From NCBI GenBank assembly GCA_032718475.1, contig JAUCBJ010007629.1, positions 1 to 64,000 on the forward strand: a stretch of 64,000 nucleotides of DNA, written 5' to 3'. The notes beneath the pieces are model-generated. The model was not told the DNA's origin. It did not search any database and saw nothing but the letters and a program-made list of their open reading frames with translations. Numbering within the stretch: the stretch's first letter is position 1; the number at the start of each line of letters is the position of its first letter. Origin of the DNA: Nemertoderma westbladi. Lineage: Eukaryota > Animalia > Xenacoelomorpha. The translations under genes and the position numbers were made by a program. This document shows positions 1 through 64,000 of the stretch, piece by piece.

Positions 1-815
1 AGAAGGAACTTATATTTGAAAGACTTATGTTTCATATTTGAGATGCAAAGGTTTATATTATTCTAAACTTATGCAGTTTATATTTATATTTAAGTAAAGA
101 CTTATAGTTAGTAAGATTTATATTTAGTAAGAATTTATATTTTATATTTACGTGATTATTTCGAACTTATGCAATTTATATTGTTCCGAATACTATATTT
201 TATAAGCAGTATTTGTATTTACAGTGTAAAAGAGAAAGTTTTATAGACAGAAAATTTTGTGCTCAGAAAGACTCATATTTGTAATTATTCCAAAACTTAT
301 GCAATCTACATTTAGGTACGAAAGTATTTGTAATTACTTGAATTTATGCAATATTTGAGATGCAATAGTAGATGGAAGACTCGCGAGCCTTTCTTATTGT
401 TTTCATTTATTTGTATTTGTAATTGTTTGAATTTATGCAATATTGAGATGCAATAGATTTATATTGGTGAATTTAATTTAGATTTATATTGTACTTACTT
501 AGTAAAGCCTTAAACACGTAAAGTTTGAATTTGTAATTATTTTGTATCGAATCATTACGTAGAAAGGAAGTATTGTTTGAAACTTAATTGTAAATATGTA
601 AGTACGCCCTAAGTATTCTATAGTTTGATTGATTATTGGTGAAAACCGTATATTTTATGCACGATAATATCCTGTTTTCATGGAGCGGTATAGAATTATA
701 TTCCCTAAATGCCGTGGATTTTCAAAAATTTTATTTTATTCGAATTAACTTTGTAAAGATTGCTTTGAGTTCTCATTCGTATTGGTTCTATCTATTATGC
801 ATCTATCGGTCAGGT

Positions 816-890
816 GGTTCAGTAGCTCAGTTGGTAGAGCGTTGGAAATTATAAGTGTAGTAGGTATCGAGTTCGAATCCTAGTAAGTGC
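816..890 (+). mobile_element. tRNA-derived SINE head or tRNA pseudogene (Pol III A and B boxes)
   Basis: TAGCTCAGTTGGTAGAGC (A box/D arm) and GAGTTCGAATCC (B box/T arm) at tRNA spacing; acceptor and anticodon stems do not pair, so not a functional tRNA. Confidence 0.6.
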
Positions 891-955
891 GAATTATTTT
901 TTGTGCAGAATTTCAACTCATTTAAATTAACCGCTACAAATTAATTGCATTTATC

Positions 956-1284
956 TGTACCAATAAGGCTGTAGTTATTTGATTGTAACCAATGTCGTGC
1001 AAGTTATATATTAGCTGGACCAATAAGCTATCTTTAAAATCTTGTTAGAACTCATAGAACAATCGAGAATTTTCTCGATTGATTGCGGCACAAATTTAGT
1101 ATATAAAGGTGCGATTCGTTCATTAGTTATCAATTACTTCACTATTCTCAGATTTATTCTGTCGTGCTTAGTTTATTCTCAGATTACATTGTATTATAAT
1201 TGTGTCTTCTGTAATAAAGTCAGAATATTCTCTCAGCCTTTCTGTTTTACTATGGTTTCACTACGGTGAATAAACTCAGGGACA
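956..1284 (+). promoter_or_regulatory. Possible solo LTR or Pol II promoter-like segment
   Basis: TG...CA bounded; three ACCAAT boxes, TATATAAA at 1100-1107, AATAAA at 1213 and 1269, TGG 3 nt after the CA. No second copy in the window. Confidence 0.3.
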
Positions 1285-2520
1285 GGATGGCCGGCTAGAG
1301 ATCGGGCCGCAGCAATGAACGGGAACATCACGGGAATGTAGACGAGAGACAACCCGCAATACCATCTAGTGTTATTCGCCCATCGCCTGAAAGGTTAGAC
1401 AGCGTTCGATCCTTGCTACCTAAGTGTAAGACCAAAAGATAAAAGGTAGACGTAGTGACACGCTGCAAGCCTAAAATTACATCATAGGGACTGTACTGTC
1501 TTGATTCAGGAAAAAACCGCAGTAGACCTTCATATTCCTACGGGGAGAGGAGAGAGAACAGATACTAGTACGCAGATAGGACGTAGGCACACCGGTACAA
1601 GGCATACACATTGGTTAGGGTGCAGCAAACTGTACGCTTAACTCTTGCTAAGTACAGGTGTGTGTGCGACTATTTGCCGTACAACGGTGTTCAGTGCATC
1701 AGAACTTGTAGGCTAGAGGGTTGCTGTGTTTTCACCTGAATTGGGATTGTACCGTTCAGGCGGTAGGGCAGTTTACATACTAGGCGCAAATAAATTGAGG
1801 CTATCAGGGATATACTAACATCTACCGTGTCCCCGCCAACGCCCTAATAGGAAGTTACCCGGACTACCTGGGTGACTAAAATTCTAGATAGGAGCCAGGA
1901 TAGCTATTAATACCTGTACGCCTACAGTAGTAAACTAACACATCTCTTCTCAGTATCAGGGACCTGGTACCTAAAATTGCCGAATTCTGGGCGTAGTATT
2001 AACCTTATGCCTGAATTTGAGTCCTGGAAATACGCAAGAGGGGAAGGAACCTTATCATTCGTGAGTATTGGACCTACAAGTTATAAAATTAGAATATTCG
2101 TAAAATGCACACCGTACCCAGTAATTATATATGTGAAGGAGCAAAACTGCTTTGACCGTTCAGAATTAACACACGCGCGTTAGAAATTATTTACACCTCG
2201 AAATATATAAAATTAACTTTCGTCCTTACTGCACTTTGCTCGCTAGTTAGACATCTCCAAATCTGCTCTGTACCTAGCTAGCGTCCCTTTGCCCAACCAT
2301 ATAAATCACACCGCGGCAAAGTATACGAGCCTCTTAGTCCGTCAGTGAGTCAGCCTGATTTTAGGATTCGCTGCGCGGGATTTTGTTTTATCGAAGTTTG
2401 TCTGCTCGTAGACTGTTTTCTGCCTCACCGGTTAAAAGAGATCGATACTGCAATATATTCGCTTACTTGGGGTTTACTGTTTTGGTGAGAAGGTCGGATT
2501 TATGATTTGATTTACAAACT

Positions 2521-5500
2521 TTACAGTAGGATATTGCAGGTATTGTTACCGTCTCTTCCGATAGTAGGAATAGGGTCTCGTTCGAATTCACGGTGTAATA
2601 AGATGTGATGTTTCGCGCCGCACTTTGCACACTTTACGTCGGAGTAACAGGTTCGCCGTTGGTGTCCTGGTCTGAGGCAATTATAGCATAACCGCTTATC
2701 CCACATGACTTCATGTCTGTCTACCAGGGATTTCAATAGGAATTCAGCACATGCACTCAAACGGTGGGTCCCGTCGCACAGCGCACAGTTTGGTTTGATG
2801 TTACTCACTTTACCTTGGGTAACGTTATGCACTCTCGTTCTTTCTTCGGGCTTTCTTCCATACCTTCTGTTAGGAGACTGAGGAGGAGTCTTGGCAACCT
2901 GTTCTCTCCTATCGTTGGTTCGAGCCTTGTATTTACTTACGTCTTTTGAGGTTTTGTTAACATAGTAAAATCTGTCAGTGTCTTTTCCGCTGTCCTCTTC
3001 CTGGGAAGCTTGGCTTTCGCCGTCGTCAGTGTAACACACTGGTGTTACTCTTCTCCTAGAAACGGGTTTCTCACTTACCTTATTTTCCGATGTTTTCTCT
3101 CTGGACTGCTTTATGAGTTGTAGTTTTACTTCACCATCTAAGAAGGACATGAGATCAGCCATGGTAGGGCCTCGTCGTTGCTGCTCATTCATATACAACA
3201 CTTTCTTGTCCCAGCGTGTACATACTCCACCCTTTGGTAAAGTAGAGAGTACGGCTCCAATAACCATGGAACTCTGATATTCATGAGACTTACCTAACCA
3301 GTCCAATTGTCTACAGATCTCCTGAATCTCATCGGAAAACTCTATAATCCCGCTACTAAGGAAGTTTCGGGGGGCTACTAATTTTGCATACAAATACTTA
3401 GCTATGTTATCCTTATTACCATACCTGGTGTTTAATGTATCCCAAACTTGTCTTAATCCATCTGGATGTCCAATAAACTTTAACACCATTAACTTGGGAG
3501 GTCCTTCCAAGCACTTGATGAGGAATCTAAGTTTCTCTCCGTTAGATAGTACAGAGTTCTGTATGCTATCTTTGTAATATTCATTGAAAGGTAACCATTT
3601 TATCTCATCTCCATTGAATTTGACGATCTCTCCCACTTTGACCGCTTGGCGGGCTTCTGTTCTAGCCATCTGACGCGTAAAGCTTTCTTGGGCCATCGTG
3701 TTATTTAATATCGAATTATCGGTATATAAATTTCTCGGATTATTATCAGGTCTATAGGGAATATCATTAACAACAGGTTTATAATCACCCTTAATAGGGT
3801 TTGCTATAGGAGTTTCTACTTCACTAGCAGTATAGATGCGTGTAGGCTCCACACCTTGCGCATGTAGTACTTCAGACCTAACAGGTTGACACAATGTTAC
3901 TGGGGGTATTGGTATACCCTTTTGTATATTGACTAATTTGTCGCGTTCTAGCGCGATGCTTTGCTGCACTTCTTGCAATTCTACCCTACTTTCCCTTACT
4001 GTTCCCTTAAGTTGGTTGACAGTCTCCTGCATCTGTCCGAGCAGGAGATTCATCCCCCGCCGTCCCTCCTCTACCCACTCAACCGCCGAAGCGGGAGTCG
4101 CCAACATTGTAGCGGGCTGACGCGGGACGACGGGAGACAAATCCTTGATTTCTCTCTCAGCGTCCAGGACAGGGATTTTCTCATGGACTGTTCTACCGGG
4201 TACAGGCAGTGTAGTACTGTGTAAAGGGAATTTAGAGTTAAGCTCTGGAAGTACAGGGGTCTCTAGCACAGGAGTGGCTTCGGGAACGACAGGCCTAATT
4301 ATTTCAGGCTCATCGACTATCGTAGGGAGTCTTTTGACCTTAATAATTTGGTCTGTGGGTTCTGTACTACCTAAGTCTGTGCTAGCTAGTTGTCTTCTAA
4401 CAGCTGGGGGCAAATCAGGCAATTTGTGACGGTGAGATGTTTTTCTACGCCTGCTTAGACGAGATCTATTTCCTCCGCCTTCAGGATCGGTGGTCTGGCC
4501 TTCCTCCGATGATGTGTATCCCTGGCGTTTGGGAGTAGATCGACTCATCATCTGCATTTGACTAGCAGTTAATTGCTTATTTATGTTGTCTTGCGTCTCT
4601 TGCAGATTTTCCAACTCCAGTTGGGTAGTCTCCTCAGACGCTCTCCGTTCTGCTTCTGCCACTGCCCTTGCCTCTGCTACTGCTGCTGCCTTTCGGTCCT
4701 CTATCCGTCTTTTCTTTACTTGTTCTTCCTGGACTCTAGTGAGGCGGAGTTTTTCATCAAATTTAGCTTGGTTTGCAGCTAACATTTCCGCATCGATTGA
4801 GTCCAACACAAGCTTGGCTCCTTCACTATTGGGGCGAAGTCCAGCCAGTCGTCTCCTCAACTCTTCATCACCTAAGAAGCGTTGATAGTCTGACAGATAG
4901 ATGTCGATGGCGTCTCTCGTTCACGGTCTCTCTGCTGTCACTTCACTTTCCACTTGAGAAAAGGTGGCATCGGTTGATTCTTCATAGGTTGGTCGCTCTG
5001 CCAGCTGGGATTTCCACTGGGCCGTTTCTTGTACTTTGAGACCTACCCGCTGGAACCAAGTCTTGACAGCAACTTGCAGCGACGTGTCCTGTCTTCTTTT
5101 GGAAGTTTCCTCAAAGGCTGATAGGATTAGCCTAATGCGTAGGGTTCTTTCGCGTACTTGATAAAGCAGCTCTTCCTGCTCTTGAGGTCCTTTGGGTTGT
5201 CGAAACAGTTGTTCTTCTAATCGCTCTAAGGAGCCGAAGAATCCCTGCACATATCCTGCTGCCGACCTCTTCCAAACAGCTGGATCCATCGTATCTTTAG
5301 TCACTCCCATCCTGTGTATGTCTTCCCAGGTAGCTTCAGATAAGTCTAACGGGAATCCGGGTCCGGAAAAGTTCCATTGCGACTCGACAATAGATATCAA
5401 TTCTTCCCTGGCGTATCCCGCATAACTATCTTGGGTCGCTCGCTTACTTCTCGCCCAATCGACTTGGTGTTCCTCCACCGCGATCAATATCGTAGTTAGT

Positions 5501-5868
5501 ACTGCGGCAGGAAGAGTGAGAAGGGGATCCGAATAGGCTGTATCCGCCATCTTCACTCTGCATTCGGGGGTCAGCTCTACAGTATCCGAACTACTGGAGC
5601 TGTCGGGTCGCTGGGAACGAGTTTCTGGACTAGGATGTTGCTGCTGTTGGACAACTGCTTCTTGGTTCCGTTTGACCTGGGCCCGAGTGCCGATGATAGA
5701 CCTACGGTGTTGGATTAGCCTAGGGTCTGATACTACTACTGGAGGGATGACCTTTCTTTCAGTAGGAGGTGAGCTGAACCCCTTTCTTAATCGCTCCACA
5801 CTCCTATCTGTGTCACAGATGGTTGTATCGATTAGACTGTCTGACAGGTTTTGCTCTGTGTCAGACAT
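2521..5868 (-). pseudogene. gag: Bel/Pao-type Gag (about 1115 codons) with one in-frame TGA at 4921-4923; no pol follows
   Basis: ORFs 4921-5868 and 2521-4860 share a frame (ERP*TRDAIDIY...). Capsid-region motif KFNGDEIKWLPF..EKLRFLIKCLEG and Bel/Pao triple Zn knuckle CALCDGTH..C / CYNCLRPGH..C / CAKCGAKHHILLH. Confidence 0.85.
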
Positions 5869-5947
5869 GTTTAGCTATACAGTTGAATGCTTACTGCTAT
5901 AGTTACAGTTAAAGCAAGTCTAGTAATTCAGTATGACCGTTGGCCTA

Positions 5948-6220
5948 GTACCGGTAATTTATTACAGTATATTAGAATACCGGTATACACTTATAATATA
6001 TATAAGTATTGTAAACTAGGTTTGTCTCAGAATACCGGTATATAATTTTAACACAAATATATATAAATATATAATAGGCCTATCGTGAATACCGGTATAC
6101 AGCCTACACTTATAGTATATAAGTATAATTCTGGACTAGAATTAATTACAGAATACCGGTATAATTTCAGCCTAAATTTATAGAAATAAAGATAATAGGC
6201 CTATCGTAAATACCGGTATA
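5948..6220. repeat. Degenerate tandem repeat, period about 58 bp, carrying the palindrome TACCGGTA
   Basis: AATACCGGTATA near 5977, 6031, 6088, 6152 and 6209, plus a weaker copy near 5949. Confidence 0.7.
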
Positions 6221-6342
6221 TCAATTATTTAAATAATTGAATTTCTGAATTTTAAAGGTTACTTAGTTACTTTAACTTACTTTATTACCGTTATTTAAGC
6301 AGTAGTCCAACTGATATTGAGACCTAATTGTTGTATGCAGGC

Positions 6343-7971
6343 TGTTCGCGGTATTTCAACTTTCCATAACGCGAGTTGAATATTTTTGTATTTATTTAAA
6401 ATTGATTATTCCGATATTACTACTGGGTGCGGGACCATGGGTTTTGGGCACATTCAATAAACTGGGGGCGATTTATGGGCGAACTTTGGGGCAACTTACA
6501 GGGTACGGGAATAATTTCATAGTTATAAGGGCCAGGGGGGATGGAAAATGCAAGCAGTATTCAGGTTAGCCTGAGTACTATTAGGCCCTGGCCAACTTCC
6601 TGCTGCCTGTAGGGGTGGATTTGGTAATGCGCCAGGCCTAAAGGACAAGGACTGCCCTTAGCGGTCCCTGGCCAACAGCAGCCATTACGAGACTGAAAAG
6701 AACTCGGACCGCTGACTGCTTGTGTCAGGGATTTGCGACGGGCACCGACGGCCCCTTAGTAGCCAAGCCGTTCTGGTTCTCGATGATCGAACCCCGGGGT
6801 TCGTGAGGGGTGGAGCGGACACGCGAACGGGTGGCCAACTAACGACTGCCCCCTGACCTAAGCCATACTGGTTCTCGATGACCGATCCCTTCGGGGTTCG
6901 TGAGGGGTGGGACGGACATGCGAAAGGGCTGGCCACAGGACGGGTTTGACGAGAACTGCCCTTAGCGGTCTCTGGTCAACGGCAGCTACTACGAGACTGA
7001 AAAGAACTCGGAACGCTGACTGCTTGTACTGGGATTTGCGACGGGAACCGACGACAGACCCCTTAGCCAAGCCGTACTGGTTCTCGATGATCGAACCCTT
7101 CGGGGTTCGTGAGGGGTGGAACGGACACGCGATGGGGTCGAAAGACAAAGGACTAGACTCGACTAGACTCTACTGGCCTACCGACTGTTCGGAGCAGTTT
7201 CTCGGCTGCCGAAGCGACTACGAGCCTGAAACGGACTCGGAAAGCCTAGGTGGTTGGGTTTCTGTGATGAACCGACGGACCCCTAGCCAAGCCGTTCTGG
7301 TTCTCGATGATCGAACCCTTCGGGGTTCGTGAGGGGTGGAACGGACACGCGAACGGGTCCACCGACACGACAGACTCCTAGCCAAACCGTACTGGTTCTC
7401 GATGACCGAACCCTTCGGGGTTCGAGAGGGGTGGTACGGATACGCGACAGAGTCTACCGACTGGACCGACCCTTAGCCAAGCCGTGCTGGTTCTCGATGA
7501 TCGTTCCCTTCGGGGTTCGTGAGGGGTGGAACGGACACGCGACAGGGTCGACCGACACCGACACTACGGCACTAAGACTGGGACCGAGGGAAAATCTGGG
7601 GAACATTAGGTAGGCTAAAATTCTGAGCGAACAGTGGGTTATTAAATAATATACCGTAGGGATTTATATTATCGTGTATAATTATTGTGAATATTTGGTG
7701 TATATTGATTTGGGGAAGCCCAAAATTATTCTTAATCAGGTTTCAATGATGTTGAACAGGTTTCAATGACGTTGAACAGGTTTCAACTATAGGAAGTTAC
7801 ATTAAAGAGTATATCCAACTAATGCAGCTTTTTATCAACCGCAAACTTGCATCTCAGAAAATATTCCCTCCCCACAATCAATATCCGGTGACTGGCCGGG
7901 GCTCGGTGGTCTGTTAAAGTCACGTCTCCAGCATCGGCGTTTTCCCCCCTGGTGTAGGGATAACGGCAACA
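6343..7971 (+). repeat. 5' LTR of element A
   Basis: TGTTCGCGG...GGCAACA; direct repeat of 19278-20906 with only about 4 substitutions seen by eye. Confidence 0.97.
6750..7550 (+). ncRNA. Array of six ~84-nt structured hairpins with kink-turn motif and cUUCGg cap (5' LTR)
   Basis: Copies near 6750, 6848, 7057, 7277, 7372, 7467; core CTC-GAT-GA-T-CGAACCC-TTCG-GGGTTCG-T-GA-GGG; outer stems vary compensatorily. The repeat is certain, RNA function is inferred. Confidence 0.7.
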
Positions 7972-8075
7972 AAATTAAGAATAATTCACGTGGTTAATTT
8001 TGACAGGGTGTCAAAATTAAGAATAATTCATGCGGTTAATTTTGACAGGGTGTCAAAATTAAGGATAATTACGGT
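7970..8075 (+). repeat. 42-bp tandem repeat (about 2.5 copies) with palindrome TTAATTTTGACA-GGG-TGTCAAAATTAA, at the PBS position
   Basis: CAAAATTAAG at 7970, 8012 and 8054; no TGG-initiated tRNA complement directly after the LTR. Confidence 0.8.
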
Positions 8076-8264
8076 CAACTTCAACTGGTGGAAGTTGAGA
8101 ATCCTTCAATACTCTTCAAAAACTCTCTACGTGCTTGCCAGCACCCACTACGAGGAAACTCTGGTATTTGAGTTGAGACAAAGTCGTGGTTTAATTAAGC
8201 AACAAACTCGATCTAACCAACTCGTAGTCGGCAGATCACATATTTGGAGAGTTGTTAACAGGGA

Positions 8265-8456
8265 ATGGAAGTATCGATCACACCCATTGATATAATTCAA
8301 GTTGAGCCAGGAATCTGGCACGTCGAAGTTGAGGTACAAGGAACGAACGTTGGACGATTCAGGATTACTGTTCGGGTGGTCCAAGCTGAGTACAATACCT
8401 ACGAGGAACTGTTTTACGACATCGCGTATCTAGCCATCGACGAGGCGTTACAATGA
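8265..8456 (+). CDS. 63-aa upstream ORF overlapping the gag start through ATGA
   Basis: Stop TGA 8454-8456 overlaps gag ATG 8453-8455; protein-like beta-strand then helix pattern; no recognised homology. Confidence 0.4.
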   Translation: MEVSITPIDIIQVEPGIWHVEVEVQGTNVGRFRITVRVVQAEYNTYEELFYDIAYLAIDEALQ

Positions 8457-11400
8457 CAACAAATAACGTATCCGATACCGACGAGATGGATCACCACACA
8501 GACTCGGAAGCCGACGAGGTACCAAACGTCAAGAACATGACCCGTCGGTTAGGGGCTCTTAAAGGCGGAGTAACCCGAGCATATCAACGGATGGAGAAAC
8601 AACTCAAGGGAGTCAAAACCCCCCTCAATGAGGTACAAACTCAGCTTCAAAGTATCCGAAATATCCTACAGCGGTACGAAAGAATGATACAGGCGTACCA
8701 AGAGCTCATTCCCCCCACCGATCAGGAAAACTACCCCAAGTTGGAAGAACACGTTGTACATCTAGATGGGTTCCGCAAACAACACCGGAGGACCCTCAGC
8801 CTTGTGAGAGGCTATGAGGAACAGTATTACAAGAGGGCTGACGCGGAATCAGTACGATCCTCCAGCATCAGGACAGCAGTACATCGTAAGAGAACGGGGT
8901 CCGCTAGAAATCAGCACTCCAGCGCTAGGAGCGAGATATCCGGCTCGGCGCGCAGTTCTCAAGGGGCGCCGCCACTCCGAGACCAACTGCGAGAACGGAA
9001 GGCATTAGCCCTCAAAGCTCGGATGGAAGATGAGTATATTCAACTGCAAGCCGAGCAAGATGTATTAGCCGCCGAAACACAAAAGCGAGAGGCCGAACAA
9101 GCGGCCGAACGGCAGGCCGAACAACGCGAACAGGAGGCCGAACAACATAGACGAGAGGCCGAACGGCAGGCCGAACAACGTGAACAGGAGGCCGAACAAC
9201 ATAGACGAGAGGCCGAACGGCAGGCCGAACAACGTGAACGACAGGCCGAACAACATAGACGAGAGGCCGAACGGCAGGCCGAACAACATAGGCGAGAGGC
9301 CGAACAACAGGCCGAACAACGCAAACAGGAGGCCGAACAACATAGACGGGAGGACGAACGACAGGCCGAACAACGCAAACAGGAGGCCGAACAACGCGGA
9401 CGAGAGGCCGAACGAGAGATCGAACAACGTAAATGGGAAGCGGAAATGCGTAAACAACACGCCGAGGCCCAAGCAATTCTCATCCACAAAAAGAATGCGG
9501 ATATTGCAAAACTCGCAGAATACGAAGCCGCACTTATCGAACGAGATATTCAACTCTACGAGGACTGGGAAAGGGATATAGATCAGGAATATGAACCAAT
9601 TCCGGTACCGGAGTTAGAAAAGTCATTTACACCAACAGCGGCGAAACCTCCGAAACCCGAGATCCCGCCTACCAAACAGTCTACGCTATCGGCACAAGCT
9701 CCGGTGTTTCATCCCCCACCGGCTACGCTAAAGAATGAGGAACCCTATTTCCCATCCAATACCACGACAGCGAGTGTACCCAAGTACGAGCCTGAAAAGG
9801 ACTCGGAACGGGATGCCACTCCCCGATCAAACAACCCATTTACATCAACACCACAAACTCGCAGCCGCGTCATTATTAAAACTCCGCCTATTATTGATCC
9901 ATCAAGTATGGGAGTGAGTGCCAATAACTATAACCCTCCGAGTCACTCCAGTTCAGACGACGTCAGCATCATCCGGGCGTTGGAGAACCGCCTTGCCATG
10001 CCGAAGATGGAGATTCGCACCTTCGAAGGAGATCCCGTCGATTATCTCAGATTCAAGAAACGGTTTTTTGCGCAGATTGGATCAACGGACATAGCCGACG
10101 CACAGAAATTGGTATATTTATCGCAATACCTGGGTGACAAACCACGCAGAATTGTTGCATGTTTTGAAGGAGGTTCTCATGAGGCATACTATGACGCATG
10201 GAAAACTCTAGACAAAAGATACGGAAATACCGGAACTATAATTAATAAAACTCTAGAGAGACTGATACAGGACGCGGGATCACTAGGGGACCCACAGAAC
10301 ATACAGGAATTCTCCGACTCTATGAAAGATGCCTATTATACTCTGAAACCCTTAAATAAGGAGGACCAGGTGAACAACATTCTAAACCTCCGACAGATCG
10401 CCCGGAAGTTCCCCGGATGGCTGCAAAGTAAGTGGGCCTATAAATGCGTAGATCTCCGGCGCAGACATCCAGATCAAGATCCCAGCTTCCTCGAAATGTC
10501 GGCATTCCTGGACGATATCTCCGAAGCCATGAATGACTCAATGTTCTCGAAACAAAGTCTCGCCAAGTTGGACGCAATGGAGAGCAATTACCAGAGCAGG
10601 GCACCCACTCCAAACCCAAGATTCCGCCCTACTCCTGTGAGTGCGATGGTCATCAGTATGGCTGAGGACTCGGATGACGAGGATTACGAGGAACCGACCT
10701 TAGCAGAAGAATGGGCATGCTACCTAGCGAATTGGGCACCCGAAAGGGAAGGCACCACAGCCTCCCCTATATGTCTCTTCTGTGGGGAGAAACACAAAGT
10801 GGAATTCTGCAGAAAGTTTCAGTTCGCCGAACTCGTCCCATGCTTCGAGGCGATAATGAAACACCGAGGATGCTTCCGGTGTCTTGGAACAGGTCACTAT
10901 GTTCGGGAGTGCGACCAAAGATCATGCTGTGCTGTCTGTAACGACCAACGCCATCACACGCTCCTCCACATCCCCGCGAACTTCGATTTTACTACCCTCC
11001 CCTTTCGGATCGAAGCCAGGCGACGAGGAGAAACAAACCACGTCTTCAAAGGAACCCGGACAACCCAACGGAGAGAAACCAACCCGTTTAAAATCTACAC
11101 CGATACACCACAAGTAACCAATATTTCGGCCACGATTAATCTTATAAATCGCCGCTACATGGTCTTCGCAAAGGTGATCCCAGTAAGGATCCAAGGAGTC
11201 GGCAAATCTTTGACGACACTCGCGTTCCTCGATAACGGGTCCGACGGAACCATCATCGACCGGGATTTCCTCGAGCAACTCGGCCTAGAATATGAACCTT
11301 GTAAACGGCCCATACAAACCATCACCGATAACAAAGAAGTAGAGTCCGGGGAGGTGCAACTCCAGATGGAAGGAGTGATGAAGGGCTACGAAACGGCTAA

Positions 11401-11632
11401 GTTAACCATCAAGAACGCCTTGGTACACACAGACCTCCGGGTGCGGTTCCGACAATCAGCCGAGTACGCCCCCCTCATACAATTGGACCGAGACGATGTA
11501 GACCTGAGGTGTCCGCAGTTGGATGTGAACCGTATCACCCTACTGATCGGACTTGATACACCGGAACTACACATCCCCACCGGAGATATCGCTCGATCTA
11601 TAAACCAGGATGATGGATTTTATGCTGAATGA
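8453..11632 (+). CDS. gag: Bel/Pao Gag-protease part of the polyprotein
   Basis: PKMEIRTFEGDPVDY capsid region, triple Zn knuckle (CLFCGEKH, CFRCLGTGH, CAVCNDQRHHTLLH), aspartic protease LDNGS. Ends at an in-frame TGA inside the conserved A-x-x-T-x-x-GW motif (YAE*TIMGW). Confidence 0.93.
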   Translation: MTTNNVSDTDEMDHHTDSEADEVPNVKNMTRRLGALKGGVTRAYQRMEKQLKGVKTPLNEVQTQLQSIRNILQRYERMIQAYQELIPPTDQENYPKLEEHVVHLDGFRKQHRRTLSLVRGYEEQYYKRADAESVRSSSIRTAVHRKRTGSARNQHSSARSEISGSARSSQGAPPLRDQLRERKALALKARMEDEYIQLQAEQDVLAAETQKREAEQAAERQAEQREQEAEQHRREAERQAEQREQEAEQHRREAERQAEQRERQAEQHRREAERQAEQHRREAEQQAEQRKQEAEQHRREDERQAEQRKQEAEQRGREAEREIEQRKWEAEMRKQHAEAQAILIHKKNADIAKLAEYEAALIERDIQLYEDWERDIDQEYEPIPVPELEKSFTPTAAKPPKPEIPPTKQSTLSAQAPVFHPPPATLKNEEPYFPSNTTTASVPKYEPEKDSERDATPRSNNPFTSTPQTRSRVIIKTPPIIDPSSMGVSANNYNPPSHSSSDDVSIIRALENRLAMPKMEIRTFEGDPVDYLRFKKRFFAQIGSTDIADAQKLVYLSQYLGDKPRRIVACFEGGSHEAYYDAWKTLDKRYGNTGTIINKTLERLIQDAGSLGDPQNIQEFSDSMKDAYYTLKPLNKEDQVNNILNLRQIARKFPGWLQSKWAYKCVDLRRRHPDQDPSFLEMSAFLDDISEAMNDSMFSKQSLAKLDAMESNYQSRAPTPNPRFRPTPVSAMVISMAEDSDDEDYEEPTLAEEWACYLANWAPEREGTTASPICLFCGEKHKVEFCRKFQFAELVPCFEAIMKHRGCFRCLGTGHYVRECDQRSCCAVCNDQRHHTLLHIPANFDFTTLPFRIEARRRGETNHVFKGTRTTQRRETNPFKIYTDTPQVTNISATINLINRRYMVFAKVIPVRIQGVGKSLTTLAFLDNGSDGTIIDRDFLEQLGLEYEPCKRPIQTITDNKEVESGEVQLQMEGVMKGYETAKLTIKNALVHTDLRVRFRQSAEYAPLIQLDRDDVDLRCPQLDVNRITLLIGLDTPELHIPTGDIARSINQDDGFYAE
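9088..9440 (+). repeat. Coding tandem repeat (EAERQAEQ/EAEQHRR coiled coil) in Gag
   Basis: Many GAGGCCGAAC/CAGGCCGAAC units; explains the overlapping low-complexity ORFs. Confidence 0.9.
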
Positions 11633-11638
11633 ACAATA

Positions 11639-14600
11639 ATGGGATGGACACTCTGCGGCATTAAGGAGGAAACTACGGACACCTATACCTACCTTCCTAA
11701 ATGTCAGATTAAAGAGAATGTAACCTCTGTGGGTTATTGCTCAGCTTCGGATCTTGACGAGGATTTGTTCCTGGAAACCGAGAAAACCCAACGAGAGATG
11801 ACGAAATATTTTAATTTGGAGACCCAGGAGTTCGCGGAAAAGGACGAAAACCCATCCGAAGAGGACCAATATTGTATGGACGTTCTCGACCAGGCCACGT
11901 TTAAAGACGGACATTGGTGTTCACATGTTATGGAAGGACCCAAACAAACCAATGGCAAACAACGCCAGCATGGCACTTAGGCGACTTAAAGGGATTCTAC
12001 GCCGGCTGAATGACCAACCCGAGATAAAGGAGAAGTATAACACCGTAATCCAAGGATATCTCGATGATGGATTAGCAGAAATGGTACCACGGAACGAACT
12101 GCAAGGTGGTAAAAGAACATATTATCTCCCGACCCACTATGTAGTAGAAGCCCGCAAAGGCGGGAAAATCCGAGTGGTAAATGATGCTGCCGCTATGTAC
12201 CAGGGCGAATCCCTAAACAGTCAACTTTATACGGGACCCAACATATATAGCACACTCATCGGCGTATTGATCAGGTTCAGGGAAAACCGGGTAGCATTCA
12301 CCTGTGACATCAAGGCCATGTTTCATCAAGTTCGTACATTACCAAGAGACTCGGACTGTCTACGTATCCTATGGACGGATAAAACGCTTACTCAACAGGA
12401 GATTAGCCAACTCACGATAAAGGACGTAGACATAATGCGTATGGTCGTCAGGATCTTCGGCGCTAAGGACTCGCCGGTAGCATGCAGTGACATGCTAAAG
12501 AGGACGGCAACCATGTGCGAAAACGAGTTCCCTCCAACCGTCATAGAAACCATTCGACGATGCTTCTACGTGGACGACGGATGCGCCGGCGCGGATAATG
12601 TAGATGAGGCGTATCAGCTAGCAATGGGGATGGTAGAATGTCTAAAGAAAGGAGGGTTTCCACTCGTGAAGTTCAGATCCCACGACAAAACACTTATGGA
12701 AAAGTTTCCGGAGGACATCCGGCTGGAAAATAACAAGATGTATTCGGAGGATGTGGAACATCGTGTACTCGGGATTGAATGGGACATAGAATCAGATGAA
12801 TTCATCTTCAAATATAAACCCCTACCCAAGCCTATGACAAAAAGGGGATGTTTGTCGATAAAAAGTGCAATCTTCGACCCACTAAATTTCATATCTCCGG
12901 TAACCTTGGCCGGAATGAACCTGATTAAGGAAATGTGGATAGAAGGACTGGGATGGGACAAAGAGCTTCCCCCATACCTTAGCGTCAAATGGAGAAAATG
13001 GACGGAGCAGCTCGAACACCTACATCTTATGCGGATACCTAGACCGTTCTTCCTCGATAAACTGCCCACCGATATCTTCCAGCTCCACACCTTTTCGGAT
13101 GCTTCAAATACCGGAATCGGCGTAGTAACCTTCTTACGGAGACTAAGTAGCGATGGAAACGGCGATACAAGCTTCTTATTCTCCAAAGCAAAGACAGTAT
13201 CCGGGGAATTCGTAGCAACGATTCCGAGACTCGAGCTACAAGCTGCAGTTTGGGCAGTAAGACAGAATCGCATGGCCATGCGGAACCTACGGATCCCCAT
13301 AGAATCTCAACACTTCTGGGTAGATTCGAGTATAGTTCTCTATTATCTCCACTCTCCATCACGGCGTCACACCACGTTTGTTGCAAACCGAGCCACAGAG
13401 ATTAAACAGTGTACCGGCCGAGAACAGTGGCATCACGTGAACGGGAAGGAAAACCCAGCGGACTTATCAAGCCGAGGCGCCACCCCAAAACAACTCGGTA
13501 AAAGTAAACTCTGGTTTACAGGCCCGGAATTCCTACGGCAGCCACAGTTAACATGGAGTACCCGATTCGACCCCGAACTCGATAGTGGAAAATACTCCGA
13601 GGACGATAAAGAGATCCGTAAAATCCATCGAAGCAACGCGGTGGAAATTTATAGTTGCCTGACTGAGCCTGCAAAGGACTCGGGCAGGCACTATAACGTC
13701 GCGACGATCACTCAACTAGCGGCGTCTTTACATCGGTTGATCGAGCGAACTTCATCCATGAGACGGCTCGTCCACCACGTTATAACCCTTCGTAACTTCC
13801 TACGGTGGAAAAACAGCAAACCGATAGTTCAACGGAATATACAAGAACTTATTATCGCGGAGAAGTGTATTGTTAGATATGTCCAGAAAGAAAGTTTCCC
13901 CGATGAATGGGAACAACTTAGTGCGGGCAAAACATTGAAACCGGACAGCCCAGTCTACCAACTGAGACCAATGATAGGAGAGGACGGACTGATCCGACTG
14001 AATACCCGGATGGCAAACGCCCCGGTCGAATATGAGGTTAAATACCCGGCGCTTCTGCCCGGAACGTCGACACTAGCTAAGCTATTAATTCTACAATGTC
14101 ACGAGGACAACCACCACGCAGGACAGAATTGGATTATAGCTAATATAAGACAAAGATATTGGATCACCCACATCCAGCCACTGATCCGGAAAGTGTTGAA
14201 ACGTTGCTTCACCTGCAGACGTTACCTAGCGCCACCAATCACCCAAAAGATGGCCGACTTACCAGCCACCCGTCTACAAGCGGATTCCCAACCATTCTAC
14301 GTCACCGGAGTGGACTGTTTCGGACCGTTCACGGTTATTGAACGACGATCCAACATCAAATGCTGGGGAGCCATCTTCACCTGCCTAAGGTCTAGGGCAA
14401 TTTACTTAGATATCGTGGTAAATCTGACACAACACGCATTCATCAAAGCTCTGCGTCGGTTCGTGGCGAACAACGGGACATGCTGCCACATGTATTCCGA
14501 TAATGGTACAAACTTTGTGGGAGGAGAAAGAGAACTTAGAGAGGCGATCGAAGGATGGTTTACCGATAACACTGCATCCCAAGCCTGGAAGGAACACCAG

Positions 14601-15272
14601 ATACAGTGGCACTTCCAGACCCCCTTAGCACCCCATACGAGCGGGGTATGGGAGAAACTGATCGACCTAGTGAAACGATCCATGCGCGTCGCTCTAGGCG
14701 ATACCCGGGTAACCCATGACACCCTCCGCACAACATTCTGCGAGATCACGGCTACCCTGAACAACCGACCCATTGTTCCTATCCGCGACGACCCCACAGA
14801 CCTGGAACCCCTCACTCCTAACCACTTACTGGGGAGACCTAAAACCCACCTCCTCCCGGAAACCATGTTCCCGGATCCCAACGAGATCGCGAAACATACA
14901 AACTGGAAAAAGGCCCAAGCGTTAGCAGCGCATTGGTGGAGAATTTGGACCCAGGAGTACCTCATAACCCTCCGGACCAGGAGGAAATGGAACAACACCT
15001 ACCGGAATGTCGCAGTTGGTGACATGGTACTAGTTAAAGAAGATCTCAAAGACCGCATTCACTGGCCTGTGGCGCGGGTCGTGACCATACACCCAAGCAA
15101 AGACGGACTTGCAAGGACTGTGACGATACGAACGGCAAAGGGCCACTACCAACGCCCTATCCAGAGGCTGTGCCTTCTCGAAGGCAATGATAGCGGTGAC
15201 TCTACGAGAGGTGATAAGATCCCTACTCAAGATCCTGCTGTGGACATTGGTGACAATTACAAACCCGTGTAA
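11639..15272 (+). CDS. pol: Bel/Pao Pol (RT, RNase H, integrase), frameshifted near 11920
   Basis: RT DIKAMFHQ and FYVDD; RNase H FSDAS, IPRLEL, NPADLSSRG; integrase H..HH..CFTC, GVDCFGP, SDNGTNF, WEKL. ORF 11639-11980 is in the gag frame, ORF 11925-15272 in a shifted frame. Confidence 0.93.
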
Positions 15273-15552
15273 CCCTTCTCATCATGTTGACAAACTCTTT
15301 TTAAACTGTGATTTATCGACAACGAATTATGGACCCCCTTTAAACCAACTGTAACCACGCAATGGTATTTGTGTTTCCTCGTGTGTTATGTGGAGTCCAG
15401 CGTCACCCTGCGGATGTTTCGACTGACGCAGGGTCGTTTATGTATTGTTTACCCTGATTTTGGTCATTGGGACCAACGATATTGGATTATTTAGAAATGG
15501 AAAAGATTTGAAGTGGAATTCATTGTATTCATTGCAGTATGTTATGTTGTCC

Positions 15553-15962
15553 GTTGCGTGCGCAGTTCGGGGCGTAGGCGGTGTAACGAGTCCAGCTGTA
15601 GATCCCGGATTGCCGCGCAACACCCCCTCTATCCCGTTATTCTGGTGGGTCCATGGTGCATCCACATGACTTCGACGATAGAGGGTTTTATGTTCTCAGT
15701 CGCGTTATTCTGTTGGGACCGTTGCGTGGATTTTGGGGCGTAGGCGGTGTAACGAGTCCAGCTGTAGATCCCAGAATGTTGCGTAACCCCATCCCACATG
15801 ACTTCGTCGACTGAGCTTTATGTTGTTGGGAGTGTTATTCTGGTGGGTCCCTGGTGCATCCACGTGACTTCACTCCCAGCGTCTTCATTGTCCGTTACGT
15901 GCGCAGTTTGGGGCGTAGGCGGTGTAACGAGTCCAGCTGTAGATCCCAGATTGCCGCGTAAC
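15553..15962 (+). ncRNA. Three ~68-nt structured repeats downstream of pol with an invariant 38-nt core
   Basis: GGGGCGTAGGCGGTGTAACGAGTCCAGCTGTAGATCCC inside copies 15553-15621, 15721-15787, 15894-15962; flanking stems covary. Confidence 0.6.
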
Positions 15963-16521
15963 ACCCCTTCCACGACAAAGATTAACCAAAGAAAATGATT
16001 GAATATAGTTGGAAACGATGAAAAGGATCAGACAACTCTACTATAAACCTGAATGATGACGCGTATACTGATGAAAATGTAATGATGCGCACCTTGGTGC
16101 TGCGCTTATAACAAATGATGATAGCCGGGGGGCTATAAACCCAATGATGATGTGGAAATAAATAAATAAATGTGAAATAAATGGTGGAACTAAATGTTGA
16201 AATATATGTGGAAATAAATGAAATGAGATGAAATAATAATGAAATGAAAAAAGACAAAAAAAAGGTATAAAAGAGGTCAAAGAAAAGAATTGGAAAAAAA
16301 AGGACAAAAAAGTCATAAAAAACTGGTTGGATATTATGTATAGCTATAGTAACTGTAAATGCTGAATGTATTAGCAATAAGATGATAGATGCCTATATAG
16401 CAATGTTATTTAATAAACTGAATTAAATAAAAAAAACTGAATTATTCTGCTATCGCTATAGTTTCAGACTTTCTGGACTTATAATTAACTGAACTAATTT
16501 GTAACGGATATAATCGTAAAT

Positions 16522-17847
16522 ATGGACCTAAATCGCCAAATTATCGGCGAATTACGTAACACGTTAGATCTACTGGAATATTCGCAACCCGGATCCCCTG
16601 ACTTTGATACAAATTGGAGCACCCTGCTAAATGAGAACGTGCGAGTCATGAAATTCACCGGGCGAGAGGGACCGGATTCTAAGAATCTACGAGCCCTCCG
16701 GTTAGCCGATGCTAGTACGAGACTGAAAAGAACTCGGAACGCAAAGGCAACCGGAGGGGACGATTCGTCGTTTTGGGAAACGTTCCGGCAGAGCGTCTAC
16801 AGATCCCGATGTTTGATCTACGACAACGAGGGAAACGCGACGCCCACATCGAAAGCGATTACGTTGGCGAGATGTCAAAGTTTCGTCGACGACAAGAGTA
16901 CGTACCTCGCCCACTGGGGAAACCTGTCGGAGTGTACGGCGACGCTTCGAGAGGAACGCATATCGATTATCCAGAACCGCGATGACTACCAGGAAAAGTA
17001 CGGGGCGAAAGAATATGGTCGATCCTTAGTCGTCGTCCTCGGAACCCTGGACGGTTTGGTACTGGTGTGCCGAATATTCCCGACACCCAGACAGGAAGTG
17101 CAGGCAGCCGGAGCGATCTGGTTGCTGCCTCCGGAAATCCAAAAGATCCTCTTCGACTTCGACGTCATTAAAATCGGGTCGGATATCAAGGCGGACGTCC
17201 GGAACGACTACGCGAACGCTCCTACAGGAAGAAACCGACGAGACGACCTCAACGCCCTTAGCCATTGCATCGACACTCAAACGTTACTAGCCTGGTTACG
17301 ATTCGCCGAGTTCATGCGAGGATTCCAAGAGGTGAGACCGACGAAATCCGGGATCGGCTACCTCGCTGTGCTAAACGGCGGTATCGACTTCAAACCCCAG
17401 AAATTCCGGGACTATAATAAAATATACGGTGGATACCCGGGATTGGAAATAAAGAGCGAGCGAGAGGGTCGATGGAAGGACGTTGATCGGAAGTGGACGA
17501 TACACCAAAGATGGGAGAATCCCGATCGACGGAACTATGTTTACGTCGTTATGGAATGCTACACCGTCGCTAAGTTTATCTGTAAAACTCTCGATAACCT
17601 TATTACGGCGGTCCCCCTTTCCTTCGTCGACTACGACTGGAACGAGGTTATAAACCACACGTTTAAAGCGGTCGAGAACATTACACCGGGAGAATCGAAA
17701 ACACCCGCCGTTATCGATTCCTGGGACGAGAGCGGACCTTACGACATCCCTACGATTACCGAACTTCTCGGTGCGGAGGAGCCTCTGATCTCTTCGGAAG
17801 GGGAAGAGACGAGGGTGTTCTACTCTCCACCCCGAAGCGACAACTAG
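16522..17847 (+). CDS. Accessory protein N-terminal part: DEDDy/DnaQ-like 3'-5' exonuclease-like domain (WRN/EXD/Mut-7 type)
   Basis: ExoI-like LIYDNEG; VLGTLDGLVLVCRI; LPPEIQKILFDFDVIKIGSDIKAD (ExoII-like); CIDTQTL; SGIGYL; YVVMEC (ExoIII-like with E). Motif recognition only. Confidence 0.65.
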   Translation: MDLNRQIIGELRNTLDLLEYSQPGSPDFDTNWSTLLNENVRVMKFTGREGPDSKNLRALRLADASTRLKRTRNAKATGGDDSSFWETFRQSVYRSRCLIYDNEGNATPTSKAITLARCQSFVDDKSTYLAHWGNLSECTATLREERISIIQNRDDYQEKYGAKEYGRSLVVVLGTLDGLVLVCRIFPTPRQEVQAAGAIWLLPPEIQKILFDFDVIKIGSDIKADVRNDYANAPTGRNRRDDLNALSHCIDTQTLLAWLRFAEFMRGFQEVRPTKSGIGYLAVLNGGIDFKPQKFRDYNKIYGGYPGLEIKSEREGRWKDVDRKWTIHQRWENPDRRNYVYVVMECYTVAKFICKTLDNLITAVPLSFVDYDWNEVINHTFKAVENITPGESKTPAVIDSWDESGPYDIPTITELLGAEEPLISSEGEETRVFYSPPRSDN

Positions 17848-17900
17848 AGCCGGAGGCCGCGTATGGACCGGCCGCCAAACGGGTTGCCTCGACCGAACCG

Positions 17901-19112
17901 ATGAAGAGAGCAGGCGTTTACACTCCACGCGGCTCCGGTAGCCCCGCGAGGGAGGTGGCTACTACAGCTGCATTGAGCGACTTCGGCGACATATGCCAAC
18001 GGTTATCCCCGTATCCTTTCCCGGGTGGCGAAGATTGGTCGTCGGAGATTCCGAGTACCAGCCACCAACGGACCCGCGCAGCGATACTGATCGAGGAGGG
18101 CCCCAGCGACGCGCCGACCCCCGACGATCTCCTCGGTATCCCTCCGTCGAAAACCCCGGCACCCCTTCGCCGACCAGCGGTGGCTACTGCACCCGCCGTT
18201 CCTCAGGACCCTATGCGACTAACCCGTTGGTACGCCGAGCAAACTGAATGGATCCACCGCCAGAAACGGTCATCCGAGTTGAGACCAGCGGGACACAAAG
18301 AGGGTTATCGGAGCGAGAACATACTACGCAAAAGCCTAGCATTCCGCGGGCTACCGACCACCGAGAATATTCCGAAGAGCGACCGATGACTCGAATACTA
18401 CGTCGGCGTCCCGATTCCAATATTCCCCGGTCGAGAAACGCAGTTGGAGGTATGCGACGACTGCGGCTCGGAGCAGTGCCCACGCGGCAGAAGGAATCGG
18501 GTTACCGATTCTTGCCTCCAGCTCCTCGGGGTACTCTATTGCCCATACTGCGCGATATCGGGCCACGACGTTTCGGTCTGTCCGATCCTTTATAACCTAT
18601 GCACCACGTGCGGTTTCCGTGGACATTCCGCTAGCCCCCGCTGCTATATCAAATGTCCTACCAAAGACGTAACCGCTATGGGCAATATGGTCATGTTTGA
18701 GACATACACAAACAGCCACTTAAAGACCAAGTTTCGGAGAAACGCTCGGAATATCGCGCAGGAGATGGCGTGCGGATATTTCTCCTTCCCGGAACGCCTC
18801 CACACGTCGGCCACGCTACCTTTCCATTACGTGGATCTGCTACTGAGCGCTGGATTATTCGGCCCATTCGAAGTCATTAGACGATTATACTCGTATAAAG
18901 AGGAGTTCGGTGACGGAGAATGGTTCCTAGAGGCACGCAACTCCGAGTTGGAAAGACGAACCGACATGATCCCGATGCCTTCGAAAGGAAGAGCCGCCAG
19001 GAGACAAGCCGAAGCGTTACTCACAATGGATTTTGACGCTCCTCTACCAGCCATAGCGATCGATGAGAGTCGACGGGCGAAGAGACGAAAGGCGTACCAG
19101 AAAAAGAAATAG
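17901..19112 (+). pseudogene. Accessory protein C-terminal part: Pro-rich linker and tandem CCHC Zn knuckles, in-frame TGA at 18387-18389
   Basis: 17901-18389 and 18444-19112 share a frame; GRETQLEVCDDCG..C, CPYCAISGH..VCPILYNLCTTCGFRGH..C; colinear homolog in element C. Confidence 0.7.
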
Positions 19113-19277
19113 TGGATTGGGATATTCCAGGAACATTTATCGAACATTTATTTTTATACAAACTCTAGGCCAAATTAATTAAAAACTATGCAATATTAAA
19201 TTTGGGTTTTTTATATTGGGAATGACCTACGCAAACTCAATCGACCGACAGACTTCACGAAGGTCATTGGGGGGGAC

Positions 19278-20906
19278 TGTTCGCGGTATTTCAACTTTCC
19301 ATAACGCGAGTTGAATATTTTTGTATTTATTTAAAATTGATTATTCCGATATTACTACTGGGTGCGGGACCATGGGTTTTGGGCACATTCAATAAACTGG
19401 GGGCGATTTATGGGCGAACTTTGGGGCAACTTACAGGGTACGGGAATAATTTCATAGTTATAAGGGCCAGGGGGGATGGAAAATGCAAGCAGTATTCAGG
19501 TTAGCCTGAGTACTATTAGGCCCTGGCCAACTTCCTGCTGCCTGTAGGGGTGGATTTGGTAATGCGCCAGGCCTAAAGGACAAGGACTGCCCTTAGCGGT
19601 CCCTGGCCAACAGCAGCCATTACGAGACTGAAAAGAACTCGGACCGCTGACTGCTTGTGTCAGGGATTTGCGACGGGCACCGACGGCCCCTTAGTAGCCA
19701 AGCCGTTCTGGTTCTCGATGATCGAACCCCGGGGTTCGTGAGGGGTGGAGCGGACACGCGAACGGGTGGCCAACTAACGACTGCCCCCTGACCTAAGCCG
19801 TACTGGTTCTCGATGACCGATCCCTTCGGGGTTCGTGAGGGGTGGGACGGACATGCGAAAGGGCTGGCCACAGGACGGGTTTGACGAGAACTGCCCTTAG
19901 CGGTCTCTGGTCAACGGCAGCTACTACGAGACTGAAAAGAACTCGGAACGCTGACTGCTTGTACTGGGATTTGCGACGGGAACCGACGACAGACCCCTTA
20001 GCCAAGCCGTACTGGTTCTCGATGATCGAACCCTTCGGGGTTCGTGAGGGGTGGAAAGGACACGCGATGGGGTCGAAAGACAAAGGACTAGACTCGACTA
20101 GACTCTACTGGCCTACCGACTGTTCGGAGCAGTTTCTCGGCTGCCGAAGCGACTACGAGCCTGAAACGGACTCGGAAAGCCTAGGTGGTTGGGTTTCTGT
20201 GATGAACCGCCGGACCCCTAGCCAAGCCGTTCTGGTTCTCGATGATCGAACCCTTCGGGGTTCGTGAGGGGTGGAACGGACACGCGAACGGGTCCACCGA
20301 CACGACAGACTCCTAGCCAAGCCGTACTGGTTCTCGATGACCGAACCCTTCGGGGTTCGAGAGGGGTGGTACGGATACGCGACAGAGTCTACCGACTGGA
20401 CCGACCCTTAGCCAAGCCGTGCTGGTTCTCGATGATCGTTCCCTTCGGGGTTCGTGAGGGGTGGAACGGACACGCGACAGGGTCGACCGACACCGACACT
20501 ACGGCACTAAGACTGGGACCGAGGGAAAATCTGGGGAACATTAGGTAGGCTAAAATTCTGAGCGAACAGTGGGTTATTAAATAATATACCGTAGGGATTT
20601 ATATTATCGTGTATAATTATTGTGAATATTTGGTGTATATTGATTTGGGGAAGCCCAAAATTATTCTTAATCAGGTTTCAATGATGTTGAACAGGTTTCA
20701 ATGACGTTGAACAGGTTTCAACTATAGGAAGTTACATTAAAGAGTATATCCAACTAATGCAGCTTTTTATCAACCGCAAACTTGCATCTCAGAAAATATT
20801 CCCTCCCCACAATCAATATCCGGTGACTGGCCGGGGCTCGGTGGTCTGTTAAAGTCACGTCTCCAGCATCGGCGTTTTCCCCCCTGGTGTAGGGATAACG
20901 GCAACA
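19278..20906 (+). repeat. 3' LTR of element A (hairpin array at about 19685-20485)
   Basis: Direct repeat of 6343-7971, preceded by G-run PPT and followed by TSD CAGGC. Confidence 0.97.
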
Positions 20907-23556
20907 CAGGCCTACTATTTATAAATCGTTTGAGTTGATTTATAATATATATATACCCGTTTAAAATGGGTTTTGTCAATATTTGAAATAAATGTTATTA
21001 TTTCTGGGGGGAGTCACTACACAGAAGCTGTGCGCTCTCAGTGAAGTGCTACTTATTGGACACTAAAACAGATAATTCTAATTTACCTAAGTTACTTAAT
21101 ACTACAAATTACGTACGATACGGGTGAGATTAATTCTCTAATTAAAACACAACAAAATATTACGTACGAAATTTTAGGGTAATTTTACAGGAAGTCTACA
21201 AACCAGCCTAACAAAGGGTTAGAATTCTGGTTATTACAACGGACAGGGTACTACGGTATTTGAAAATAATAAGTAGTAGTAAATATGTTGCGCTGTCCAG
21301 ATAGGAAAAATACCACCGTCTGACGACCTATAGCCGTATCGCTATAGGTACTACGTTATGTATCACAGAGTGTTCCTACCTGGAAGTTAATTACCGCGGA
21401 CTACCAGATCCAACGTGCCTATTAACCACTTTACAACACAATACACTGCCTACACACTAATTACTTTTGGAAAGCACTGTACACCAAACCCTAAATTAGG
21501 TACAAGTACTTATTAAAAACAGATAACTAGCAGTTAAATATACTTGAACAGTTAAAAGAACCACGGCATCTGCTGGAGTGACCGGAGCACAAAGTTACCA
21601 GTCTTTACCTACGCCAAGCAGCCCGTGTAGTACCGGGGTTAATTTAACTATAACGGTATGTGTAACAAGCACAATTACTGTAGGAATAAACTTGGGGACA
21701 TGAATGTTGCGAATAATCGCATAAACTCTGAATAATAAATATTACGCTACCCGTACAGAATACTCAAACAAAATACAAACCAAACGCTGGCAGACTACCA
21801 TCAAGCCTAAATAAACTACAGTATGTGCAGATTCCGAAATGGTTAGTTAGTATGCGTTCTAACACAGTAGTACGACTTATTCTTTAGGAGGGGGTTGACC
21901 TTACAACTCAAGATGCCCCAACTTACTAACTGGCACTTTATCGGACAGACTCTACACACGCCGCAATCTCTCCAGACCCAACAACAGCCAGACAACAATC
22001 CAGCCTACAATTATCTGAACAATCTGAGCAGACTTACACGTCTTCTGCTCAATATTAACTTACATGTAAATAAAACCGACAGAAATAAGTAAAATCTCAA
22101 TAAAAAACCAGGGCGGCCGTTCCCTGATTAAGTACTAAGACCTACCGGTGTACAATAATCAAAATCGAATAATACTAATGTACTTATACTGGAAGTACCG
22201 GTTAGGACAGTTGGGCCTACAGACCTACACCAGTACCGATTCTGGCAGTTGGGCCTACGGACCTACAGCAGTACCGGTTCAGGTTTACCGGTCGACCGGT
22301 ACTTTCAACTTTATTGCTTACTGCAATAAAGAAGATAACTGTTATTGTACGCGCTTTTGAAGAGCTTTAGCAGTTTAACCTGCCAAAATTTATATGTCTT
22401 TTGGTTTATAAATAGACTTTAACATATGACAAGTATTTAATACCAATAAACACAACATTAGCCGAAGCCAGCCTAGTGCGCGTCCATTCACCCGCTGGAT
22501 ATACCCGGGAGACTGGATTCGGAGGGCTTAGATTTTATTGCAGTATAACCTTACTGTATTATTCGATTGATCGTTAATAAATAATTTCTGACTAATATTA
22601 TTCACTTTCGGGAAATATTAACAGTTCCTTTAGGACGTGGCGCTCTATCTAGGTAAACAGAGAAATGACTTATACTAAACACAACGGTAAGACGGTAAGG
22701 CTTATGATTCACGTATGAGGCGCATTCTTTAGGAAATGCTTAGTTATCAGCCACAATCATGCACACTACCGGTACCGCACAATACTGCACACTAATCTGC
22801 CGACCGTCAATGAATTTTATCATACATAAAGAGAACAGCAATTGACTCATGTAGTGCCTATCAAATAGCATTAAATTCACTACAAACCACGATAATATAA
22901 GTCGCAATCGCTATATGTAACCTGTCTCTCTAACCTGTAGTGTATCAAGAAAATTGGGAAATTTGGGTTATTTATTGATGTTCTCCAAGTAATAATATTC
23001 AACCAACTGATACAAATAATGACAACAGTAAATAGCATTAAGACGGTAGGTTAAGATATGATATGTGTAACACTGATAATGCAGCACTGATACGCTGATT
23101 GAACTGGACTGATAACAGTTATACGTTCTATAATCTAAGCCTACTAATGTTTCTTCTAAAGTCTGAAAACAATTGACTCCAGAGCCGGTGTTCTTGGCCT
23201 AGAAGCAACAACACAACAGTAACAAGAAAACTATAAGACTGAACACGCCTAGTACCATGTAGAATGTCTCCACGTCTAAGGTAAAAATCGCTCTGATTGG
23301 CTGTTAAGCTGAACAAAGAACCATGTGTCCAACGGCCGTTTCCATGCCAGCAACCAGCTGTTGGATGTTGTAATCTGAATCATCAAGGCTACACTGTGCT
23401 AGAGGATTTGACGCATTGCGGGTTTTGTGTCTTGCCATGTCCGCCAAAGCACACATATAGAAAAACAACTTTTATGTCCGTTAAAACACCCACACGGTAC
23501 TTTGCGGGCAAGGGGACTGATTATATCCGCAAAAGCTTTTACAATAATAATAATAA

Positions 23557-24237
23557 ATGGCTGACTTTAATTCAGGTCCATATAATTTAAACTTTCAAAT
23601 GGGAACGATTATGATAATTTCTGGCCCATCTGGTTCTGGAAAATCAACGTTTGTGGGGAATTTAATTAAACACAAGAATGGTTGTTTCAACGAAGCCCCC
23701 ATGCGAGTATTGTATTGTTACGGGAGCAATCCCCCGACTATTCCCGGTATTACTCACCTTTACAAAGGTTTGCCAGAAAATATAGATAGTTTAGTGAATA
23801 GTCGAGATTTATTAATTATAGATGATTTATTAACAGAAACTGAGTCCAGTACAGCTTTAACTGTATTGTTTACTAAGGTAGCTCATCATTCCAATATATT
23901 TATTTGTTTTATAACGCAAAACATGTTTTACGGTGGGAAGCATAACCGCACAAGATCAATTAATAGCCATCCCTTAGTAATAATGAAAAATCCGCGAGAC
24001 AGTCTATCGGTTTTAAATTTCGCGAAGCAGATGTTACCAGGGCAGACCAAATTTTTAGTAGATTCCTATCAAGATGCGACAATTGAACCATTTTCGCATT
24101 TCTTAATTGATTTACGACAGGAAACACCCGAACATTTAAGATTTAGATCGGATATATTTCGTAATCATAATTGTTACATTAAAAATTACATTGACTATAA
24201 ACGTAGCGAAAATAATAATAATAATAATGATAAATAA
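23557..24237 (+). CDS. A32/FtsK-like DNA packaging ATPase
   Basis: Walker A GPSGSGKST, Walker B LLIIDDL, HHSN..ITQN, KNPRD. Confidence 0.92.
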   Translation: MADFNSGPYNLNFQMGTIMIISGPSGSGKSTFVGNLIKHKNGCFNEAPMRVLYCYGSNPPTIPGITHLYKGLPENIDSLVNSRDLLIIDDLLTETESSTALTVLFTKVAHHSNIFICFITQNMFYGGKHNRTRSINSHPLVIMKNPRDSLSVLNFAKQMLPGQTKFLVDSYQDATIEPFSHFLIDLRQETPEHLRFRSDIFRNHNCYIKNYIDYKRSENNNNNNDK

Positions 24238-24274
24238 TTAATATTTTGTAACAATTTTCAATAATGTTGCAACA

Positions 24275-24658
24275 ATGAATAGACTTGTGCAGAAATATCG
24301 TAATGAACTGGAATTTCTACGCCGCGCTACCCCTCAACAAAGAACTTATTTTATTAACCATACCGCGAGTAACGAATTAATACGGCTCATTGTAAATACT
24401 GCATTAAATGTTCTAAAAGGTAACGTACAATTGACCCCTCATCCATTTAGAAATATTCGCCGCTATAAGAAGGTATTGAAATCACTCAACCGTAAAACAA
24501 AAAATATATCAAGTTACAGAAAAAAGTTAAGCAATCAATCTGGAGGCATACTACCGTTTCTAATACCCTTACTCGGCATTGGCGCGAAACTCGCCACGAG
24601 TGATGGTGCCGCCCCCGCTGGAGCAGCTATTGCGAAAAAAATTAACCGTGGACGGTAA
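24275..24658 (+). CDS. Basic Polinton hypothetical protein
   Basis: LNVLKGN..L and NQSGGILPFLIPLL resemble the small ORFs seen next to the ATPase in Mavericks. Confidence 0.65.
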   Translation: MNRLVQKYRNELEFLRRATPQQRTYFINHTASNELIRLIVNTALNVLKGNVQLTPHPFRNIRRYKKVLKSLNRKTKNISSYRKKLSNQSGGILPFLIPLLGIGAKLATSDGAAPAGAAIAKKINRGR

Positions 24659-24882
24659 TAATGGTTAAAACAGGAGTAACATTTAGAAAATTATATTTAG
24701 TATCGAGTAAACCGTTAGCTACTGATTTAAAACCTCAAGATATACCTAGAGTAAATACTACAAAAAGAAAACCCTTCAAAACATCAACTTCAAAGAAAAT
24801 AATTAAAAAATTTCAGTTGTTCTTACGGTGATGCCCTTTATAAGAGATTTGAATATACATATTACTTGCGGTTGTCGAAAAG

Positions 24883-25206
24883 ATGCCACGCAAGATGAAA
24901 CCGATTTTAAACCGAAGCTTAGACAAAAAACTGTTAAGAATTTATTTAGATCCTTCATCCCCTGCGGGATTTGCAAGTGTTGCAAAATTAGCAAAAGCTG
25001 CAAACATCAAACCAGCACAAGCCCAGAAATGGTTGAGCGGGCAAAAGACATACACCCTTCACGCTCCACGTAGACATCATTATCCAACATCTAAAATATT
25101 TACGGGAGGCTTAAAAGATATATATATGATAGATCTAGTGGATATGCAGCAATATAAATCGCAAAATAATAATTATAACTATATATTAACATGTATTGAT
25201 GCCTAA
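24883..25206 (+). pseudogene. Polinton retroviral-like integrase, N-terminal fragment only
   Basis: Y.DP..PAGF, WLSGQKTYTLH, MIDLVDM...YILTCID then stop; the remaining catalytic D and E are absent. Confidence 0.85.
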
Positions 25207-25259
25207 ATTAATTAATTTTAGCGGAGGTCGCACTGTTATAACACTTAAGTTAATACGCG

Positions 25260-26114
25260 GTGGGGATGATGGATGAATTCTACGTTAGACTACCGAGTAA
25301 CTCCTGTCCAGTTGATTTTCCACGTAATTCTGCTAGTAGTTATCAGATCAATTTCCATGGCGCCTTACCTATAAACCCAAACGAAAACTGGGTGGTAGGT
25401 ATAAAAAGTATATTTTACTTAGCAACGTTGCCGTCAATGTATAACAATGTAGAGAATGTTATTTTATTAAAAAAAGGGAAAAAAAATTTTGAGGATACAC
25501 TTCCATCCGGTTTGTTCTACAGTATCAATGACATTATAGATTATTTTAAAACGGGGGCGTTGAAAGATAAATTACAAATAGTTGAAATTACTCAGCAAAA
25601 TAGGTTGCAATTTATTTTAGGGAAAGCGGTGCGAGAGTTATTTATAGGTCAACAATTAGCCTATTATTTTGGAATTACTGAAAATAATCTCGGCGCGAAT
25701 TTAAATCCAAATTTTAAAATTATTTTGAAGACGAAAAATAATATAAAGGGTTATTTAATAAAGGTTATCGGAAATGGAGAAAAAGCTTACCAGATGGTAT
25801 TTTTATGCCCTCAACCACCCAATTCTATTCCAGAACCTAAGTCGAACATGTACGTGACTACTAATATAATTGAAAATCAATATATTAATGATTTTGGTTT
25901 AGCTGTACTTCGTCGTGTTGCGATACCTGATGACGTGAAATATGGTAGCGTAATAAATAAAGAATTTGTCAAGGATACAATTCATTATATCCCTGTAAAA
26001 AAATCATATAAGATAACATACATTCATATTGAAATAACAGACAAAGAAGGAAAAGATTTGAATTTTGAATACGGGACAACATCTATTACATTACACTTTA
26101 AAAGAATAAATTAA
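25260..26114 (+). CDS. Minor capsid protein (penton-like)
   Basis: FYVRLPSNS...FPRNSASSY, WVVGI, C-terminal I.I.ITD..G..L.FE.G...TLHF. Confidence 0.85.
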   Translation: MGMMDEFYVRLPSNSCPVDFPRNSASSYQINFHGALPINPNENWVVGIKSIFYLATLPSMYNNVENVILLKKGKKNFEDTLPSGLFYSINDIIDYFKTGALKDKLQIVEITQQNRLQFILGKAVRELFIGQQLAYYFGITENNLGANLNPNFKIILKTKNNIKGYLIKVIGNGEKAYQMVFLCPQPPNSIPEPKSNMYVTTNIIENQYINDFGLAVLRRVAIPDDVKYGSVINKEFVKDTIHYIPVKKSYKITYIHIEITDKEGKDLNFEYGTTSITLHFKRIN

Positions 26115-26115
26115 A

Positions 26116-26627
26116 ATGGATTCTGATTTATTTCAAAGATACAGTAAACCTCAATATGGTGGTGCAGACTCTAATCTTGCTGTTTTTAAAGGTGGTAGAA
26201 GTACGAGAGGCTCGACGCAAGTTCCTGTTTTTCGAGGTGGTTCATATATTGACCCTTACTGTCAACAAATTGGTGCATTTGGTCCAAACTTAAAACAACG
26301 TCGTTTTCAACGTTATCGTAGAGGATTTGAAAAAATTTGGTAAGCCATTAGCTAAAAAAGTGTTACAAAAAGCTTTACCATTTACCACAAAATTTATGAG
26401 ACAACACGTAATACCAAAAGGTAAGCGGTCTTACATCAGCAGGCTAATACGGTTATTAATAAAGCATTAAATAAAATGAAACCATCAACCAGATCTGTTG
26501 TAGAAAAAGTTTATAGAGATTTAAAGCGACCTACTAGACCAATGTCTATGAACATACATCATCGTCGTAGTAAAAATAGAAAAATAAAAAAAGGCAAACT
26601 GAAACACTGCGAAAAAAGTATTATTTA
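26116..26627 (+). pseudogene. Basic core-protein-like ORF with GG motifs, interrupted
   Basis: QYGG, FKGG, FRGG resemble adenain cleavage sites; Lys/Arg-rich sequence continues past the stop at 26343. Confidence 0.45.
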
Positions 26628-26630
26628 ATA

Positions 26631-27896
26631 ATGTCAATTATTAAGGAATTAGATTTATTTTCTACACAGCCAATACAGACTGAATTTAAAGCAAAGCATT
26701 ATGAAACAATTTACCCAGTATCTAATCTCAGAAGTGAGTCTAGGGAAGTCACTTTCCTTGTACCGAGATCCAATGAATTCTATACGAAACTGCAAGATGC
26801 GTTATTAATTACAAAATGTACTGTACGGTGGGATAGACGACTTGAAAACTCCCATATTTATATGTTGAATTACCCTTCTGGGACTATGTGGAGTGATATT
26901 AAAATAGACCTTAATCAGAAGCAGGTTGAAAATAGCAATAACCATTATTTCTACAAGTCGTACTTATCCAATTTATTATTTACAACTTACGAGGATAAAA
27001 ATGGGCTACTGGGTGCGGGTGGCTTTCATCAGCCTTTATCTGAACACGGAAATGAAATTGATCCCGGTGCGCATCCTATTGGCGATGCCTTTAGTAAACA
27101 AATGCAATTTGTAAGTGGATTGACGATTGATTTTGATACTGAAACTAAAATAATACAACCCGGGTATGATTTAAGAATGCATTTTAGAAAAGTATCAAAT
27201 TCGTTTATTTTTAAAATCACTCCAAACGCAAACGCCGTGACAAATCTTCGGCTAGAATTAGATGAAGTAAAGATCCTAATCCCTAGGATGGAGGTTAATC
27301 CGGTAATAGAAAGCAGTCACCTAAAAGGTTTAGAGAGTTACGATATTGAATATCAATTCCAAAAAAAGGAGGTTACAACAAAAATATTTACTATTCCTGC
27401 TCAAACCACAAATTACACCCAAACAAACATATTTGATGGTAAAAAACCCAAATTAGTTATTATCGGTTTTATAACAAATAATGCATATTCGGGAGAATTA
27501 ATTAGCAATCCCTTGAAATTTGAACATTTTAACCTTAGACGTGCGGAACTGATTGTAGACGGTCTTCCAGTAGGTGGTGTAATATACGAGCCTAATTTTA
27601 CAGATGGAACATATATTTTTGAGTATACTCAATTAATGAAGAACATTAATACATATATTAATGGTTATGGGGGTAATAATATAGACCATGAAACCTACTT
27701 AGGTAATTGCCCCCTCCTATCCTGGGACCTAACCGCCGACGGCTATGTTAGAGATCCGCAGCCGTCGATATATACTAACGGCCAATTAAAATTAAGATTT
27801 GCCGAAACGTTGGTTGAAACCATAAATGTAATCGTTTTTAATATTTATGATCAATCATTAAGTTTAAATAGCAGGAAAGAAATACATATCGATTAA
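26631..27896 (+). CDS. Major capsid protein (double jelly-roll)
   Basis: ELDLFS..PIQ, YFYKSYL..LL, IFDGKKPKLVIIGF, AYSG....NP.KF.HF; located directly before adenain. Confidence 0.87.
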   Translation: MSIIKELDLFSTQPIQTEFKAKHYETIYPVSNLRSESREVTFLVPRSNEFYTKLQDALLITKCTVRWDRRLENSHIYMLNYPSGTMWSDIKIDLNQKQVENSNNHYFYKSYLSNLLFTTYEDKNGLLGAGGFHQPLSEHGNEIDPGAHPIGDAFSKQMQFVSGLTIDFDTETKIIQPGYDLRMHFRKVSNSFIFKITPNANAVTNLRLELDEVKILIPRMEVNPVIESSHLKGLESYDIEYQFQKKEVTTKIFTIPAQTTNYTQTNIFDGKKPKLVIIGFITNNAYSGELISNPLKFEHFNLRRAELIVDGLPVGGVIYEPNFTDGTYIFEYTQLMKNINTYINGYGGNNIDHETYLGNCPLLSWDLTADGYVRDPQPSIYTNGQLKLRFAETLVETINVIVFNIYDQSLSLNSRKEIHID

Positions 27897-27898
27897 GT

Positions 27899-28351
27899 AT
27901 GTTATCTACAGAGGACCTTGATATGTTTCCAGTGGGTGGTCACTATTTGGGTGCTTTTCCAGCTAATAAATTACCTAAATTAGATAATAATAAGCGGAGA
28001 TATTATGGGTTAATAGTAAATACCGATAAAGAGCATCTGCCCGGGATTCATTGGATCGCAATATATATACGAGATAATGAGGCTGAATTATTTGATTCGT
28101 TTGGATCAAAATATCCAAACAGATGTATCGAAAAATGGCTTGAGAAAAATTCCGCAAGATGGCGTACTACCCGCAAACAATTTCAAGACCCCAGGAGGAC
28201 CACATGCGGCCTATACTGTCTCTATTACTTGGTAAATCGAATTCACACAAACTATCCAATGAGTGTGTTTACAAATAATGTGGAAATAAATGAAATAATA
28301 TTATATAAATGGCTTGTTAATTATTATAAAATAAACCAACAAGCGTTGTAA
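27899..28351 (+). CDS. Adenain-like cysteine maturation protease
   Basis: VNTD....PGIHW, FDSFG, Q......TCGLYC. Confidence 0.93.
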   Translation: MLSTEDLDMFPVGGHYLGAFPANKLPKLDNNKRRYYGLIVNTDKEHLPGIHWIAIYIRDNEAELFDSFGSKYPNRCIEKWLEKNSARWRTTRKQFQDPRRTTCGLYCLYYLVNRIHTNYPMSVFTNNVEINEIILYKWLVNYYKINQQAL

Positions 28352-28382
28352 TTAATCATTTAACTTTTGTTTATCAGATAAA

Positions 28383-28979
28383 ATGGATAATATTATTTTT
28401 GTTGATTTTCAATATTATAAGATAGACAATAAAGAGTATCCGGTAGTATTTAAAGAATTTGCTATATTCGATTCTAATTACACCAAAACTAATGTAAAGA
28501 CGTTTTTAATTAAAGGCCCACCTAATATTAAGTTATCAGCCTTAGATGTAGCTCACGTAAACAATTTACGAGACATGACTTCGCATTTACCTTGGGATTA
28601 CGGCGACATTTCGCAAGATGACTTTAAAAAATACATGAAGAGACATTTAAAATATAAAAAAAATATTCATGTATTTGGGTTGATGAAGCAGGCAATATTA
28701 GTTTCCCAACTTGATGTTCTCGCACCAAATTCGATGGAGAAATTGTGGATATATCATCAGCAATATTACAATTATTTAACCCCCTGTCTCTTCCACGATC
28801 AATTTATTGCACTAGAAAATAAATGTGCGTTCCACTTAAACACAAAGGATAACTGTCTGCGGTATTGCTCTGCAAAACGTGTCAGTGGGTTTGAATTGAA
28901 ACGATTTTTCGTGAGAAAGCGTTTAACTGAGTCAGGCGATAAACAGAAAGAAATAACTGCGGTGGAAGATGTACTGTAG
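28383..28979 (+). CDS. Polinton hypothetical protein, possible RNase H/DnaQ fold
   Basis: IIFVDFQ..FKEFAI N-terminus, LPWDYGD, C-terminal C..H......C. Confidence 0.55.
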   Translation: MDNIIFVDFQYYKIDNKEYPVVFKEFAIFDSNYTKTNVKTFLIKGPPNIKLSALDVAHVNNLRDMTSHLPWDYGDISQDDFKKYMKRHLKYKKNIHVFGLMKQAILVSQLDVLAPNSMEKLWIYHQQYYNYLTPCLFHDQFIALENKCAFHLNTKDNCLRYCSAKRVSGFELKRFFVRKRLTESGDKQKEITAVEDVL

Positions 28980-29310
28980 GTTTACTGTAAGCTTGTAATG
29001 TGATGGGATATAATATAATTTTATTTTGGTGATGATCTTGATGTTAATATAAAAATATAATAAAATATAATTTTTTACAACAAGTTCTCTAAAAAAGAGT
29101 CAATTGCGCTAGGTTAACCATACACATTTAACAATATGACGTAGATGTAACATGTACAGTAAGTATTCTCGCGTTATACATCGCAAACTAATAACACATA
29201 CAGTAGTTGACTAGTAATATTAGTCAGAAATGCAACATAAACTGTATAGGATGTAGTGTTAACCTGTTGGTAGCGGTACTGATAAATTCAATAATTTATT
29301 ATAGGCCTAA

Positions 29311-30060
29311 CCACAACTGTCATCCGCTTTATCAGTACAGCAGTAATCTGATGCAATAGCATACTGCTGTCATGATCCGGATTACACGCAGGGGTCTCAC
29401 ATACAGGGATTAGATCACCTACCCAAACAATACAGTACTGCAGTACTGTCGTTGTTGTTGTAACAGTATAGTCAGATAGAGCATACTGATTTCCTTTGAT
29501 TAGCATTGTACTGCAGTACCAGTACTACAGTATTAATGTAACAGTACCTGCAGTAACAAACTAAGCCAATGTATACAATATCGTGAGCCAGTTACAATCA
29601 GATGTGTACGCAGTCAGCCACACTGTGGGGATGCGGTCAACCTCACAGCTAGCCTCGCAGCTCCTATCCACAACTGTCATCCACTTTATCAGTACAGCAG
29701 TAATCTGATGCAATAGCATTTGTTTTTTTCACCTATAAGGATACTGCTGTCTACCCGAACCTTGATTAGCATACTGCTGTCATAACCTAGAAGGTAGGCG
29801 TGGCTCTCACATATAGGGATTAGATCCCCTACCCAAACAATACAGTACTGCAGTACTGTCACTGTTGTTGTTGTAACAGTATAGTCAGATGCAGCATGCT
29901 GATTTCCTTTAATTAGCATTGTACCGCAGTACCGCTACTACAGTATTAATGTAACAGTACCTGCAGTAACAAAATAAACCATTGTATACAATATCGTGAG
30001 CCAGTTACAATCGGATGTGTGCGCAGTCAGCCATGTTGCTGGGATGCGGTCCACCTCGCA
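29311..30060. repeat. Tandem duplication of about 360-390 bp between the convergent Polinton gene blocks
   Basis: CCACAACTGTCATCC..TTTATCAGTACAGCAGTAATCTGATGC at about 29311 and 29668, followed by GCAGCC-type short repeats to about 30155. Confidence 0.8.
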
Positions 30061-30243
30061 GCCACCCAGCCAACCTCGCAGCTAGTCACGCAGTCAGCCT
30101 CGCGGTCGGTCATGCAGCCAGCCAGCCAGCCACGCAGCTAGGCACGCAGTCAGCCTGAGAGAGTCATACTTATTCAAACGAGGTTAGTTTTCCCTAACTA
30201 CCGATAGATCGAATGAAAAATAATAATGTTTAATTTTCACCTT

Positions 30244-30798
30244 CTAATCACCAATATATTCTACACCTAAAGTCACAACACCAAACAATAATAAATAATT
30301 AACAAGTTTACTAAATATAGGGTAATAAATGTGAAATTTGCTAGGTGAACACATTAAAGTACATTTACCGGTATGAAAGCAGCAAATGACTACGGTATTA
30401 TTTATTCTTATTTTGCAATTATTAAAAATTTCAGGTTCATATATAACTTGAAGTTGCACATTATCAAAGACAACATAAAACCCGGTATTGTTTATCAATA
30501 ACCTATAGACTACAGACTTAATACTAAAAATATAAGTACATAAATTAACAGATTTTAAAATCAAATTAATACTAGTTTTATCAAATATATGCTTTTTTAC
30601 TTTTTGGAAATTATACTTACTGCCTAATAATGTAATATGACCATTTTTAAATATTAATAATGTGGCACCAAATATCTTATATATAAACTGATTTGGTTTG
30701 AGTATGTGTTTACCAGATAATTGATTTTTTAATTCTTTAAAATTAATCGCTGACACTTGCTGGCAACTTACATTCTTATTAATGATCTGATAGTTCAT
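30244..30798 (-). CDS. TATA-binding-protein-like protein
   Basis: Two TBP-repeat signatures: ATLLIFKNGHITLLG and YEPEIF...R......CFHTGKCTL; 184 aa matches the TBP core size. Confidence 0.7.
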   Translation of the reverse strand: MNYQIINKNVSCQQVSAINFKELKNQLSGKHILKPNQFIYKIFGATLLIFKNGHITLLGSKYNFQKVKKHIFDKTSINLILKSVNLCTYIFSIKSVVYRLLINNTGFYVVFDNVQLQVIYEPEIFNNCKIRINNTVVICCFHTGKCTLMCSPSKFHIYYPIFSKLVNYLLLFGVVTLGVEYIGD

Positions 30799-33700
30799 TG
30801 TTTGGCTCCCGATAAATAGGTATATTGTTTTTTTTTATCGGTTTTTCAACCTTTGTTTGATAGTGACCCCAGGGAAGTGAATGATTTTTATTAACCCAAT
30901 AAAGTTTATCGTCAAATGCACTGAGAGCAAACTTATCTCGTGCTACAGTATACACTTTGTGTAATTGGCTCTGAAATTGATGCGTTTCCTTGGAAATTTC
31001 TTCATTATCCTTATATGCTCTTAAATAATCTTCGTGGCAAATATTTTTATCCACGACAGCTCTTGTTATTCCTTTCGCCCGTCGTATATTTGATTCATTC
31101 CATTCCAAAATTGAATATAATTTTGGTCTTAAAAATACTGCTTGTTTAATCTCTCTCGAGCACAACTCGTCTTTACAGTAATAGAGCCTGGATTTATTTT
31201 TATCGCTGTAGAGAGGGTGATCCTTGGGGTAATTGGATGTATCTAGAATATTATTTTTAATTAAGGCTTTTAAAAAATTATTCTGCGATGTATTATAGTA
31301 ACAACCTATTAAAGAGTCCGTATCTGATGCTACAATTTCAATACGACAGTTTAATTCTTTCTCAATAGGTAGCAATTTATTATAGTACAACTCATACATA
31401 TCTAATTTAGCCAAGTCCAAGACAGTACTACCTATATAGACCGGCTTATCGAGAGTTACAGAGTCTTTTACTAATAAGTGACCCGATAAGGAATCGTTAT
31501 AAATCATGAAATTTTCATGATTGATACGTTTTACCAATAAATTTCATTTCTCACTGCTATTAGCGATACAAAAGTTACATCGATCTCTTATCTTCTCTAT
31601 CGTTTTTCCAAATAATGAATTATTTAGAAGCTTTGCAACAGCTGTTTCAATGTAACTTTTTGCTACTCGCCTTTGATTAATATTAAAATCTATATAGGGT
31701 TTAAATATAAAGTCTTGATGGAAAGAATACAATTTATGTAGTTTAGTAACAATTAAACCTTGTTTCATATAAAATTTTAACATTTAAAATTTACATGATA
31801 GAATTCTTTATCGAATTGTGTCAGCATAAGTTTTGGAGCACACATCTTATACTTGCTATTAGTACCTCTTTGTTTACATACATGATTATATTGTTCCCTC
31901 ATATATGGTGAAAGCATTGTCTCATTTATACTTAAATGTTCTGGGGCTAAGGGTAGTTCTAATGTACGATCATGAATATCTTTGGGATATTTCAAATCGC
32001 AAATTAAGAAAAACCCAATATCCCCTTCAGTATCAAGATTTGTTAAATAGTTTATTAGTTCTTCTGGAGCGGCATTCTCTAAATATGTAACGTTGACTTG
32101 TTCAAAACCTGAAACAGGTAGCTTTTTACTTAAATTACCTGAATACAAGGAATTAAAATCTATATTGAAAATATGACACTCTTCCTTGCTTGGATCATAA
32201 TTATCAGTATCTGGTATATTTGATCCTATGTAATGCTTTCGACAGAATGCAACCCCTCCTCTAATAGATGCTTCAAAATCTCTATATGTTTGGTAATCTT
32301 TTATTAATGCTAACTTATATTTATTGTATTTCAGAGCGCAATCATAAGTGAAAGCTGCGATACTGCAATAATAAACTACTTCTAATTCGTAGTTTTGTCT
32401 ACATACTCTCCTAAAGTTCTCAAATATATCAGCGAGGAGACAAACATCGAGTTTTAAGTAAGCTAAAAGATAATCCTTGAGATTTGTACACTCAAACTGA
32501 CTCCATGATGCGTTGGCAAAACTATATTCCTCGGGAGTACAGGTATTTTGTGTTAATTTACTATAAAATTTGTCTATTGATGGTAATTTCGAATCATTGA
32601 ATTTATTTAAATCTGTTAGATACTCGTAGGGAAATATACCTTTTCGTTTAATTGTTGCATTATTTAAATTCGGATAAAAATATTTCATTTGCTGTTCAGT
32701 AATTGGTAGAACTGATGTTATATCCTCGCTGTCTATATCCTTTGTTGAACAATCAACTAAAGTACTTAGGGAAAAGGATAAAAATTGATATGTGTCTAAG
32801 ACACGTAGCTCAATCTTTGTTTTTGAGTCTTTCACCGGTATATGCATGCTTAGTGAAATATACCTTTCAGAATTTTTAGGGATCACCTTTATATCCCAAT
32901 CGGAATATTTATTGTTGGTAAAACCAACTTGTAAAAGAAAATGCAAATCATAGTGATTGCAGTTGTGTGCAGCGAGTATATATATGTGTCGTTTCAACGA
33001 TAAAGAGCGGTTACATGCGTTACAAGCGGCCGCTATATAGTTACCAGTAATATGTGAGTGATGTTTGTTTTTCTCAGATTTATCCTTAAATAAAACATTG
33101 CAATAAAAGCAAGTTTTAGCTTTCCAAAAACTTAACTTATCTACATCATTAAGTATCATTTTTTCATGTGTGTGGTCTTCTGACCACTTATATAATTGGG
33201 TGATGTCATTATATACAGAGTCTAAAAAGTCTTGAATACAGTTGTTGTCGATTGTTTTTGTAAAGGTCTTCAAATAAAATTTTGGTGGATTGATTGATTC
33301 GGTACTAGGGACAATTAAATAACTTACAGCGCATGGAATATGATTCTGAATAAATTTACTGTTGCTGGATGGCTCCAAAATAGATTCTATGTCAAAATAT
33401 ATTACAAACAATGCTGGTAATGTTCTGTCTAAATTTCTAAAGCTAATGTGAGTTCTTTTTTCAGATGGTAGCTTCTCAACTTGACTTTTTCCTCGATAAC
33501 AAGCAAGACGGTGACGTTCTAGAACATCCTTGCTGTAGGACTGAGACAAACACCGTTCACAATATTTCCTACATCCAATATGCTTACCTCTTGTATTCAA
33601 CAAACGATTTAAGTTAGTTATGCAAACATAATGTGATTGTTTTGATTTATTCTTATTTTTTACAAGTAATATATTCAATAACTCTTTATCTGGAGTGATT

Positions 33701-34791
33701 TTACTAAATGGTGCCTGTCTTAATATAGATACTCGATTGTTGTCGTAGAGTAATAAATTAATTATATATGCTGAATTCTGTTTTTCAAAAAGTTTAATTG
33801 CAAGCTGCCATTCTGTTGGATAATCTTTGTTCCCGTTGTCAAAAATAAAATGATTCATGTAATCTGTGTACTGCGAAGTACGGTTTTTGTGATCTTTCAC
33901 TTTGCTACTAAATTTTGTGGCTATAATAGCCCATTTGAAACAGTCATTATCAGCCATTTGTATATTTATAACACATTTTTTAACTGATAGAGCCTTAGGT
34001 AACTCCATATAACCGTGACCTTTATATTCCAGTGACCTACACTTAGATTCAGCTACTTTAATTTCCACTCTTAATAAAGATTTAACACGCCATCCTGAGC
34101 CACGAGTGTTAAATATGGCTATTTTTTGCATTAACTTTTCTAGTACATACTCAAACCATGTGTCAAAACTTTCATGTGAATCTACGGTATTAACTGCACC
34201 ACCTGAAGAACTAAAATAGAAAGTTTCTTCTTGGTCTCCCTCTGAAAAATGTGATCGATACATGAGTATATTCACACCTACCCAGGGTCTAAGTACATTC
34301 ATTTCGCTAAGTTTTCCTAATAATAAGTTTTTAATGTGAGGTAGAATATGAACTATCGATGAATGAATATCAGGAAAATCTTCATCATTCGGAAGATTGT
34401 AAACATAGATTTCTAAACGGTTATCGTGTGCGGCTCGTTCGAGGATAAAAATTGATGGACCTTGACCAGATTTCAGTCTTTTTCTAGATGCGACAGTATT
34501 GTTTTGGTTCGCTCGTGGTCTAACATGATAATAACGTTGGTGACAGTCGTGACGTAAATAATTCTCATATAAATACTCTTTATTACAAGTAGGGCAAGTT
34601 TTTTCATACACGCAAAACTTCATTTCTTTACAACCCGTAGTTGATTCATGTCGTTTGCATATTTCTTCACGTGAACATTTCACATGACAATTAAAACAAT
34701 TAAATTCTTCAAAATGTGACCTTAGGTGGCGTAAATAATTTCGTTTAGAAATTTGAAGAGGACAAAATGGACATTTCAATTGTTTATCCAT
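30779..34791 (-). pseudogene. polB: Protein-primed family B DNA polymerase, split by a frameshift (~31780) and an in-frame stop (31544)
   Basis: FDIES, HN..YD, KGIFPYEY, IRGG, DFNSLY, KLLNNSLFGK, SDTDS; N-terminal Zn fingers; endonuclease-VII-like insert CFYC..HHSH.TG..AACNACN. Confidence 0.93.
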
Positions 34792-35347
34792 CTCTTTATT
34801 ATCCTAAAAACAATTTAAAATTAATATGAATATTGTTATATATATTATAATCAAAAAAAATTCATAAGCTACTCAACACAAATAAAATATAATATCTAAA
34901 CTTTAATTAATTTAATATTTTCAGAATGAGCTCGATTGAATCAGTTGAGCTCTTTATATATATATTTCAAGTTTCTACTTATACCAACCAATCATAAATA
35001 ACAGTTACATTGGAAACTAATATCATAAATAAAGTTGCTTTTACAACTGAATTCTTTATAATAAAATCAAGTCTAAACCAAGATGTGCATAATGCGTTTT
35101 TAATTTTCATTGATAAAGTAGGTTTTACATGCTAATGTTTTATTATGGTGGTGTAAACTCATGCATTTACATGCGAATGTTTTATACCTAATCCCATGAT
35201 CACATTAAATATAAACTATCACCAATATTTACTCAATAAAGTCACCTTTACATGCAAATACTTTATAATAATCACGCTTTGTGATAAAAAGTTACCTTTA
35301 CAAGTCAGTGTGAAACTGAAAAAGAAAAGTCTCTAGTTAATAATAAA

Positions 35348-36391
35348 TCAATCTGATACTGTTTTTATATGTTCCTTATTGTAATCTGCTACCTCTTCAC
35401 TTGCTTTTTTAACTTTTATTTTCTTTGTAGGTATAGAATCATTGTTGGGAATGGAAGATGTTTGAGATGTAGATCTGCGCTTTCCATCACTTGATGTCTC
35501 TTCGATGTATGTCTTTGGATTAAATGTGGATGAAACTACTTCTGGAAATGACTTATTAACCTTAAACTTCCAAGTTGGTTGATATAGAATCGCGAAACCG
35601 TCTGCTATATCAGTTGATGAAACCTTTAACATCATATCGTAGAGAAACTCTATATGTGGTATGTCTTTATCGTAATGTAACTGTAAATATTTGCTTTCCT
35701 TGTCTGTAATAATTACTTTTTTTTCTTGTACATTTATTTTTACTTTAAGTCGGTCAGATAAAGCTTTATCGCCCGTATCTAGCTCTGAAAAGACACCTTC
35801 GTTACTAATTTCATAATTCCATTCTTACCACAATGAATTTACTTCCGATGCTGTTAAGTTAAACCCATTATAATACCTAAGACCAATAGCATCAGAATAT
35901 CTAGCTGAAATCTCCCATAGTCCCATATAAGTCGTTCCTTTATATTTGCTTACAAAACCAACAAAAGATGGGTTGGTTAAATTAACAACAGAACACTGAT
36001 TTATTATTTCGAGTGGTGGTGATAACAATTCTAATATTTCTGTCTTACTCTGAAGCAATAAATTAATGAGTGATTTGTTTAGAATTTGACATTTGCCTTG
36101 CTTCTGAATATATACGTTTTCAGTAATAACACAGGTGGAAATATTTAACTTTCCTCTTGTAAATTCTATATTAGGATAAATATTACCTCTTGAAACTGAT
36201 GATTCCTTTTGTCGGTTGATTAATATTTCTAAGACGTCTAGAAGGTAGAGTGTATCCTGGTAAGAGAAGCACGTTGTTACATTGCTATCGCTTGAGTGTA
36301 ATATAAAGTACTTGCCATAAACAATACTACAGGTATATTTATTACATGTAAATTTCCAAGTATTGCTTGAAGTTTTTTTAAATAAATCCAT
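35348..36391 (-). pseudogene. Polinton protein (about 347 codons) with PC4-like motif; one nonsense at 35825
   Basis: The second copy has TAT where this copy has TAA; VSKYKGTTYMGLWE..GFNLTASEVNSL resembles the PC4 ssDNA-binding core. Confidence 0.6.
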
Positions 36392-36929
36392 AATTAGAAT
36401 GAAAACTATTTTGAAAAATGAAAACTAAATAAATGATTATTAGAATATAAAACTTCTGTTTATATGGTTGCTTTAATACAACAGAGTGACTTACAGTGAG
36501 GAATATAGTAGCTTCGTGTAACAGATGCAACGTGTACAGCTAAATTTATTACATTAGCGTGAGTTAGAGAGTGAAATAGCAGTAACATGTAACAGATGCA
36601 ACGTGATCAATGCTAGCCCTGTCATTCTAACTTATATTTTAACTTAGTTGACCGACCAGTCACATCGATAAAAGAAATCAATTATTATTAATAGTCGAAT
36701 TAATGTATTCTATGCTATAGTAATAATGTTAAGGAACTAGAAGCTATTTATAAACATCTGCTACCAGTGATGAAGATGAAGAATTCAATGACTATGGTAT
36801 AACTCAGATATTTATCGCCTGTTTCTCTCGAGGTTGGATGGAAGAGTGATTGGTGAGTTGTGAGGAGTTATAACGGTCCCGGGTTCGAACCCTGTTGAAT
36901 ATTTTGTTATCTGAAAAATTGCAAAATTA

Positions 36930-37329
36930 AATTTAGTTACTGGTGAAAAATAGCGATTTGAAAAATAGTAGACGTTACCTGTAGACACTCCTAGCATCTG
37001 TAAAATAAAGGTTGGTGAAAAATTGCGATTTGAAAAATAGTAGACGTTACCTGATGCTAAGTGTAGACATCCGAACACCTGTAAAATAAAGGTTGGTGAT
37101 TGGATGCAGTACTAGCGTTGGGTGACTAATAACGCCTCTAGCGGAATAAGCGGGAACTTGAGAAGTTACCATGGTTACGGATGAAATGCTGACATCTGAT
37201 TGGTTGAAATAATAATGATCACTGGTAAAGGATGAAATGGTGGCTTCTGATTGGATGCAGTACAAGAAATGGATGGTAATGATGGGCTACGGGTGACCAT
37301 GGCGCAGTGTCATACAAACATATACTACT
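36930..37329. repeat. Polinton terminal region with ~70-bp subterminal repeats and CCAAT boxes
   Basis: Inverted homolog starts at 61795; AAAATAGTAGACGTTACCTG occurs twice; TGATTGG three times. Confidence 0.8.
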
Positions 37330-37520
37330 CCTATATCTAAGTTTAGTAACCCATATGGAGCTAACCAAGTTTCTGTACATATAAAAATATCGTGTGCTCG
37401 TACGAGTTTATGAAAATCAACATCCGCTAGTGCTGAACTAATACCTTCAACATTTAAATGTCATACGTTAAGTGATCTAGTAATTGCAGGTTCATCAGAA
37501 ACAGAAGGTGTAATATTAGT
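37330..37520 (-). pseudogene. Start of LINE ORF2 APE endonuclease, cut by the Polinton end
   Basis: Manual translation gives LNV*HLNVEGISS...HDIFICTETWL up to the Polinton terminus. Confidence 0.75.
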
Positions 37521-37607
37521 AGTCATATTATTGTTTACCAAGTTTTGTGATCGATCATCATCATTCGAATTTTAAACCTGAGAGCCCGAACTGATTAGTT
37601 TGGCACC

Positions 37608-39611
37608 TCAACCGTTGGGTTGTGGATCGCACGTTCCGGGCTGCCCTTCTCCCGTCTCATTGGCTCGCTGATCGAGAGAGCCTTCTTCCGGCTCATTGGC
37701 TGGCTGATCGAGTGAGCCTTCTTCTTCACCCAGCACGTCGAACGCATTGTGAAGATGCAAACTAGAGACCCGAGAACCCTCTTGAGGTCTACCAGCAGTA
37801 TCATCAGAACCAGACAGAGGTTGTGAGTATTTGCCGGGAATTATTATCCATTCGGGATTTGAAGGGGTAGAATTCAGTGATCGTTGAAGCTGAACTGTAA
37901 TTGGTGTCTGCGCCCCAGCATTTTCAACCGTCTCAGATTGTATAATACCCTGTTGTTGATATTCTGTGGCATCCATTTCAGCCTCGCAGATTGACTCTTC
38001 AATGTGCACGAGCGGATCTAGTTCTATAGTAGACCTGGTGAACGAAGAAGAGGACACAGTTGTGATCGTTGGCGCGGGCGTAGTGGGCGCGGGCTGCCTC
38101 ATGCGTTGAGCGGGCAGAACTGTAGTAGTAGGCGCAGACGGCCCTGTAGTGGGCGCGGACGGCCCCGTGCGTTGCATGGGCGGCCTTGTAGTCGGCGCAG
38201 GCGGCCCCGTGCGTTGCATGGGCATCCTTGCAGTAAACGCGGGCGGCCTTGCAGTGAACACGGGCGGCCCCGTGCGCTGCATGGGCGGCCCTGTAGTGGG
38301 CGCGGGCGGCCCCGTGCGTTGCACGGGCGGCCCTGTCACTGTGGGTGCGTGCGACCCCGTGCGTTGCGTGGGCGGCCCTGTAGTGTGAGCGGGCGGCACT
38401 ATGAAACCAAATGAATTACGGTAACCTCGTTCATCGATTGTGTAACCTCTCCGATCCCTATTGTACTGATAATCAAATGCTTGATTACTATCATTTAGTG
38501 TGTCCCTTCCTTGTTGGAACCTGTTGTACTCGTACATACCACGTCCCTGTCGACTTGCATTAGTTGCCGGGAAACTTCGCTGGGCAATCTGTGATCGTAT
38601 TCCATTCTGCGGAATCTGGTATCGACTCGGACGACTCTCGGACGACTCCTTCGATAAAACCTGATCGAGAGTAACATTTTCCTTCCCGAAAATGTCCCAT
38701 CCACTGATTGATTTGTCACCTATTCTAAGATTATTACCTGAAACACGGGCTGATAGATTCTGTTGTTTCGCATCTCGAGCCAGTTGGAATAACGTGTCTC
38801 TTTGTTGCCGCATTTCTGCCGGGAAGTCGTCGACAATGCGGTACTGACTGCCAGCTATCTTCTCCTTACATTCAAGAACTGCAAACTTCTGTTTTGTCAT
38901 CACAAATTCGACCTTTATTGGCCGAGTCCAATTGGGTCTATATCGACCTTGCCGCCAAACTCCGTCTATCCAAAGTTCGTCAGTGTTTAGCCCAAGTCCA
39001 CTTTGGAAGAATTCCAGGACAACGCGCTCCGTATCTTCTCCTCTACGTTCCGGTATATTCTTTACAATTAAGTTTTTCCGCGACATTGTTCGTTCCATCT
39101 CGACCTGCCTCCTCAATAACTTATTATAATTTTCATCAACTCGTAGGTCAACGTTCTGCAGATGAGATCTTATCTGGTTAATCCCATCATTCATTGCCGG
39201 GAGTAAAGACAAATTCTCTAGATGGTTTTGATCTAGATCTAGACCTATGGGGCCAGCGGACCTTCCGCTGCTGCTTACCCTAGATCTCTTCGCCCTTGCC
39301 GCCGTCGGCTTCCCTCCAGCAACTGACATGGCCCCAGCCACGTAAACATCTGAATCCGAGTTGTTTGCTACCCAAGCAATGGGCGACTCTCCACGTATCT
39401 GTCTACCGTAACAGGCTGGGTTTGTTCCACTTCCAGCACCGTGTTGGAGTTGCAAGGATTGCTCCATGTATTCCTCGTTCCATTCAGCTTGTCGCTCTAA
39501 ATAGACATAGTTCACGTTTTGATTTCCGGCAATGTCATAACCGACACCGACGGTCCCGGCTCCAGCACTGTTATAATCGCACCCTGCCATACCTTCCATT
39601 CCATTCACCAC
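37608..39611 (-). CDS. LINE ORF1p (coiled coil plus RRM-like domain) with Pro/Thr-rich repeat tail
   Basis: RKNLIVKNIPE..EDT, RPIKVEF, RIVDDFPAEMRQQR; repeats of TGPP(M/V)QRTGP at about 38075-38390; an APE start follows downstream. Confidence 0.8.
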   Translation of the reverse strand: MVNGMEGMAGCDYNSAGAGTVGVGYDIAGNQNVNYVYLERQAEWNEEYMEQSLQLQHGAGSGTNPACYGRQIRGESPIAWVANNSDSDVYVAGAMSVAGGKPTAARAKRSRVSSSGRSAGPIGLDLDQNHLENLSLLPAMNDGINQIRSHLQNVDLRVDENYNKLLRRQVEMERTMSRKNLIVKNIPERRGEDTERVVLEFFQSGLGLNTDELWIDGVWRQGRYRPNWTRPIKVEFVMTKQKFAVLECKEKIAGSQYRIVDDFPAEMRQQRDTLFQLARDAKQQNLSARVSGNNLRIGDKSISGWDIFGKENVTLDQVLSKESSESRPSRYQIPQNGIRSQIAQRSFPATNASRQGRGMYEYNRFQQGRDTLNDSNQAFDYQYNRDRRGYTIDERGYRNSFGFIVPPAHTTGPPTQRTGSHAPTVTGPPVQRTGPPAPTTGPPMQRTGPPVFTARPPAFTARMPMQRTGPPAPTTRPPMQRTGPSAPTTGPSAPTTTVLPAQRMRQPAPTTPAPTITTVSSSSFTRSTIELDPLVHIEESICEAEMDATEYQQQGIIQSETVENAGAQTPITVQLQRSLNSTPSNPEWIIIPGKYSQPLSGSDDTAGRPQEGSRVSSLHLHNAFDVLGEEEGSLDQPANEPEEGSLDQRANETGEGQPGTCDPQPNG

Positions 39612-40699
39612 TCACTAGGAGTCTGTAGTCCAGTAGTATAATGTATATTAGTATTAGATAAGTCAGTAAGTCAGGCAGTGTCAGTATTATAAATAATGTA
39701 CTGCAGTGTCAGTGCATTCAAGTCAATTCAAGTCAGTCAGAGTCAGTCAGTAGTCAATAGCACTGTGAGTGTCGCTCTTCCTCCCAATTAAACCTGGCTA
39801 GAAAGGCTAAGGTTGGAGGTCGTGATACCTTCCATGAACCACGGTAAACGTCTCATTCATGGAATTGTTCTGTAAAATTAATATCATCAGCGTTCCTGCG
39901 CTTATCTGACTTCCTCATTTCAGTCTTTATGTGTTTAATGTTGTATGTCAGACATATATCGAACCACTCCATTACTTTATCAAAATTATGTCGAAAGTTG
40001 TGTCAGTTCATTTATATAATGAAAAAGTCAATATAAATTATAATGGTAGTATTGCAATTATAATAGTAAAAAAATATTATGTGCAATAATTACTACGGGC
40101 TACAGCTTCTTTCAAATCCCTTTATTTTTTAGATTTCGGACATATTGTTATATAACCTGACCCGAAAATCTAGGGGGGGCTGTGAAATTGTTGCCCTACG
40201 TTTAGAGATTTATATAGTATTATTATTCATACAGTCATATATACAGTATACATATTCTGATAGCTTCGAGAACATTGCAATCTGTTGTCTGATGATTGGT
40301 TTCAGAGTTTAGTATACAACCCTATGTGATTACTATACTGCAGTACTGACGTGCATATTATACTGACTGGAATTATTGTCCAGTCTGCATGTCTGCCTAT
40401 GTGGTGTAAACGCTAGTATTTTTTGCACCACACGGACTATAGATTTTTGGTAGATATCAATGTCAATCAGTCACAGGTTCTGTCAGTCGACAATTAATAG
40501 TTAGGTTGTTTGTATTACTGTTATATTAACCTGTGTCTGTACCGTCTGATATAATAAAGCCCAAAGGAGTTCTTGTGCGTATGAACAAAGTACTATAGTT
40601 TTCATCACCTGCATAGGTTTACCCGGACTACCGCAAGTTGGCATACCTCAGTACGTGAATGGACGATGACACCGTGCGGTATTCACAATGTGTCTCATT

Positions 40700-40958
40700 G
40701 GTTCCCCCAAGCTTGACACTAGAACAAAATCGCCTCCACTTTGCAGGACATTGCTTTCACCGTGAGGACCAGCCAGTGCATAATCTTGTACTTTGGCAGC
40801 CTCATGGAGTGAATAAACATGGTGGACAGCCCATGACTTTCTTGAGACGCATCTTAAAAGACACTGGCCTTGAAGATGCGGATGATCTAGCAAATGTCAT
40901 GGGTGATAGGGAGTTGTGGCGGTGCAATTATGTCGATAAGCCGGCACAGCATTCTTAA
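40700..40958 (+). mobile_element. RTE-like LINE 3' fragment
   Basis: RLHFAGHC.....PV..LVLWQP.G..DTGL..M.DR..WR C-terminal signature. Confidence 0.75.
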
Positions 40959-40994
40959 AAATGCAGCTGCAATACAGCATGCCGATCCTAGTAG

Positions 40995-41507
40995 TATTGA
41001 CATAATAAATAGTAACCAATAGGAGATGGTTTAGCGCGAAATTCAAACTCAAATGTTTACCTGCATTTTTCTCAAATGTGCTTATTTTTTACTAAAAATC
41101 TATCTCCTCCGCCATTTCTTAACGGATTTCGAATTTTTTTGTGGGAGGTTGTAGCTGAGGATTCTGTCTACATAACAATGGGACGGATTTTCAAAAGTTT
41201 GACTCAGTCAGAAGTTATGACGTCACCAATCTCATTTTTTCGAAAAAATCAAAATTTTATGAAAAAATGACATTTGTGACGTCATAACTTTTGATTGCAG
41301 CAAAATTTTGAAAATCTGCCACATTATTCTGTAGACACAATCTTTACCTACAATGTCCAACAAACAGAATCGAAATCCGTTAACAAATGGCGGAGGAGAT
41401 AGATTTTTAGTAAAAAATAAGCACATTTGAGAAAAATGCAGGTAAACATTTGAGTTTGAATTTCGCGCTAAACCATCTCCTATTGGTTAATATTTATTAT
41501 GTCAATA
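40995..41507. mobile_element. 513-bp foldback (palindromic MITE-like) element
   Basis: Outer arms of about 135 bp are near-perfect inverted repeats, inner arms diverged, centre near 41250. Confidence 0.8.
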
Positions 41508-41832
41508 ATCAATAACCAATTGGTTATAATCGATAATTAAGACATGTTCTAAGGTCTAAAAATTACGCTGAGTATTTCTGCAGTGATAATTAGAAAATAG
41601 TTAAGAATTAAAGATATATTTAGTTATTTAAATATATTTATTATATTAACTAATAATTTTATTAAATTAGTGGAATATTTAAATAGCTGTATCTCAAAAA
41701 CTAAAAGTCGTATAGCGATGCAGATTTCACCATTAAAATCACCGTAAAATTCTGTATTAGATGAAATTATAATAAAAAACGTCCAAATTTTACCCCTCTC
41801 GGTGACCCCCCCCCCCCCCCCCCTAAATAATA

Positions 41833-42349
41833 ATGGCTATAGATACATATATAACTCTAGTTTCAGATAGCTCTTTAAATACATATCCCAATAATAGCCC
41901 TAGCGAGTTTACTGTTGATTTAGCCGAAGAATTATACATTTGGTCCAAACGCTAAAATTGGGCTTGCTGAAATCCAATACCAAGCAACGTACATCAATAT
42001 TACTCTGCAAACTCAGATCTCGCTGTCAATCGGGGTAGACGCAAAATATGCCAAATCATACAGTTTATTTCCTGGTATGCATAGGTCTATTCAAGTCATT
42101 ATTGATGATATAAATAAACTATTTAATTCTGAAGCGAAATATAAAGATTTTGAATTCATTTTTAAAACAAATAATTCTAGAATTAAATTTAAATTTCCTA
42201 AAAAGTTGAAAAAAATACAATTAAGTATACGATGTGATTTAATACAAATTCTAGGCTTAAAACAATTATTGGATCAGAATCATCCGGGTATTACGAATTG
42301 GGATATATACAGTATGATAGCGGTAGATGAATTAAGCAACCGATATTAA
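41833..42349 (+). pseudogene. Fragment of a second, divergent Polinton minor capsid gene
   Basis: Manual translation MAIDTYITLVSDSSLNTYPNNSPSEFTVDL..(frameshift)..IGLAEIQY matches the mCP N-terminal pattern of 25260-26114. Confidence 0.7.
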
Positions 42350-43434
42350 TTTTAAATTATAGAGGGCCAAATATTTCAGAAATTGGTTTTTTTAAGCGGA
42401 TTCAATTCCGCTTCACTACCCACCACAAAATGGGATAGTGGCATTTTCAGCAATATGTTGGAGATACGAGATTAGCAATATGAATCTCGTATCACAACCA
42501 ACATTTTTTTTTTGGGGGGGGGGGGGGGGGGGCAACACAAGCCCCGAAGCCACACACAAAGGAGGGTTAGAGGTCAAACCACCTCGGAGGGGACACAGCT
42601 AGTAGAGGCTAGCAGCAGGGGGGAATCACTCCCAGAGAGTGCAAGGGCGAGAAGTAGGGTATTAGCCAATAAGGGCAAAGGAGAGCATCCACTAGGTAGC
42701 AGGCCAAGGTAGCGTAGGAGGTGAAGCAATATTGGTATATCAATCATATATTACCTCCCGCTACCGGTTTGTGATTCAGTTTAGTTAGCTAACCAGTTTC
42801 AGTGCAGACCGGTAATCAGTTGTTTTACCGTCACCGTCAACAAAATTGGCTGTATTTTAATCTATCACCAGTACCAAGCATTATTGTCATCCGCTGTCAT
42901 TCTGCCCTCATCATTATCTGTGCTATCACTATTATATTCGATCTGCCGACGTAGACAACACCGGACTCTCATCGCTTTTCCTCCAACGGCCTCGGCCAAG
43001 CAATCACTGGCACCATCCCGAGCTAGAACGGTGACGCGTACGAAACACTAACCCGGTCGGGATCTCTGATCCCGTCACAGTAAAACAACTGCCAACTGCT
43101 ATCGAACTGTGACTGCCTAAGAGACAGTAAAGAGAGATGAGCTGGAACAGGAGAACCCCGAGTATCAGAGGGAGAGAGGACGCCGCCGCGGACCCCGGAC
43201 GACACCAACCAAACGATCCGTGAGGCCGCGACGCGACGGTATCGAGCCTGCAACGCCGGATTCGCCGACGAGGGACGATCCGGTGGCCCAGGCGGAGGGT
43301 GACCGTCAACCACGAGCGGGAGACGAGTCGAGGCATGACGGCGGTCGGAGTACTGAAGTCGCCGCAGGCCGAGGGCGACGGATGGCCCACCGGAACGGCG
43401 ACGGTGGGGCCGCCGGTACAGCGCCGAACCAGGA

Positions 43435-46400
43435 GTGGAGGAGGAGTCGGCGAAGAGGACGTCGGGACGAGTGATCGGCTACGACGGGCCTACAATGCCA
43501 CGAAGAAACTATCTGAAGGAGGCCAGGGAGGGAGGAAAGGTAGACCAGCCTAAGTTACACCAAAGGCTAGGTGAGTCGAACAAACATTTTCGGTATTTAG
43601 TCCGTTTTGGACAGGGAGAACTGGCGAGTGAGAGAGCGAGGGGCGTCGCCACCGAACTATTCGAACTGTGGCGATCCGGGGTTATGGAGCCTGAAGTAGT
43701 GTACGTAGGGCCGTACTTAGTGGATGCTAGGGGAATTAAGTTAGTGGGTTGGGCGGATCCGCAGGAGGGCGAACCCGAGGTTAACCCCGAGGATTCGGTC
43801 TCGTCGGTTAGCGAGAACCCCAGAAAGCGGGGGAAAGTTAGTAGGACAGAGAGGCGACGGGAGTCCGTCGCGACCGATAAGTCCGCTACATCCTCCGCGA
43901 AAGCAAGAATGGTGTTAGAGATAGATCTGGCGTGTCAACTAGACATGGTGGCGCTAGACCAGAAAGAATTAGAGAGGCAGTTGGACGAGGGAACTGCGTT
44001 GTTAGAGAAAGAGAGAGAGTTAGCGAGGGAGTGTAAAGAGAGGGCCGAAAGGGTGGCGAGAAACTTTAGAGAGTGAGGAGAGAGAAATAAGGGAGGAGAA
44101 GGAGCGAAAGGCGGGAGAGGTGAACGAGCGTAAAGAGCGTGAGGTGAGGTGGCTTGAGAGAATTGTGAGAGAGGCAGAGTTGGCCGACCAAACTTTGCGA
44201 GAGGATAGAGAGAGAGAGAGAACGGGAAAGCATGTGCAGGATGAAATGCATGCCCGGTTGATGGGGCTTATGCAATATCAGGCCAAGCAAAAGCATCGAT
44301 TAGAACTGGCGCAGTTGGGACTACCCGAGAGTGAGGCTGGCTCGGGTAGTATTTACGAGGAGCCAGAGGTAATGGAAACGTTCGTTAATACCCCACTGAC
44401 GGGCACCGGACGACAGACCCAAGACTGGTGTAACCGTACGGGCGGGGGGTGGGGGGGGGGGGGGGGTAATAATAATACGTTAGAGGGCATTAATATGAAT
44501 AGTACCGTAGTGGACAACCCTAATCAAACTTTCATTGCAGGAAATAATCTTTTACCCGGTAATAATAATTACCCTAATTTAAATATAGCAAATAATCCAA
44601 TAATCCTAATTTAAATACAAAATAATCAATAATTCTAATTCAAACGCACAAAATAATCCTAAATTATAATTTTAATCAAACGCCAAAATAATTCAAATAA
44701 TAATCCGAATTCCGAACAAAATAACTTAAATAATTTAAATAATTTAGGAAACTAATATTATTGATAACGGTGCTATTAACTACGAATGTACGGGAAACAG
44801 GTGGTCCGGCCAGCGGGAGCCTGCAAGGCCACGTAGTGTACGCAGGGAGTAGCAGGGGTGAGTCACCCCGACGGGAGCCTGCAAGGCCACGTAGTTAGGC
44901 AGGGAGTAGCGGGGGTGAGTCGCCCCGACGGGAGCCTGCAAGGCCACATAGTTAGGCAGGGAGTAGCGGGGGTGAGTCAACCCGACGGGAGCCTGCCAGG
45001 CCATGCAGTTGCACAGGGAGAGGCGGGGGTGTGTAGACCCAGCCGCAGTAGAGAATAGTGCGTCGACTAGAGAGGGGCGTAGAAGCGAAGTAGGAGGTAG
45101 TGAAGTAAGAGGTGGCGAAGTGGGGGGGGGGGGGCTACGGGTGCCCCACCACGAGAGATTAGAGGCGAGAGGGGGGGGGGGGGGGGGGGGCAGAGAATGT
45201 CCCCCGAGCGTCGGCGGATAATGCGCGGGGCGAGTTAGGTGAACCGCAGCACCCGACGACGGAGAATAGTAGGGGGATTACGAATATCCCCAGCAGCGTC
45301 CAACCAGCTAGAGAGAGAGAGGTTGGCGTCATGAGCGGGCGAGCAACAAGACATCGAGCCCAGTCGGAAGACGGAAGAAGAACAGTGGAGTTTAACCAGG
45401 AGGTCGAAGAGAGATCTCGTGAGCGGTAACACTACACTGAAGAGAGAAGAAGTGAAGAGAATAGAAGAAGCGTTGCTACGAGCAACCGGAGAGCGAGGAC
45501 GGATAGCGAAGCCGTCGTTAGTAGAGATGGAGTTGGAGAGTCTGTGGGGTCGAACTCCGGGAGATTGCCGTTGCCCCGGAGAGACACAGCCTGGCGAGAT
45601 ATATCATACGCCAGGAGAGGGGTATAGGATGTACCAGTACGAGGACGAGAACAGGAGAGGGGATCGAAGAGAAACTTCCCGACGGGATATAGGTGCCGAT
45701 CGAGAGTACGGTAGTCGCGGGGAGGACTTCTTGGATTATTCGAGAGGAGTAAACTTCGGTCCGGAAGGACACAGGCAGACTGCAGGACATACTGTAGGCC
45801 TTACTGCACATACTATACGCCATGCTGGGAGAGATAGTGTAGGCGATAGGGTAGCGCGAACAATGGGATTAGATCCGGAAGTCGCGGCGTACATACCGGT
45901 AGGTAGGCAGGAAGTCGATAGGCCTATACCGGTACCAGCACAGCAGTATGACTATAATATGCAGGGACATAACATATATCCAGGGGAGGGGAGAGTTATT
46001 GCAGATAGGTGTATGGGCCCCAATATATTAACATCAACCCCAGTACCAAACATAACACACAACAGGGGGGGGGGGGGCAGGGTGACATTCCCCCATTACA
46101 ATATCAACAATACACTCAACCGGGAATAAGAACATCGAACCCCCTGGACCAGAACAGGTCATGCGACACGGAGATATGGAGGGGGCCGTTGCCCCCAATG
46201 ATTTATCCGACACAGAAAAGATCGACGGGCCCGACGGGAGACCGCACCCAACAGGAGAGTCTGTACAGCATCCCTCGAACCCATTGGAAGCACAGGCGAT
46301 GGGAATGGCAACACTTATCGATGCGCTCAAGACCAGAATCGAGTTACCACCAGTTGAGCCATTTAAATTTGACGGAAGCAGACCGGAAGAATACCTGCAA

Positions 46401-47737
46401 TTCCGACGCATGTACAGCAATGAAATATTGACTAAAAACCTGACGCAGGCGGAGTGCCTAAAATATTTACAGGTATACACAGGAGGCCCAGCGTACGACA
46501 TCATGAGGCAGTATCAGGGCATCGAGGGCGGCTTCACGACTGCATGGCGGGCCCTAGACATGGAATACGGACACCCAGCCAAGATCATCCGGAAGATGCT
46601 GAGGGGAATAACATCGGGTGGCCTGCAGGACAACCCCTTTAGTATAAAGACCTTTGCGAATAAGGTTGAGAAGGCGCTAATCGTGCTGAAGACACTAAAT
46701 GCGCCATACGAACTTAACACATCTAATAACATAATCACGATAGCGCAGGCACTGCCGATCTGGCTACGTAATAAATGGAGAAAGATCACCTTCTCCACCC
46801 AGGAGAAGAAAGGTGCGGAACCGGGCCTAGAGGAAATGTCGAACTTCCGACACAGGGGACTGCAAGTCCACAGATACCTGAGAGTGGGGCCAGGCCGTGG
46901 CACAAACAGGGACAAAATAACAACACGAACAAATATAATCCCAACACACCCAGTAGGCCGAACCCAGATAACCAAAACACTAAACCGGTAGACGTGAACC
47001 TTCGCGCAATACGTGTAGGGCTATATAGGGAACGTTACAACCCAGGATACAAATGTCAATTGCATAAAGACGGAACCCATAAGACTATGGACTGTAAGTA
47101 TTGGCAGGCGTTACCCGAACAAGATCGGAAAGCCTATGCAGATAAGAATGGAATTTATCACCGATGTGTGGTAGGAGGACACAAGGTTGAAGAGTGTAAG
47201 GAGACACCAGTAAGATTCGGGCAAGGCAAAGGTCAAACAATGGCGACAAGCACCATAGGAGCGAAGAAAAGGGGAATGGTGCTACTGGGGGTGGTACCGG
47301 TGAGGGTAATAGGAGAGTGCGGTCGATCAGTAACCACCTTGATGCTGGTTGACAGCGGAGCAGCCTTCACATTGGTGGAGAATTGGGTGGTCGAGGAGAT
47401 AGGGTTACAGATGAGGCCAAGCAGGATGGCGGTAACTACCATTTCCAGCAAAGATGAGGTCCTGGAGATGAGGATGGGAAGGTGTGAGATATCAGCAATA
47501 GCACATGGATGTGACTATGGGGCGACCATCGACTCCATCCAGGTAATAGAATCGATCAACATAAACGCCAGGCGACCAACTAACATCGAGGTCGAACAAT
47601 ACAGATTCCTGGACAACATTGATTTCTCGATACCGGAGGTGAACGTCAGGAAGGTATCCATCATAGTGGGAATGGACTGCCCGCCCAACGGCCCAAGAAA
47701 GAGTACAGACGATCTTCGGGGAGGACAGACAGCGTGA
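43435..47737 (+). pseudogene. gag: Element B gag-protease, multiply frameshifted
   Basis: LPPVEPFKFDGSRPEEY capsid region, degenerate Zn knuckles, protease LVDSGA. Confidence 0.8.
44815..45040 (+). repeat. 57-bp tandem repeat, about 4 copies (GSLQGHVVRQGVAGVSRPD)
   Basis: GGGAGCCTGCAAGGCCAC... repeated within the gag region. Confidence 0.85.
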
Positions 47738-47764
47738 TCCGGTGGCAATTCTCACACCATTCGG

Positions 47765-50700
47765 ATGGACGCTAAGTGGCTCAATCAGAACCAAAATTCA
47801 ATGGTGTGCATGTTTGCAGGAACCATGAGGGAGATAGAAGATGAAGGAGGGGAGGAACAGCTGAAGAGACTGTTAAGACAGGACTTTGAAGGACTGAAGG
47901 AGACCGGGGTCGGAACCTCGGTAGAGGACAAGCAAGCAATACAGAGTGTGAAGGAGTCTATGAGGTGCGACGAGGGACGGTACACCATAGGCATGGTGTG
48001 GAAACAACCGAAATTACCGTTGACTGACAACAAGAGGATGGTACTCACGAGGCTTCGCAAACTAAAGCAAACGCTTAAACGGAGCCCCGAGAAGGATGAG
48101 TACATCCATAGGACGATAAAGAAGTACGTCGAGAAAGGATGGGCCGTGGAGTTGCCGATCGACAAACCGAACACGGACAGGACCTACTACCTGCCACTTC
48201 ATGTGGCTTTAGACCCAAAGAAGGGTAAACTGCGGATGTTGGTTGACGCATCGGCTAAAACCACTGGCAAGAGCCTAAACGATTATCTGCTGGAGGGCCC
48301 CAATATCTACAACTCGGGGATAGAGGTCTTGTTGAGATTTAGAAATGGGAGGCACGCCTTCACGTGCGACATCGAAGGCATGTTCAACCAGGTCCATGTG
48401 ACAAAGGAGGACAGCGACAGCCAGCGCTTCCTATGGTACAACGGCGACGAGGAACCGTCGACGATACCGATGTACAAAATGGTAGTGCAGAACATGGGGG
48501 CCAAGTCTTCTTCATTCATGACGACTGTGGCTGTAAGAGATACGGTAGAGGGGAAAGAGGGGAAGTATAGCGCCAAAGCGATCGATATGATTCGATGCGG
48601 CTTCTATGTAGACGATGGGATGGAGACTGGAAATACGGTTAAAGAATTACTGGAGACAGGGCGCGAGGTTCGCGACATCCTGAAAGGATCCGGATTTAAC
48701 CTGACCAAGTTCCAGTCCAGCTCAGAGGAGTTTATGAAAGCCATAGAGGACAGACGGCCAGATTCGACCATGGACAACCCCACAACAGCCAAGGGACAGG
48801 ACATGGTGAACAAGAGAGTGGGGTCTCAGCGGAAGGCGCTGGGGATTGTATGGAACCGGGGGATGGACGAGTTCAAGTACCAACTGAGCCAGGAGTGCGC
48901 GGAGATCCACACAAAGAGAGGCTATGTGTCGTAAATAGCAAGGATATACAATCCCTTAGGCCTAGCAGCCCCATTGTTAGTCACGGAGAAGCAGATACTT
49001 AAGAAAGGATATAACTTAAAGGACGAGTGGGATACAGAGGTCCCAGAAGAAATAAGCAAGCAATGGAGTAAGTGGATGGGGAGTTTAGAACAGATGGGGA
49101 CGTACAGCATGCCACGCATGTATTTCCCGGATGGGGACATGACGGATCTGGACCTACACATGTTCTCCGATGCATCATTGGAAGCATACGGAGCGGCACT
49201 CTACCTGGTACAGCGAAAGGGGGCTCATAAGCCCAGACTTGCATTCAGTAAAGCACAGTCGACGCCACCAGATTTAGCATCAGTCCCGAAACTCGAGTTG
49301 ACAGCTGCGAGATTAGGAGTAAGGGCCACAGCCTACTTGATGGACGCTATACCCAACATAGTGGAGACACACTACTGGACAGACTCCATGGTAGTGCTCG
49401 GGTGGCTGCACAACGTGAAGACAAGATACCCTATATTCGTCGCGAATAGGGTGGATGGAATAAGGGCAACAACAGACTTGGAAAGGTGGTACTACTGCCC
49501 AATGGACGAGAACCCAGCAGACTTGTTATCGAGGGGCGTGGCACACCACACTTTCTCAAAGACGGAAGTGTTGTGGCAGCACGGGCCACAATTCCGGAAT
49601 GATAGATCGGCCTGGCCACCAATGAAGAAGGTGGACCCGGGCTCAGAGGAAGTAGCACCAGGAGAAGAGGGAGAAGATTCAGAAGGAGAAAAGATATATA
49701 GTCAGATGGTGTGGGAGGTCAAGGAGGTGCAACCTAAATCAGAAGAGCCATGCGACAACCCGAGGATATGCTACTCAGCTACAGCTCCAGCTGGTACAAG
49801 ACCAAGAAGTTGGTAGCGTATTGGAGGGCCTACAGGGATTTCCTCAATGGAGTTGGCAGGGATGCCAAGAGGAAACCAAACATCGATCTGGAGGGAGCGA
49901 CTAAGGCCGTGATATGGTATGAACAGAGAAGGAACTACGCCGACGAAGTGGATCGAGTAAGCAAGCAACAACTAAGCAAGTAAGCAAGCGAACTCATAAC
50001 GCTGTCCCCACAAATAAACAATGACGGGATTCTGGTGATGAACTCCAGAGTACTGAATAACAACAGCCTAGTCATCCCACCAAAACCCATAATCATTCCC
50101 AACAGATCCGATACTCCACGAACGATACCCGAAGTCGATACTACACGGAGGCACCTACCAAACCCTCACAGAGATACAGAGGACCTTCTGGATCACGCAG
50201 CTAAGGAAGAAGGTGAAGGTGGTAGTGGGGCAATGCCAGACCTACCGACGGACGAGAAAGGAGAGGGCCGTACAGTAGATGGCGCCATTACCGGCCAGTA
50301 GGGTGAGACAGCACGACCTGCCATTCACGCACTGCGGCGTAGACATGTTCGGGCCGATTAAGATTAAGGTGATGCGACACACGGAGAAACGCTACGGCAT
50401 TATCGTCGTATGTAACAACACAAGGGCGGTAGGAATAGAACTTGCCCAAGACGCTACGGCATCGGCAGAGACAGAGACAGAGAAGAGACAGAGAAGGCAA
50501 TAAGCGCCGAGTATTGGAGAAGGCAGGTAGAGGAACAGCTCCCCACATTACACAGAATTAGCAAGTGGAGAAACACCACTAGAGAGTTGAAAAAAGGTGA
50601 CCGTGATCGTCACTGAAGACACAATCATCAACAACCAGTGGAGACTAGCGAGAGTAGTAGACACTTACCCCGACGAGGACGGAAGAGTCCGATCGGTGGA

Positions 50701-50791
50701 AGTGCGGATAGGGGGCAAGATAGGAGCAAAGGACAGAAAGACCTACAGGAGGGCTGTAGGAAAGTGCTGCCTGTTAGAAGGGGCACCTTAG
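47765..50791 (+). pseudogene. pol: Element B pol (RT, RNase H, internally deleted integrase)
   Basis: CDIEGMFNQ, FYVDD, FSDAS, PKLEL, NPADLLSRG, GVDMFGP; SDNG/WE part of the integrase missing; WRLARVV..DG.VRSV tail. Confidence 0.88.
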
Positions 50792-51050
50792 AGTTTAGTC
50801 GTCCAAATGTTGGACTGAGGGGGGTGGGAATGAGGGCGAGACGCCCTTCCCACACAAAATATAAAAAAAATAATAAAATAATAAAAATAATAAAATTAAC
50901 AAGTGAGAAAGCAGAAAGTTAGAAAGTGATAGTAGTAGATAGTACGTAGCACTAAGTAATAGTTAGTAATGTAATAGTTAAATAATTTAATAGTAAAAGT
51001 TAGCAGAAGTTAGTAGTAGTTAGAAAGTTAGTAAGAAGTTAGAAAGTTAG

Positions 51051-51320
51051 TTAGAAGTATAGGGAGTGTGGTATAGAGACATACCACGGGAGTAAGCGGG
51101 TACATAGTACCGTTAGAGTTAGAAGTATAGGGAGTGTGGTATAGAGACATACCACGGGAGTAAGAGGGTACATAGTACTGTTAGAGTTAGAAGTATAGGG
51201 AGTGTGGTATAGAGACATACCACGGGAGTAAGAGGGGACATAGTACCATTAGAGTTATAAGTATAGGGAGTGTGGTATAGAGACATACCATGGGAGTAGG
51301 AGGATACATAGTACGTTGGA
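51051..51320 (+). repeat. 68-bp tandem repeat, 4 copies, downstream of element B pol
   Basis: Units at 51051, 51119, 51187, 51255, each with hairpin (G)TGGTAT-AGAGAC-ATACCA(C). Confidence 0.9.
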
Positions 51321-52216
51321 GTTAGTAGAGTTAATAGAATTAGTAGTGTTAGTAGAGTTAGTGGAGTTAGTAGAGTTAGCAGTAATAGAGTAGAGAATAT
51401 GGTATAGTATAGATAGTATAGATAGTATAGTAATATAGATAAAAACAAAATCTAAAATAAAGTTAGGGGATATTGGCATGAAAGAATGAAGGGAGGTATA
51501 ATATGCACCGTAGTCAAGTACAACCTTTTTCCAATTAGCTGCTGGGACTGGGGACTAATTGACTAGGGCGGCAGGATGGGACTTAGACGGGTCCCACTAA
51601 CATGATGCGCACATGTGTGGGACCCAATAAGTGTATAGGGAATGAAAACGAGAATGGGGAATCGGGGGGGGGGGGGGGGAAGAATGGACAGGAGGTGTTG
51701 ACACGATGAGAGAAAGTGAGAGGAGTGCAATTCAAGTTTGGGGAGCGAGCAGTGAGAGAGAGAGAGAGTAAGGGACAGAAGGGTCCGAGAGTGAGGTTAG
51801 AGTGAGAGTCTTTGAAAATTGTGTGAAGAGTCCACAATTGTCCCAAACAGAGACGTCAGATGTCTTGGTGCAACATAGGTTGCGATTGCACCAAGAAGGG
51901 GTAGTAATATCATACCCAGAGGGAGCGGCCTGGAAAGCCGACTCCGAGAAAAGAACTCCACCCCACACCCAATAGTAGATCGGGTTCCACTGGAATTGAA
52001 GCGCACTTGAGGTTGATGCTATCTTCATACCGGGAAGATAGCATGGGGGGAGTGTAAGCGGATTCAATTCCACTTACAACCCACCATAAAATGGGATAGT
52101 GGCATTTTCAGCAATATGTTGGAGATACGAGATTAGCAATATCAATCTCGTATCACAACCAACATTTGGGGGGGGGGGGGGGGGGGGCAACACAAGCCCC
52201 GAAGCCACACACAAAG

Positions 52217-55200
52217 TGTGACGGGATCCACGGAGGATCTCGGTTTATCCTGTTTTGGTTCTTTAATTACGCTTCCCCGCCGTGTGAGTGAAAAGCGTTT
52301 ACCGTTAGATTAAGAGTTCTAATATTGTTGACGCTGTAGCAGTATAAATATAATAGGATAAGCACAAACACAGTTATTGCAGTAGATATAAAATATAGGT
52401 GAATGATGGCGGCAGTGGACGGTATTAGAAGTCACCGCTCTGCCCTAACTGAACCGACTGACTGAATGAGATAACTGAACTAAATGACATGGTAGCTGGT
52501 AAAATATTGCACGGTTGGCCGCATTACACTACTCAGCCGATGCCTTCCCCCCATTGGCTAATAACTCACTTGTCACCCTTCTACTTCCCTTGGGTGTGCT
52601 TCCCCCCCCCGCTGCTATCTCTCTCTCTCTCCCGGAGGTATAACCCCTGACCCCCGCTGTGTGTGTTTCCTTGGGGCCTATTGTCCCCGCCTATTGGGGT
52701 GATACAAGGTTGATAGGTAATCAACCTTGTAGTTCCAATATTGCTTAAAACCCAACTCTCTGTGGGCCTGGCTAGCGGAATTGAATACGCTAACACTCCC
52801 CCCCATGATATCTTCCCGGAAAGAAGATAGCATCCACCTCTAGTGCGCTACAATTCCGCTGGATCTCGACCTAGTATCGAGTGTGGGGTGGAACTATTTT
52901 TTCGGAGACGGCTTTCCAGACCGCCCCCTATGGGTATGATATCGCTACCCTGTTTACCTGGCGTCCCGTGTCGGGCCGATCGTGCGCTCCTCTCACACGA
53001 CTTTTGTTTCCCCAACACTTTCACCACTAACTCTACTCCGTTCTCACCCTGACTCTCCTCTACTTCTCCTCACTTCCGCTCTAACTTTCGGACTTCCCTG
53101 TCCCTCACTCAGCCTCTTATTCCTTCCCCCCCCCCCACACTTGAATTACACCCGCACTCTCTCTGCACTACAACTCAACCCCTATCTCTCCCACTCACTC
53201 CCGACGAGTTTCACCCCCCTCCTGTGCCGTTGCACTCAAGAAGTGTGATGTCGTCCAGTGTCTCGTCCATGATAGTATTATAGTCTATCTATCCCCAGTC
53301 CCAGTAGCTAATTGGAAAGAGGTTTTATGACTATAGTACTTACTTCGATTATATTTTACTAAACTAATAATGATTACTACGTACGTACCTACTAATTGCA
53401 CTTTTTCAATTATTTAAATTACTTGAATTTTGTACTTAGGAGTTCGCACGTCTCGCGTGGTGCCTTCCAGGCATGTTACACCGAAGTCTTAGTTCGTTCC
53501 ACCAGCCTTTGGGAACCACCTCAAGTCTTTCCCTCTGTCGTCCTCCTCCCTAGGTCGTTTCCTGGTCACTGCCGCTCCTTTGGTCTTGTCTGCTTTCTGG
53601 CTTCGGACTCTCGCCGCCACCTCCTTACTGATCCCGGTCGTCGACTCCTTGGGTGCCGGTGTTATTAGCTCCCGGTATCGCTTCGCGGGTGGCCCCTCCG
53701 AGTGGCCCTGCTGTCTCCTCCTGGTGGCGTCCCATAGGATCATGTTCATTGCCCGCGGCACATGCTCCGCCAAGAAATCCCTAAACTCTCCTCTGTTCTG
53801 TGGCGTCCACCTATCCAAATACCTCTGCGTATTTATCACTCCGGCATATGATGCCGCCGTCGCCATTTCCTGGTAGGTAAACGGAAGCCTCCGTTTGATA
53901 ATCTCCATGTGAGCCTCCTGATTGATGTTAAAGAAGCCCCACCGGAACTCCTGGGCCTTCATACGTTGCCGAGTCATCGCCCCGACGTCGGCCCACTCCT
54001 CGAAGATCCTAAACTTATCTTCGTCGTCCATCCAGTCGCACTGGCGTCCGTAATGTCCCCGAAAGTTACACTTCGAACATCGGTTATGCAACCGTGGACA
54101 CGCCCCCATCCTGTGGCTCGACTCGCGGCAGTAGAGACAACTAGTCCCTTTCTGGAACCGGTACAAACAGCTCCTTTACTGATGGGTCTGTCTCCCACAG
54201 TAGTCACAGCCGAGCACCAATGTCTCCCGCCCCACGTCGTCTTTCGTCCCAGGCGATCTCCGCGGTCTGTGGAGTCGTTGGTAAGCGAACTTCCGGACGT
54301 TAGCGTCCCTATCTACATCGATCTCCTCGCCCCTCCCGGGCATCGTCTCCCCGAATACTACCCGTGGTGCCATCCCCGGTTGCTCGCCCAACCTGATAGT
54401 GCTCCCCGCGAAATCCATCGCCAGCTCCTCATGCACCCAGGCCCGCTTGCCGGGTCTATCCCAGAAGGCCCTCGTCCCACTGGCCGTCACCACCCTCCCG
54501 CCAACCCAGTCCGTGTCTGAGTGGCCGATCCTCCCGATGGGCGGCATCTCCCCGAACTCGTCGTCGTCCTCGTCCTCCTCTGGGAGTGGCTCCAACCCCG
54601 GTATCCAACCCCGTGGACCCACTATGTCCCTTCCCACCTTGGCTCTCGCCCATAGCTTTCCATCCTTCTAGCTCCCCTAGTCTCCTTAATGGCTGGTCGC
54701 CCTCGGCGCCCGCTGGTATGGGCATCGTCTGCAATCCCGATGTCGTCTGTTTCGGTGATCCCACCGTCCATCCTAGTTCTCGCCCTAGAGACTCCCCCGA
54801 ACTCCCTGATGAAGTCCAACGGAGTTCGTCTAAGCCCGCCTGTTCTTTGAAGCCGTAACTCTGTGCCCTAGCTTCCTCCTCCCTTTCCTCTGCTTCTCTC
54901 CTCTCCCATCTAGCGACTTCTTCCAGTCGCTTCGCCTCTTGTCTATCCATCTCTAGCTCCTCCCATCTCTGATACGGCGTATCTATCTCCCCGTCTACCA
55001 GATGTTGGCTGTTGTAGTACACTGACTCGCCTTTCAGCCCTGGGTGGTCTACCAGACCCACGAAAGCCGTCTTAAAGGCACTTCTGTAGCTTAGGGGTGA
55101 TCCCGATAATAGGAATGCCGTTGGTTCCCTCTTGGTAACCACGGTCATGAATAGGTTAAGCAAACCTATCATTATCCAGTCCTCCTGCAGGATATATCGC

Positions 55201-55665
55201 TTCTGATATACCTTTATCGCTCCTCTCCGGAATTGATACACCTCTTGTTTCCCCGGCCTCGCTCCCCACTTCAGCGAGTTCGCTAATTCTGCTCCGTACT
55301 CTTCTCTGAACTTCCCCCAGTCCATTGGTTTGTGACACACGAGCCCCAATAGCTGGCCCATCGCCACCGCTCCGCAATGGCCTGTGTTCTCGACTAGTCC
55401 CAACCCGTCTGGCGCTGTCATAGCCATGAAGACCGTCTGCATATCCAGGAGGTTGGGGGTGTCCGGACCGATGATTCTCTCCGCGTCATCGCGAATCGCC
55501 GATCCCACTTTCGTTGTCAACTTCTCTCTCACTAGGACTTGCACCGCCTTCGGCAACCGGTTTAACTTCGGCCCGTCCTTCTTCCCATACATTCCCAGGT
55601 CAAATAGGAATATATCCCCATTTGGCGCGGCCAAATGTAGGAGTATGGTTCTGGCCGACCCCGCC
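52217..55665 (-). mobile_element. 3' part of related Bel/Pao-family element C, abutting the broken 3' LTR of B
   Basis: LTR 52217-52795 (minus strand TGTTAGCGTATTCAATTCC...CCCGTCACA), PPT, 3' UTR homologous to B, accessory ORF homologous to A; cut by the adapter. Confidence 0.82.
53489..55665 (-). pseudogene. Element C accessory protein: exonuclease-like domain plus CCHC knuckles (frameshift and one stop)
   Basis: LHLAAPNGDIFLFDL, LPKAVQVLVREKLTTKVGSAIRDD, LLDMQTVF, RYILQED; GRETLVLGCDYCG, CLYC..H..CPRLHNRCSKCNFRGH..C. Confidence 0.72.
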
Positions 55666-55717
55666 AGTACTCTGCGTTGATACCACTGCTTAAGCAGTGG
55701 TATCAACGCAGAGTACT
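55666..55717. other. Head-to-head amplification adapter dimer (SMART/ultra-low-input primer), technical artefact
   Basis: AGTACTCTGCGTTGATACCACTGCTT followed by AAGCAGTGGTATCAACGCAGAGTACT, a perfect 52-bp palindrome of the known primer. Confidence 0.97.
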
Positions 55718-57400
55718 CCTCAGAGGCAAGAGCCTCATACCTGTTGCTCAGCTGTAGTGTGAAGCTGGATCTCACACTTGGCTGTTGCAACAGAGAGGAC
55801 CAGTCATGCCGCGGCAAGGCAGATTTCGTTGTTCTGCTAGCACGCAGACTAAGTCTTACCTTGGCCACAATAAGGCGGTGATCACTGGAGAAGGGTCGAA
55901 GTGTAAATGCATTACAGTCTTGTATAGAGCTCCTGTATTTCCTACGAAACAGAATATGGTCTATCTGGGACTTGTGACCACTGGGTCCACTATGAGTCCA
56001 TAGCTTTCCAGTTCGCTTCTTGAACTGGGTTCCAGCCGAAAACAATCCATTTCCAGAGATAAAATCCTGAAGATGGACAGAATTTCGGTTAACACTATTG
56101 CTATAGACCCAGGGCGATGTAGGTGATTGATGCAGACTTGCATTAAAGTCTCCCAGGAATGTTAAGAATGCATGCTGATCCACTCCATCAGTAGCTGCTT
56201 GTAGATTGTGGTAGAAATTTTCCACCTCCTCTACAGGGGCAACACTAGTTGGAGAGTAGCACACAATCAGAACCACCTTAGGAAACTTCTTAGCCAGTCT
56301 TCCAGAACATGAGAAGTGGCAACGGATGATGCGGTTAGAGATTTGGTCTATTTTGTCCAATGCTGCATGTGCAGTTGGATTCATCAATAGACCAATTCCA
56401 CCATTGCCACTATCATCTGCTGATGCGAGGGCGAGTCGCCAACCGCCCCCCATGTCCTTAATCAGAACCTCATCAGTCTGTCCAGTCTGCATTCGGTGCT
56501 CTTGAACACCCACTGCGCTAAGAGAAAGCTTATCTGCCAAGGCAGTCAGCTCACCTTGTCGCATTGGAGACCCGAGTGTTAGGGTGTTTACTGAGGCTAG
56601 TCTAGTGACTTGCCTCAGATTCACCAATGGCTTTGTTGGTCGGGGTGGAACATGAGAGTAGCCTCCAACTCCAGAATCCCTCTCCCCATCACAATCTGGC
56701 CTCCCTGGTGACCCAGGGTTTGGGCCAGAAAGGTCATCAGGAAAGGGACTCAAAGAATTGTTGACTGCTCTCTCTCCAGTAGGGGGTGAGACAGGCAGCC
56801 GGTCAGGAGTTAACTGACGCCTGTGAGGCCGATTGTGTCCGGTAATTCCACTGGCCTCTAGTGGCCGGACCTCCGCATTGCTAATGTAATCCATAGTGGG
56901 GGTTGGGGGGTGCTTTTTTGCCGAGTCAGCTCTCGGGGCAAATACCACACCCTGGTTTGCCATTCCACAGGGTGGGTGTCGCAATGGAGTCAGATATGAG
57001 GCCCATCACCCTTATCTACTCTGGCGCACATGACCCACCATTGGCTGTTGCAGCTCATCTGCTGGGTCATGCCCTGTACCCTTGCTGCCAGGTGCAGGTC
57101 GCAGTGAAGTGCTCTCAGAGTGGACATGAGAACACTCTACTCCTGACCAGCCATTGGTAGATCACCATCTGCCTGATCAGGCCATATACCCCTGCAGCCA
57201 AGTATATGGGTCCTTAATCCAGGACCAAGGGCGTCCTTATCCCAGAACGAAGGGGGTCCTAGTTACAGGACCAGATTTGCCCTAGTAAAAGGGGTCTATG
57301 CAGCTACAGGTGGCACCTCCTTTATGCTGCATGGAGGTGGCAAGTTTTCTTGATCAATGACCTAGAATACCTGACCTGACCAAGGAGGTGCTGCTGCAAG
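55718..57400 (-). mobile_element. 5' part of an RTE-like LINE (UTR and APE endonuclease)
   Basis: ASVNTLTL, GVQEHR, GGIGLL, CYSPT, LGDFNA, QIDHIL, SDHRL in 55718-56984; RT lost at the adapter; 5' boundary approximate. Confidence 0.85.
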
Positions 57401-57439
57401 GAGGGGACCAACATATCGGGAAAGAATAAACTTCAACCG

Positions 57440-58392
57440 TATACCGGAGGAGAATAGGCAGCAATTCAGACTCAAAGATGAAAATGTGGCTCTTTTGATC
57501 GATCAGATTGGATTGGACTAGAGCAGTCGGAGAAAAATCATGCTTTGAGTTCGGAGCAGCGAATTAGGTTATCCCTTCGGTACCTAGCAACTGGAGGGAA
57601 CATGCGAGACATCGCCGACAGCCATGGTGTCCATAAGTCAACGGTGTCACGCACGCTTCGGATTTTTGTTGGTCTTGTAAACGACCACATCCTTCCTAAC
57701 AATGTGAAGTGGCCGGCAGAAAATGAAGTTCGAGAGAATGTAAGGATTTTCTCCGATTTTGCTGGGTTTCCAAGCGTGATTGGTTGTATTGACGGGTCTC
57801 ATTTTCAGATCAAGCGGCCGACAGTTGATGAACCAAACTATGTCAATTGACATGGTTACCACTCTATCAATGGTATGCTTGTTTGTGGCCCAAAGATGGA
57901 GTTCCACTATGTCTCAGCAAGGTGGCCTGAATCTGTAGGTGATGCTCGTGTATTTCGGAACAGCGCACTAGAACAAAGGTTGAGCACTGGCTGGACACCT
58001 TTCAGGAATGGCGTGTTACTGGGAGACTCAGCATACGCCAACGAAGAGAACCTTATAGTACCAGTGCCCGTAGCACATACAGAGCAAGAAGAAAGGTTTA
58101 ATCGCCGCCACAAGAAAACTAGAAGACTCATTGAATGTGCTATAGAGGACTTCTCAAGCAGCGATTCCGTTTCCTGTTGGGTAAGATGGAGTTCACCCCG
58201 GAACATTCTGCAAATGTAATACGCTGTTGTGTTGCGTTGCACAACCTGTTTTTGAAGCCGTATGACTCTGAAGAAGCCATAAGAGACTTCCATTTGGGAG
58301 GCATTATAGAACCTGAAGCTGGTGATGAGCCAATTGCTGATGATGAGAACCAAAATCTTTTTCGTCGCAGAGAACTAATTAATCTTTTTTAA
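57440..58392 (+). pseudogene. PIF/Harbinger (HARBI1-like) DDE transposase, disrupted
   Basis: LRYLATG, STVSR, GCIDGSH, DARVF, LLGDSAY, FN..H..TR..IECA, CVALHN; stop at 57850 and frameshift near 58140; candidate right TIR TTGGTGCAACAGGGCCC ends at 60137. Confidence 0.88.
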
Positions 58393-58449
58393 CTATTACG
58401 AGTTCATCTAGTTTTCGGTTTTTGAATAGTTTGAGCGTGGAAAGTCGAA

Positions 58450-59615
58450 AGTTTTAAATTTGATTCAAAACCATCCCGCTAGATGTAAAATGTAATGCTC
58501 CTTCCAAAAGACAATTTCCCACCCATTTACAAAGTAACAAGCATTTTCGGAGTATTTGTCAAAGTGGCTTATTGGGTTTGTCAAACTTTTGTCGGTACTT
58601 ATTCGGAATTCCCCCCACCCCCCACTTTTTGACCAATTATTTGGCCATGTTAATGGCTATTATATTATGAGGTTTTTTATTTTAGAATATAAATTTAACC
58701 TTCTGAGAGACGTTAGCTACGGTTTTTTTTATGGTAGCTAGTTTTTGTTATGGTTAGCAAGTGTTTTTAAAATTCCAAAACAAATTTTTGGTACCTACTT
58801 TTTGATAAATTTTTACCATGTTAATGGCTATTATCATGTGGTTTTTTGTTCTAGAACATAAATTTCACATTCTGTGAAACCTTAGCTATTTTTCTTTTAT
58901 TATGGTAGCTTTTGTTTTATCAAGTATTAGTCAGTTAGTATATAGTATAGTGTTTTTAAAATACAATTTTTTAAATTTATAAGAGTGTCTATTTTATGTA
59001 ATTTATTATTTTTGTATGTATTATTTGTAACTGTTATCATGAATATTTGAAAAAATTTTCAAAAAAAATTTGACCTCTATCAACGGTGCTATAATTTATC
59101 TTTCTGAATAATATACAGTAATAAAAAGTAAGTATTTTTCGACATTGCGATATTTTGAATGATTGCTCTGAATGAATGATTGAAGAAATTGCGATATTAC
59201 TAGCCTCCATGACTCATTAATTATTACAGTTAGATTTAATTCAGGATTAAACCTACAATAAAATTTTTTTAAATTTTAAATTTTAATTTTTTTACTAGCT
59301 AATAAAAAGTTCTAGCAAAGCAAAAATCAAATTAACTAGCTACCATCTTACTGTCAGAAGGTCAAATATTTGTTCTAGAACGAAAAACCTTATGATAAAA
59401 GCCATTTTCACATGGAAAAAATTGGTCAAGAAGTGGGGGTAATTCCGAAAAAGTACCGCTTGTACTGTATTTGTCAAAGTGACTTATTGGGTTTGTCAAA
59501 CTTTGTTGCTAAAAATTGTAAAAATTGCAAAAATTTTTGCTAATTTTTTGTATGGGTAGGAACGGGAAAGAATGTAGGTCAGATTTTACATCCAGTGGCA
59601 TGTGTTTTGAAATTT
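58450..59615. repeat. AT-rich foldback/non-autonomous element with diverged inverted arms
   Basis: About 58593-58690 is an inverted homolog of about 59375-59458; about 58460-58505 of about 59560-59615; a 38-bp direct repeat at about 58553 and 59468. Confidence 0.5.
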
Positions 59616-60139
59616 TTTATAATTTTCTATTTTCAATATCGAGTCATCTTGGGTCAAACCATTTTTCAGACCACTAATGACTGACCACCTACTTTTTTCA
59701 TAACTATTTCACTAGAAAATCATGAATATGAAGGTCTAGAAATATTTATAAATATTTTGTATTAAAATAGTAATGAAAAAATAGGTGGTGAGTGGTTTGT
59801 GTGAACTCTGCCTAAAAACCAAGGAGTCTATATAATTACTGTATCTTGGTTAAAACACGGATCGCTATCGTTATCGCAGTGACATGGGCCACCCAATAAA
59901 TATATATAACAGAATAAAGTCTTACCGACCGGCTGACCGGTACCGGTACGCCTTTTAATTCTGTAATTGGTTAACTGAGTGTTTACTGGTTATCAGTAAT
60001 AAATTTTCTACTGGTGAAAAACACTGGTTTTAACCAGTCGTTATTGCAACGCGATTTCTACCACTACTGGTAACTGGTGGACTGGTAGCTGGTGAACTGA
60101 TGGACTGGTGAACTGGTAATTTGGTGCAACAGGGCCCAG

Positions 60140-60237
60140 AGGATGAAAGGCTGAGTGGACCCTGGTGGGGCTGAACCTACAACCACTAGATTGCAGGCCC
60201 GGACTAGACTGCATTGCTCAACCAAATGTGCTACCCC
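60140..60237 (-). mobile_element. tRNA-derived SINE head fragment
   Basis: Minus strand: TAGCACATTTGGTT (A box), GGTTCAGCCCC (B box), then CACTCAGCCTTTCATCC resembling a conserved SINE core start. Confidence 0.5.
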
Positions 60238-61322
60238 GCCGTTGATGTACTATTATAGAGCTACTGTATAGGTAGTTGTCGTAGGAAATCCATTCTATAC
60301 CTCCACCATTAACTTTATTTTTTGTTTATCTAAACTTATGCATTTATAGGCATACGGTATGCGATATTTAGGAAGGAATGAGTGGTGATAATACTGATAA
60401 TTAATAGTCTAATAGTTGAGACTGATATATAGATACTAATGATAACCATATGCTAGATCTTTGTTCACTACTTGACACGCCAAATAAATCACAGTTGAGC
60501 TAAGTGGGCAATGCGTCATTGAGCCACTTGACACCCATCAAGGTTTAAAACTATAATAATAAATAAAAATGCAATGTTTTAAAAAAGATACCCATGTTTT
60601 ACTAGTGTTTTCATATCTATCTCTATTTTCATTTATTAAATAATGCACTATTACAATTATTTTTCCAATGGTCATTCATGCAGGAAAGTTATGCAGTTTA
60701 TGCTATTCTATGAACTCGGCCAAGCACTAGTTTTACTATTTTGACTGTCGTCTCATGAATTCGTGTCAAAAACTTGTTAGTTATATTGTAATTAGTGCTG
60801 TAAAAAAACATTGTAAATAAAAATATATTATATATATTTGTAAACAATACATTATTCTAACGCAGACAGTTTCGATCTGTTAGTCTGTCTGTAGCTCTGT
60901 TTTATAGGTAGGCATACGTAGTAAGAGTAACATAGTACGTACCAAGGCCATCTGAATAATCTGTTAGTTAGTTAGTTAATAGTTGTTTATATGGACTTGG
61001 TACGTATCATACAACCATCAGACCAGACCATCAGACATACATACTGACAATGTGTACTCTCAGCTAGTTTCAGGCCTTCATTGCTGCTATAGTTAGTTAG
61101 GTAGCGCCTGGAGCGCTATATATTTCTGATTATTTCAAATTATATCACAAATTAAATATGCAGTATTTACAGGAAAACGTAGAATATCAAAATAATAATA
61201 ATAAAAATCAAATCAAAATCATTTAAACGATTCTAGTATATCGTAAATATATGCACAGAGGGTGTGAGAGTCACCTTTGAAAAGAGTCTTCAAGCGCCCG
61301 GCAAAATAGAGTGTCTGGTAAT

Positions 61323-61794
61323 TTAAACATAAATCTTTGAGAGTGGGCACACACATAAAAAGTGCAACTCATCTTGGACAGAGGTGTTGTCACAGATACA
61401 AGTTCTGTCCAATCGTGTTATGAATCTGTGTCTATGACTCATTAATCTGACCCGGGTAAAAGCGGCCCGGTGATATTCCGGAATAAACGGTTTGGCAGAT
61501 TCGTATATCGGGTCTACTGATAAGTCGCTGTTTAAAACAGAACAGTATGTGAAAAACTTTGTAGCGGATTCTGGTTTGTTTATAACACGATATTTTATTA
61601 TACTGCTAGTGAATAATTTGAACAAGGCTTTGTACAACAAATTATAACCCGGGCTATTTGCCGATTTGCAAAGTTGGAACGCCTGATTAATCGGTGTATC
61701 GGGATCGCTATGAAGTATTTTCATGTAAAATTGCTTCCTACATTTAATTATACGTTCTAGAATGGTTGGTAGCCCTAATTCGTTCAGACAGATG
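61323..61794 (-). pseudogene. LINE ORF2 C-terminal fragment, cut by the second Polinton
   Basis: ELGLP, FTRVRLMSH, RTCIC....QDELHFLCVCP Zn knuckle. Confidence 0.75.
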
Positions 61795-64000
61795 AGTAGT
61801 AGATGTTTGTATGACATCCGCACAAGGTCACCCATAGCCCATCATTACCATCCATTTTTAGTAATGCATCCAATCAGAAGCCACCATTTCAACCATTAGC
61901 AGTGGTCGTTATTATTTCAACCAATCAGATGCCAGCATTTCAACCGTAACCATGGTAACTTCTCAAGTTCCTGCATCTTCCGCTAGAGGCGTTATTAGAC
62001 CCAACGCTAGTACTGCATCCAATCATAAGCCTTTATCTTACAGGTGTTCGGGTGTCTGTCTACACTTAGCATCAGGTAACTTCTACTATTTTTCAGCAAC
62101 CAGTATTTTCATATTCACCAATCTTTATTTTACAGGCGCTAGGAGTGTCTACAGGTAACGTCTACTATTTTTCAAATCGCAATTTTTCAGCAACCAGTAT
62201 TTTCATATTCACCAATCTTTATTTTACAGGCGCTAGGAGTGTCTACAGGTAACTTCTACTATTTTTCATTTTGCTATTTTTCACCAGTAACTAAATTTCA
62301 TTTTGCAATTTTTCAGATAACAAAATATTCAACCGGGTTCCAACTCGGGACCATTATAACCCCCCACATTTCTCCACTCACTCTTCCATCCAACCATGAG
62401 AGAAAAAGGCAATAAATATCTGAGTTATACCATAGCCATTGAATTCTTCATCTTCAACACTGGTAGCAGATGTTTATAAATAGCATCTAGTCCCTTAACA
62501 TAATTACTATAGCATAGAATACATTAATTTGACTATTAATAATAATCGATTTCTTTTATCGTTGTATATATGTGACTGGTTGGTCAACTAAGTTGAATAT
62601 AAGTTAGAATGATAGGACTAGCATTATTCACGTTGCATCTGTTACTCGTTACTGCTATTTCACTCTCTAACTCGCGCTAATGTAATAAATCAACCATTAA
62701 CCTAGAAGGATGATTTTAGCTGTACACGTTGCATCTGTTACACGAAACTACTATATTATTCATTGTAAGTTACTCTTTTGTAATAAAGCAACCATATAAA
62801 CCGAAGTTTTACATTCTAATAATCATTTATTGAGTTTTTATTTTTCAAAATAGTTTACATTCTAATTATGGATTTATTTAAAAAAAGTTCAAGCAATACT
62901 TGGAAATTTACATGTAATAAATATACCTGTAGTATTGTTTATGTCAAGTATTTATTTTACACTCAAGCGATAGCAATGTAACAACATGCTTCTCTTACCG
63001 GGATACACTCTACCTTCTAGACACCTTAGAAATATTAATCAACCGACAAAAGGAATCATCAGTTTCAAGAGGTAATATTTATCCTAATATAGAATTTACA
63101 AGAGGAAATTTAAATATTTTCACCTGCGTTATTTCTGAAAACGTATATCTTCAGAAGCGAGGCAAATGTCAAATTCTAAACAAATCACTCATTAATTTAT
63201 TGCTTCAGAGTAAGACAAAAATATTAGAATTTCTATCACCACCACTCGAAATAATAAATCAGTATTCTGTTGTTAATTTAACCAACCCATCTTTTGTTGG
63301 TTTTGTAAGCAAATATAAAGGAACGGCTTATATGGGACTATGGGAGATTTCAGCTAGATATTCTGATGCTATTGGTCTTAGGTATTATAATGGGTTTAAC
63401 TTAACAGCATCGGAAGTAAATTCATTGTGGTATGAATGGAATTATGAAATTAGTAACGAAGGTGTCTTTTCAGAGCTAGATACGAGCGATAAAGCTTTAT
63501 CTGACCGACTTAAAGTAAAAATAAATGTACAAGAAAAAAAAGTAATTATTACAGACAAGGAAAGCAAATATTTAAAATTACATTACGATAAAGACATACC
63601 ACATATAGAGTTTCTCAACAATATGATGGAAAAGGTTTCATCAACTGATATAGCAGACGGTTTCGTGATTCTACATCAACCAACTTGGAAGGTTAAGTTT
63701 AATAAGTCATTTCCAGAAGCAGTTTCATCCACATTTAATCCAAAGACATACATCGAAGAGATATCAAGCGATAGAAAGTGCAGATCTACATCTCGAACAT
63801 CTTCCAATCCCAACAATGATTCTATAGCTACAAAGAAAAGAAAAGTTACAAAAGCAAGTAAAGAGGTAGCAGATTACAACAAGGAACATATAAAAGCAGT
63901 ATCAGATTGATTTATTATTAACTAGAGACTTTTTTTTTTCAGTTTCACACTGACTAGTAAAGGTAACTTTTTAACACAAAGCATGATTATTATAAAGTAT
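61795..64000. mobile_element. Terminus of a second copy of the same Polinton family, inverted, running off the window
   Basis: Begins AGTAGT; colinear inverted homolog of about 35255-37329. Confidence 0.9.
62868..63910 (+). pseudogene. Second copy of the PC4-like Polinton gene, 1-nt deletion near 62950
   Basis: Homologous to 35348-36391; open from 63200 to 63910. Confidence 0.7.

Follow-up and report, generated by a model that had tools for sequence, protein, structure and literature searches.

A broken Bel/Pao-lineage retrotransposon with a predicted self-primer, an exonuclease-like third open reading frame and structured RNA repeats

In the 64,000-nucleotide stretch of Nemertoderma westbladi DNA analysed here (the window), positions 6343 to 20906 hold a 14.6-kb LTR retrotransposon, element A, flanked by a 5-bp target-site duplication (CAGGC, 6338 to 6342, repeated at 20907 to 20911). 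We read it as a broken copy of a self-priming Bel/Pao element whose ORF3 probably encodes a non-catalytic RNA-binding protein and whose hairpins are likely protein-binding sites on the element's own RNA; to this reading as a whole we give a probability of roughly 55%. All features of element A lie on the plus strand. Two LTRs of 1,629 bp with TG...CA ends (6343 to 7971 and 19278 to 20906) differ at 4 positions and enclose a Bel/Pao-type gag-pro-pol (8453 to 15272), which was identified from motifs and from Pfam matches to DUF1759, Peptidase_A17, DUF5641 and Integrase_H2C2 and which has the order PR-RT-RH-IN, YVDD, integrase motifs and three gag knuckles. An A-rich linker of putative role (16157 to 16431), with seven AATAAA hexamers versus one in the 7.3 kb upstream, and a candidate splice acceptor, likewise of putative role (16462 to 16467), precede ORF3 (16522 to 19112), which lies between pol and the 3' LTR. 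Indeed, a young element with an accessory ORF after pol had been predicted here. A polypurine tract with 7 G (19269 to 19275) ends 2 nt before the 3' LTR, and ATTAAA at 7801 to 7806 (counterpart at 20736 in the 3' LTR) is a candidate poly(A) signal.

In this copy, gag-pro-pol is interrupted by a stop (11630 to 11632) and a frame change near 11920; in ORF3 the frame changes near 17810, and a stop follows at 18387 to 18389. Because other copies and this one differ at the point where the ORF3 frame changes, programmed recoding is unlikely there; neither of the stops, nor the frame change in pol, is among the copy differences listed (40 of 911, and 12 of 63 differences in length). Two DNA-labelled sequencing runs yielded 16,508 and 7,224 contigs on element A, with 30 of 30 bins covered, ORF3 included, and none of the contigs listed bridged the pol-ORF3 junction of other copies. 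Element A is one of multiple copies of a Bel/Pao-lineage retrotransposon, inserted recently and yet broken. Its pol shares at most 42% identity with the 120 database relatives listed, all of which carry PF05380; it forms a long branch in an RT tree drawn with neither an outgroup nor named clades, and a locus scan of viral contigs revealed no pol relatives. Element A is a variant within the Bel/Pao lineage and not a typical member.

As the original prediction had it, element A has no obvious tRNA primer-binding site: TGG is absent within 19 nt of the 5' LTR. The 13 bases at 7974 to 7986, which start 2 nt after the LTR end and are repeated at 8016 to 8028 and in part near 8058, are the exact reverse complement of 7724 to 7736 in the LTR. 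Since bases matching the element's own LTR replace the tRNA site, the likely primer for reverse transcription of element A is the 5' end of its RNA, in the manner of Tf1. Element B, further along the window, has no TGG primer site either; a stretch of its LTR (42817 to 42828, plus strand) is complementary to positions 43080 to 43091, which directly follow the LTR end at 43079. The complementarity covers 13 of 13 bases in A and 12 of 12 in B with different letters, an arrangement from which we infer Tf1-like self-priming in B as well. Both fall within the definition of self-priming in PMC6317226 (at least 10 bp complementary to the LTR, starting 0 to 5 nt after it). A window-wide scan gave 23 such self-matches among 7592 CA sites, mostly in palindromic repeats, and both LTR ends open to testing were among them. 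Against null sequences, helix length reached p = 1 of 300 for each of A and B, and energy with matched G+C reached p = 0.027 and 0.037. In predicted folds, 9 primer bases were paired with a probability of 0.75 to 0.91 in a longer leader of A and 0.83 to 0.94 in B; in a shorter leader of A, the first four primer bases were paired at only about 0.2.

Transcription of element A would start near 7724 to 7728, and the A at 7728 is what we take to be the initiator-like start. The first 9 to 13 bases of the RNA would pair with 7974 to 7986 and then be freed by RNase H as in Tf1. With such a start the LTR arrays would lie in the 3' untranslated RNA and not at the primer, and the K and LTR G hairpins described below would be transcribed from the 3' LTR only. 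A role of the hairpins in primer formation, as originally proposed, gives way to the LTR-to-leader complementarity outside the arrays, which explains priming better. Among the 18 related loci fetched, 8 had a definable LTR end; three of these carry a TGG site and gave no significant self-match, and TGG is missing from the other five. In three of the five, an 11-base self-match is built across a GT..AG junction, and in the other two (L008 and L009) no significant match was found, neither contiguous nor splice-built. A splice-built primer was rejected for element A itself (5 bases only, with 58 of 60 nulls as good).

ORF3 encodes, in this order, an exonuclease-like domain (about 17000 to 17590), a low-complexity linker, Cys/His knuckles (about 18450 to 18645) and a conserved C-terminal block. 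Only three relatives were found among 1.84 billion proteins (P0121 to P0123), and P0121 has both domains in one ORF. A profile of these three matched the homologue in element C (see below) with an E value of 3e-14, and its alignment to A begins after the first acidic motif. The family profile matched EXD2 (E = 0.0024) and, weakly, Egalitarian (E = 0.46). For the exonuclease-like domain, Atlas leads to PF01612, and no Pfam family passed for ORF3. Structure predictions were poor (pLDDT 34 and 37); the best fold match of the pLDDT-37 model was EXD2 (E = 0.038). Word-indexed protein searches returned nothing or P0121 itself, and no ORF3 was found in locus scans of viral or metagenome contigs or in the 18 fetched loci. 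ORF3 is thus placed, with the exonuclease call coming from remote homology only, in a rare family that combines Cys/His knuckles with an exonuclease fold like that of EXD2 and Egalitarian, and it is probably a captured, non-catalytic RNA-binding protein.

Six kink-turn hairpins per LTR had been predicted, and all six were recovered in the predicted U3: K1 (6753 to 6846), with a shortened loop, and K2 (6848 to 6943), K3 (7057 to 7152), K4 (7277 to 7371), K5 (7372 to 7466) and K6 (7467 to 7562), each with a UUCG loop. Every copy has the C-stem, a 3-nt bulge and tandem G.A/A.G pairs of the k-turn consensus, and the NC stem is weakened in two. In a strict scan requiring at least 4 stem pairs, 4 of the 6 passed, whereas 200 shuffled LTRs gave 0.035 on average and never more than 1; the six are duplicates and therefore not independent. 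For a single unit, 0.3% of 2000 shuffles yielded a k-turn. Copies 1, 2 and 6 folded no better than shuffles (z = -0.8, +1.2 and +0.15). A locus scan of metagenome contigs gave no K motif, and an H/ACA-like reading was dropped because the spacing, judged by eye, did not fit.

The dispersed GNRA hairpin of the original prediction (G) was also found, as a GAAA-capped stem over an ANUA/GA(A/C) internal loop. Three cores lie in the LTR (6686, 6990 and 7219, spanning 6686 to 7242), one in gag (9785 to 9808) and one, read in another frame, in ORF3 (16716 to 16739); the 3' LTR, the predicted 3' untranslated region of the RNA, repeats all six K and all three G hairpins. At four of the five distinct sites all 21 fixed letters match, and at the fifth 20 of 21; the chance of such letter-for-letter retention in two coding frames is about 3e-9 per copy. 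All five copies fold with z values of -1.7 to -5.2, and their flanks differ yet still form helices. The three structured repeats expected before the accessory ORF are long hairpins with an invariant apical core (S; 15547 to 15629, 15713 to 15795 and 15888 to 15970). Across all motifs, the plus strand folds more stably than the minus strand in 12 of 14 copies. Covariation among repeats was modest for S (14 of 500 shuffles did as well) and no better than in shuffled sequences for K (63 of 500) and G (104 of 500). In the window and the 18 loci, the K and G models matched element A only, so there is no cross-family conservation. Rfam gave no match at E values up to 5 over 6000 to 21200, leaving every motif there unassigned, and only two chance-level rows for elements B and C; ribozyme (hammerhead retrozyme, HDV, twister) and box C/D snoRNA readings were therefore dropped. 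Since G is read in two frames and is also present in the LTR, the motifs look selected as nucleic acid, and the hairpins of element A are probably protein-binding sites on its own RNA. The likeliest targets of an element protein, be it Gag or ORF3, would be the five G hairpins along the genomic RNA; such binding could serve packaging, export or localisation, and ORF3 need not be the partner. The K hairpins may bind a host protein of the L7Ae family (15.5K/Snu13) and so stabilise the 3' end of the RNA.

It had been proposed that protein and hairpins form a single ribonucleoprotein module, with ORF3 binding its own hairpins and both evolving as a unit that would protect or transport the RNA or evade small RNAs. 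The fold family is known for stem-loop binding (Egalitarian and Exd1; 10.1101/2025.08.03.668247), ORF3 adds knuckles to it, and G lies both inside the ORF3 coding sequence and in the 3' region common to any ORF3 message. Co-occurrence in the window does not support the module, however. Element C, as predicted, has the protein: a broken homologue of both ORF3 domains (53489 to 55650, minus strand), joined upstream to an Exo_endo_phos ORF, with its exonuclease-like part at 55649 to 55137 and its knuckles at 54232 to 53807. Direct BLASTP between the exonuclease parts of A and C was not significant, and the link needs the profile. C has no K, G or S motif. Element B, which as predicted carries an array after pol (68 nt, four times), has neither ORF3 nor these motifs. 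The LTRs of elements B and C do share a structured block of another kind, which includes a related GNRA-capped hairpin, and a separate site for every family is therefore conceivable; yet B has this block and no ORF3. Moreover, K fits a host-protein consensus, and binding of hairpins by ORF3 is purely putative. We therefore regard the strict module as unlikely, while RNA protection or localisation would be a reasonable reading. Slightly more doubtful is a fuller scheme, in which a Bel/Pao branch would have given up tRNA priming and, in this family, an Egalitarian/Exd1-like element protein would read the G hairpins along the RNA in a Rev/RRE-like manner and the six k-turns would bring in host 15.5K as a shield for the 3' end.

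The repeats might instead be ordinary U3 duplications that serve as DNA enhancers or arose by neutral slippage, with incidental hairpins and ORF3 as unrelated cargo. The arrays are indeed found 5' of the predicted promoter, a region in which enhancers accumulate (PMC3601003), and this reading would sit well with the weak covariation of K and G and the empty Rfam search. Against it, the k-turn consensus is complete and comes with UUCG loops, G stays identical in two coding frames while its flanks differ and still fold into helices, and folding is biased toward the plus strand; we consider it improbable. More improbable still is a reading in which ORF3 works as a 3'-5' exonuclease, trimming the self-primer, the 3' end of the RNA or piRNAs of the host, and the hairpins shield the element's own RNA from it. 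In P0121 to P0123 the first motif still reads D-x-E and the third retains an acidic residue, ORF3 of element A keeps the Asp of the second motif and a Glu near the third, and 3'-end processing has been proposed for rotifer ORF3s (PMC5408684). However, D-x-E was not found at the aligned first motif of A, which falls in a poorly aligned stretch of the 5-sequence alignment, and B and relatives appear to self-prime without any ORF3.

Replication of Bel/Pao elements is described as tRNA-primed and poorly understood in the ICTV profile (PMC8742986). Two unrelated families and several relatives now point to tRNA-free priming, with contiguous or splice-built primers, across a wide Bel/Pao branch; if true, such elements would be beyond the reach of control by tRNA fragments. 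Short RNA motifs of element A, its k-turn array and the GNRA hairpin kept across frames, also lend themselves directly to testing, and the rare exonuclease-knuckle family offers a handle on what DEDDy ORF3s do for retroelements.

Like the Belpaoviridae, element A has LTRs, a gag-pol with PR-RT-RH-IN, a polypurine tract and Pao-specific Pfam domains; according to that profile, the tRNA site spans 18 nt, LTRs measure 0.2 to 1.2 kb and genomes 4.2 to 10 kb, and a third gene, where there is one, is env-like, whereas element A has no tRNA site, 1.63-kb LTRs, 14.6 kb and an exonuclease-like ORF3 (PMC8742986). The original prediction knew of no description of the combination of accessory protein and RNA arrays. 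Neither self-priming nor a DEDDy ORF3 was found described for Bel/Pao in the literature searched; both are already known separately from each other, self-priming in Tf1 and the ORF in rotifers. The rotifer Juno and Vesta LTR retrotransposons and Terminons have a DEDDy-type ORF of putative function between pol and the 3' LTR, where the exonuclease-like ORF3 of A also lies. They belong to other lineages and have intact catalytic residues (DEED), whereas in A the first motif is not recognisable and knuckles follow; the available text on them mentions no RNA arrays or self-priming (PMC5408684). The nearest solved relatives of the ORF3 domain, EXD2, Egalitarian and Exd1, are host genes, whereas ORF3 is element-encoded and only remotely similar. 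Exd1 is inactive and Egalitarian keeps the acidic tetrad; the latter recognises stem-loops that act as localisation signals, the one in the I factor among them, and does not need its catalytic residues for this (10.1101/2025.08.03.668247). The K hairpins have the tandem G.A pairs beside a 3-nt bulge of the box C/D and U4 k-turns bound by 15.5K and, like standard k-turns, G at -1n, with U.U at 3b:3n in four of six (PMC5579392). Unlike box C/D and U4 k-turns, they form a hairpin array in an LTR and have C-G at position 4 in all six. Finally, as in Tf1/sushi and the plant Tcn1 and TAR lineages, the predicted primer site of element A directly follows the 5' LTR and is complementary to its own LTR (PMC7175516, PMC4600332, PMC6317226). 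Those elements are Ty3/gypsy or copia, whereas A is of the Bel/Pao lineage, with Pao domains and no chromovirus polyprotein, and the Tf1 primer of 11 bases was shown experimentally, whereas that of A, of 9 to 13 bases, is predicted. Element A is thus predicted to work like Tf1 and is not a member of Tf1/sushi.

Element A (6343-20906) is an LTR retrotransposon with TG...CA repeats of 1629 bp each (6343-7971 and 19278-20906) that differ at 4 positions, a flanking CAGGC target duplication and a purine tract of 7 G. Its gag-pol contains the Pfam domains DUF1759, aspartyl protease, Peptidase_A17, Integrase_H2C2 and DUF5641, with YVDD and integrase motifs in pol, and the 120 pol relatives listed were Bel/Pao polyproteins, with identities of ≤42%. 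The copy in the window is broken: gag-pol has a stop at 11630-11632 and a frame change near 11920, and the accessory ORF after pol (ORF3, 16522-19112) shifts frame near 17810 and is interrupted by a stop at 18387-18389. The element was found, whole or in part, in at least 6 sequencing runs from 4 studies, one of them possibly the window's own source. Since 16,508 contigs in run X1 and 7,224 in run X3 covered 30/30 bins, including ORF3, many divergent copies exist, contig depth not being equal to copy number. A pol-ORF3 bridge was not found among the contigs listed from the sequencing runs. Nearly all contigs differed by transitions from the window copy at many of 40 listed positions (7972-20906), despite its near-identical LTRs; the template may already have been mutated before copying, or the runs may represent another population. 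A gag tandem repeat (9046-9519; 12/21/33 nt) codes for a charged E/R/Q-rich stretch, and the insertion point lies upstream of another Bel/Pao gag (DUF1759; 2521-5874, minus strand), at a locus that resumes past 20911. Elsewhere, 23557-36424 carries a Polinton-like gene set that includes a P-loop ATPase, an adenovirus-type protease and, at 30244-30834, an ORF matching TBP (E = 3e-8).

Element A had been described as showing no obvious tRNA primer site, and indeed, TGG was absent within 19 nt after its 5' LTR. Instead, a segment that begins 2 nt past the LTR (7974-7986) is perfectly reverse-complementary to 7724-7736. Element B, whose pol shares only ~35% identity with that of element A, is likewise self-complementary with different letters (43080-43091 versus 42817-42828). 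Both complementarities agree with the self-primer criterion (≥10 bp complementary to the LTR, starting 0 to 5 nt past the 5' LTR) in the accessible text of PMC6317226. Against nulls, the self-matches of A and B reached 1/300 each by length and 0.027 and 0.037, respectively, by energy; among 7592 CA sites scanned, 23 matched, mostly within palindromic repeats, and these included both testable LTR ends. An initiator-like A would yield a 9-base primer in both elements, 244 (A) and 262 (B) nt from the LTR end. If this RNA start is right, the LTR arrays at 6686-7562 would be U3, transcribed from the 3' LTR only. The RNA would start at the primer, which would then be cut free; in Tf1, according to the part of PMC7175516 available, the initial 11 bases anneal to the primer site and are freed by an RNase H cut. 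Self-priming is the best-supported point on element A, with an RNA start and a cut that we infer. A period of 42 nt separates the duplicate copies of the primer-site unit (7972-8075); copy 2 also follows a CA, and each copy contains a hairpin.

Priming was also analyzed in 18 Bel/Pao loci fetched in one scan, which sit in contigs of bacterial genome bins that are most likely host DNA; the 8 with a definable 5' LTR end were counted and the other 10 excluded. A TGG site was present in 3/8, all from one bin and two of them near-copies, with no significant self-match there (energy p, 0.24 to 0.52). The 5/8 without TGG had contiguous self-matches of 7 to 9 standard pairs (p, 0.05 to 0.45; energy p, 0.017, 0.037, 0.06, 0.28, and 0.70). 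In L003 (1001-1770), L004 (1001-1862) and L007, an 11-base stretch after the 5' LTR matches the junction formed across a GT..AG intron within the LTR (nulls, 1/60, 0/60, and 0/60; L003 and L004 are close kin), and the same test found no such match in L008 and L009. The primer match of element A is contiguous, unlike these junction-spanning ones. An unrooted 35-row RT tree, in which A and B are long branches and L016 was left out as too short, placed all 7 TGG-less elements to the same side of a 100/99 branch. tRNA-free priming thus appears to characterize a wider Bel/Pao branch, independently of ORF3, a homologue of which was found in 0/18 loci.

The three RNA motifs of the original prediction were all recovered. 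Each LTR carries six hairpins with the kink-turn consensus (K), all with a C-stem, a 3-nt bulge, tandem G.A pairs and G at -1n, and 4/6 copies have U.U at 3b:3n; this K-type pattern is the one bound by 15.5K in the accessible text of PMC5579392. Before ORF3 lie three long hairpins (S, 15547-15970) with an invariant core. The dispersed GNRA hairpin (G) occurs in five distinct copies, two within coding sequence in different frames; its flanks differ among copies yet still fold (z, -1.7 to -5.2), and its internal loop looks similar to the sarcin-ricin/loop E module. Covariation among repeats was not above shuffles for K (63/500) and G (104/500) and was modest for S (14/500), and three K copies folded no better than shuffles. 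Across 237,484 bases searched, the K and G models had no matches outside element A, and Rfam gave no match to K, G or S. The arrays probably serve as functional sites on RNA. A weak sixth G-like hairpin with a GCAA loop (E = 0.16) lies in pol at 13665-13681. In run X4, summed contig depth at 15300-16430 was far above either side over the S repeats, and contigs had an A-rich loose end behind 16264, followed by seven AATAAA; this may reflect RNA ending inside the element or a repeat in its own right, and the contigs fit both.

ORF3 had no passing Pfam family and, in an unindexed search, only 3 relatives among 1.84 billion proteins, all unnamed singletons. Since one of them (P0121, 648 aa) aligns to the N-terminal and the knuckle domains alike (E = 1e-10), the ORF3 pieces belong to one gene. 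A profile of the three matched element C (53489-55650, minus strand) at E = 3e-14, in line with the accessory protein claimed there; the score of element A in this profile is partly circular, the relatives having been selected using A. A five-sequence profile matched EXD2 (E = 0.0024) and Egalitarian (E = 0.46), Atlas leads were PF01612, and a poor structure model ranked EXD2 first, non-significantly. The first-motif D-x-E is kept in the database relatives but not in A, and in C the first motif is missing at the junction. There, an Exo_endo_phos ORF (LINE-like; 54456-57005, minus strand) continues in frame into the exonuclease-like domain, probably at a deletion or insertion junction. Since Exd1 lacks activity and stem-loop binding by Egalitarian does not require catalysis (accessible part of 10.1101/2025.08.03.668247), RNA binding would be the likeliest role of ORF3.

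Of the ribonucleoprotein module that had been proposed, the parts are present, but a fixed protein-plus-motif unit is not supported by the distribution among the three elements: C has ORF3 with none of K, G and S, and B lacks ORF3. B and C share a structured LTR block that is distinct from the motifs of A. Its copies (51895-52160, plus strand, versus 52695-52954, minus strand) are 77% identical and multi-hairpin; of 61 predicted pairs, 6 differ in both partners, one hairpin bears a GNRA cap as G does, and Rfam gave no match. The three elements would fit either the presence or the absence of a family-specific protein-RNA pairing.

No description of Bel/Pao self-priming, an exonuclease ORF3 or k-turn arrays was found in the literature, including the accessible text of PMC3118150, PMC554778, PMC2996953, PMC3601003, PMC5443660, PMC6934838 and PMC13524379; subscription journals, Repbase, Dfam, GyDB and supplements might contain one. 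The ICTV profile gives Bel/Pao elements a tRNA site and env at most (PMC8742986). Judging from the portions available of the papers cited, DEDDy ORF3s are known from the rotifer elements Juno and Vesta (PMC5408684) and from Terminons (PMC6431247), and self-priming is known for Tf1/sushi, Tcn1 and TAR (PMC6317226, PMC4600332).

Follow-up and report, generated by a model that had tools for sequence, protein, structure and literature searches.

An array of hairpins with a predicted kink-turn in the long terminal repeats of a BEL/Pao retrotransposon

Six paralogous hairpin units of about 85 nt, named c1 to c6, were identified in each long terminal repeat (LTR) of a retrotransposon, giving 12 copies in the window (the whole stretch of DNA analysed, 64,000 nucleotides). 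The two halves of these hairpins have co-evolved, and their pairing relies on G-U pairs of the + strand. Judged from sequence, the units are a selected array of RNA hairpins, and the kink-turn (k-turn) predicted in them is credible. The invariant internal loop may be a k-turn whose folding depends on protein and which would be bound by a host protein of the L7Ae family, Snu13 being the first candidate, with a multivalent RNP built on the RNA of the element; a probability of roughly 0.4 was given to this reading.

The carrier element and its hairpin array

The carrier was a complete, young BEL/Pao LTR retrotransposon with a length of 14.6 kb. The LTR pair, the target-site duplication, the polypurine tract and the Pfam matches of gag and pol together identified it as complete and recently inserted, and its parts were located as follows.

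6343-7971, + strand: 5' LTR, TG...CA, 1629 bp (self-comparison at offset 12935)
19278-20906, + strand: 3' LTR (self-comparison of the window)
6338-6342 (left) and 20907-20911 (right), strand not given: target-site duplication CAGGC, 5 bp (flank sequences)
19269-19276: polypurine tract GGGGGGGA, G-rich, before the 3' LTR
8453-11632, + strand: ORF1, gag (DUF1759) with two CCHC knuckles and an aspartyl protease (Pfam matches)
11925-15272, + strand: ORF2, pol (Peptidase_A17/Pao, integrase zinc-binding domain, DUF5641)
16522-17847, + strand: accessory ORF3, no known family
17667-19112, + strand: accessory ORF4/ORF5 frame, no known family, two CCHC knuckles (in ORF5), in-frame TGA at 18387

The self-match at offset 12935 was unbroken from 6342 to 7971 and contained 4 mismatches (6865, 7122, 7275 and 7386). 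All the features that define BEL/Pao were present, namely a TG..CA LTR pair, a target duplication, a DUF1759 gag and a pol with Peptidase_A17 and integrase, and the pol shared only 38% identity with the nearest database protein. The accessory ORFs occupied a region of about 4 kb. ORF3, ORF4, ORF5 and the N-terminal half of ORF1 gave no Pfam match at E<=1, and for ORF3 no homologues were found, only weak Atlas neighbours at 0.87. The ORFs of the element revealed neither an L7Ae-like domain nor anything else connecting it to a binding protein. Selenocysteine recoding of the TGA at 18387 by SECIS-like hairpins was considered and rejected, as the SECIS features were absent and no redox motif surrounded the codon. 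The family was very abundant in sequencing runs of one organism label, and 6290 contigs of the richest run matched a 2-kb stretch. The insertion-free site, with the flanks joined by one CAGGC, was recognised from loose ends at 6337 in runs X1, X3, X4 and X6.

The six units lay where the sequence-only reading had placed them in the LTR, and the twins of all six were found at +12935 in the 3' LTR. Three copies of a second hairpin type of about 95 nt (unit B) were found by alignment within the same array.

6649-6746, + strand: unit B1, before c1, -45.5 kcal/mol, z -4.3
6750-6836, + strand, twin 19685-19771: unit c1, -39.5 kcal/mol, z -1.6, 88.1 bits
6847-6931, + strand, twin 19782-19866: unit c2, weakest fold, z +1.2, 87.8 bits
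6959-7045, + strand: unit B2, in the long linker before c3
7056-7140, + strand, twin 19991-20075: unit c3, consensus core, -40.8 kcal/mol, z -3.6
7181-7278, + strand: unit B3, in the long linker before c4
7277-7360, + strand, twin 20212-20295: unit c4, consensus core, best fold, -44.1 kcal/mol, z -3.7, 110.8 bits
7372-7455, + strand, twin 20307-20390: unit c5, z -3.4, three compensated pairs
7467-7550, + strand, twin 20402-20485: unit c6, z -1.2, two U.U mismatches in the apical stem

A fuzzy search of the window with the core returned 12 matches, all on the + strand and none on the - strand. When a covariance model (R1) of the six units was run over the 64-kb window with filters off, only these 12 copies reached E<=1e-22, and the next match had E=0.43. 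The mean identity among the aligned units was 86%, and the cUUCGg loop was present in 5/6 units. The core had been written earlier as a (T)CTC/GGG(G) stem, a GAU bulge, tandem G.A pairs, a U-U, a 7-bp stem and a UUCG loop; this wording was exact for c3 and c4 (2/6), and c1, c2, c5 and c6 deviated from it. In c1, the loop was shortened to CCGG with loss of the loop UU (CCCCGGGG), and the outer helix read GGCC-CC/GG-U-GGCC; c2 carried one U.U in the apical stem; and the changes of c2 and c5 beside the G.A pairs are given in the next section. The outer-helix sequences quoted for copies 3 to 6 were all recovered. The linkers measured 10-11 nt at c1-c2, c4-c5 and c5-c6, 124 nt at c2-c3 and 136 nt at c3-c4. 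Variable linkers of about 11-137 nt had been reported before. The long ones were not mere spacers, since they held the second hairpin type. Unit B carried no k-turn signature, and its + strand folded more stably than its - strand in all three copies.

The array covered LTR positions 408-1208 of 1629. The following elements, all recognised by eye on the + strand, lay downstream of it and form a predicted promoter/R region.

7640-7720, + strand: AT-rich, TATA-like stretch
7737-7796, + strand: 20-nt motif, three copies
7801-7806, + strand: ATTAAA

With the AT-rich stretch, the repeated motif and ATTAAA downstream, the array would fall into U3, and the genomic RNA would then carry it in its 3' UTR. 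Other layouts, with the array in U5 or within a long R, are allowed by an AATAAA at 6457 and by a TATAAG-like sequence near 6523. In other genomic copies, joints skipped 39-53 nt in the 7640-7806 region.

The internal loop and the predicted kink-turn

The internal loop was described on c4, which was matched in the signature scan at (7309, 7331).

7302-7311, + strand: bulged strand of c4, with C-helix UCUC 7302-7305, bulge GAU 7306-7308, G1b-A2b 7309-7310 and 3b U 7311
7330-7336, + strand: non-bulged strand of c4, with 3n U 7330, G2n-A1n 7331-7332 and C-helix GGGG 7333-7336
7312-7318/7323-7329, + strand: NC stem of c4, closed by the UUCG cap 7319-7322 (sequence)

The loop read C:G / G-A-U / G.A / A.G / U:U / C-G. 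According to PMC8191799, a standard k-turn has a bulge of 3 nt and, after it, G.A and A.G pairs in tandem, many k-turns have C:G at -1b:-1n, and any pair may occur at 3b:3n. The corresponding pattern CUC-GAU-GA / GA-GGG was present in 12/12 units, and the signature scan picked up the units of the array. The -1b:-1n pair was C:G, followed by U.G, C-G and U.G, and these pairs were invariant in all units. L3 was U in 6/6 units, and 3b:3n was U:U in 4/6 units, C:U in c2 (3b=C) and C:A in c5. In PMC5689011, box C/D k-turns are described with U:U at 3b:3n and as requiring protein to fold. For Snu13 and L7Ae, PMC1874613 names only the G.A/A.G pairs together with the neighbouring U.U as required, with U favoured in the pocket; the sequence preferences of Snu13/15.5K/L7Ae drawn from it, a protruding U and a U.U beside G.A, were both found in the units. 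The proposal that the core matches a box C/D-type k-turn was thus upheld at the level of sequence, all the sequence rules taken from PMC8191799 and PMC1874613 being present. Folding would be protein-driven, because 3b:3n is U:U and because a second register competes with the kinked one. In nearest-neighbour terms, which leave the tertiary contacts of a k-turn out of account, this non-kinked register with a 5-nt bulge was favoured over the k-turn register by 5.4 kcal/mol.

The same observations bear on the main rival to the k-turn reading, a structured RNA that works without a k-turn. In this alternative the sense-strand hairpins are selected and their likeness to a k-turn is fortuitous; the partner would be another one, such as the element's own CCHC nucleocapsid in packaging or dimerisation or host factors of export or localisation, or the stable structure alone would suffice. 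All the hairpin evidence of the main reading, presented in the next section, applies to it equally, and the stability of the non-kinked register speaks in its favour. The signature (C-helix >=3 bp, NC helix >=7 bp) was expected 1.05 times per dinucleotide-shuffled window, about once by chance, and outside the arrays the window held only as many signatures as the shuffles predict; a single ancestral signature followed by duplication therefore needs no special explanation. The three unit-B hairpins share the array and the + strand bias and lack the signature, and the two CCHC knuckles each in gag and in ORF5 could provide a partner. Against the alternative stands the pattern of variation. None of the 15 core columns (C-helix, bulge and G.A pairs) varied, as compared with 10 of the 53 central columns (p=0.024), so that the core was the only invariant block of the central hairpin with varying neighbours; 3b and 3n, which flank it directly, both varied. 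Moreover, the loop fits every preference of Snu13/L7Ae given in the excerpt of PMC1874613, including the U.U and a bulge ending in U. A fortuitous match was judged less likely than a host-bound k-turn, which was kept as the preferred reading.

Pairing of the hairpin halves on the sense strand

In the proposed structure, 92% of 174 cells paired, as compared with 35-52% when the 3' partners were slid by 1-3 columns. The fold z-scores of c3-c5 ranged from -3.4 to -3.7, and c1, c2 and c6 folded no better than shuffles (z -1.6, +1.2 and -1.2). In a half-swap test, each 5' half was folded with each 3' half of the six units, giving 720 assignments. The cognate assignment was the best of the 720, with a mean of -38.8 kcal/mol compared to -35.4 kcal/mol for non-cognate halves, and after trimming of the units to the hairpin it ranked 2/720 on the + strand and 1/720 on the - strand. 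Pairing has accordingly been maintained, because cognate halves would have no advantage if a paired ancestor had decayed neutrally.

Both sides had changed in 3/29 pairs (5 cells), and the covariation score was reached by 8/500 column shuffles. RNAalifold, which had been proposed as a check on the units, found only 2/28 pairs compensated, and its covariation term, +1, does not speak for covariation. The earlier statement that the outer helices covary was therefore borne out in part: compensated changes were present and cognate halves fitted each other, but RNAalifold lent it no support. Likewise, the reported change of CCGTTC/GAACGG to CCGTAC/GTACGG in c5 was present, but the same pair was left uncompensated in c3 (A.A), c6 (G.A) and c2 (A.G), the three units with uncompensated mismatches. 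Variation at c4 was also seen in contigs of three DNA runs with the same organism label, in which 60-83% of depth carried T in place of A at 7315 and 34-47% did so at 7314. As either T gives an uncompensated U.U, the perfectly paired apical stem is the minority genomic form. The contig comparison for c4 gave three variant places and did not list the known differences between units, so a place missing from it is not evidence of invariance.

The stems contained 25 G-U cells against 2 A-C cells, and folding of the + strand was favoured over that of the - strand by 2-12 kcal/mol in 5/6 units, with c2 level. These results confirmed that the G-U pairs favour the plus strand, as had been noted before, and because of them the hairpin makes sense as sense-strand RNA and not as DNA. 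This weighs on the possibility that the repeats act as DNA, either as enhancer or promoter repeats of U3 in which the palindromes are sites of dimeric transcription factors, or with no role in RNA at all. LTRs commonly carry tandem repeats upstream of the promoter, and the array does lie upstream of the AT-rich stretch. The number of units differed among genomic copies, whose joints skipped 433-617 nt or went back 93 nt, and the best-conserved blocks were single-strand sequence blocks rather than pairs. However, the 85-nt imperfect palindrome pairs properly only as + strand RNA, given the excess of G-U over A-C, and the outer helix still pairs as its sequence changes, which a protein site in DNA does not need. 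A role as DNA repeats was regarded as improbable.

A still smaller chance was assigned to the hairpins being small-RNA precursors, that is, a miRNA-like or hairpin-siRNA cluster in the LTR. Nine consecutive long sense hairpins with about 30 paired positions each do resemble polycistronic miRNA clusters, but a 4-nt UUCG loop and a large asymmetric internal loop are poor substrates for Drosha and Dicer, conservation was highest in the apical part and lowest in the basal arms, the reverse of the pattern in miRNA hairpins, and the units matched no Rfam miRNA family. Equally remote was a neutral array, in which a hairpin-shaped segment amplified by unequal recombination or template switching is now decaying: the shuffle-like folds of c1, c2 and c6, the U.U mismatches widespread in the genome and the two of the four LTR differences (6865 and 7122) that hit paired positions and break pairs would all suit it, yet cognate halves should not then fit better, only 1-2 of 720 permutations equalled them, and the 15 core columns were free of variation.

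Known RNAs, relatives and a possible role of the array

The search for known families gave no Rfam match at gathering score across the whole window, and at E<=10 over 6300-7900 only two weak matches, both outside the units. The Rfam check suggested by the sequence-only reading thus ended with no family matching the units, and known ribozymes, snoRNAs, SECIS elements and miRNAs were rejected because none of them was matched there. In particular, self-cleaving ribozymes (hammerhead, HDV-like, twister, pistol and hatchet) were found neither at gathering score in the window nor at E<=10 in 6300-7900. Two patterns anchored on the k-turn were scanned against sequence collections and hit 0 and then 6 loci in metagenome contigs, 4 in genome contigs and 1 in viral contigs; all 11 loci lacked the hairpin and were dismissed as chance matches. 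No relatives outside this genome family were found in Rfam and the three sequence collections. None of the sequencing runs recorded as RNA contained the sequence. In run X6, guessed to be RNA, an 886-nt assembled contig joined the polypurine tract to a single-unit LTR; as an assembled sequence, it shows neither transcription, transcript ends nor unit number.

Known kink-turns occur in ribosomes, snRNAs, snoRNAs, riboswitches and SECIS elements. In a box C/D snoRNA, the guide sequence lies between a box C (RUGAUGA) and a box D (CUGA) at the termini. The array unit has AUGAUCG and GUGA, an NC helix closed by a tetraloop and no guide, and no Rfam snoRNA matched at E<=10; a box C/D snoRNA was rejected for these reasons. 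The comparison with Snu13/L7Ae k-turns used the consensus strings of U4 and box C/D. The units resemble the k-turns of the U4 5' stem-loop, box C/D and U3 B/C, as these are described in excerpts of PMC8191799, PMC5689011 and PMC1874613, in the 3-nt bulge ending in U, the tandem G.A/A.G pairs, the U.U and the C:G closing the C-helix. A hairpin loop caps the NC helix, as it does in the U4 5' stem-loop. They differ from Snu13/L7Ae k-turns in standing six in a row in the LTR of a mobile element and in the long 7-bp NC stem capped by UUCG; they also lack a guide region and box C/D termini and match nothing in Rfam. SECIS elements, which are bound by SBP2 of the L7Ae family, are also similar, as hairpins likely in a 3' UTR with a 5' AUGA, a 3' GA and a U.U beside G.A. 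However, the unit has a UUCG loop and no AAR motif, its internal loop is a bulge rather than a large internal loop, and its helix II has C-G at position 4, where SBP2 prefers purine-pyrimidine according to an excerpt of PMC1874613. With no AAR, the wrong pair at position 4 of helix II and no Rfam SECIS match, identity with SECIS was also rejected.

Repeated structured RNA elements occur in the 3' regions of retroviruses and flaviviruses. The CTE of MPMV, the direct repeats (DR) of RSV, the RTE of IAP and the localisation stem-loops of the Drosophila I factor are structured cis RNA elements that recruit host factors. The array is like the CTE/DR-type elements in logic only, as a repeated structured cis element predicted for the 3' part of a retroelement genomic RNA; it has no sequence or motif similarity to them, and they bind NXF1 or other factors, not the L7Ae family. 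Tandem folded units or k-turn RNPs protect RNA from exonucleases in flaviviral xrRNAs and dumbbells and in snoRNP-capped lncRNAs (sno-lncRNA/SPA). By analogy, exonuclease protection may be one outcome of a multivalent k-turn RNP, although the folds of these RNAs differ from those of the array units. In a full-text literature search, judged from the search results alone, no paper turned up on a naturally occurring array of such consensus hairpins in a transposable element, nor on k-turns in the genomic RNA of a transposon or retrovirus.

Under the k-turn reading, the array would be transcribed within the genomic RNA, its most probable place being the 3' UTR derived from U3, and each hairpin would kink upon protein binding. 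The six sites, together with the three hairpins of the second type, would then assemble a multivalent RNP on the element's RNA and act post-transcriptionally, in a mode resembling that of retroviral CTE/DR elements. Stability against exonucleases, export or localisation are the possible outcomes, among which the sequence cannot decide. In its fullest form, the proposal would be that the retrotransposon hijacks the host's k-turn binder of snoRNPs and the spliceosome, of the Snu13/L7Ae type, through the six-fold array and coats the 3' end of its genomic RNA to protect or route it, which would make it the first natural k-turn platform borne by a mobile element; we consider this version rather doubtful. 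Because the family is high-copy and young, the claim of binding is directly testable. If the binding is real, a mobile element would be exploiting an ancient and abundant RNA-binding protein of its host, and the array would be a natural multivalent counterpart to engineered L7Ae/k-turn switches.

Second hairpin type and variation within the LTR array

The long linkers in the array of six kink-turn-like hairpin units (c1-c6) of each LTR, before c1, c3 and c4, were found to be occupied by a second type of hairpin, designated unit B, and the copies of the 5' LTR were located as follows.

6649-6746, 6959-7045 and 7181-7278, + strand: paralogous unit B hairpins (B1, B2 and B3) of about 95 nt, with twins in the 3' LTR at +12935

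The apical element of unit B, ACGAG-CUGAAA-CUCGGA, was kept among copies. In the long stems, B3 was strongly divergent from B1 and B2, and pairing was nonetheless retained. The folds were more stable on the + strand in all three hairpins.

Variation was also observed in the apical stem of c4, where the AA of the 5' arm (7314-7315) was mostly AT or TT genome-wide in the sequencing runs X1, X3 and X4. In these runs, the share of T in the read depth was 60-83% at position 7315 and 34-47% at position 7314. The TT form of this arm is complementary to GGAACG of the middle helix, and through this complementarity an alternative fold could be formed.

Other repeats and coding regions of the main element

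Two other repeats were identified in and beside the LTR. The 20-nt motif CAGGTTTCAATGAYGTTGAA was present in three copies at 7737-7796, and its copy number was variable among genomic copies, with joints that skip 39-53 nt. Directly 3' of the 5' LTR (region 7972-8075), 42 nt were repeated in about 2.5 copies, and 81-90 nt of this region were skipped in other genomic copies. A primer-binding site is expected directly after the 5' LTR; no obvious canonical TGG site was detected at 7972-8075.

In the gag part of ORF1 (gag-protease), imperfect tandem repeats on a 21-nt basis were found at 9046-9519, encoding the glutamate/glutamine/arginine-rich repeat EQREQEAEQHRREAERQA..., which is likely to form a coiled coil. 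ORF1 and ORF2 (pol) lie in different frames (11632-11925), the stop of ORF1 is about 170 nt from the beginning of the open pol frame, and no overlapping frameshift site was apparent between them. The region 17667-19112 constitutes a single reading frame with one in-frame TGA at 18387, the same stop codon as that of ORF1, and two nucleocapsid-like CCHC zinc knuckles are encoded downstream of it.

Other mobile elements and the insertion site

A third, older BEL/Pao-like element was present at 42393-52216, with short LTRs (169 nt, 93% identity) and fragmented gag/protease/RT/Pao ORFs. The features outside the main element were as follows.

44839-45040: tandem 57-nt units with small hairpins, in the leader of the third element
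50981-51314: tandem 68-nt units with small hairpins, immediately 5' of its 3' LTR
54456-56984, - strand: ORF with an endonuclease/exonuclease/phosphatase domain
2521-4860, - strand: second gag-like ORF (DUF1759)

Both tandem arrays of the third element folded weakly, with + strand z-scores between 0 and -1.9, and the k-turn signature was absent from their units. The ORF at 54456-56984 probably belongs to a LINE-type element. The insertion target of the main element is itself another repeat (2521-6342 and 20907 onward), and the flank at 6200-6337 was high-copy too in the read data.

Follow-up and report, generated by a model that had tools for sequence, protein, structure and literature searches.

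A probable third protein of BEL/Pao retrotransposons in the Nemertoderma westbladi genome, with an exonuclease-type domain and CCHC zinc knuckles

Introduction

Most LTR retrotransposons are thought to need gag and pol only. Element A, found in a 64,000-nucleotide stretch of DNA from Nemertoderma westbladi (JAUCBJ010007629.1:1-64000, here called the window), carries a third gene, ORF3, at positions 16522-19112 between pol and the 3′ LTR, which raises the question of what this gene encodes and what it does for the element. We consider it likely that 16522-19112 is a BEL/Pao ORF3 for one protein of about 860 residues, made up of an exonuclease-type domain, a linker, three CCHC knuckles and a C-terminal module, which would bind the element's RNA or cDNA in single-stranded form and hold or trim 3′ ends.

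The carrier element

Element A, a young LTR retrotransposon of BEL/Pao type in an animal genome, occupies 6343-20906. Its features outside ORF3 are listed below.

6343-7971, + strand: 5′ LTR, TGT...ACA (blastn; ends and flanks read)
8390-11632, + strand: gag-protease ORF (Pfam DUF1759 3.9e-15, Asp_protease_2 2.7e-5, zf-CCHC 0.0092)
11802-15272, + strand: pol ORF of BEL/Pao type, with RT, RNase H and integrase (Pfam)
15547-15970, + strand: spacer between pol and ORF3, with three copies of a hairpin of about 70 nt (direct repeat family D10)
16462-16467, + strand: TTTCAG, candidate splice acceptor upstream of ORF3 (sequence read)
19266-19276, + strand: purine-rich tract directly 5′ of the 3′ LTR, a probable polypurine tract (sequence read)
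19278-20906, + strand: 3′ LTR (blastn; ends read)

The LTRs align in blastn over 1630 bp (6342-7971 against 19277-20906) with 4 mismatches, an identity of 99.755%, and the element is flanked by a CAGGC target-site duplication at 6338-6342 and 20907-20911. Together with the LTRs and this duplication, the DUF1759 gag and a pol containing A17 peptidase, RT, RNase H, integrase and DUF5641 place it in BEL/Pao. Pfam matches in pol include Peptidase_A17, the Pao retrotransposon peptidase (1.9e-37), Integrase_H2C2 (1.3e-8) and DUF5641 (1.2e-28).

The spacer hairpins have 25 pairs, 3 of them with compensatory change (RNAalifold), and z-scores of -3.4, -1.5 and -3.8. An A-rich tract 3′ of the hairpins reaches to about 16470. 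Rfam at gathering thresholds and ARAGORN gave no match in the 64-kb window. ORF3 ends 165 bp 5′ of the 3′ LTR; Pfam found no env family in it, and no long hydrophobic segment was seen by eye in its translation.

One run that is guessed to be RNA and comes under another organism label (X6) contained a few low-depth contigs of 95-99% likeness, one of them unspliced over 16362-16751. It says nothing firm about expression or splicing.

Reading frames of ORF3 in element A

In the window copy the gene is covered by three ORFs (16498-17847, 17667-18389 and 18390-19112), which a reading of the DNA made beforehand from the sequence alone had taken as probable remnants of one gene of about 860 codons. 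The layout is as follows.

16522-17808, + strand: ORF3 part 1 in frame 1, with ATG at 16522, a weakly constrained N-terminus and then the exonuclease-like domain (449-codon open frame)
16936-17670, + strand: DEDDy-like (RNase D/WRN-type) exonuclease domain (HMM envelope, ORF residues 147-391, E 2e-26)
17800-17847, + strand: change from frame 1 to frame 0 in the element A copy (codon phase of synonymous variants switches here)
17809-18386, + strand: ORF3 linker in frame 0, with many Pro, Ala and acidic residues (synonymous-variant excess)
18387-18389, + strand: in-frame TGA, 13 codons 5′ of the GRET motif (sequence read)
18453-18644, + strand: three zinc knuckles, CDDCGSEQC... (atypical), CPYCAISGHDVSVC and CTTCGFRGHSASPRC (profile matches; alignment with copy C and the relative P0001, described below)
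18696-18842, + strand: conserved C-terminal module, FE.[WY]...G[FY]F.[FI]...LPF.Y (three-way alignment, BLASTP)
19110-19112, + strand: stop codon of ORF3

Variants that public DNA runs show among further family copies were scored as synonymous or non-synonymous in each frame; those at 16522-17808 and 18390-19112 come from the 40 best-supported of 205 rows. In the exonuclease part (16816-17808), 11 of the 13 variants from these best 40 of 205 rows were synonymous in frame 1; the two remaining frames gave 0 and 2, and 3.4 were expected. Of the 27 linker variants, 20 were synonymous when read in frame 0; here the remaining frames gave 5 and 3, and 8.3 were expected. The observed counts were reached by 0 of 20000 randomisations for the exonuclease part and for the linker. 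Both parts thus bear out the purifying selection that had been proposed. Among the best 40 of 205 rows, the 3 variants listed at 16522-16815 are all non-synonymous, and for the knuckle part (18390-19112) just 4 are listed, of which 2 are synonymous, so that nothing can be decided there.

Synonymous variants therefore follow frame 1 to about 17808 and frame 0 after it, and the frame change in A coincides with the site, at about 17808, where other copies differ from A in length, by a number of nucleotides not divisible by three. Both observations support the derivation of the three ORFs from one gene. Depth falls before 17811, an indel at 17808 is present in X2, and X1 and X4 have loose ends at the site.

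The TAG at 17845-17847 was considered as the end of the gene and rejected. It is out of frame given the frame change at about 17808, and the common variant at this site is synonymous when read in frame 0. At the TGA (18387-18389) no variant with a share of at least 25% is listed in three DNA runs, which is weak evidence, the site being 43 nt from the end of the examined stretch; the TGA may be common to the element A family. As it lies between linker and knuckles, a one-protein reading needs read-through in the A lineage. The window copy of A is broken by one frame change and this one in-frame TGA.

A protein family with a second copy in the window

A phmmer search over 1.84 billion representatives gave three matches, P0001 (2.3e-6), P0002 (4e-4) and P0003 (4.3e-4). 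All are metagenomic ENA singletons, on contigs of 9449, 2676 and 2199 bp, and are known here as proteins alone. P0001, a protein of 648 aa, shares with ORF3 the exonuclease-like domain, the three knuckles and the C-terminal module. When an HMM of the three relatives, built without any window sequence, was run against 301 six-frame ORFs of the window, it picked out A (2e-26) and a second copy, C (8.5e-12), and the next best match had an E of 0.35. Profile and alignment evidence thus shows A, C and P0001-P0003 to be one predicted protein family with the same two-part architecture. A word-indexed homologue search found none for the A part or for C residues 400-700, and the family alignment returned P0001 only. 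A pattern taken from the knuckle alignment had 167 matches in metagenome contigs, with no relative by tblastn; no part of the exonuclease alignment was conserved well enough to yield such a pattern.

Copy C and its surroundings contain the following features.

55666-55717, no strand: perfect palindrome of two back-to-back 26-mer PCR adapters (2 exact matches, 0 expected)
55137-55652, - strand: exonuclease-like domain of C, its N-terminus and ExoI position cut off (relatives' HMM E 8.5e-12, ORF residues 452-623)
54038-54208, - strand: three CCHC knuckles of C, the first broken by a TAA at 54176-54178 (alignment with A and P0001)
53489-54004, - strand: conserved C-terminal module of C with its tail, stop codon at 53489-53491 (BLASTP; three-way alignment)
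52545-53333, - strand: LTR-like sequence downstream of C, related to the LTR of element B, BEL/Pao (blastn; inverted repeats I1, I3 and I4)

The adapter palindrome is a chimeric junction and an assembly artefact, and it is the reason why C starts at 55665. In PMC12613986 the 26-mer is named as adapter contamination of a PacBio HiFi library. An 849-codon ORF at 54456-57005 was rejected as a real endonuclease-exonuclease fusion, since its parts are joined by this palindrome. C also has a frameshift upstream of the knuckles, within 54456-54667, and is broken by frameshift, TAA and assembly artefact.

The C gene ends about 155 bp before its LTR. In blastn the LTR of element B matches this LTR-like sequence at 77% (51899-52156/52950-52699), 84% (51511-51565/53333-53281) and 69% (42541-42678/52677-52545); element B itself is without ORF3. 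Both copies had been assigned to the env position. For A, in the interval between pol and the 3′ LTR, the assignment stands; because the upstream context of C is an assembly artefact, it is shown for C only relative to the downstream LTR.

A and C had also been described as colinear, and the motif pairs quoted for them (LPPEIQKILFDFDVIKIGSDIKAD in A with LPKAVQVLVREKLTTKVGSAIRDD in C, GRETQLEVCDDCG with GRETLVLGCDYCG, and CPILYNLCTTCGFRGH with CPRLHNRCSKCNFRGH) are present in the sequence. The C-terminal halves of the two are clearly similar (BLASTP E 4e-13, 35 of 122 residues identical; tblastn 3e-12). Between the N-terminal halves the pairwise similarity does not reach significance: the lowest BLASTP E was 0.55, and the best Smith-Waterman alignment, which is the motif of the sequence-only reading, had a score of 35 that was reached by 118 of 300 shuffles. 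Their homology is seen through the family profile only.

The failure of the N-terminal halves to match as a pair would fit a chance capture, or a foreign insertion nested in the element but playing no part in it, the similarity of A and C being incidental. The damage to both window copies, and the lack of ORF3 in element B with its C-like LTR, point the same way. We regard this as extremely unlikely, as the relatives' profile links A (2e-26) and C (8.5e-12), P0001 shows the same two-part architecture, the synonymous-variant excess is strong, the gene ends about 155-165 bp before the LTR in both A and C, and pol, spacer and ORF3 have similar summed depths in three runs. These depths come from contigs of three DNA runs from three studies and are similar over the LTR as well; the copy number of the element A family in the host is very high. 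Given the similar depth in the three runs, and a second lineage, C, with the gene beside an LTR, ORF3 belongs to the element family and not to a single copy.

The exonuclease-like domain

The N-terminal domain had been identified as DEDDy-exonuclease-like, and profile comparison supports this. A profile of the ORF3 family was compared by hhalign with a 30-sequence bacterial PF01612 alignment, from which 80 RNase D loci (at least 73% identical) had been left out. The probability was 91.3%, with E 1.2e-7 over 168 columns (90.2% and E 1.6e-6 in local mode). All motifs occur in order along the match, which takes in 168 of the 169 columns of the template. Two reversed controls had E 0.3 and 0.54, 20 column-shuffled controls had E of at least 0.078, and all had a probability of at most 0.7%. 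An hhalign comparison of the family with the single sequence of E. coli RNase D (11.6%, E 0.0026, covering ExoII and DTQ only) is superseded by the 30-sequence template.

Single sequences were less informative. In hhalign neither A alone (E 0.1) nor C alone (E 0.067) was significant against PF01612. No Pfam family reached threshold on A or C, the exonuclease family being without a match at E of at most 0.1, and P0001 scored 11.9 bits (E 0.2) against DNA_pol_A_exo1 (PF01612), for which the cut-off is 23.6. With phmmer, A and C singly gave chance-level matches only in the PDB (DJ-1 0.16, uL18 0.062).

A profile search of PDB sequences (hmmsearch) had EXD2 (E 0.011) and Egalitarian (0.098) as its best matches, and protein-language-model (Atlas) neighbours lay in PF01612 clusters in 23 of 30 cases for A and 26 of 30 for C. 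The AlphaFold models were poor (pLDDT 37.5 and 47.6) and their structural matches weak, so the fold of the domain is deduced from sequence profiles; with the better, still weak, model all of Foldseek ranks 1-17 were DEDD nucleases. By these profiles the predicted N-terminal domain of the ORF3 family is shown to be homologous to PF01612 exonucleases. That it lacks a DnaQ-like exonuclease fold, and that the profile matches reflect short convergent motifs, is very improbable in view of the 168 of 169 template columns matched with motifs in order, the failure of all 22 controls, and the agreement of PDB hmmsearch, Atlas and Foldseek (weak model) on DEDD nucleases.

Catalytic positions

The motifs that align with PF01612 are ExoI D-x-E, ExoII K-[IVL]-G-x5-D, DTQ and ExoIII Y-x3-[DE]. 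ExoI D-x-E is present in P0001-P0003 (SIDVE, TVDVE and SFDTE) and absent from A, where the position reads D-Y-Q in the HMM alignment (16984-16992), or I-Q-N if read ungapped. Acidic residues adjoin it (D-D-Y-Q-E). The ExoI-like DxE that A had been said to keep, YDNEG at 16819-16833, is some 50 residues further upstream, in a part that does not align with the relatives, and that claim is withdrawn. In C the ExoI position was removed by the adapter junction. ExoII is IKIGSDIKAD in A (17167-17196) and KVGSAIRDD in C, both aligning with RNase D-type K-x-[FL]-H-x4-D; its D is kept in A and C and missing from P0002. IDTQ of A is at 17269-17280. ExoIII of A is Y-x3-E within NYVYVVMEC (17533-17559). 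The ExoIII tyrosine is invariant in 5 of 5 sequences; as its acidic residue P0003 has D and the other four (A, C, P0001 and P0002) have E.

As D-Y-Q replaces the catalytic D-x-E of the relatives, exonuclease activity of A is doubtful. It is quite possible, though we lean against it, that in the A lineage at least the domain has lost catalysis and is an RNA-binding or adaptor module, as in Egalitarian, EXD1 or Maelstrom, that for example localises or packages element RNA, with the spacer hairpins as possible ligands. Such a role would agree with D-Y-Q (or I-Q-N) in a domain that is nevertheless under purifying selection, with Egalitarian as the second-best PDB match and with three conserved hairpins just 5′ of ORF3; inactive DEDD derivatives are described as binding RNA (PMC5408684). 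However, P0001-P0003 keep the acidic positions (P0002 without the ExoII D) and the tyrosine, so the ancestral protein was probably active, and A itself keeps the ExoII D, ExoIII Y-x3-E and acidic residues beside the ExoI position. The link to the hairpins is a guess, and binding by ORF3 is putative.

Zinc knuckles and C-terminal module

The CCHC assignment of the sequence-only reading holds, since the three knuckles match retroviral nucleocapsid chains. Against the PDB the knuckle profile gave HIV-1 nucleocapsid at E 3.7e-4, TbRND at 0.0065 and Lin28 at 0.018. The pattern C-x2-C-x4-H-x4-C is seen in the second and third knuckles of both A and C. Knuckle 1 of A is atypical, and that of C contains a stop. 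The ORF3 knuckles fall below the Pfam cut-off (zf-CCHC_4 0.05), and no Pfam family was found for the C-terminal module. The alignment of A, C and P0001 has 29 invariant columns over knuckles and module. The spacing of knuckles 2 and 3 is that of Gag NC knuckles, HIV-1 NC being the best PDB match; unlike those of Gag NC, these knuckles are in ORF3, and the gag of element A has its own.

Comparison with known systems

A DEDDy exonuclease ORF3 was described in bdelloid rotifer LTR retrotransposons and Athena/Terminon elements by Rodriguez, Kenefick and Arkhipova in 2017 (PMC5408684). In the LTR retrotransposons (Juno, Vesta) ORF3 is likewise an RNase D-like DEDDy gene downstream of pol, in the place of env; the rotifer type is found in unrelated element lineages, and its exonuclease activity is putative (PMC5408684). 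The rotifer carriers belong to the Juno and Vesta clades (PMC5408684), the carriers here to BEL/Pao. For the rotifer genes 'strong homology' and a DEED signature are reported (PMC5408684), whereas the family here is too diverged for Pfam and its relatives have D,E / D / Y-x3-E. A whole-word search of PMC5408684 gave neither 'CCHC' nor 'zinc', though a Cys-His-Cys motif is described there for Vesta2 and Vesta5; here there are three CCHC knuckles and the module. Rotifer ORF3 is reported to show no significant departure from neutrality (PMC5408684), in contrast to the strong synonymous excess found here. The two sets of ORF3s are set apart here by published description.

The literature that we found on exonuclease ORF3s in retrotransposons consists of the rotifer paper and one review citing it. 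No report of a DEDDy-plus-CCHC ORF3 in BEL/Pao was found in a search with subscription journals and Repbase reports outside its scope. An exonuclease gene in the ORF3 position is already known from rotifers; the diverged, knuckle-fused BEL/Pao form is, within the literature searched, a new variant on that theme.

TbRND, the RNase D of Trypanosoma brucei (PDB 7C42 and others; PMC7797062), has its domains in the same order, 3′-5′ Exo and then tandem CCHC. It is matched by both ORF3 profiles (exonuclease E 1.4-1.9, knuckle E 0.0065), and these matches are too weak to show common descent of the exonuclease-CCHC fusion. TbRND is a cellular mitochondrial protein that trims guide RNAs and has four fingers and a short linker (PMC7797062), whereas the linker of ORF3 is about 200 residues long and the protein has an additional module at its C-terminus. 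EXD2, Egalitarian, the WRN exonuclease and RNase D (PF01612) are the best profile and Foldseek matches and have the same order of ExoI, ExoII, DTQ and ExoIII with tyrosine. PF01612 proteins are cellular; in ORF3, A and C are sub-threshold, ExoIII has E for D in 4 of 5 aligned sequences, and ExoI is altered in A.

Discussion

In the reading that we prefer, of ORF3 as one protein acting on the nucleic acid of its own element, the knuckles would tether the protein to that nucleic acid as in nucleocapsid, and the exonuclease domain would act on 3′ ends. Such action is likelier in the relatives keeping D-x-E, D and Y-x3-[DE]; in the A lineage, with Q at the position of the ExoI glutamate, the domain may only bind.

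A more far-reaching proposal, which strikes us as rather unlikely, is that BEL/Pao elements of animals carry a dedicated end-processing protein, an RNase D-like exonuclease with NC-type knuckles, that is packaged to trim or proofread the 3′ ends of cDNA or RNA, or is turned on host small RNAs as an anti-silencing factor. Loss of the ExoI Glu in one hugely successful lineage would then be a switch from cutting to binding, and the TGA a programmed read-through that sets the ratio of exonuclease-only to exonuclease-knuckle protein.

The small-RNA trimmers Mut-7 and Nibbler belong to the exonuclease fold family. By analogy, ORF3 might be a counter-defence protein, with knuckles that bind host piRNA or siRNA or their precursors and an exonuclease that trims or destroys them, shielding the element from silencing. 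Beyond this analogy, the very high copy number of the family in the host would be in keeping with such a role, and a possible role in post-transcriptional silencing is mentioned in PMC5408684. Yet ORF3 has no specific likeness to Mut-7 or Nibbler over other PF01612 proteins, the best matches being EXD2, Egalitarian and RNase D, and the ExoI change in A speaks against catalysis. We judge counter-defence to be distinctly unlikely.

The locus holds traps for annotation. An ORF3 family so diverged escapes Pfam and would be labelled 'hypothetical' or mistaken for env, and an untrimmed adapter chimera in the window assembly produces a false 849-codon fusion ORF. A diverged exonuclease with knuckles in two BEL/Pao lineages widens the range of elements that carry exonuclease ORF3s. 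The family offers a natural comparison between an active-looking and an altered form of the exonuclease, and ORF3 is a tractable protein with which to ask what retroelement nucleases do, whether 3′-end processing, RNA handling or counter-defence. With a selected third gene in a family of very high copy number, element A brings its own helper.

ORF3 is carried by a BEL/Pao element

The AT-rich host DNA of the window (approximately 32–35% G+C) is interspersed with repeats richer in G+C. Two direct repeats of 1630 bp (6342–7971 and 19277–20906), 99.755% identical with four mismatches, bound element A, which is a BEL/Pao LTR retrotransposon of recent insertion.

Features of element A
6343–7971 and 19278–20906, + strand: LTRs (TGT...ACA), with the 5-bp duplication CAGGC on both flanks
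8390–11632, + strand: gag-protease ORF (Pfam: DUF1759, zf-CCHC, aspartyl protease)
11802–15272, + strand: pol ORF (Pfam: Pao retrotransposon peptidase A17, 1.9e-37; Integrase_H2C2; DUF5641)
1.25-kb stretch beginning after the pol stop, + strand: pol–ORF3 spacer (three hairpin-forming repeats; A-rich tract)
ATG at 16522, + strand: ORF3 region, with ORFs at 16498–17847, 17667–18389 and 18390–19112

The third gene, ORF3, follows pol and stops 165 bp short of the 3′ LTR, with a purine-rich tract immediately downstream, and in element A it therefore occupies the env position that had been claimed for it. A TTTCAG sequence at about 16467 is a candidate splice acceptor for ORF3. In the spacer, a stable hairpin of about 70 nt is present three times (15547–15970), followed by the A-rich tract to about 16470. 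The hairpins have 25 consensus pairs, three of them with compensatory changes, and z-scores of −3.4, −1.5 and −3.8; the triplet may be a cis-acting RNA element.

Elsewhere in the element, an in-frame stop (11630–11632) breaks gag-pol, and pol begins in a different frame at 11802 (region 11630–11980); these may be defects of the window copy or a recoding site. The gag ORF contains a long imperfect 21/33-nt repeat (9046–9519) encoding a charged, coiled-coil-like tract of the type REAE(Q/R)QAEQ(R/H). Just upstream of element A, at 2521–5874 on the minus strand, is a BEL/Pao-type gag (DUF1759, 1.1e-13) belonging to a third element.

ORF3 is a single gene under purifying selection

Sequence variants were obtained from contigs of three DNA runs from as many studies, all labelled with the host species, placed on the region. 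The family containing element A is very abundant in these runs, and the end of pol, the spacer, ORF3 and the LTR have summed depths of similar order. Between 16816 and 17808, where 13 variants fell among the best 40 of 205, 11 were synonymous in frame 1, the other two frames giving 0 and 2. Between 17812 and 18386 all 27 variants at a share of at least 25% were counted; read in frame 0, 20 of them are synonymous, compared with 5 and 3 in the other two. When the same base changes were placed at random in the same stretches, 3.4 and 8.3 synonymous changes were expected, and the observed numbers were reached in 0 of 20000 randomisations. Both stretches are therefore protein-coding and have been under purifying selection during diversification of the family, as the sequence-only reading had suggested. 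Among the same best 40 of 205 variants, counts elsewhere in ORF3 are too small to interpret: all three in the first 98 codons were non-synonymous, as were two of four in the knuckle part. The 5′ part of ORF3, which is poorly constrained, includes a 32-nt motif (16711–16742) that also occurs three times in each LTR (6985–7016, 6686–6712 and 7208–7245, and the 3′ LTR equivalents; 97%, 96% and 82% identity).

Near 17808, coding passes out of frame 1 into frame 0, and at this place the window copy differs in length from other copies by a number of nucleotides not divisible by three, which marks the frame change as a defect of the window copy. The TAG at 17845–17847 was rejected as the end of the gene, being out of frame past approximately 17808; in frame 0 the common variant at that site is synonymous. 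The total length, together with synonymous variants that follow frame 1 and then frame 0, bears out the earlier proposal of one gene of about 860 codons.

At the boundary between linker and knuckles, the in-frame TGA at 18387–18389 (context TGA CTC) showed no variant at a share of at least 25% in the three DNA runs. It is likely, though no more than likely, to be common to the family, because the mapped stretch ends 43 nt from this codon. Stop-codon read-through may occur there if the TGA is fixed in the family.

The second copy adjoins a chimeric junction

Copy C, the diverged second ORF3 (55665–53489, minus strand), overlaps a long ORF listed here with the ORFs of the AT-rich DNA. No Pfam family was found in several long ORFs of that DNA (23557–36424 and 37608–39611).

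Other long ORFs
54456–57005, − strand: 849 codons, APE-type endonuclease (LINE-like Exo_endo_phos, 5.5e-7, Pfam) and exonuclease-like domain
31777–34803, − strand: 1008 codons, no Pfam match
26580–27896, + strand: 438 codons, no Pfam match
37608–39611, − strand: 667 codons, no Pfam match; internal 21/42-nt repeats at 38127–38335

The endonuclease and exonuclease-like parts of the 849-codon ORF are connected by a perfect 26+26-nt palindrome (55666–55717), consisting of AAGCAGTGGTATCAACGCAGAGTACT twice, back to back. A genome announcement (PMC12613986) identifies this exact 26-mer as an adapter contaminant that was removed from an amplified PacBio HiFi library, and the first 23 letters of the 26-mer occur in 1147 of the papers searched. 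Back-to-back PCR adapters at this position indicate that the contig is chimeric at 55691/55692, and the endonuclease–exonuclease fusion was rejected as an artefact of halves joined by the adapter palindrome. Copy C is consequently cut just after ExoI, the first exonuclease motif, and what precedes it in the contig is an artefact of assembly. It also carries a frameshift (within 54456–54667) and a TAA in knuckle 1.

Approximately 155 bp beyond the end of copy C is LTR-like sequence, inverted and 69–84% identical to the LTR of element B, a BEL/Pao-like element with remnants of Integrase_H2C2 and DUF5641. Copy C is therefore the 3′ terminus of an element like B, with its gene positioned against the LTR as it is in element A. 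No ORF3 was found in element B. Element B (42393–52216) is itself degraded: the 5′ LTR is truncated, pol has many stops, the integrase is internally deleted, and 68-nt tandem repeats lie at 50981–51314. Its 3′ LTR meets the LTR of copy C tail to tail, with a poly-G/C run near 52185–52215 between them.

N-terminal homology of A and C emerges through metagenomic relatives

The three motif pairs quoted in the sequence-only reading were all found in the sequence. The colinear alignment of A and C that it described holds pairwise for the C-terminal halves (BLASTP 4e-13, identity 35/122; tblastn 3e-12). The N-terminal halves show no significant pairwise similarity (best BLASTP E 0.55), and are alignable only via a family profile. 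Their best local alignment is exactly the LPPEIQ.../LPKAVQ... motif, with a score of 35 that was equalled by 118 of 300 shuffles; taken alone, this result would have counted against the sequence-only reading on its own terms, that the two proteins be significantly alignable. With the 449-residue ORF of A as query, phmmer matched three of 1.84 billion representative proteins, the metagenomic P0001 (2.3e-6), P0002 (4e-4) and P0003 (4.3e-4). An HMM built from these three alone was run against all 301 six-frame window ORFs of at least 60 residues; it detected the ORFs of A (2e-26) and C (8.5e-12), and the next-ranking ORF scored 0.35. The N-terminal homology of A and C thus emerges via the relatives. 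Alignment of all five sequences gave 11 invariant columns.

The N-terminal domain resembles DEDDy exonucleases

Pfam gave no exonuclease-domain match for the A and C parts, and only a below-threshold match to DNA_pol_A_exo1 (PF01612, DEDDy exonucleases) for P0001 (E 0.2). Against PDB sequences, the five-sequence profile ranked EXD2 first (E 0.011–0.02) and Egalitarian second (0.098–0.13), with alignments covering ExoI, the LP...KVG...D ExoII block and DTQ. The family was compared by hhalign with a PF01612 template of 30 sequences, domains gathered by family search from 30 bacterial genomes, giving a probability of 91.3% and E 1.2e-7 over 168 columns (query 1–215, template 1–169); local mode gave 90.2% and 1.6e-6. 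The match was lost when the template (0.2%, E 0.3) or the query (0.1%, E 0.54) was reversed, and 20 column-shuffled templates gave at most 0.7% (best E 0.078). The three relatives alone matched equally well (90.2%, 1.5e-6), whereas A (E 0.1) or C (0.067) by itself, or the two together (0.0095), did not reproduce the family-level result. It is therefore the family that links the window copies to PF01612.

ESM Atlas neighbours fell in PF01612 clusters in 23 of 30 cases for A (score 0.90) and 26 of 30 for residues 1–250 of C (top score 0.92, 176 shared features). The relatives have the ExoI D-x-E (SIDVE, TVDVE and SFDTE), four of the five family sequences have the ExoII aspartate, and the ExoIII tyrosine is present in all five, the residue at +4 being E in A, C, P0001 and P0002 and D in P0003. 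Profile search, hhalign, ESM Atlas and motifs are four lines that converge on a predicted exonuclease-type domain. Given only the five-sequence alignment, AlphaFold modelled both domains with low confidence, at mean pLDDT 37.5 (A) and 47.6 (P0001). With the latter, weak model, Foldseek found nothing at E ≤1e-3, and ranks 1–17 were all DEDD nucleases: EXD2 (0.016–0.16), then RNase D, apicoplast polymerase exonuclease, NrnC and REXO2.

The claim that A keeps an ExoI-like DxE did not survive. The proposed motif, YDNEG (16819–16833), lies about 50 residues upstream of the homologous site and has no counterpart in the relatives. By alignment, YDNEG is not the homologous ExoI motif; the coding sequence around it is constrained (three synonymous variants, codons 109–119), so it may have some role. 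The site in A aligned to D-x-E reads D-Y-Q in the HMM alignment, or I-Q-N in MAFFT alignments read ungapped. At this site, codons Q151 and D154 have synonymous variants in other copies, which thus encode the same residues. In copy C the ExoI position is absent, lost at the adapter junction.

The C-terminal half carries three zinc knuckles

A, C and P0001 have in common three tandem CCHC knuckles, the second and third fitting C-x2-C-x4-H-x4-C; knuckle 1 is atypical in A and broken by the TAA in C. After the knuckles comes a conserved module, some 50 residues long (FE.[WY] ... G[FY]F.[FI] ... LPF.Y), for which profile search found no match. The three-way alignment contains 29 invariant columns. 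Against PDB, the C-terminal profile matched HIV-1 nucleocapsid chains best (3.7e-4), then TbRND (0.0065) and Lin28 (0.018). TbRND, a trypanosome RNase D whose C-terminus bears CCHC fingers, was also a weak match of the ORF3 exonuclease profile (1.4–1.9); its authors describe this combination of domains as very unusual (PMC7797062).

Comparison with known ORF3s and proposed function

Rodriguez, Kenefick and Arkhipova (PMC5408684) described RNase D-like DEDDy ORF3s in the LTR retrotransposons Juno and Vesta of bdelloid rotifers and also in Athena/Terminon elements, an account repeated in a review (PMC5718144). They reported that the acquisitions were independent and knew of no function. Element A has the same kind of gene in N. 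westbladi. It differs in that the carrier is BEL/Pao, the domain is more diverged, with no Pfam match, ExoI is altered, a triple knuckle and tail module are fused to it, and purifying selection is clear. In the literature outside subscription journals and Repbase, we found no BEL/Pao or CCHC-fused exonuclease ORF3.

The feature is real, and its earlier interpretation was largely right. We hold with considerable confidence that ORF3 encodes an element-borne protein with an RNase D-type domain and nucleocapsid-type knuckles. By analogy with the families concerned, the knuckles would bind single-stranded RNA or cDNA, as nucleocapsid knuckles do. The exonuclease domain would engage 3′ ends, as PF01612 enzymes do. 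Relatives with the complete acidic set would trim those ends. In Egalitarian and EXD1 an exonuclease-type domain only binds, and in the A lineage, with Q in place of the ExoI glutamate, the domain may do likewise; if the identity holds, catalysis and binding alone seem about equally probable for that lineage. Action on host small RNAs is a less favoured reading of ORF3. On the favoured one, an element-borne RNase D-type and knuckle protein, the knuckle half would require read-through if the TGA at 18387–18389 is fixed. These results show that the retrotransposon carries a selected protein in which an RNase D-type domain is joined to nucleocapsid-type knuckles.
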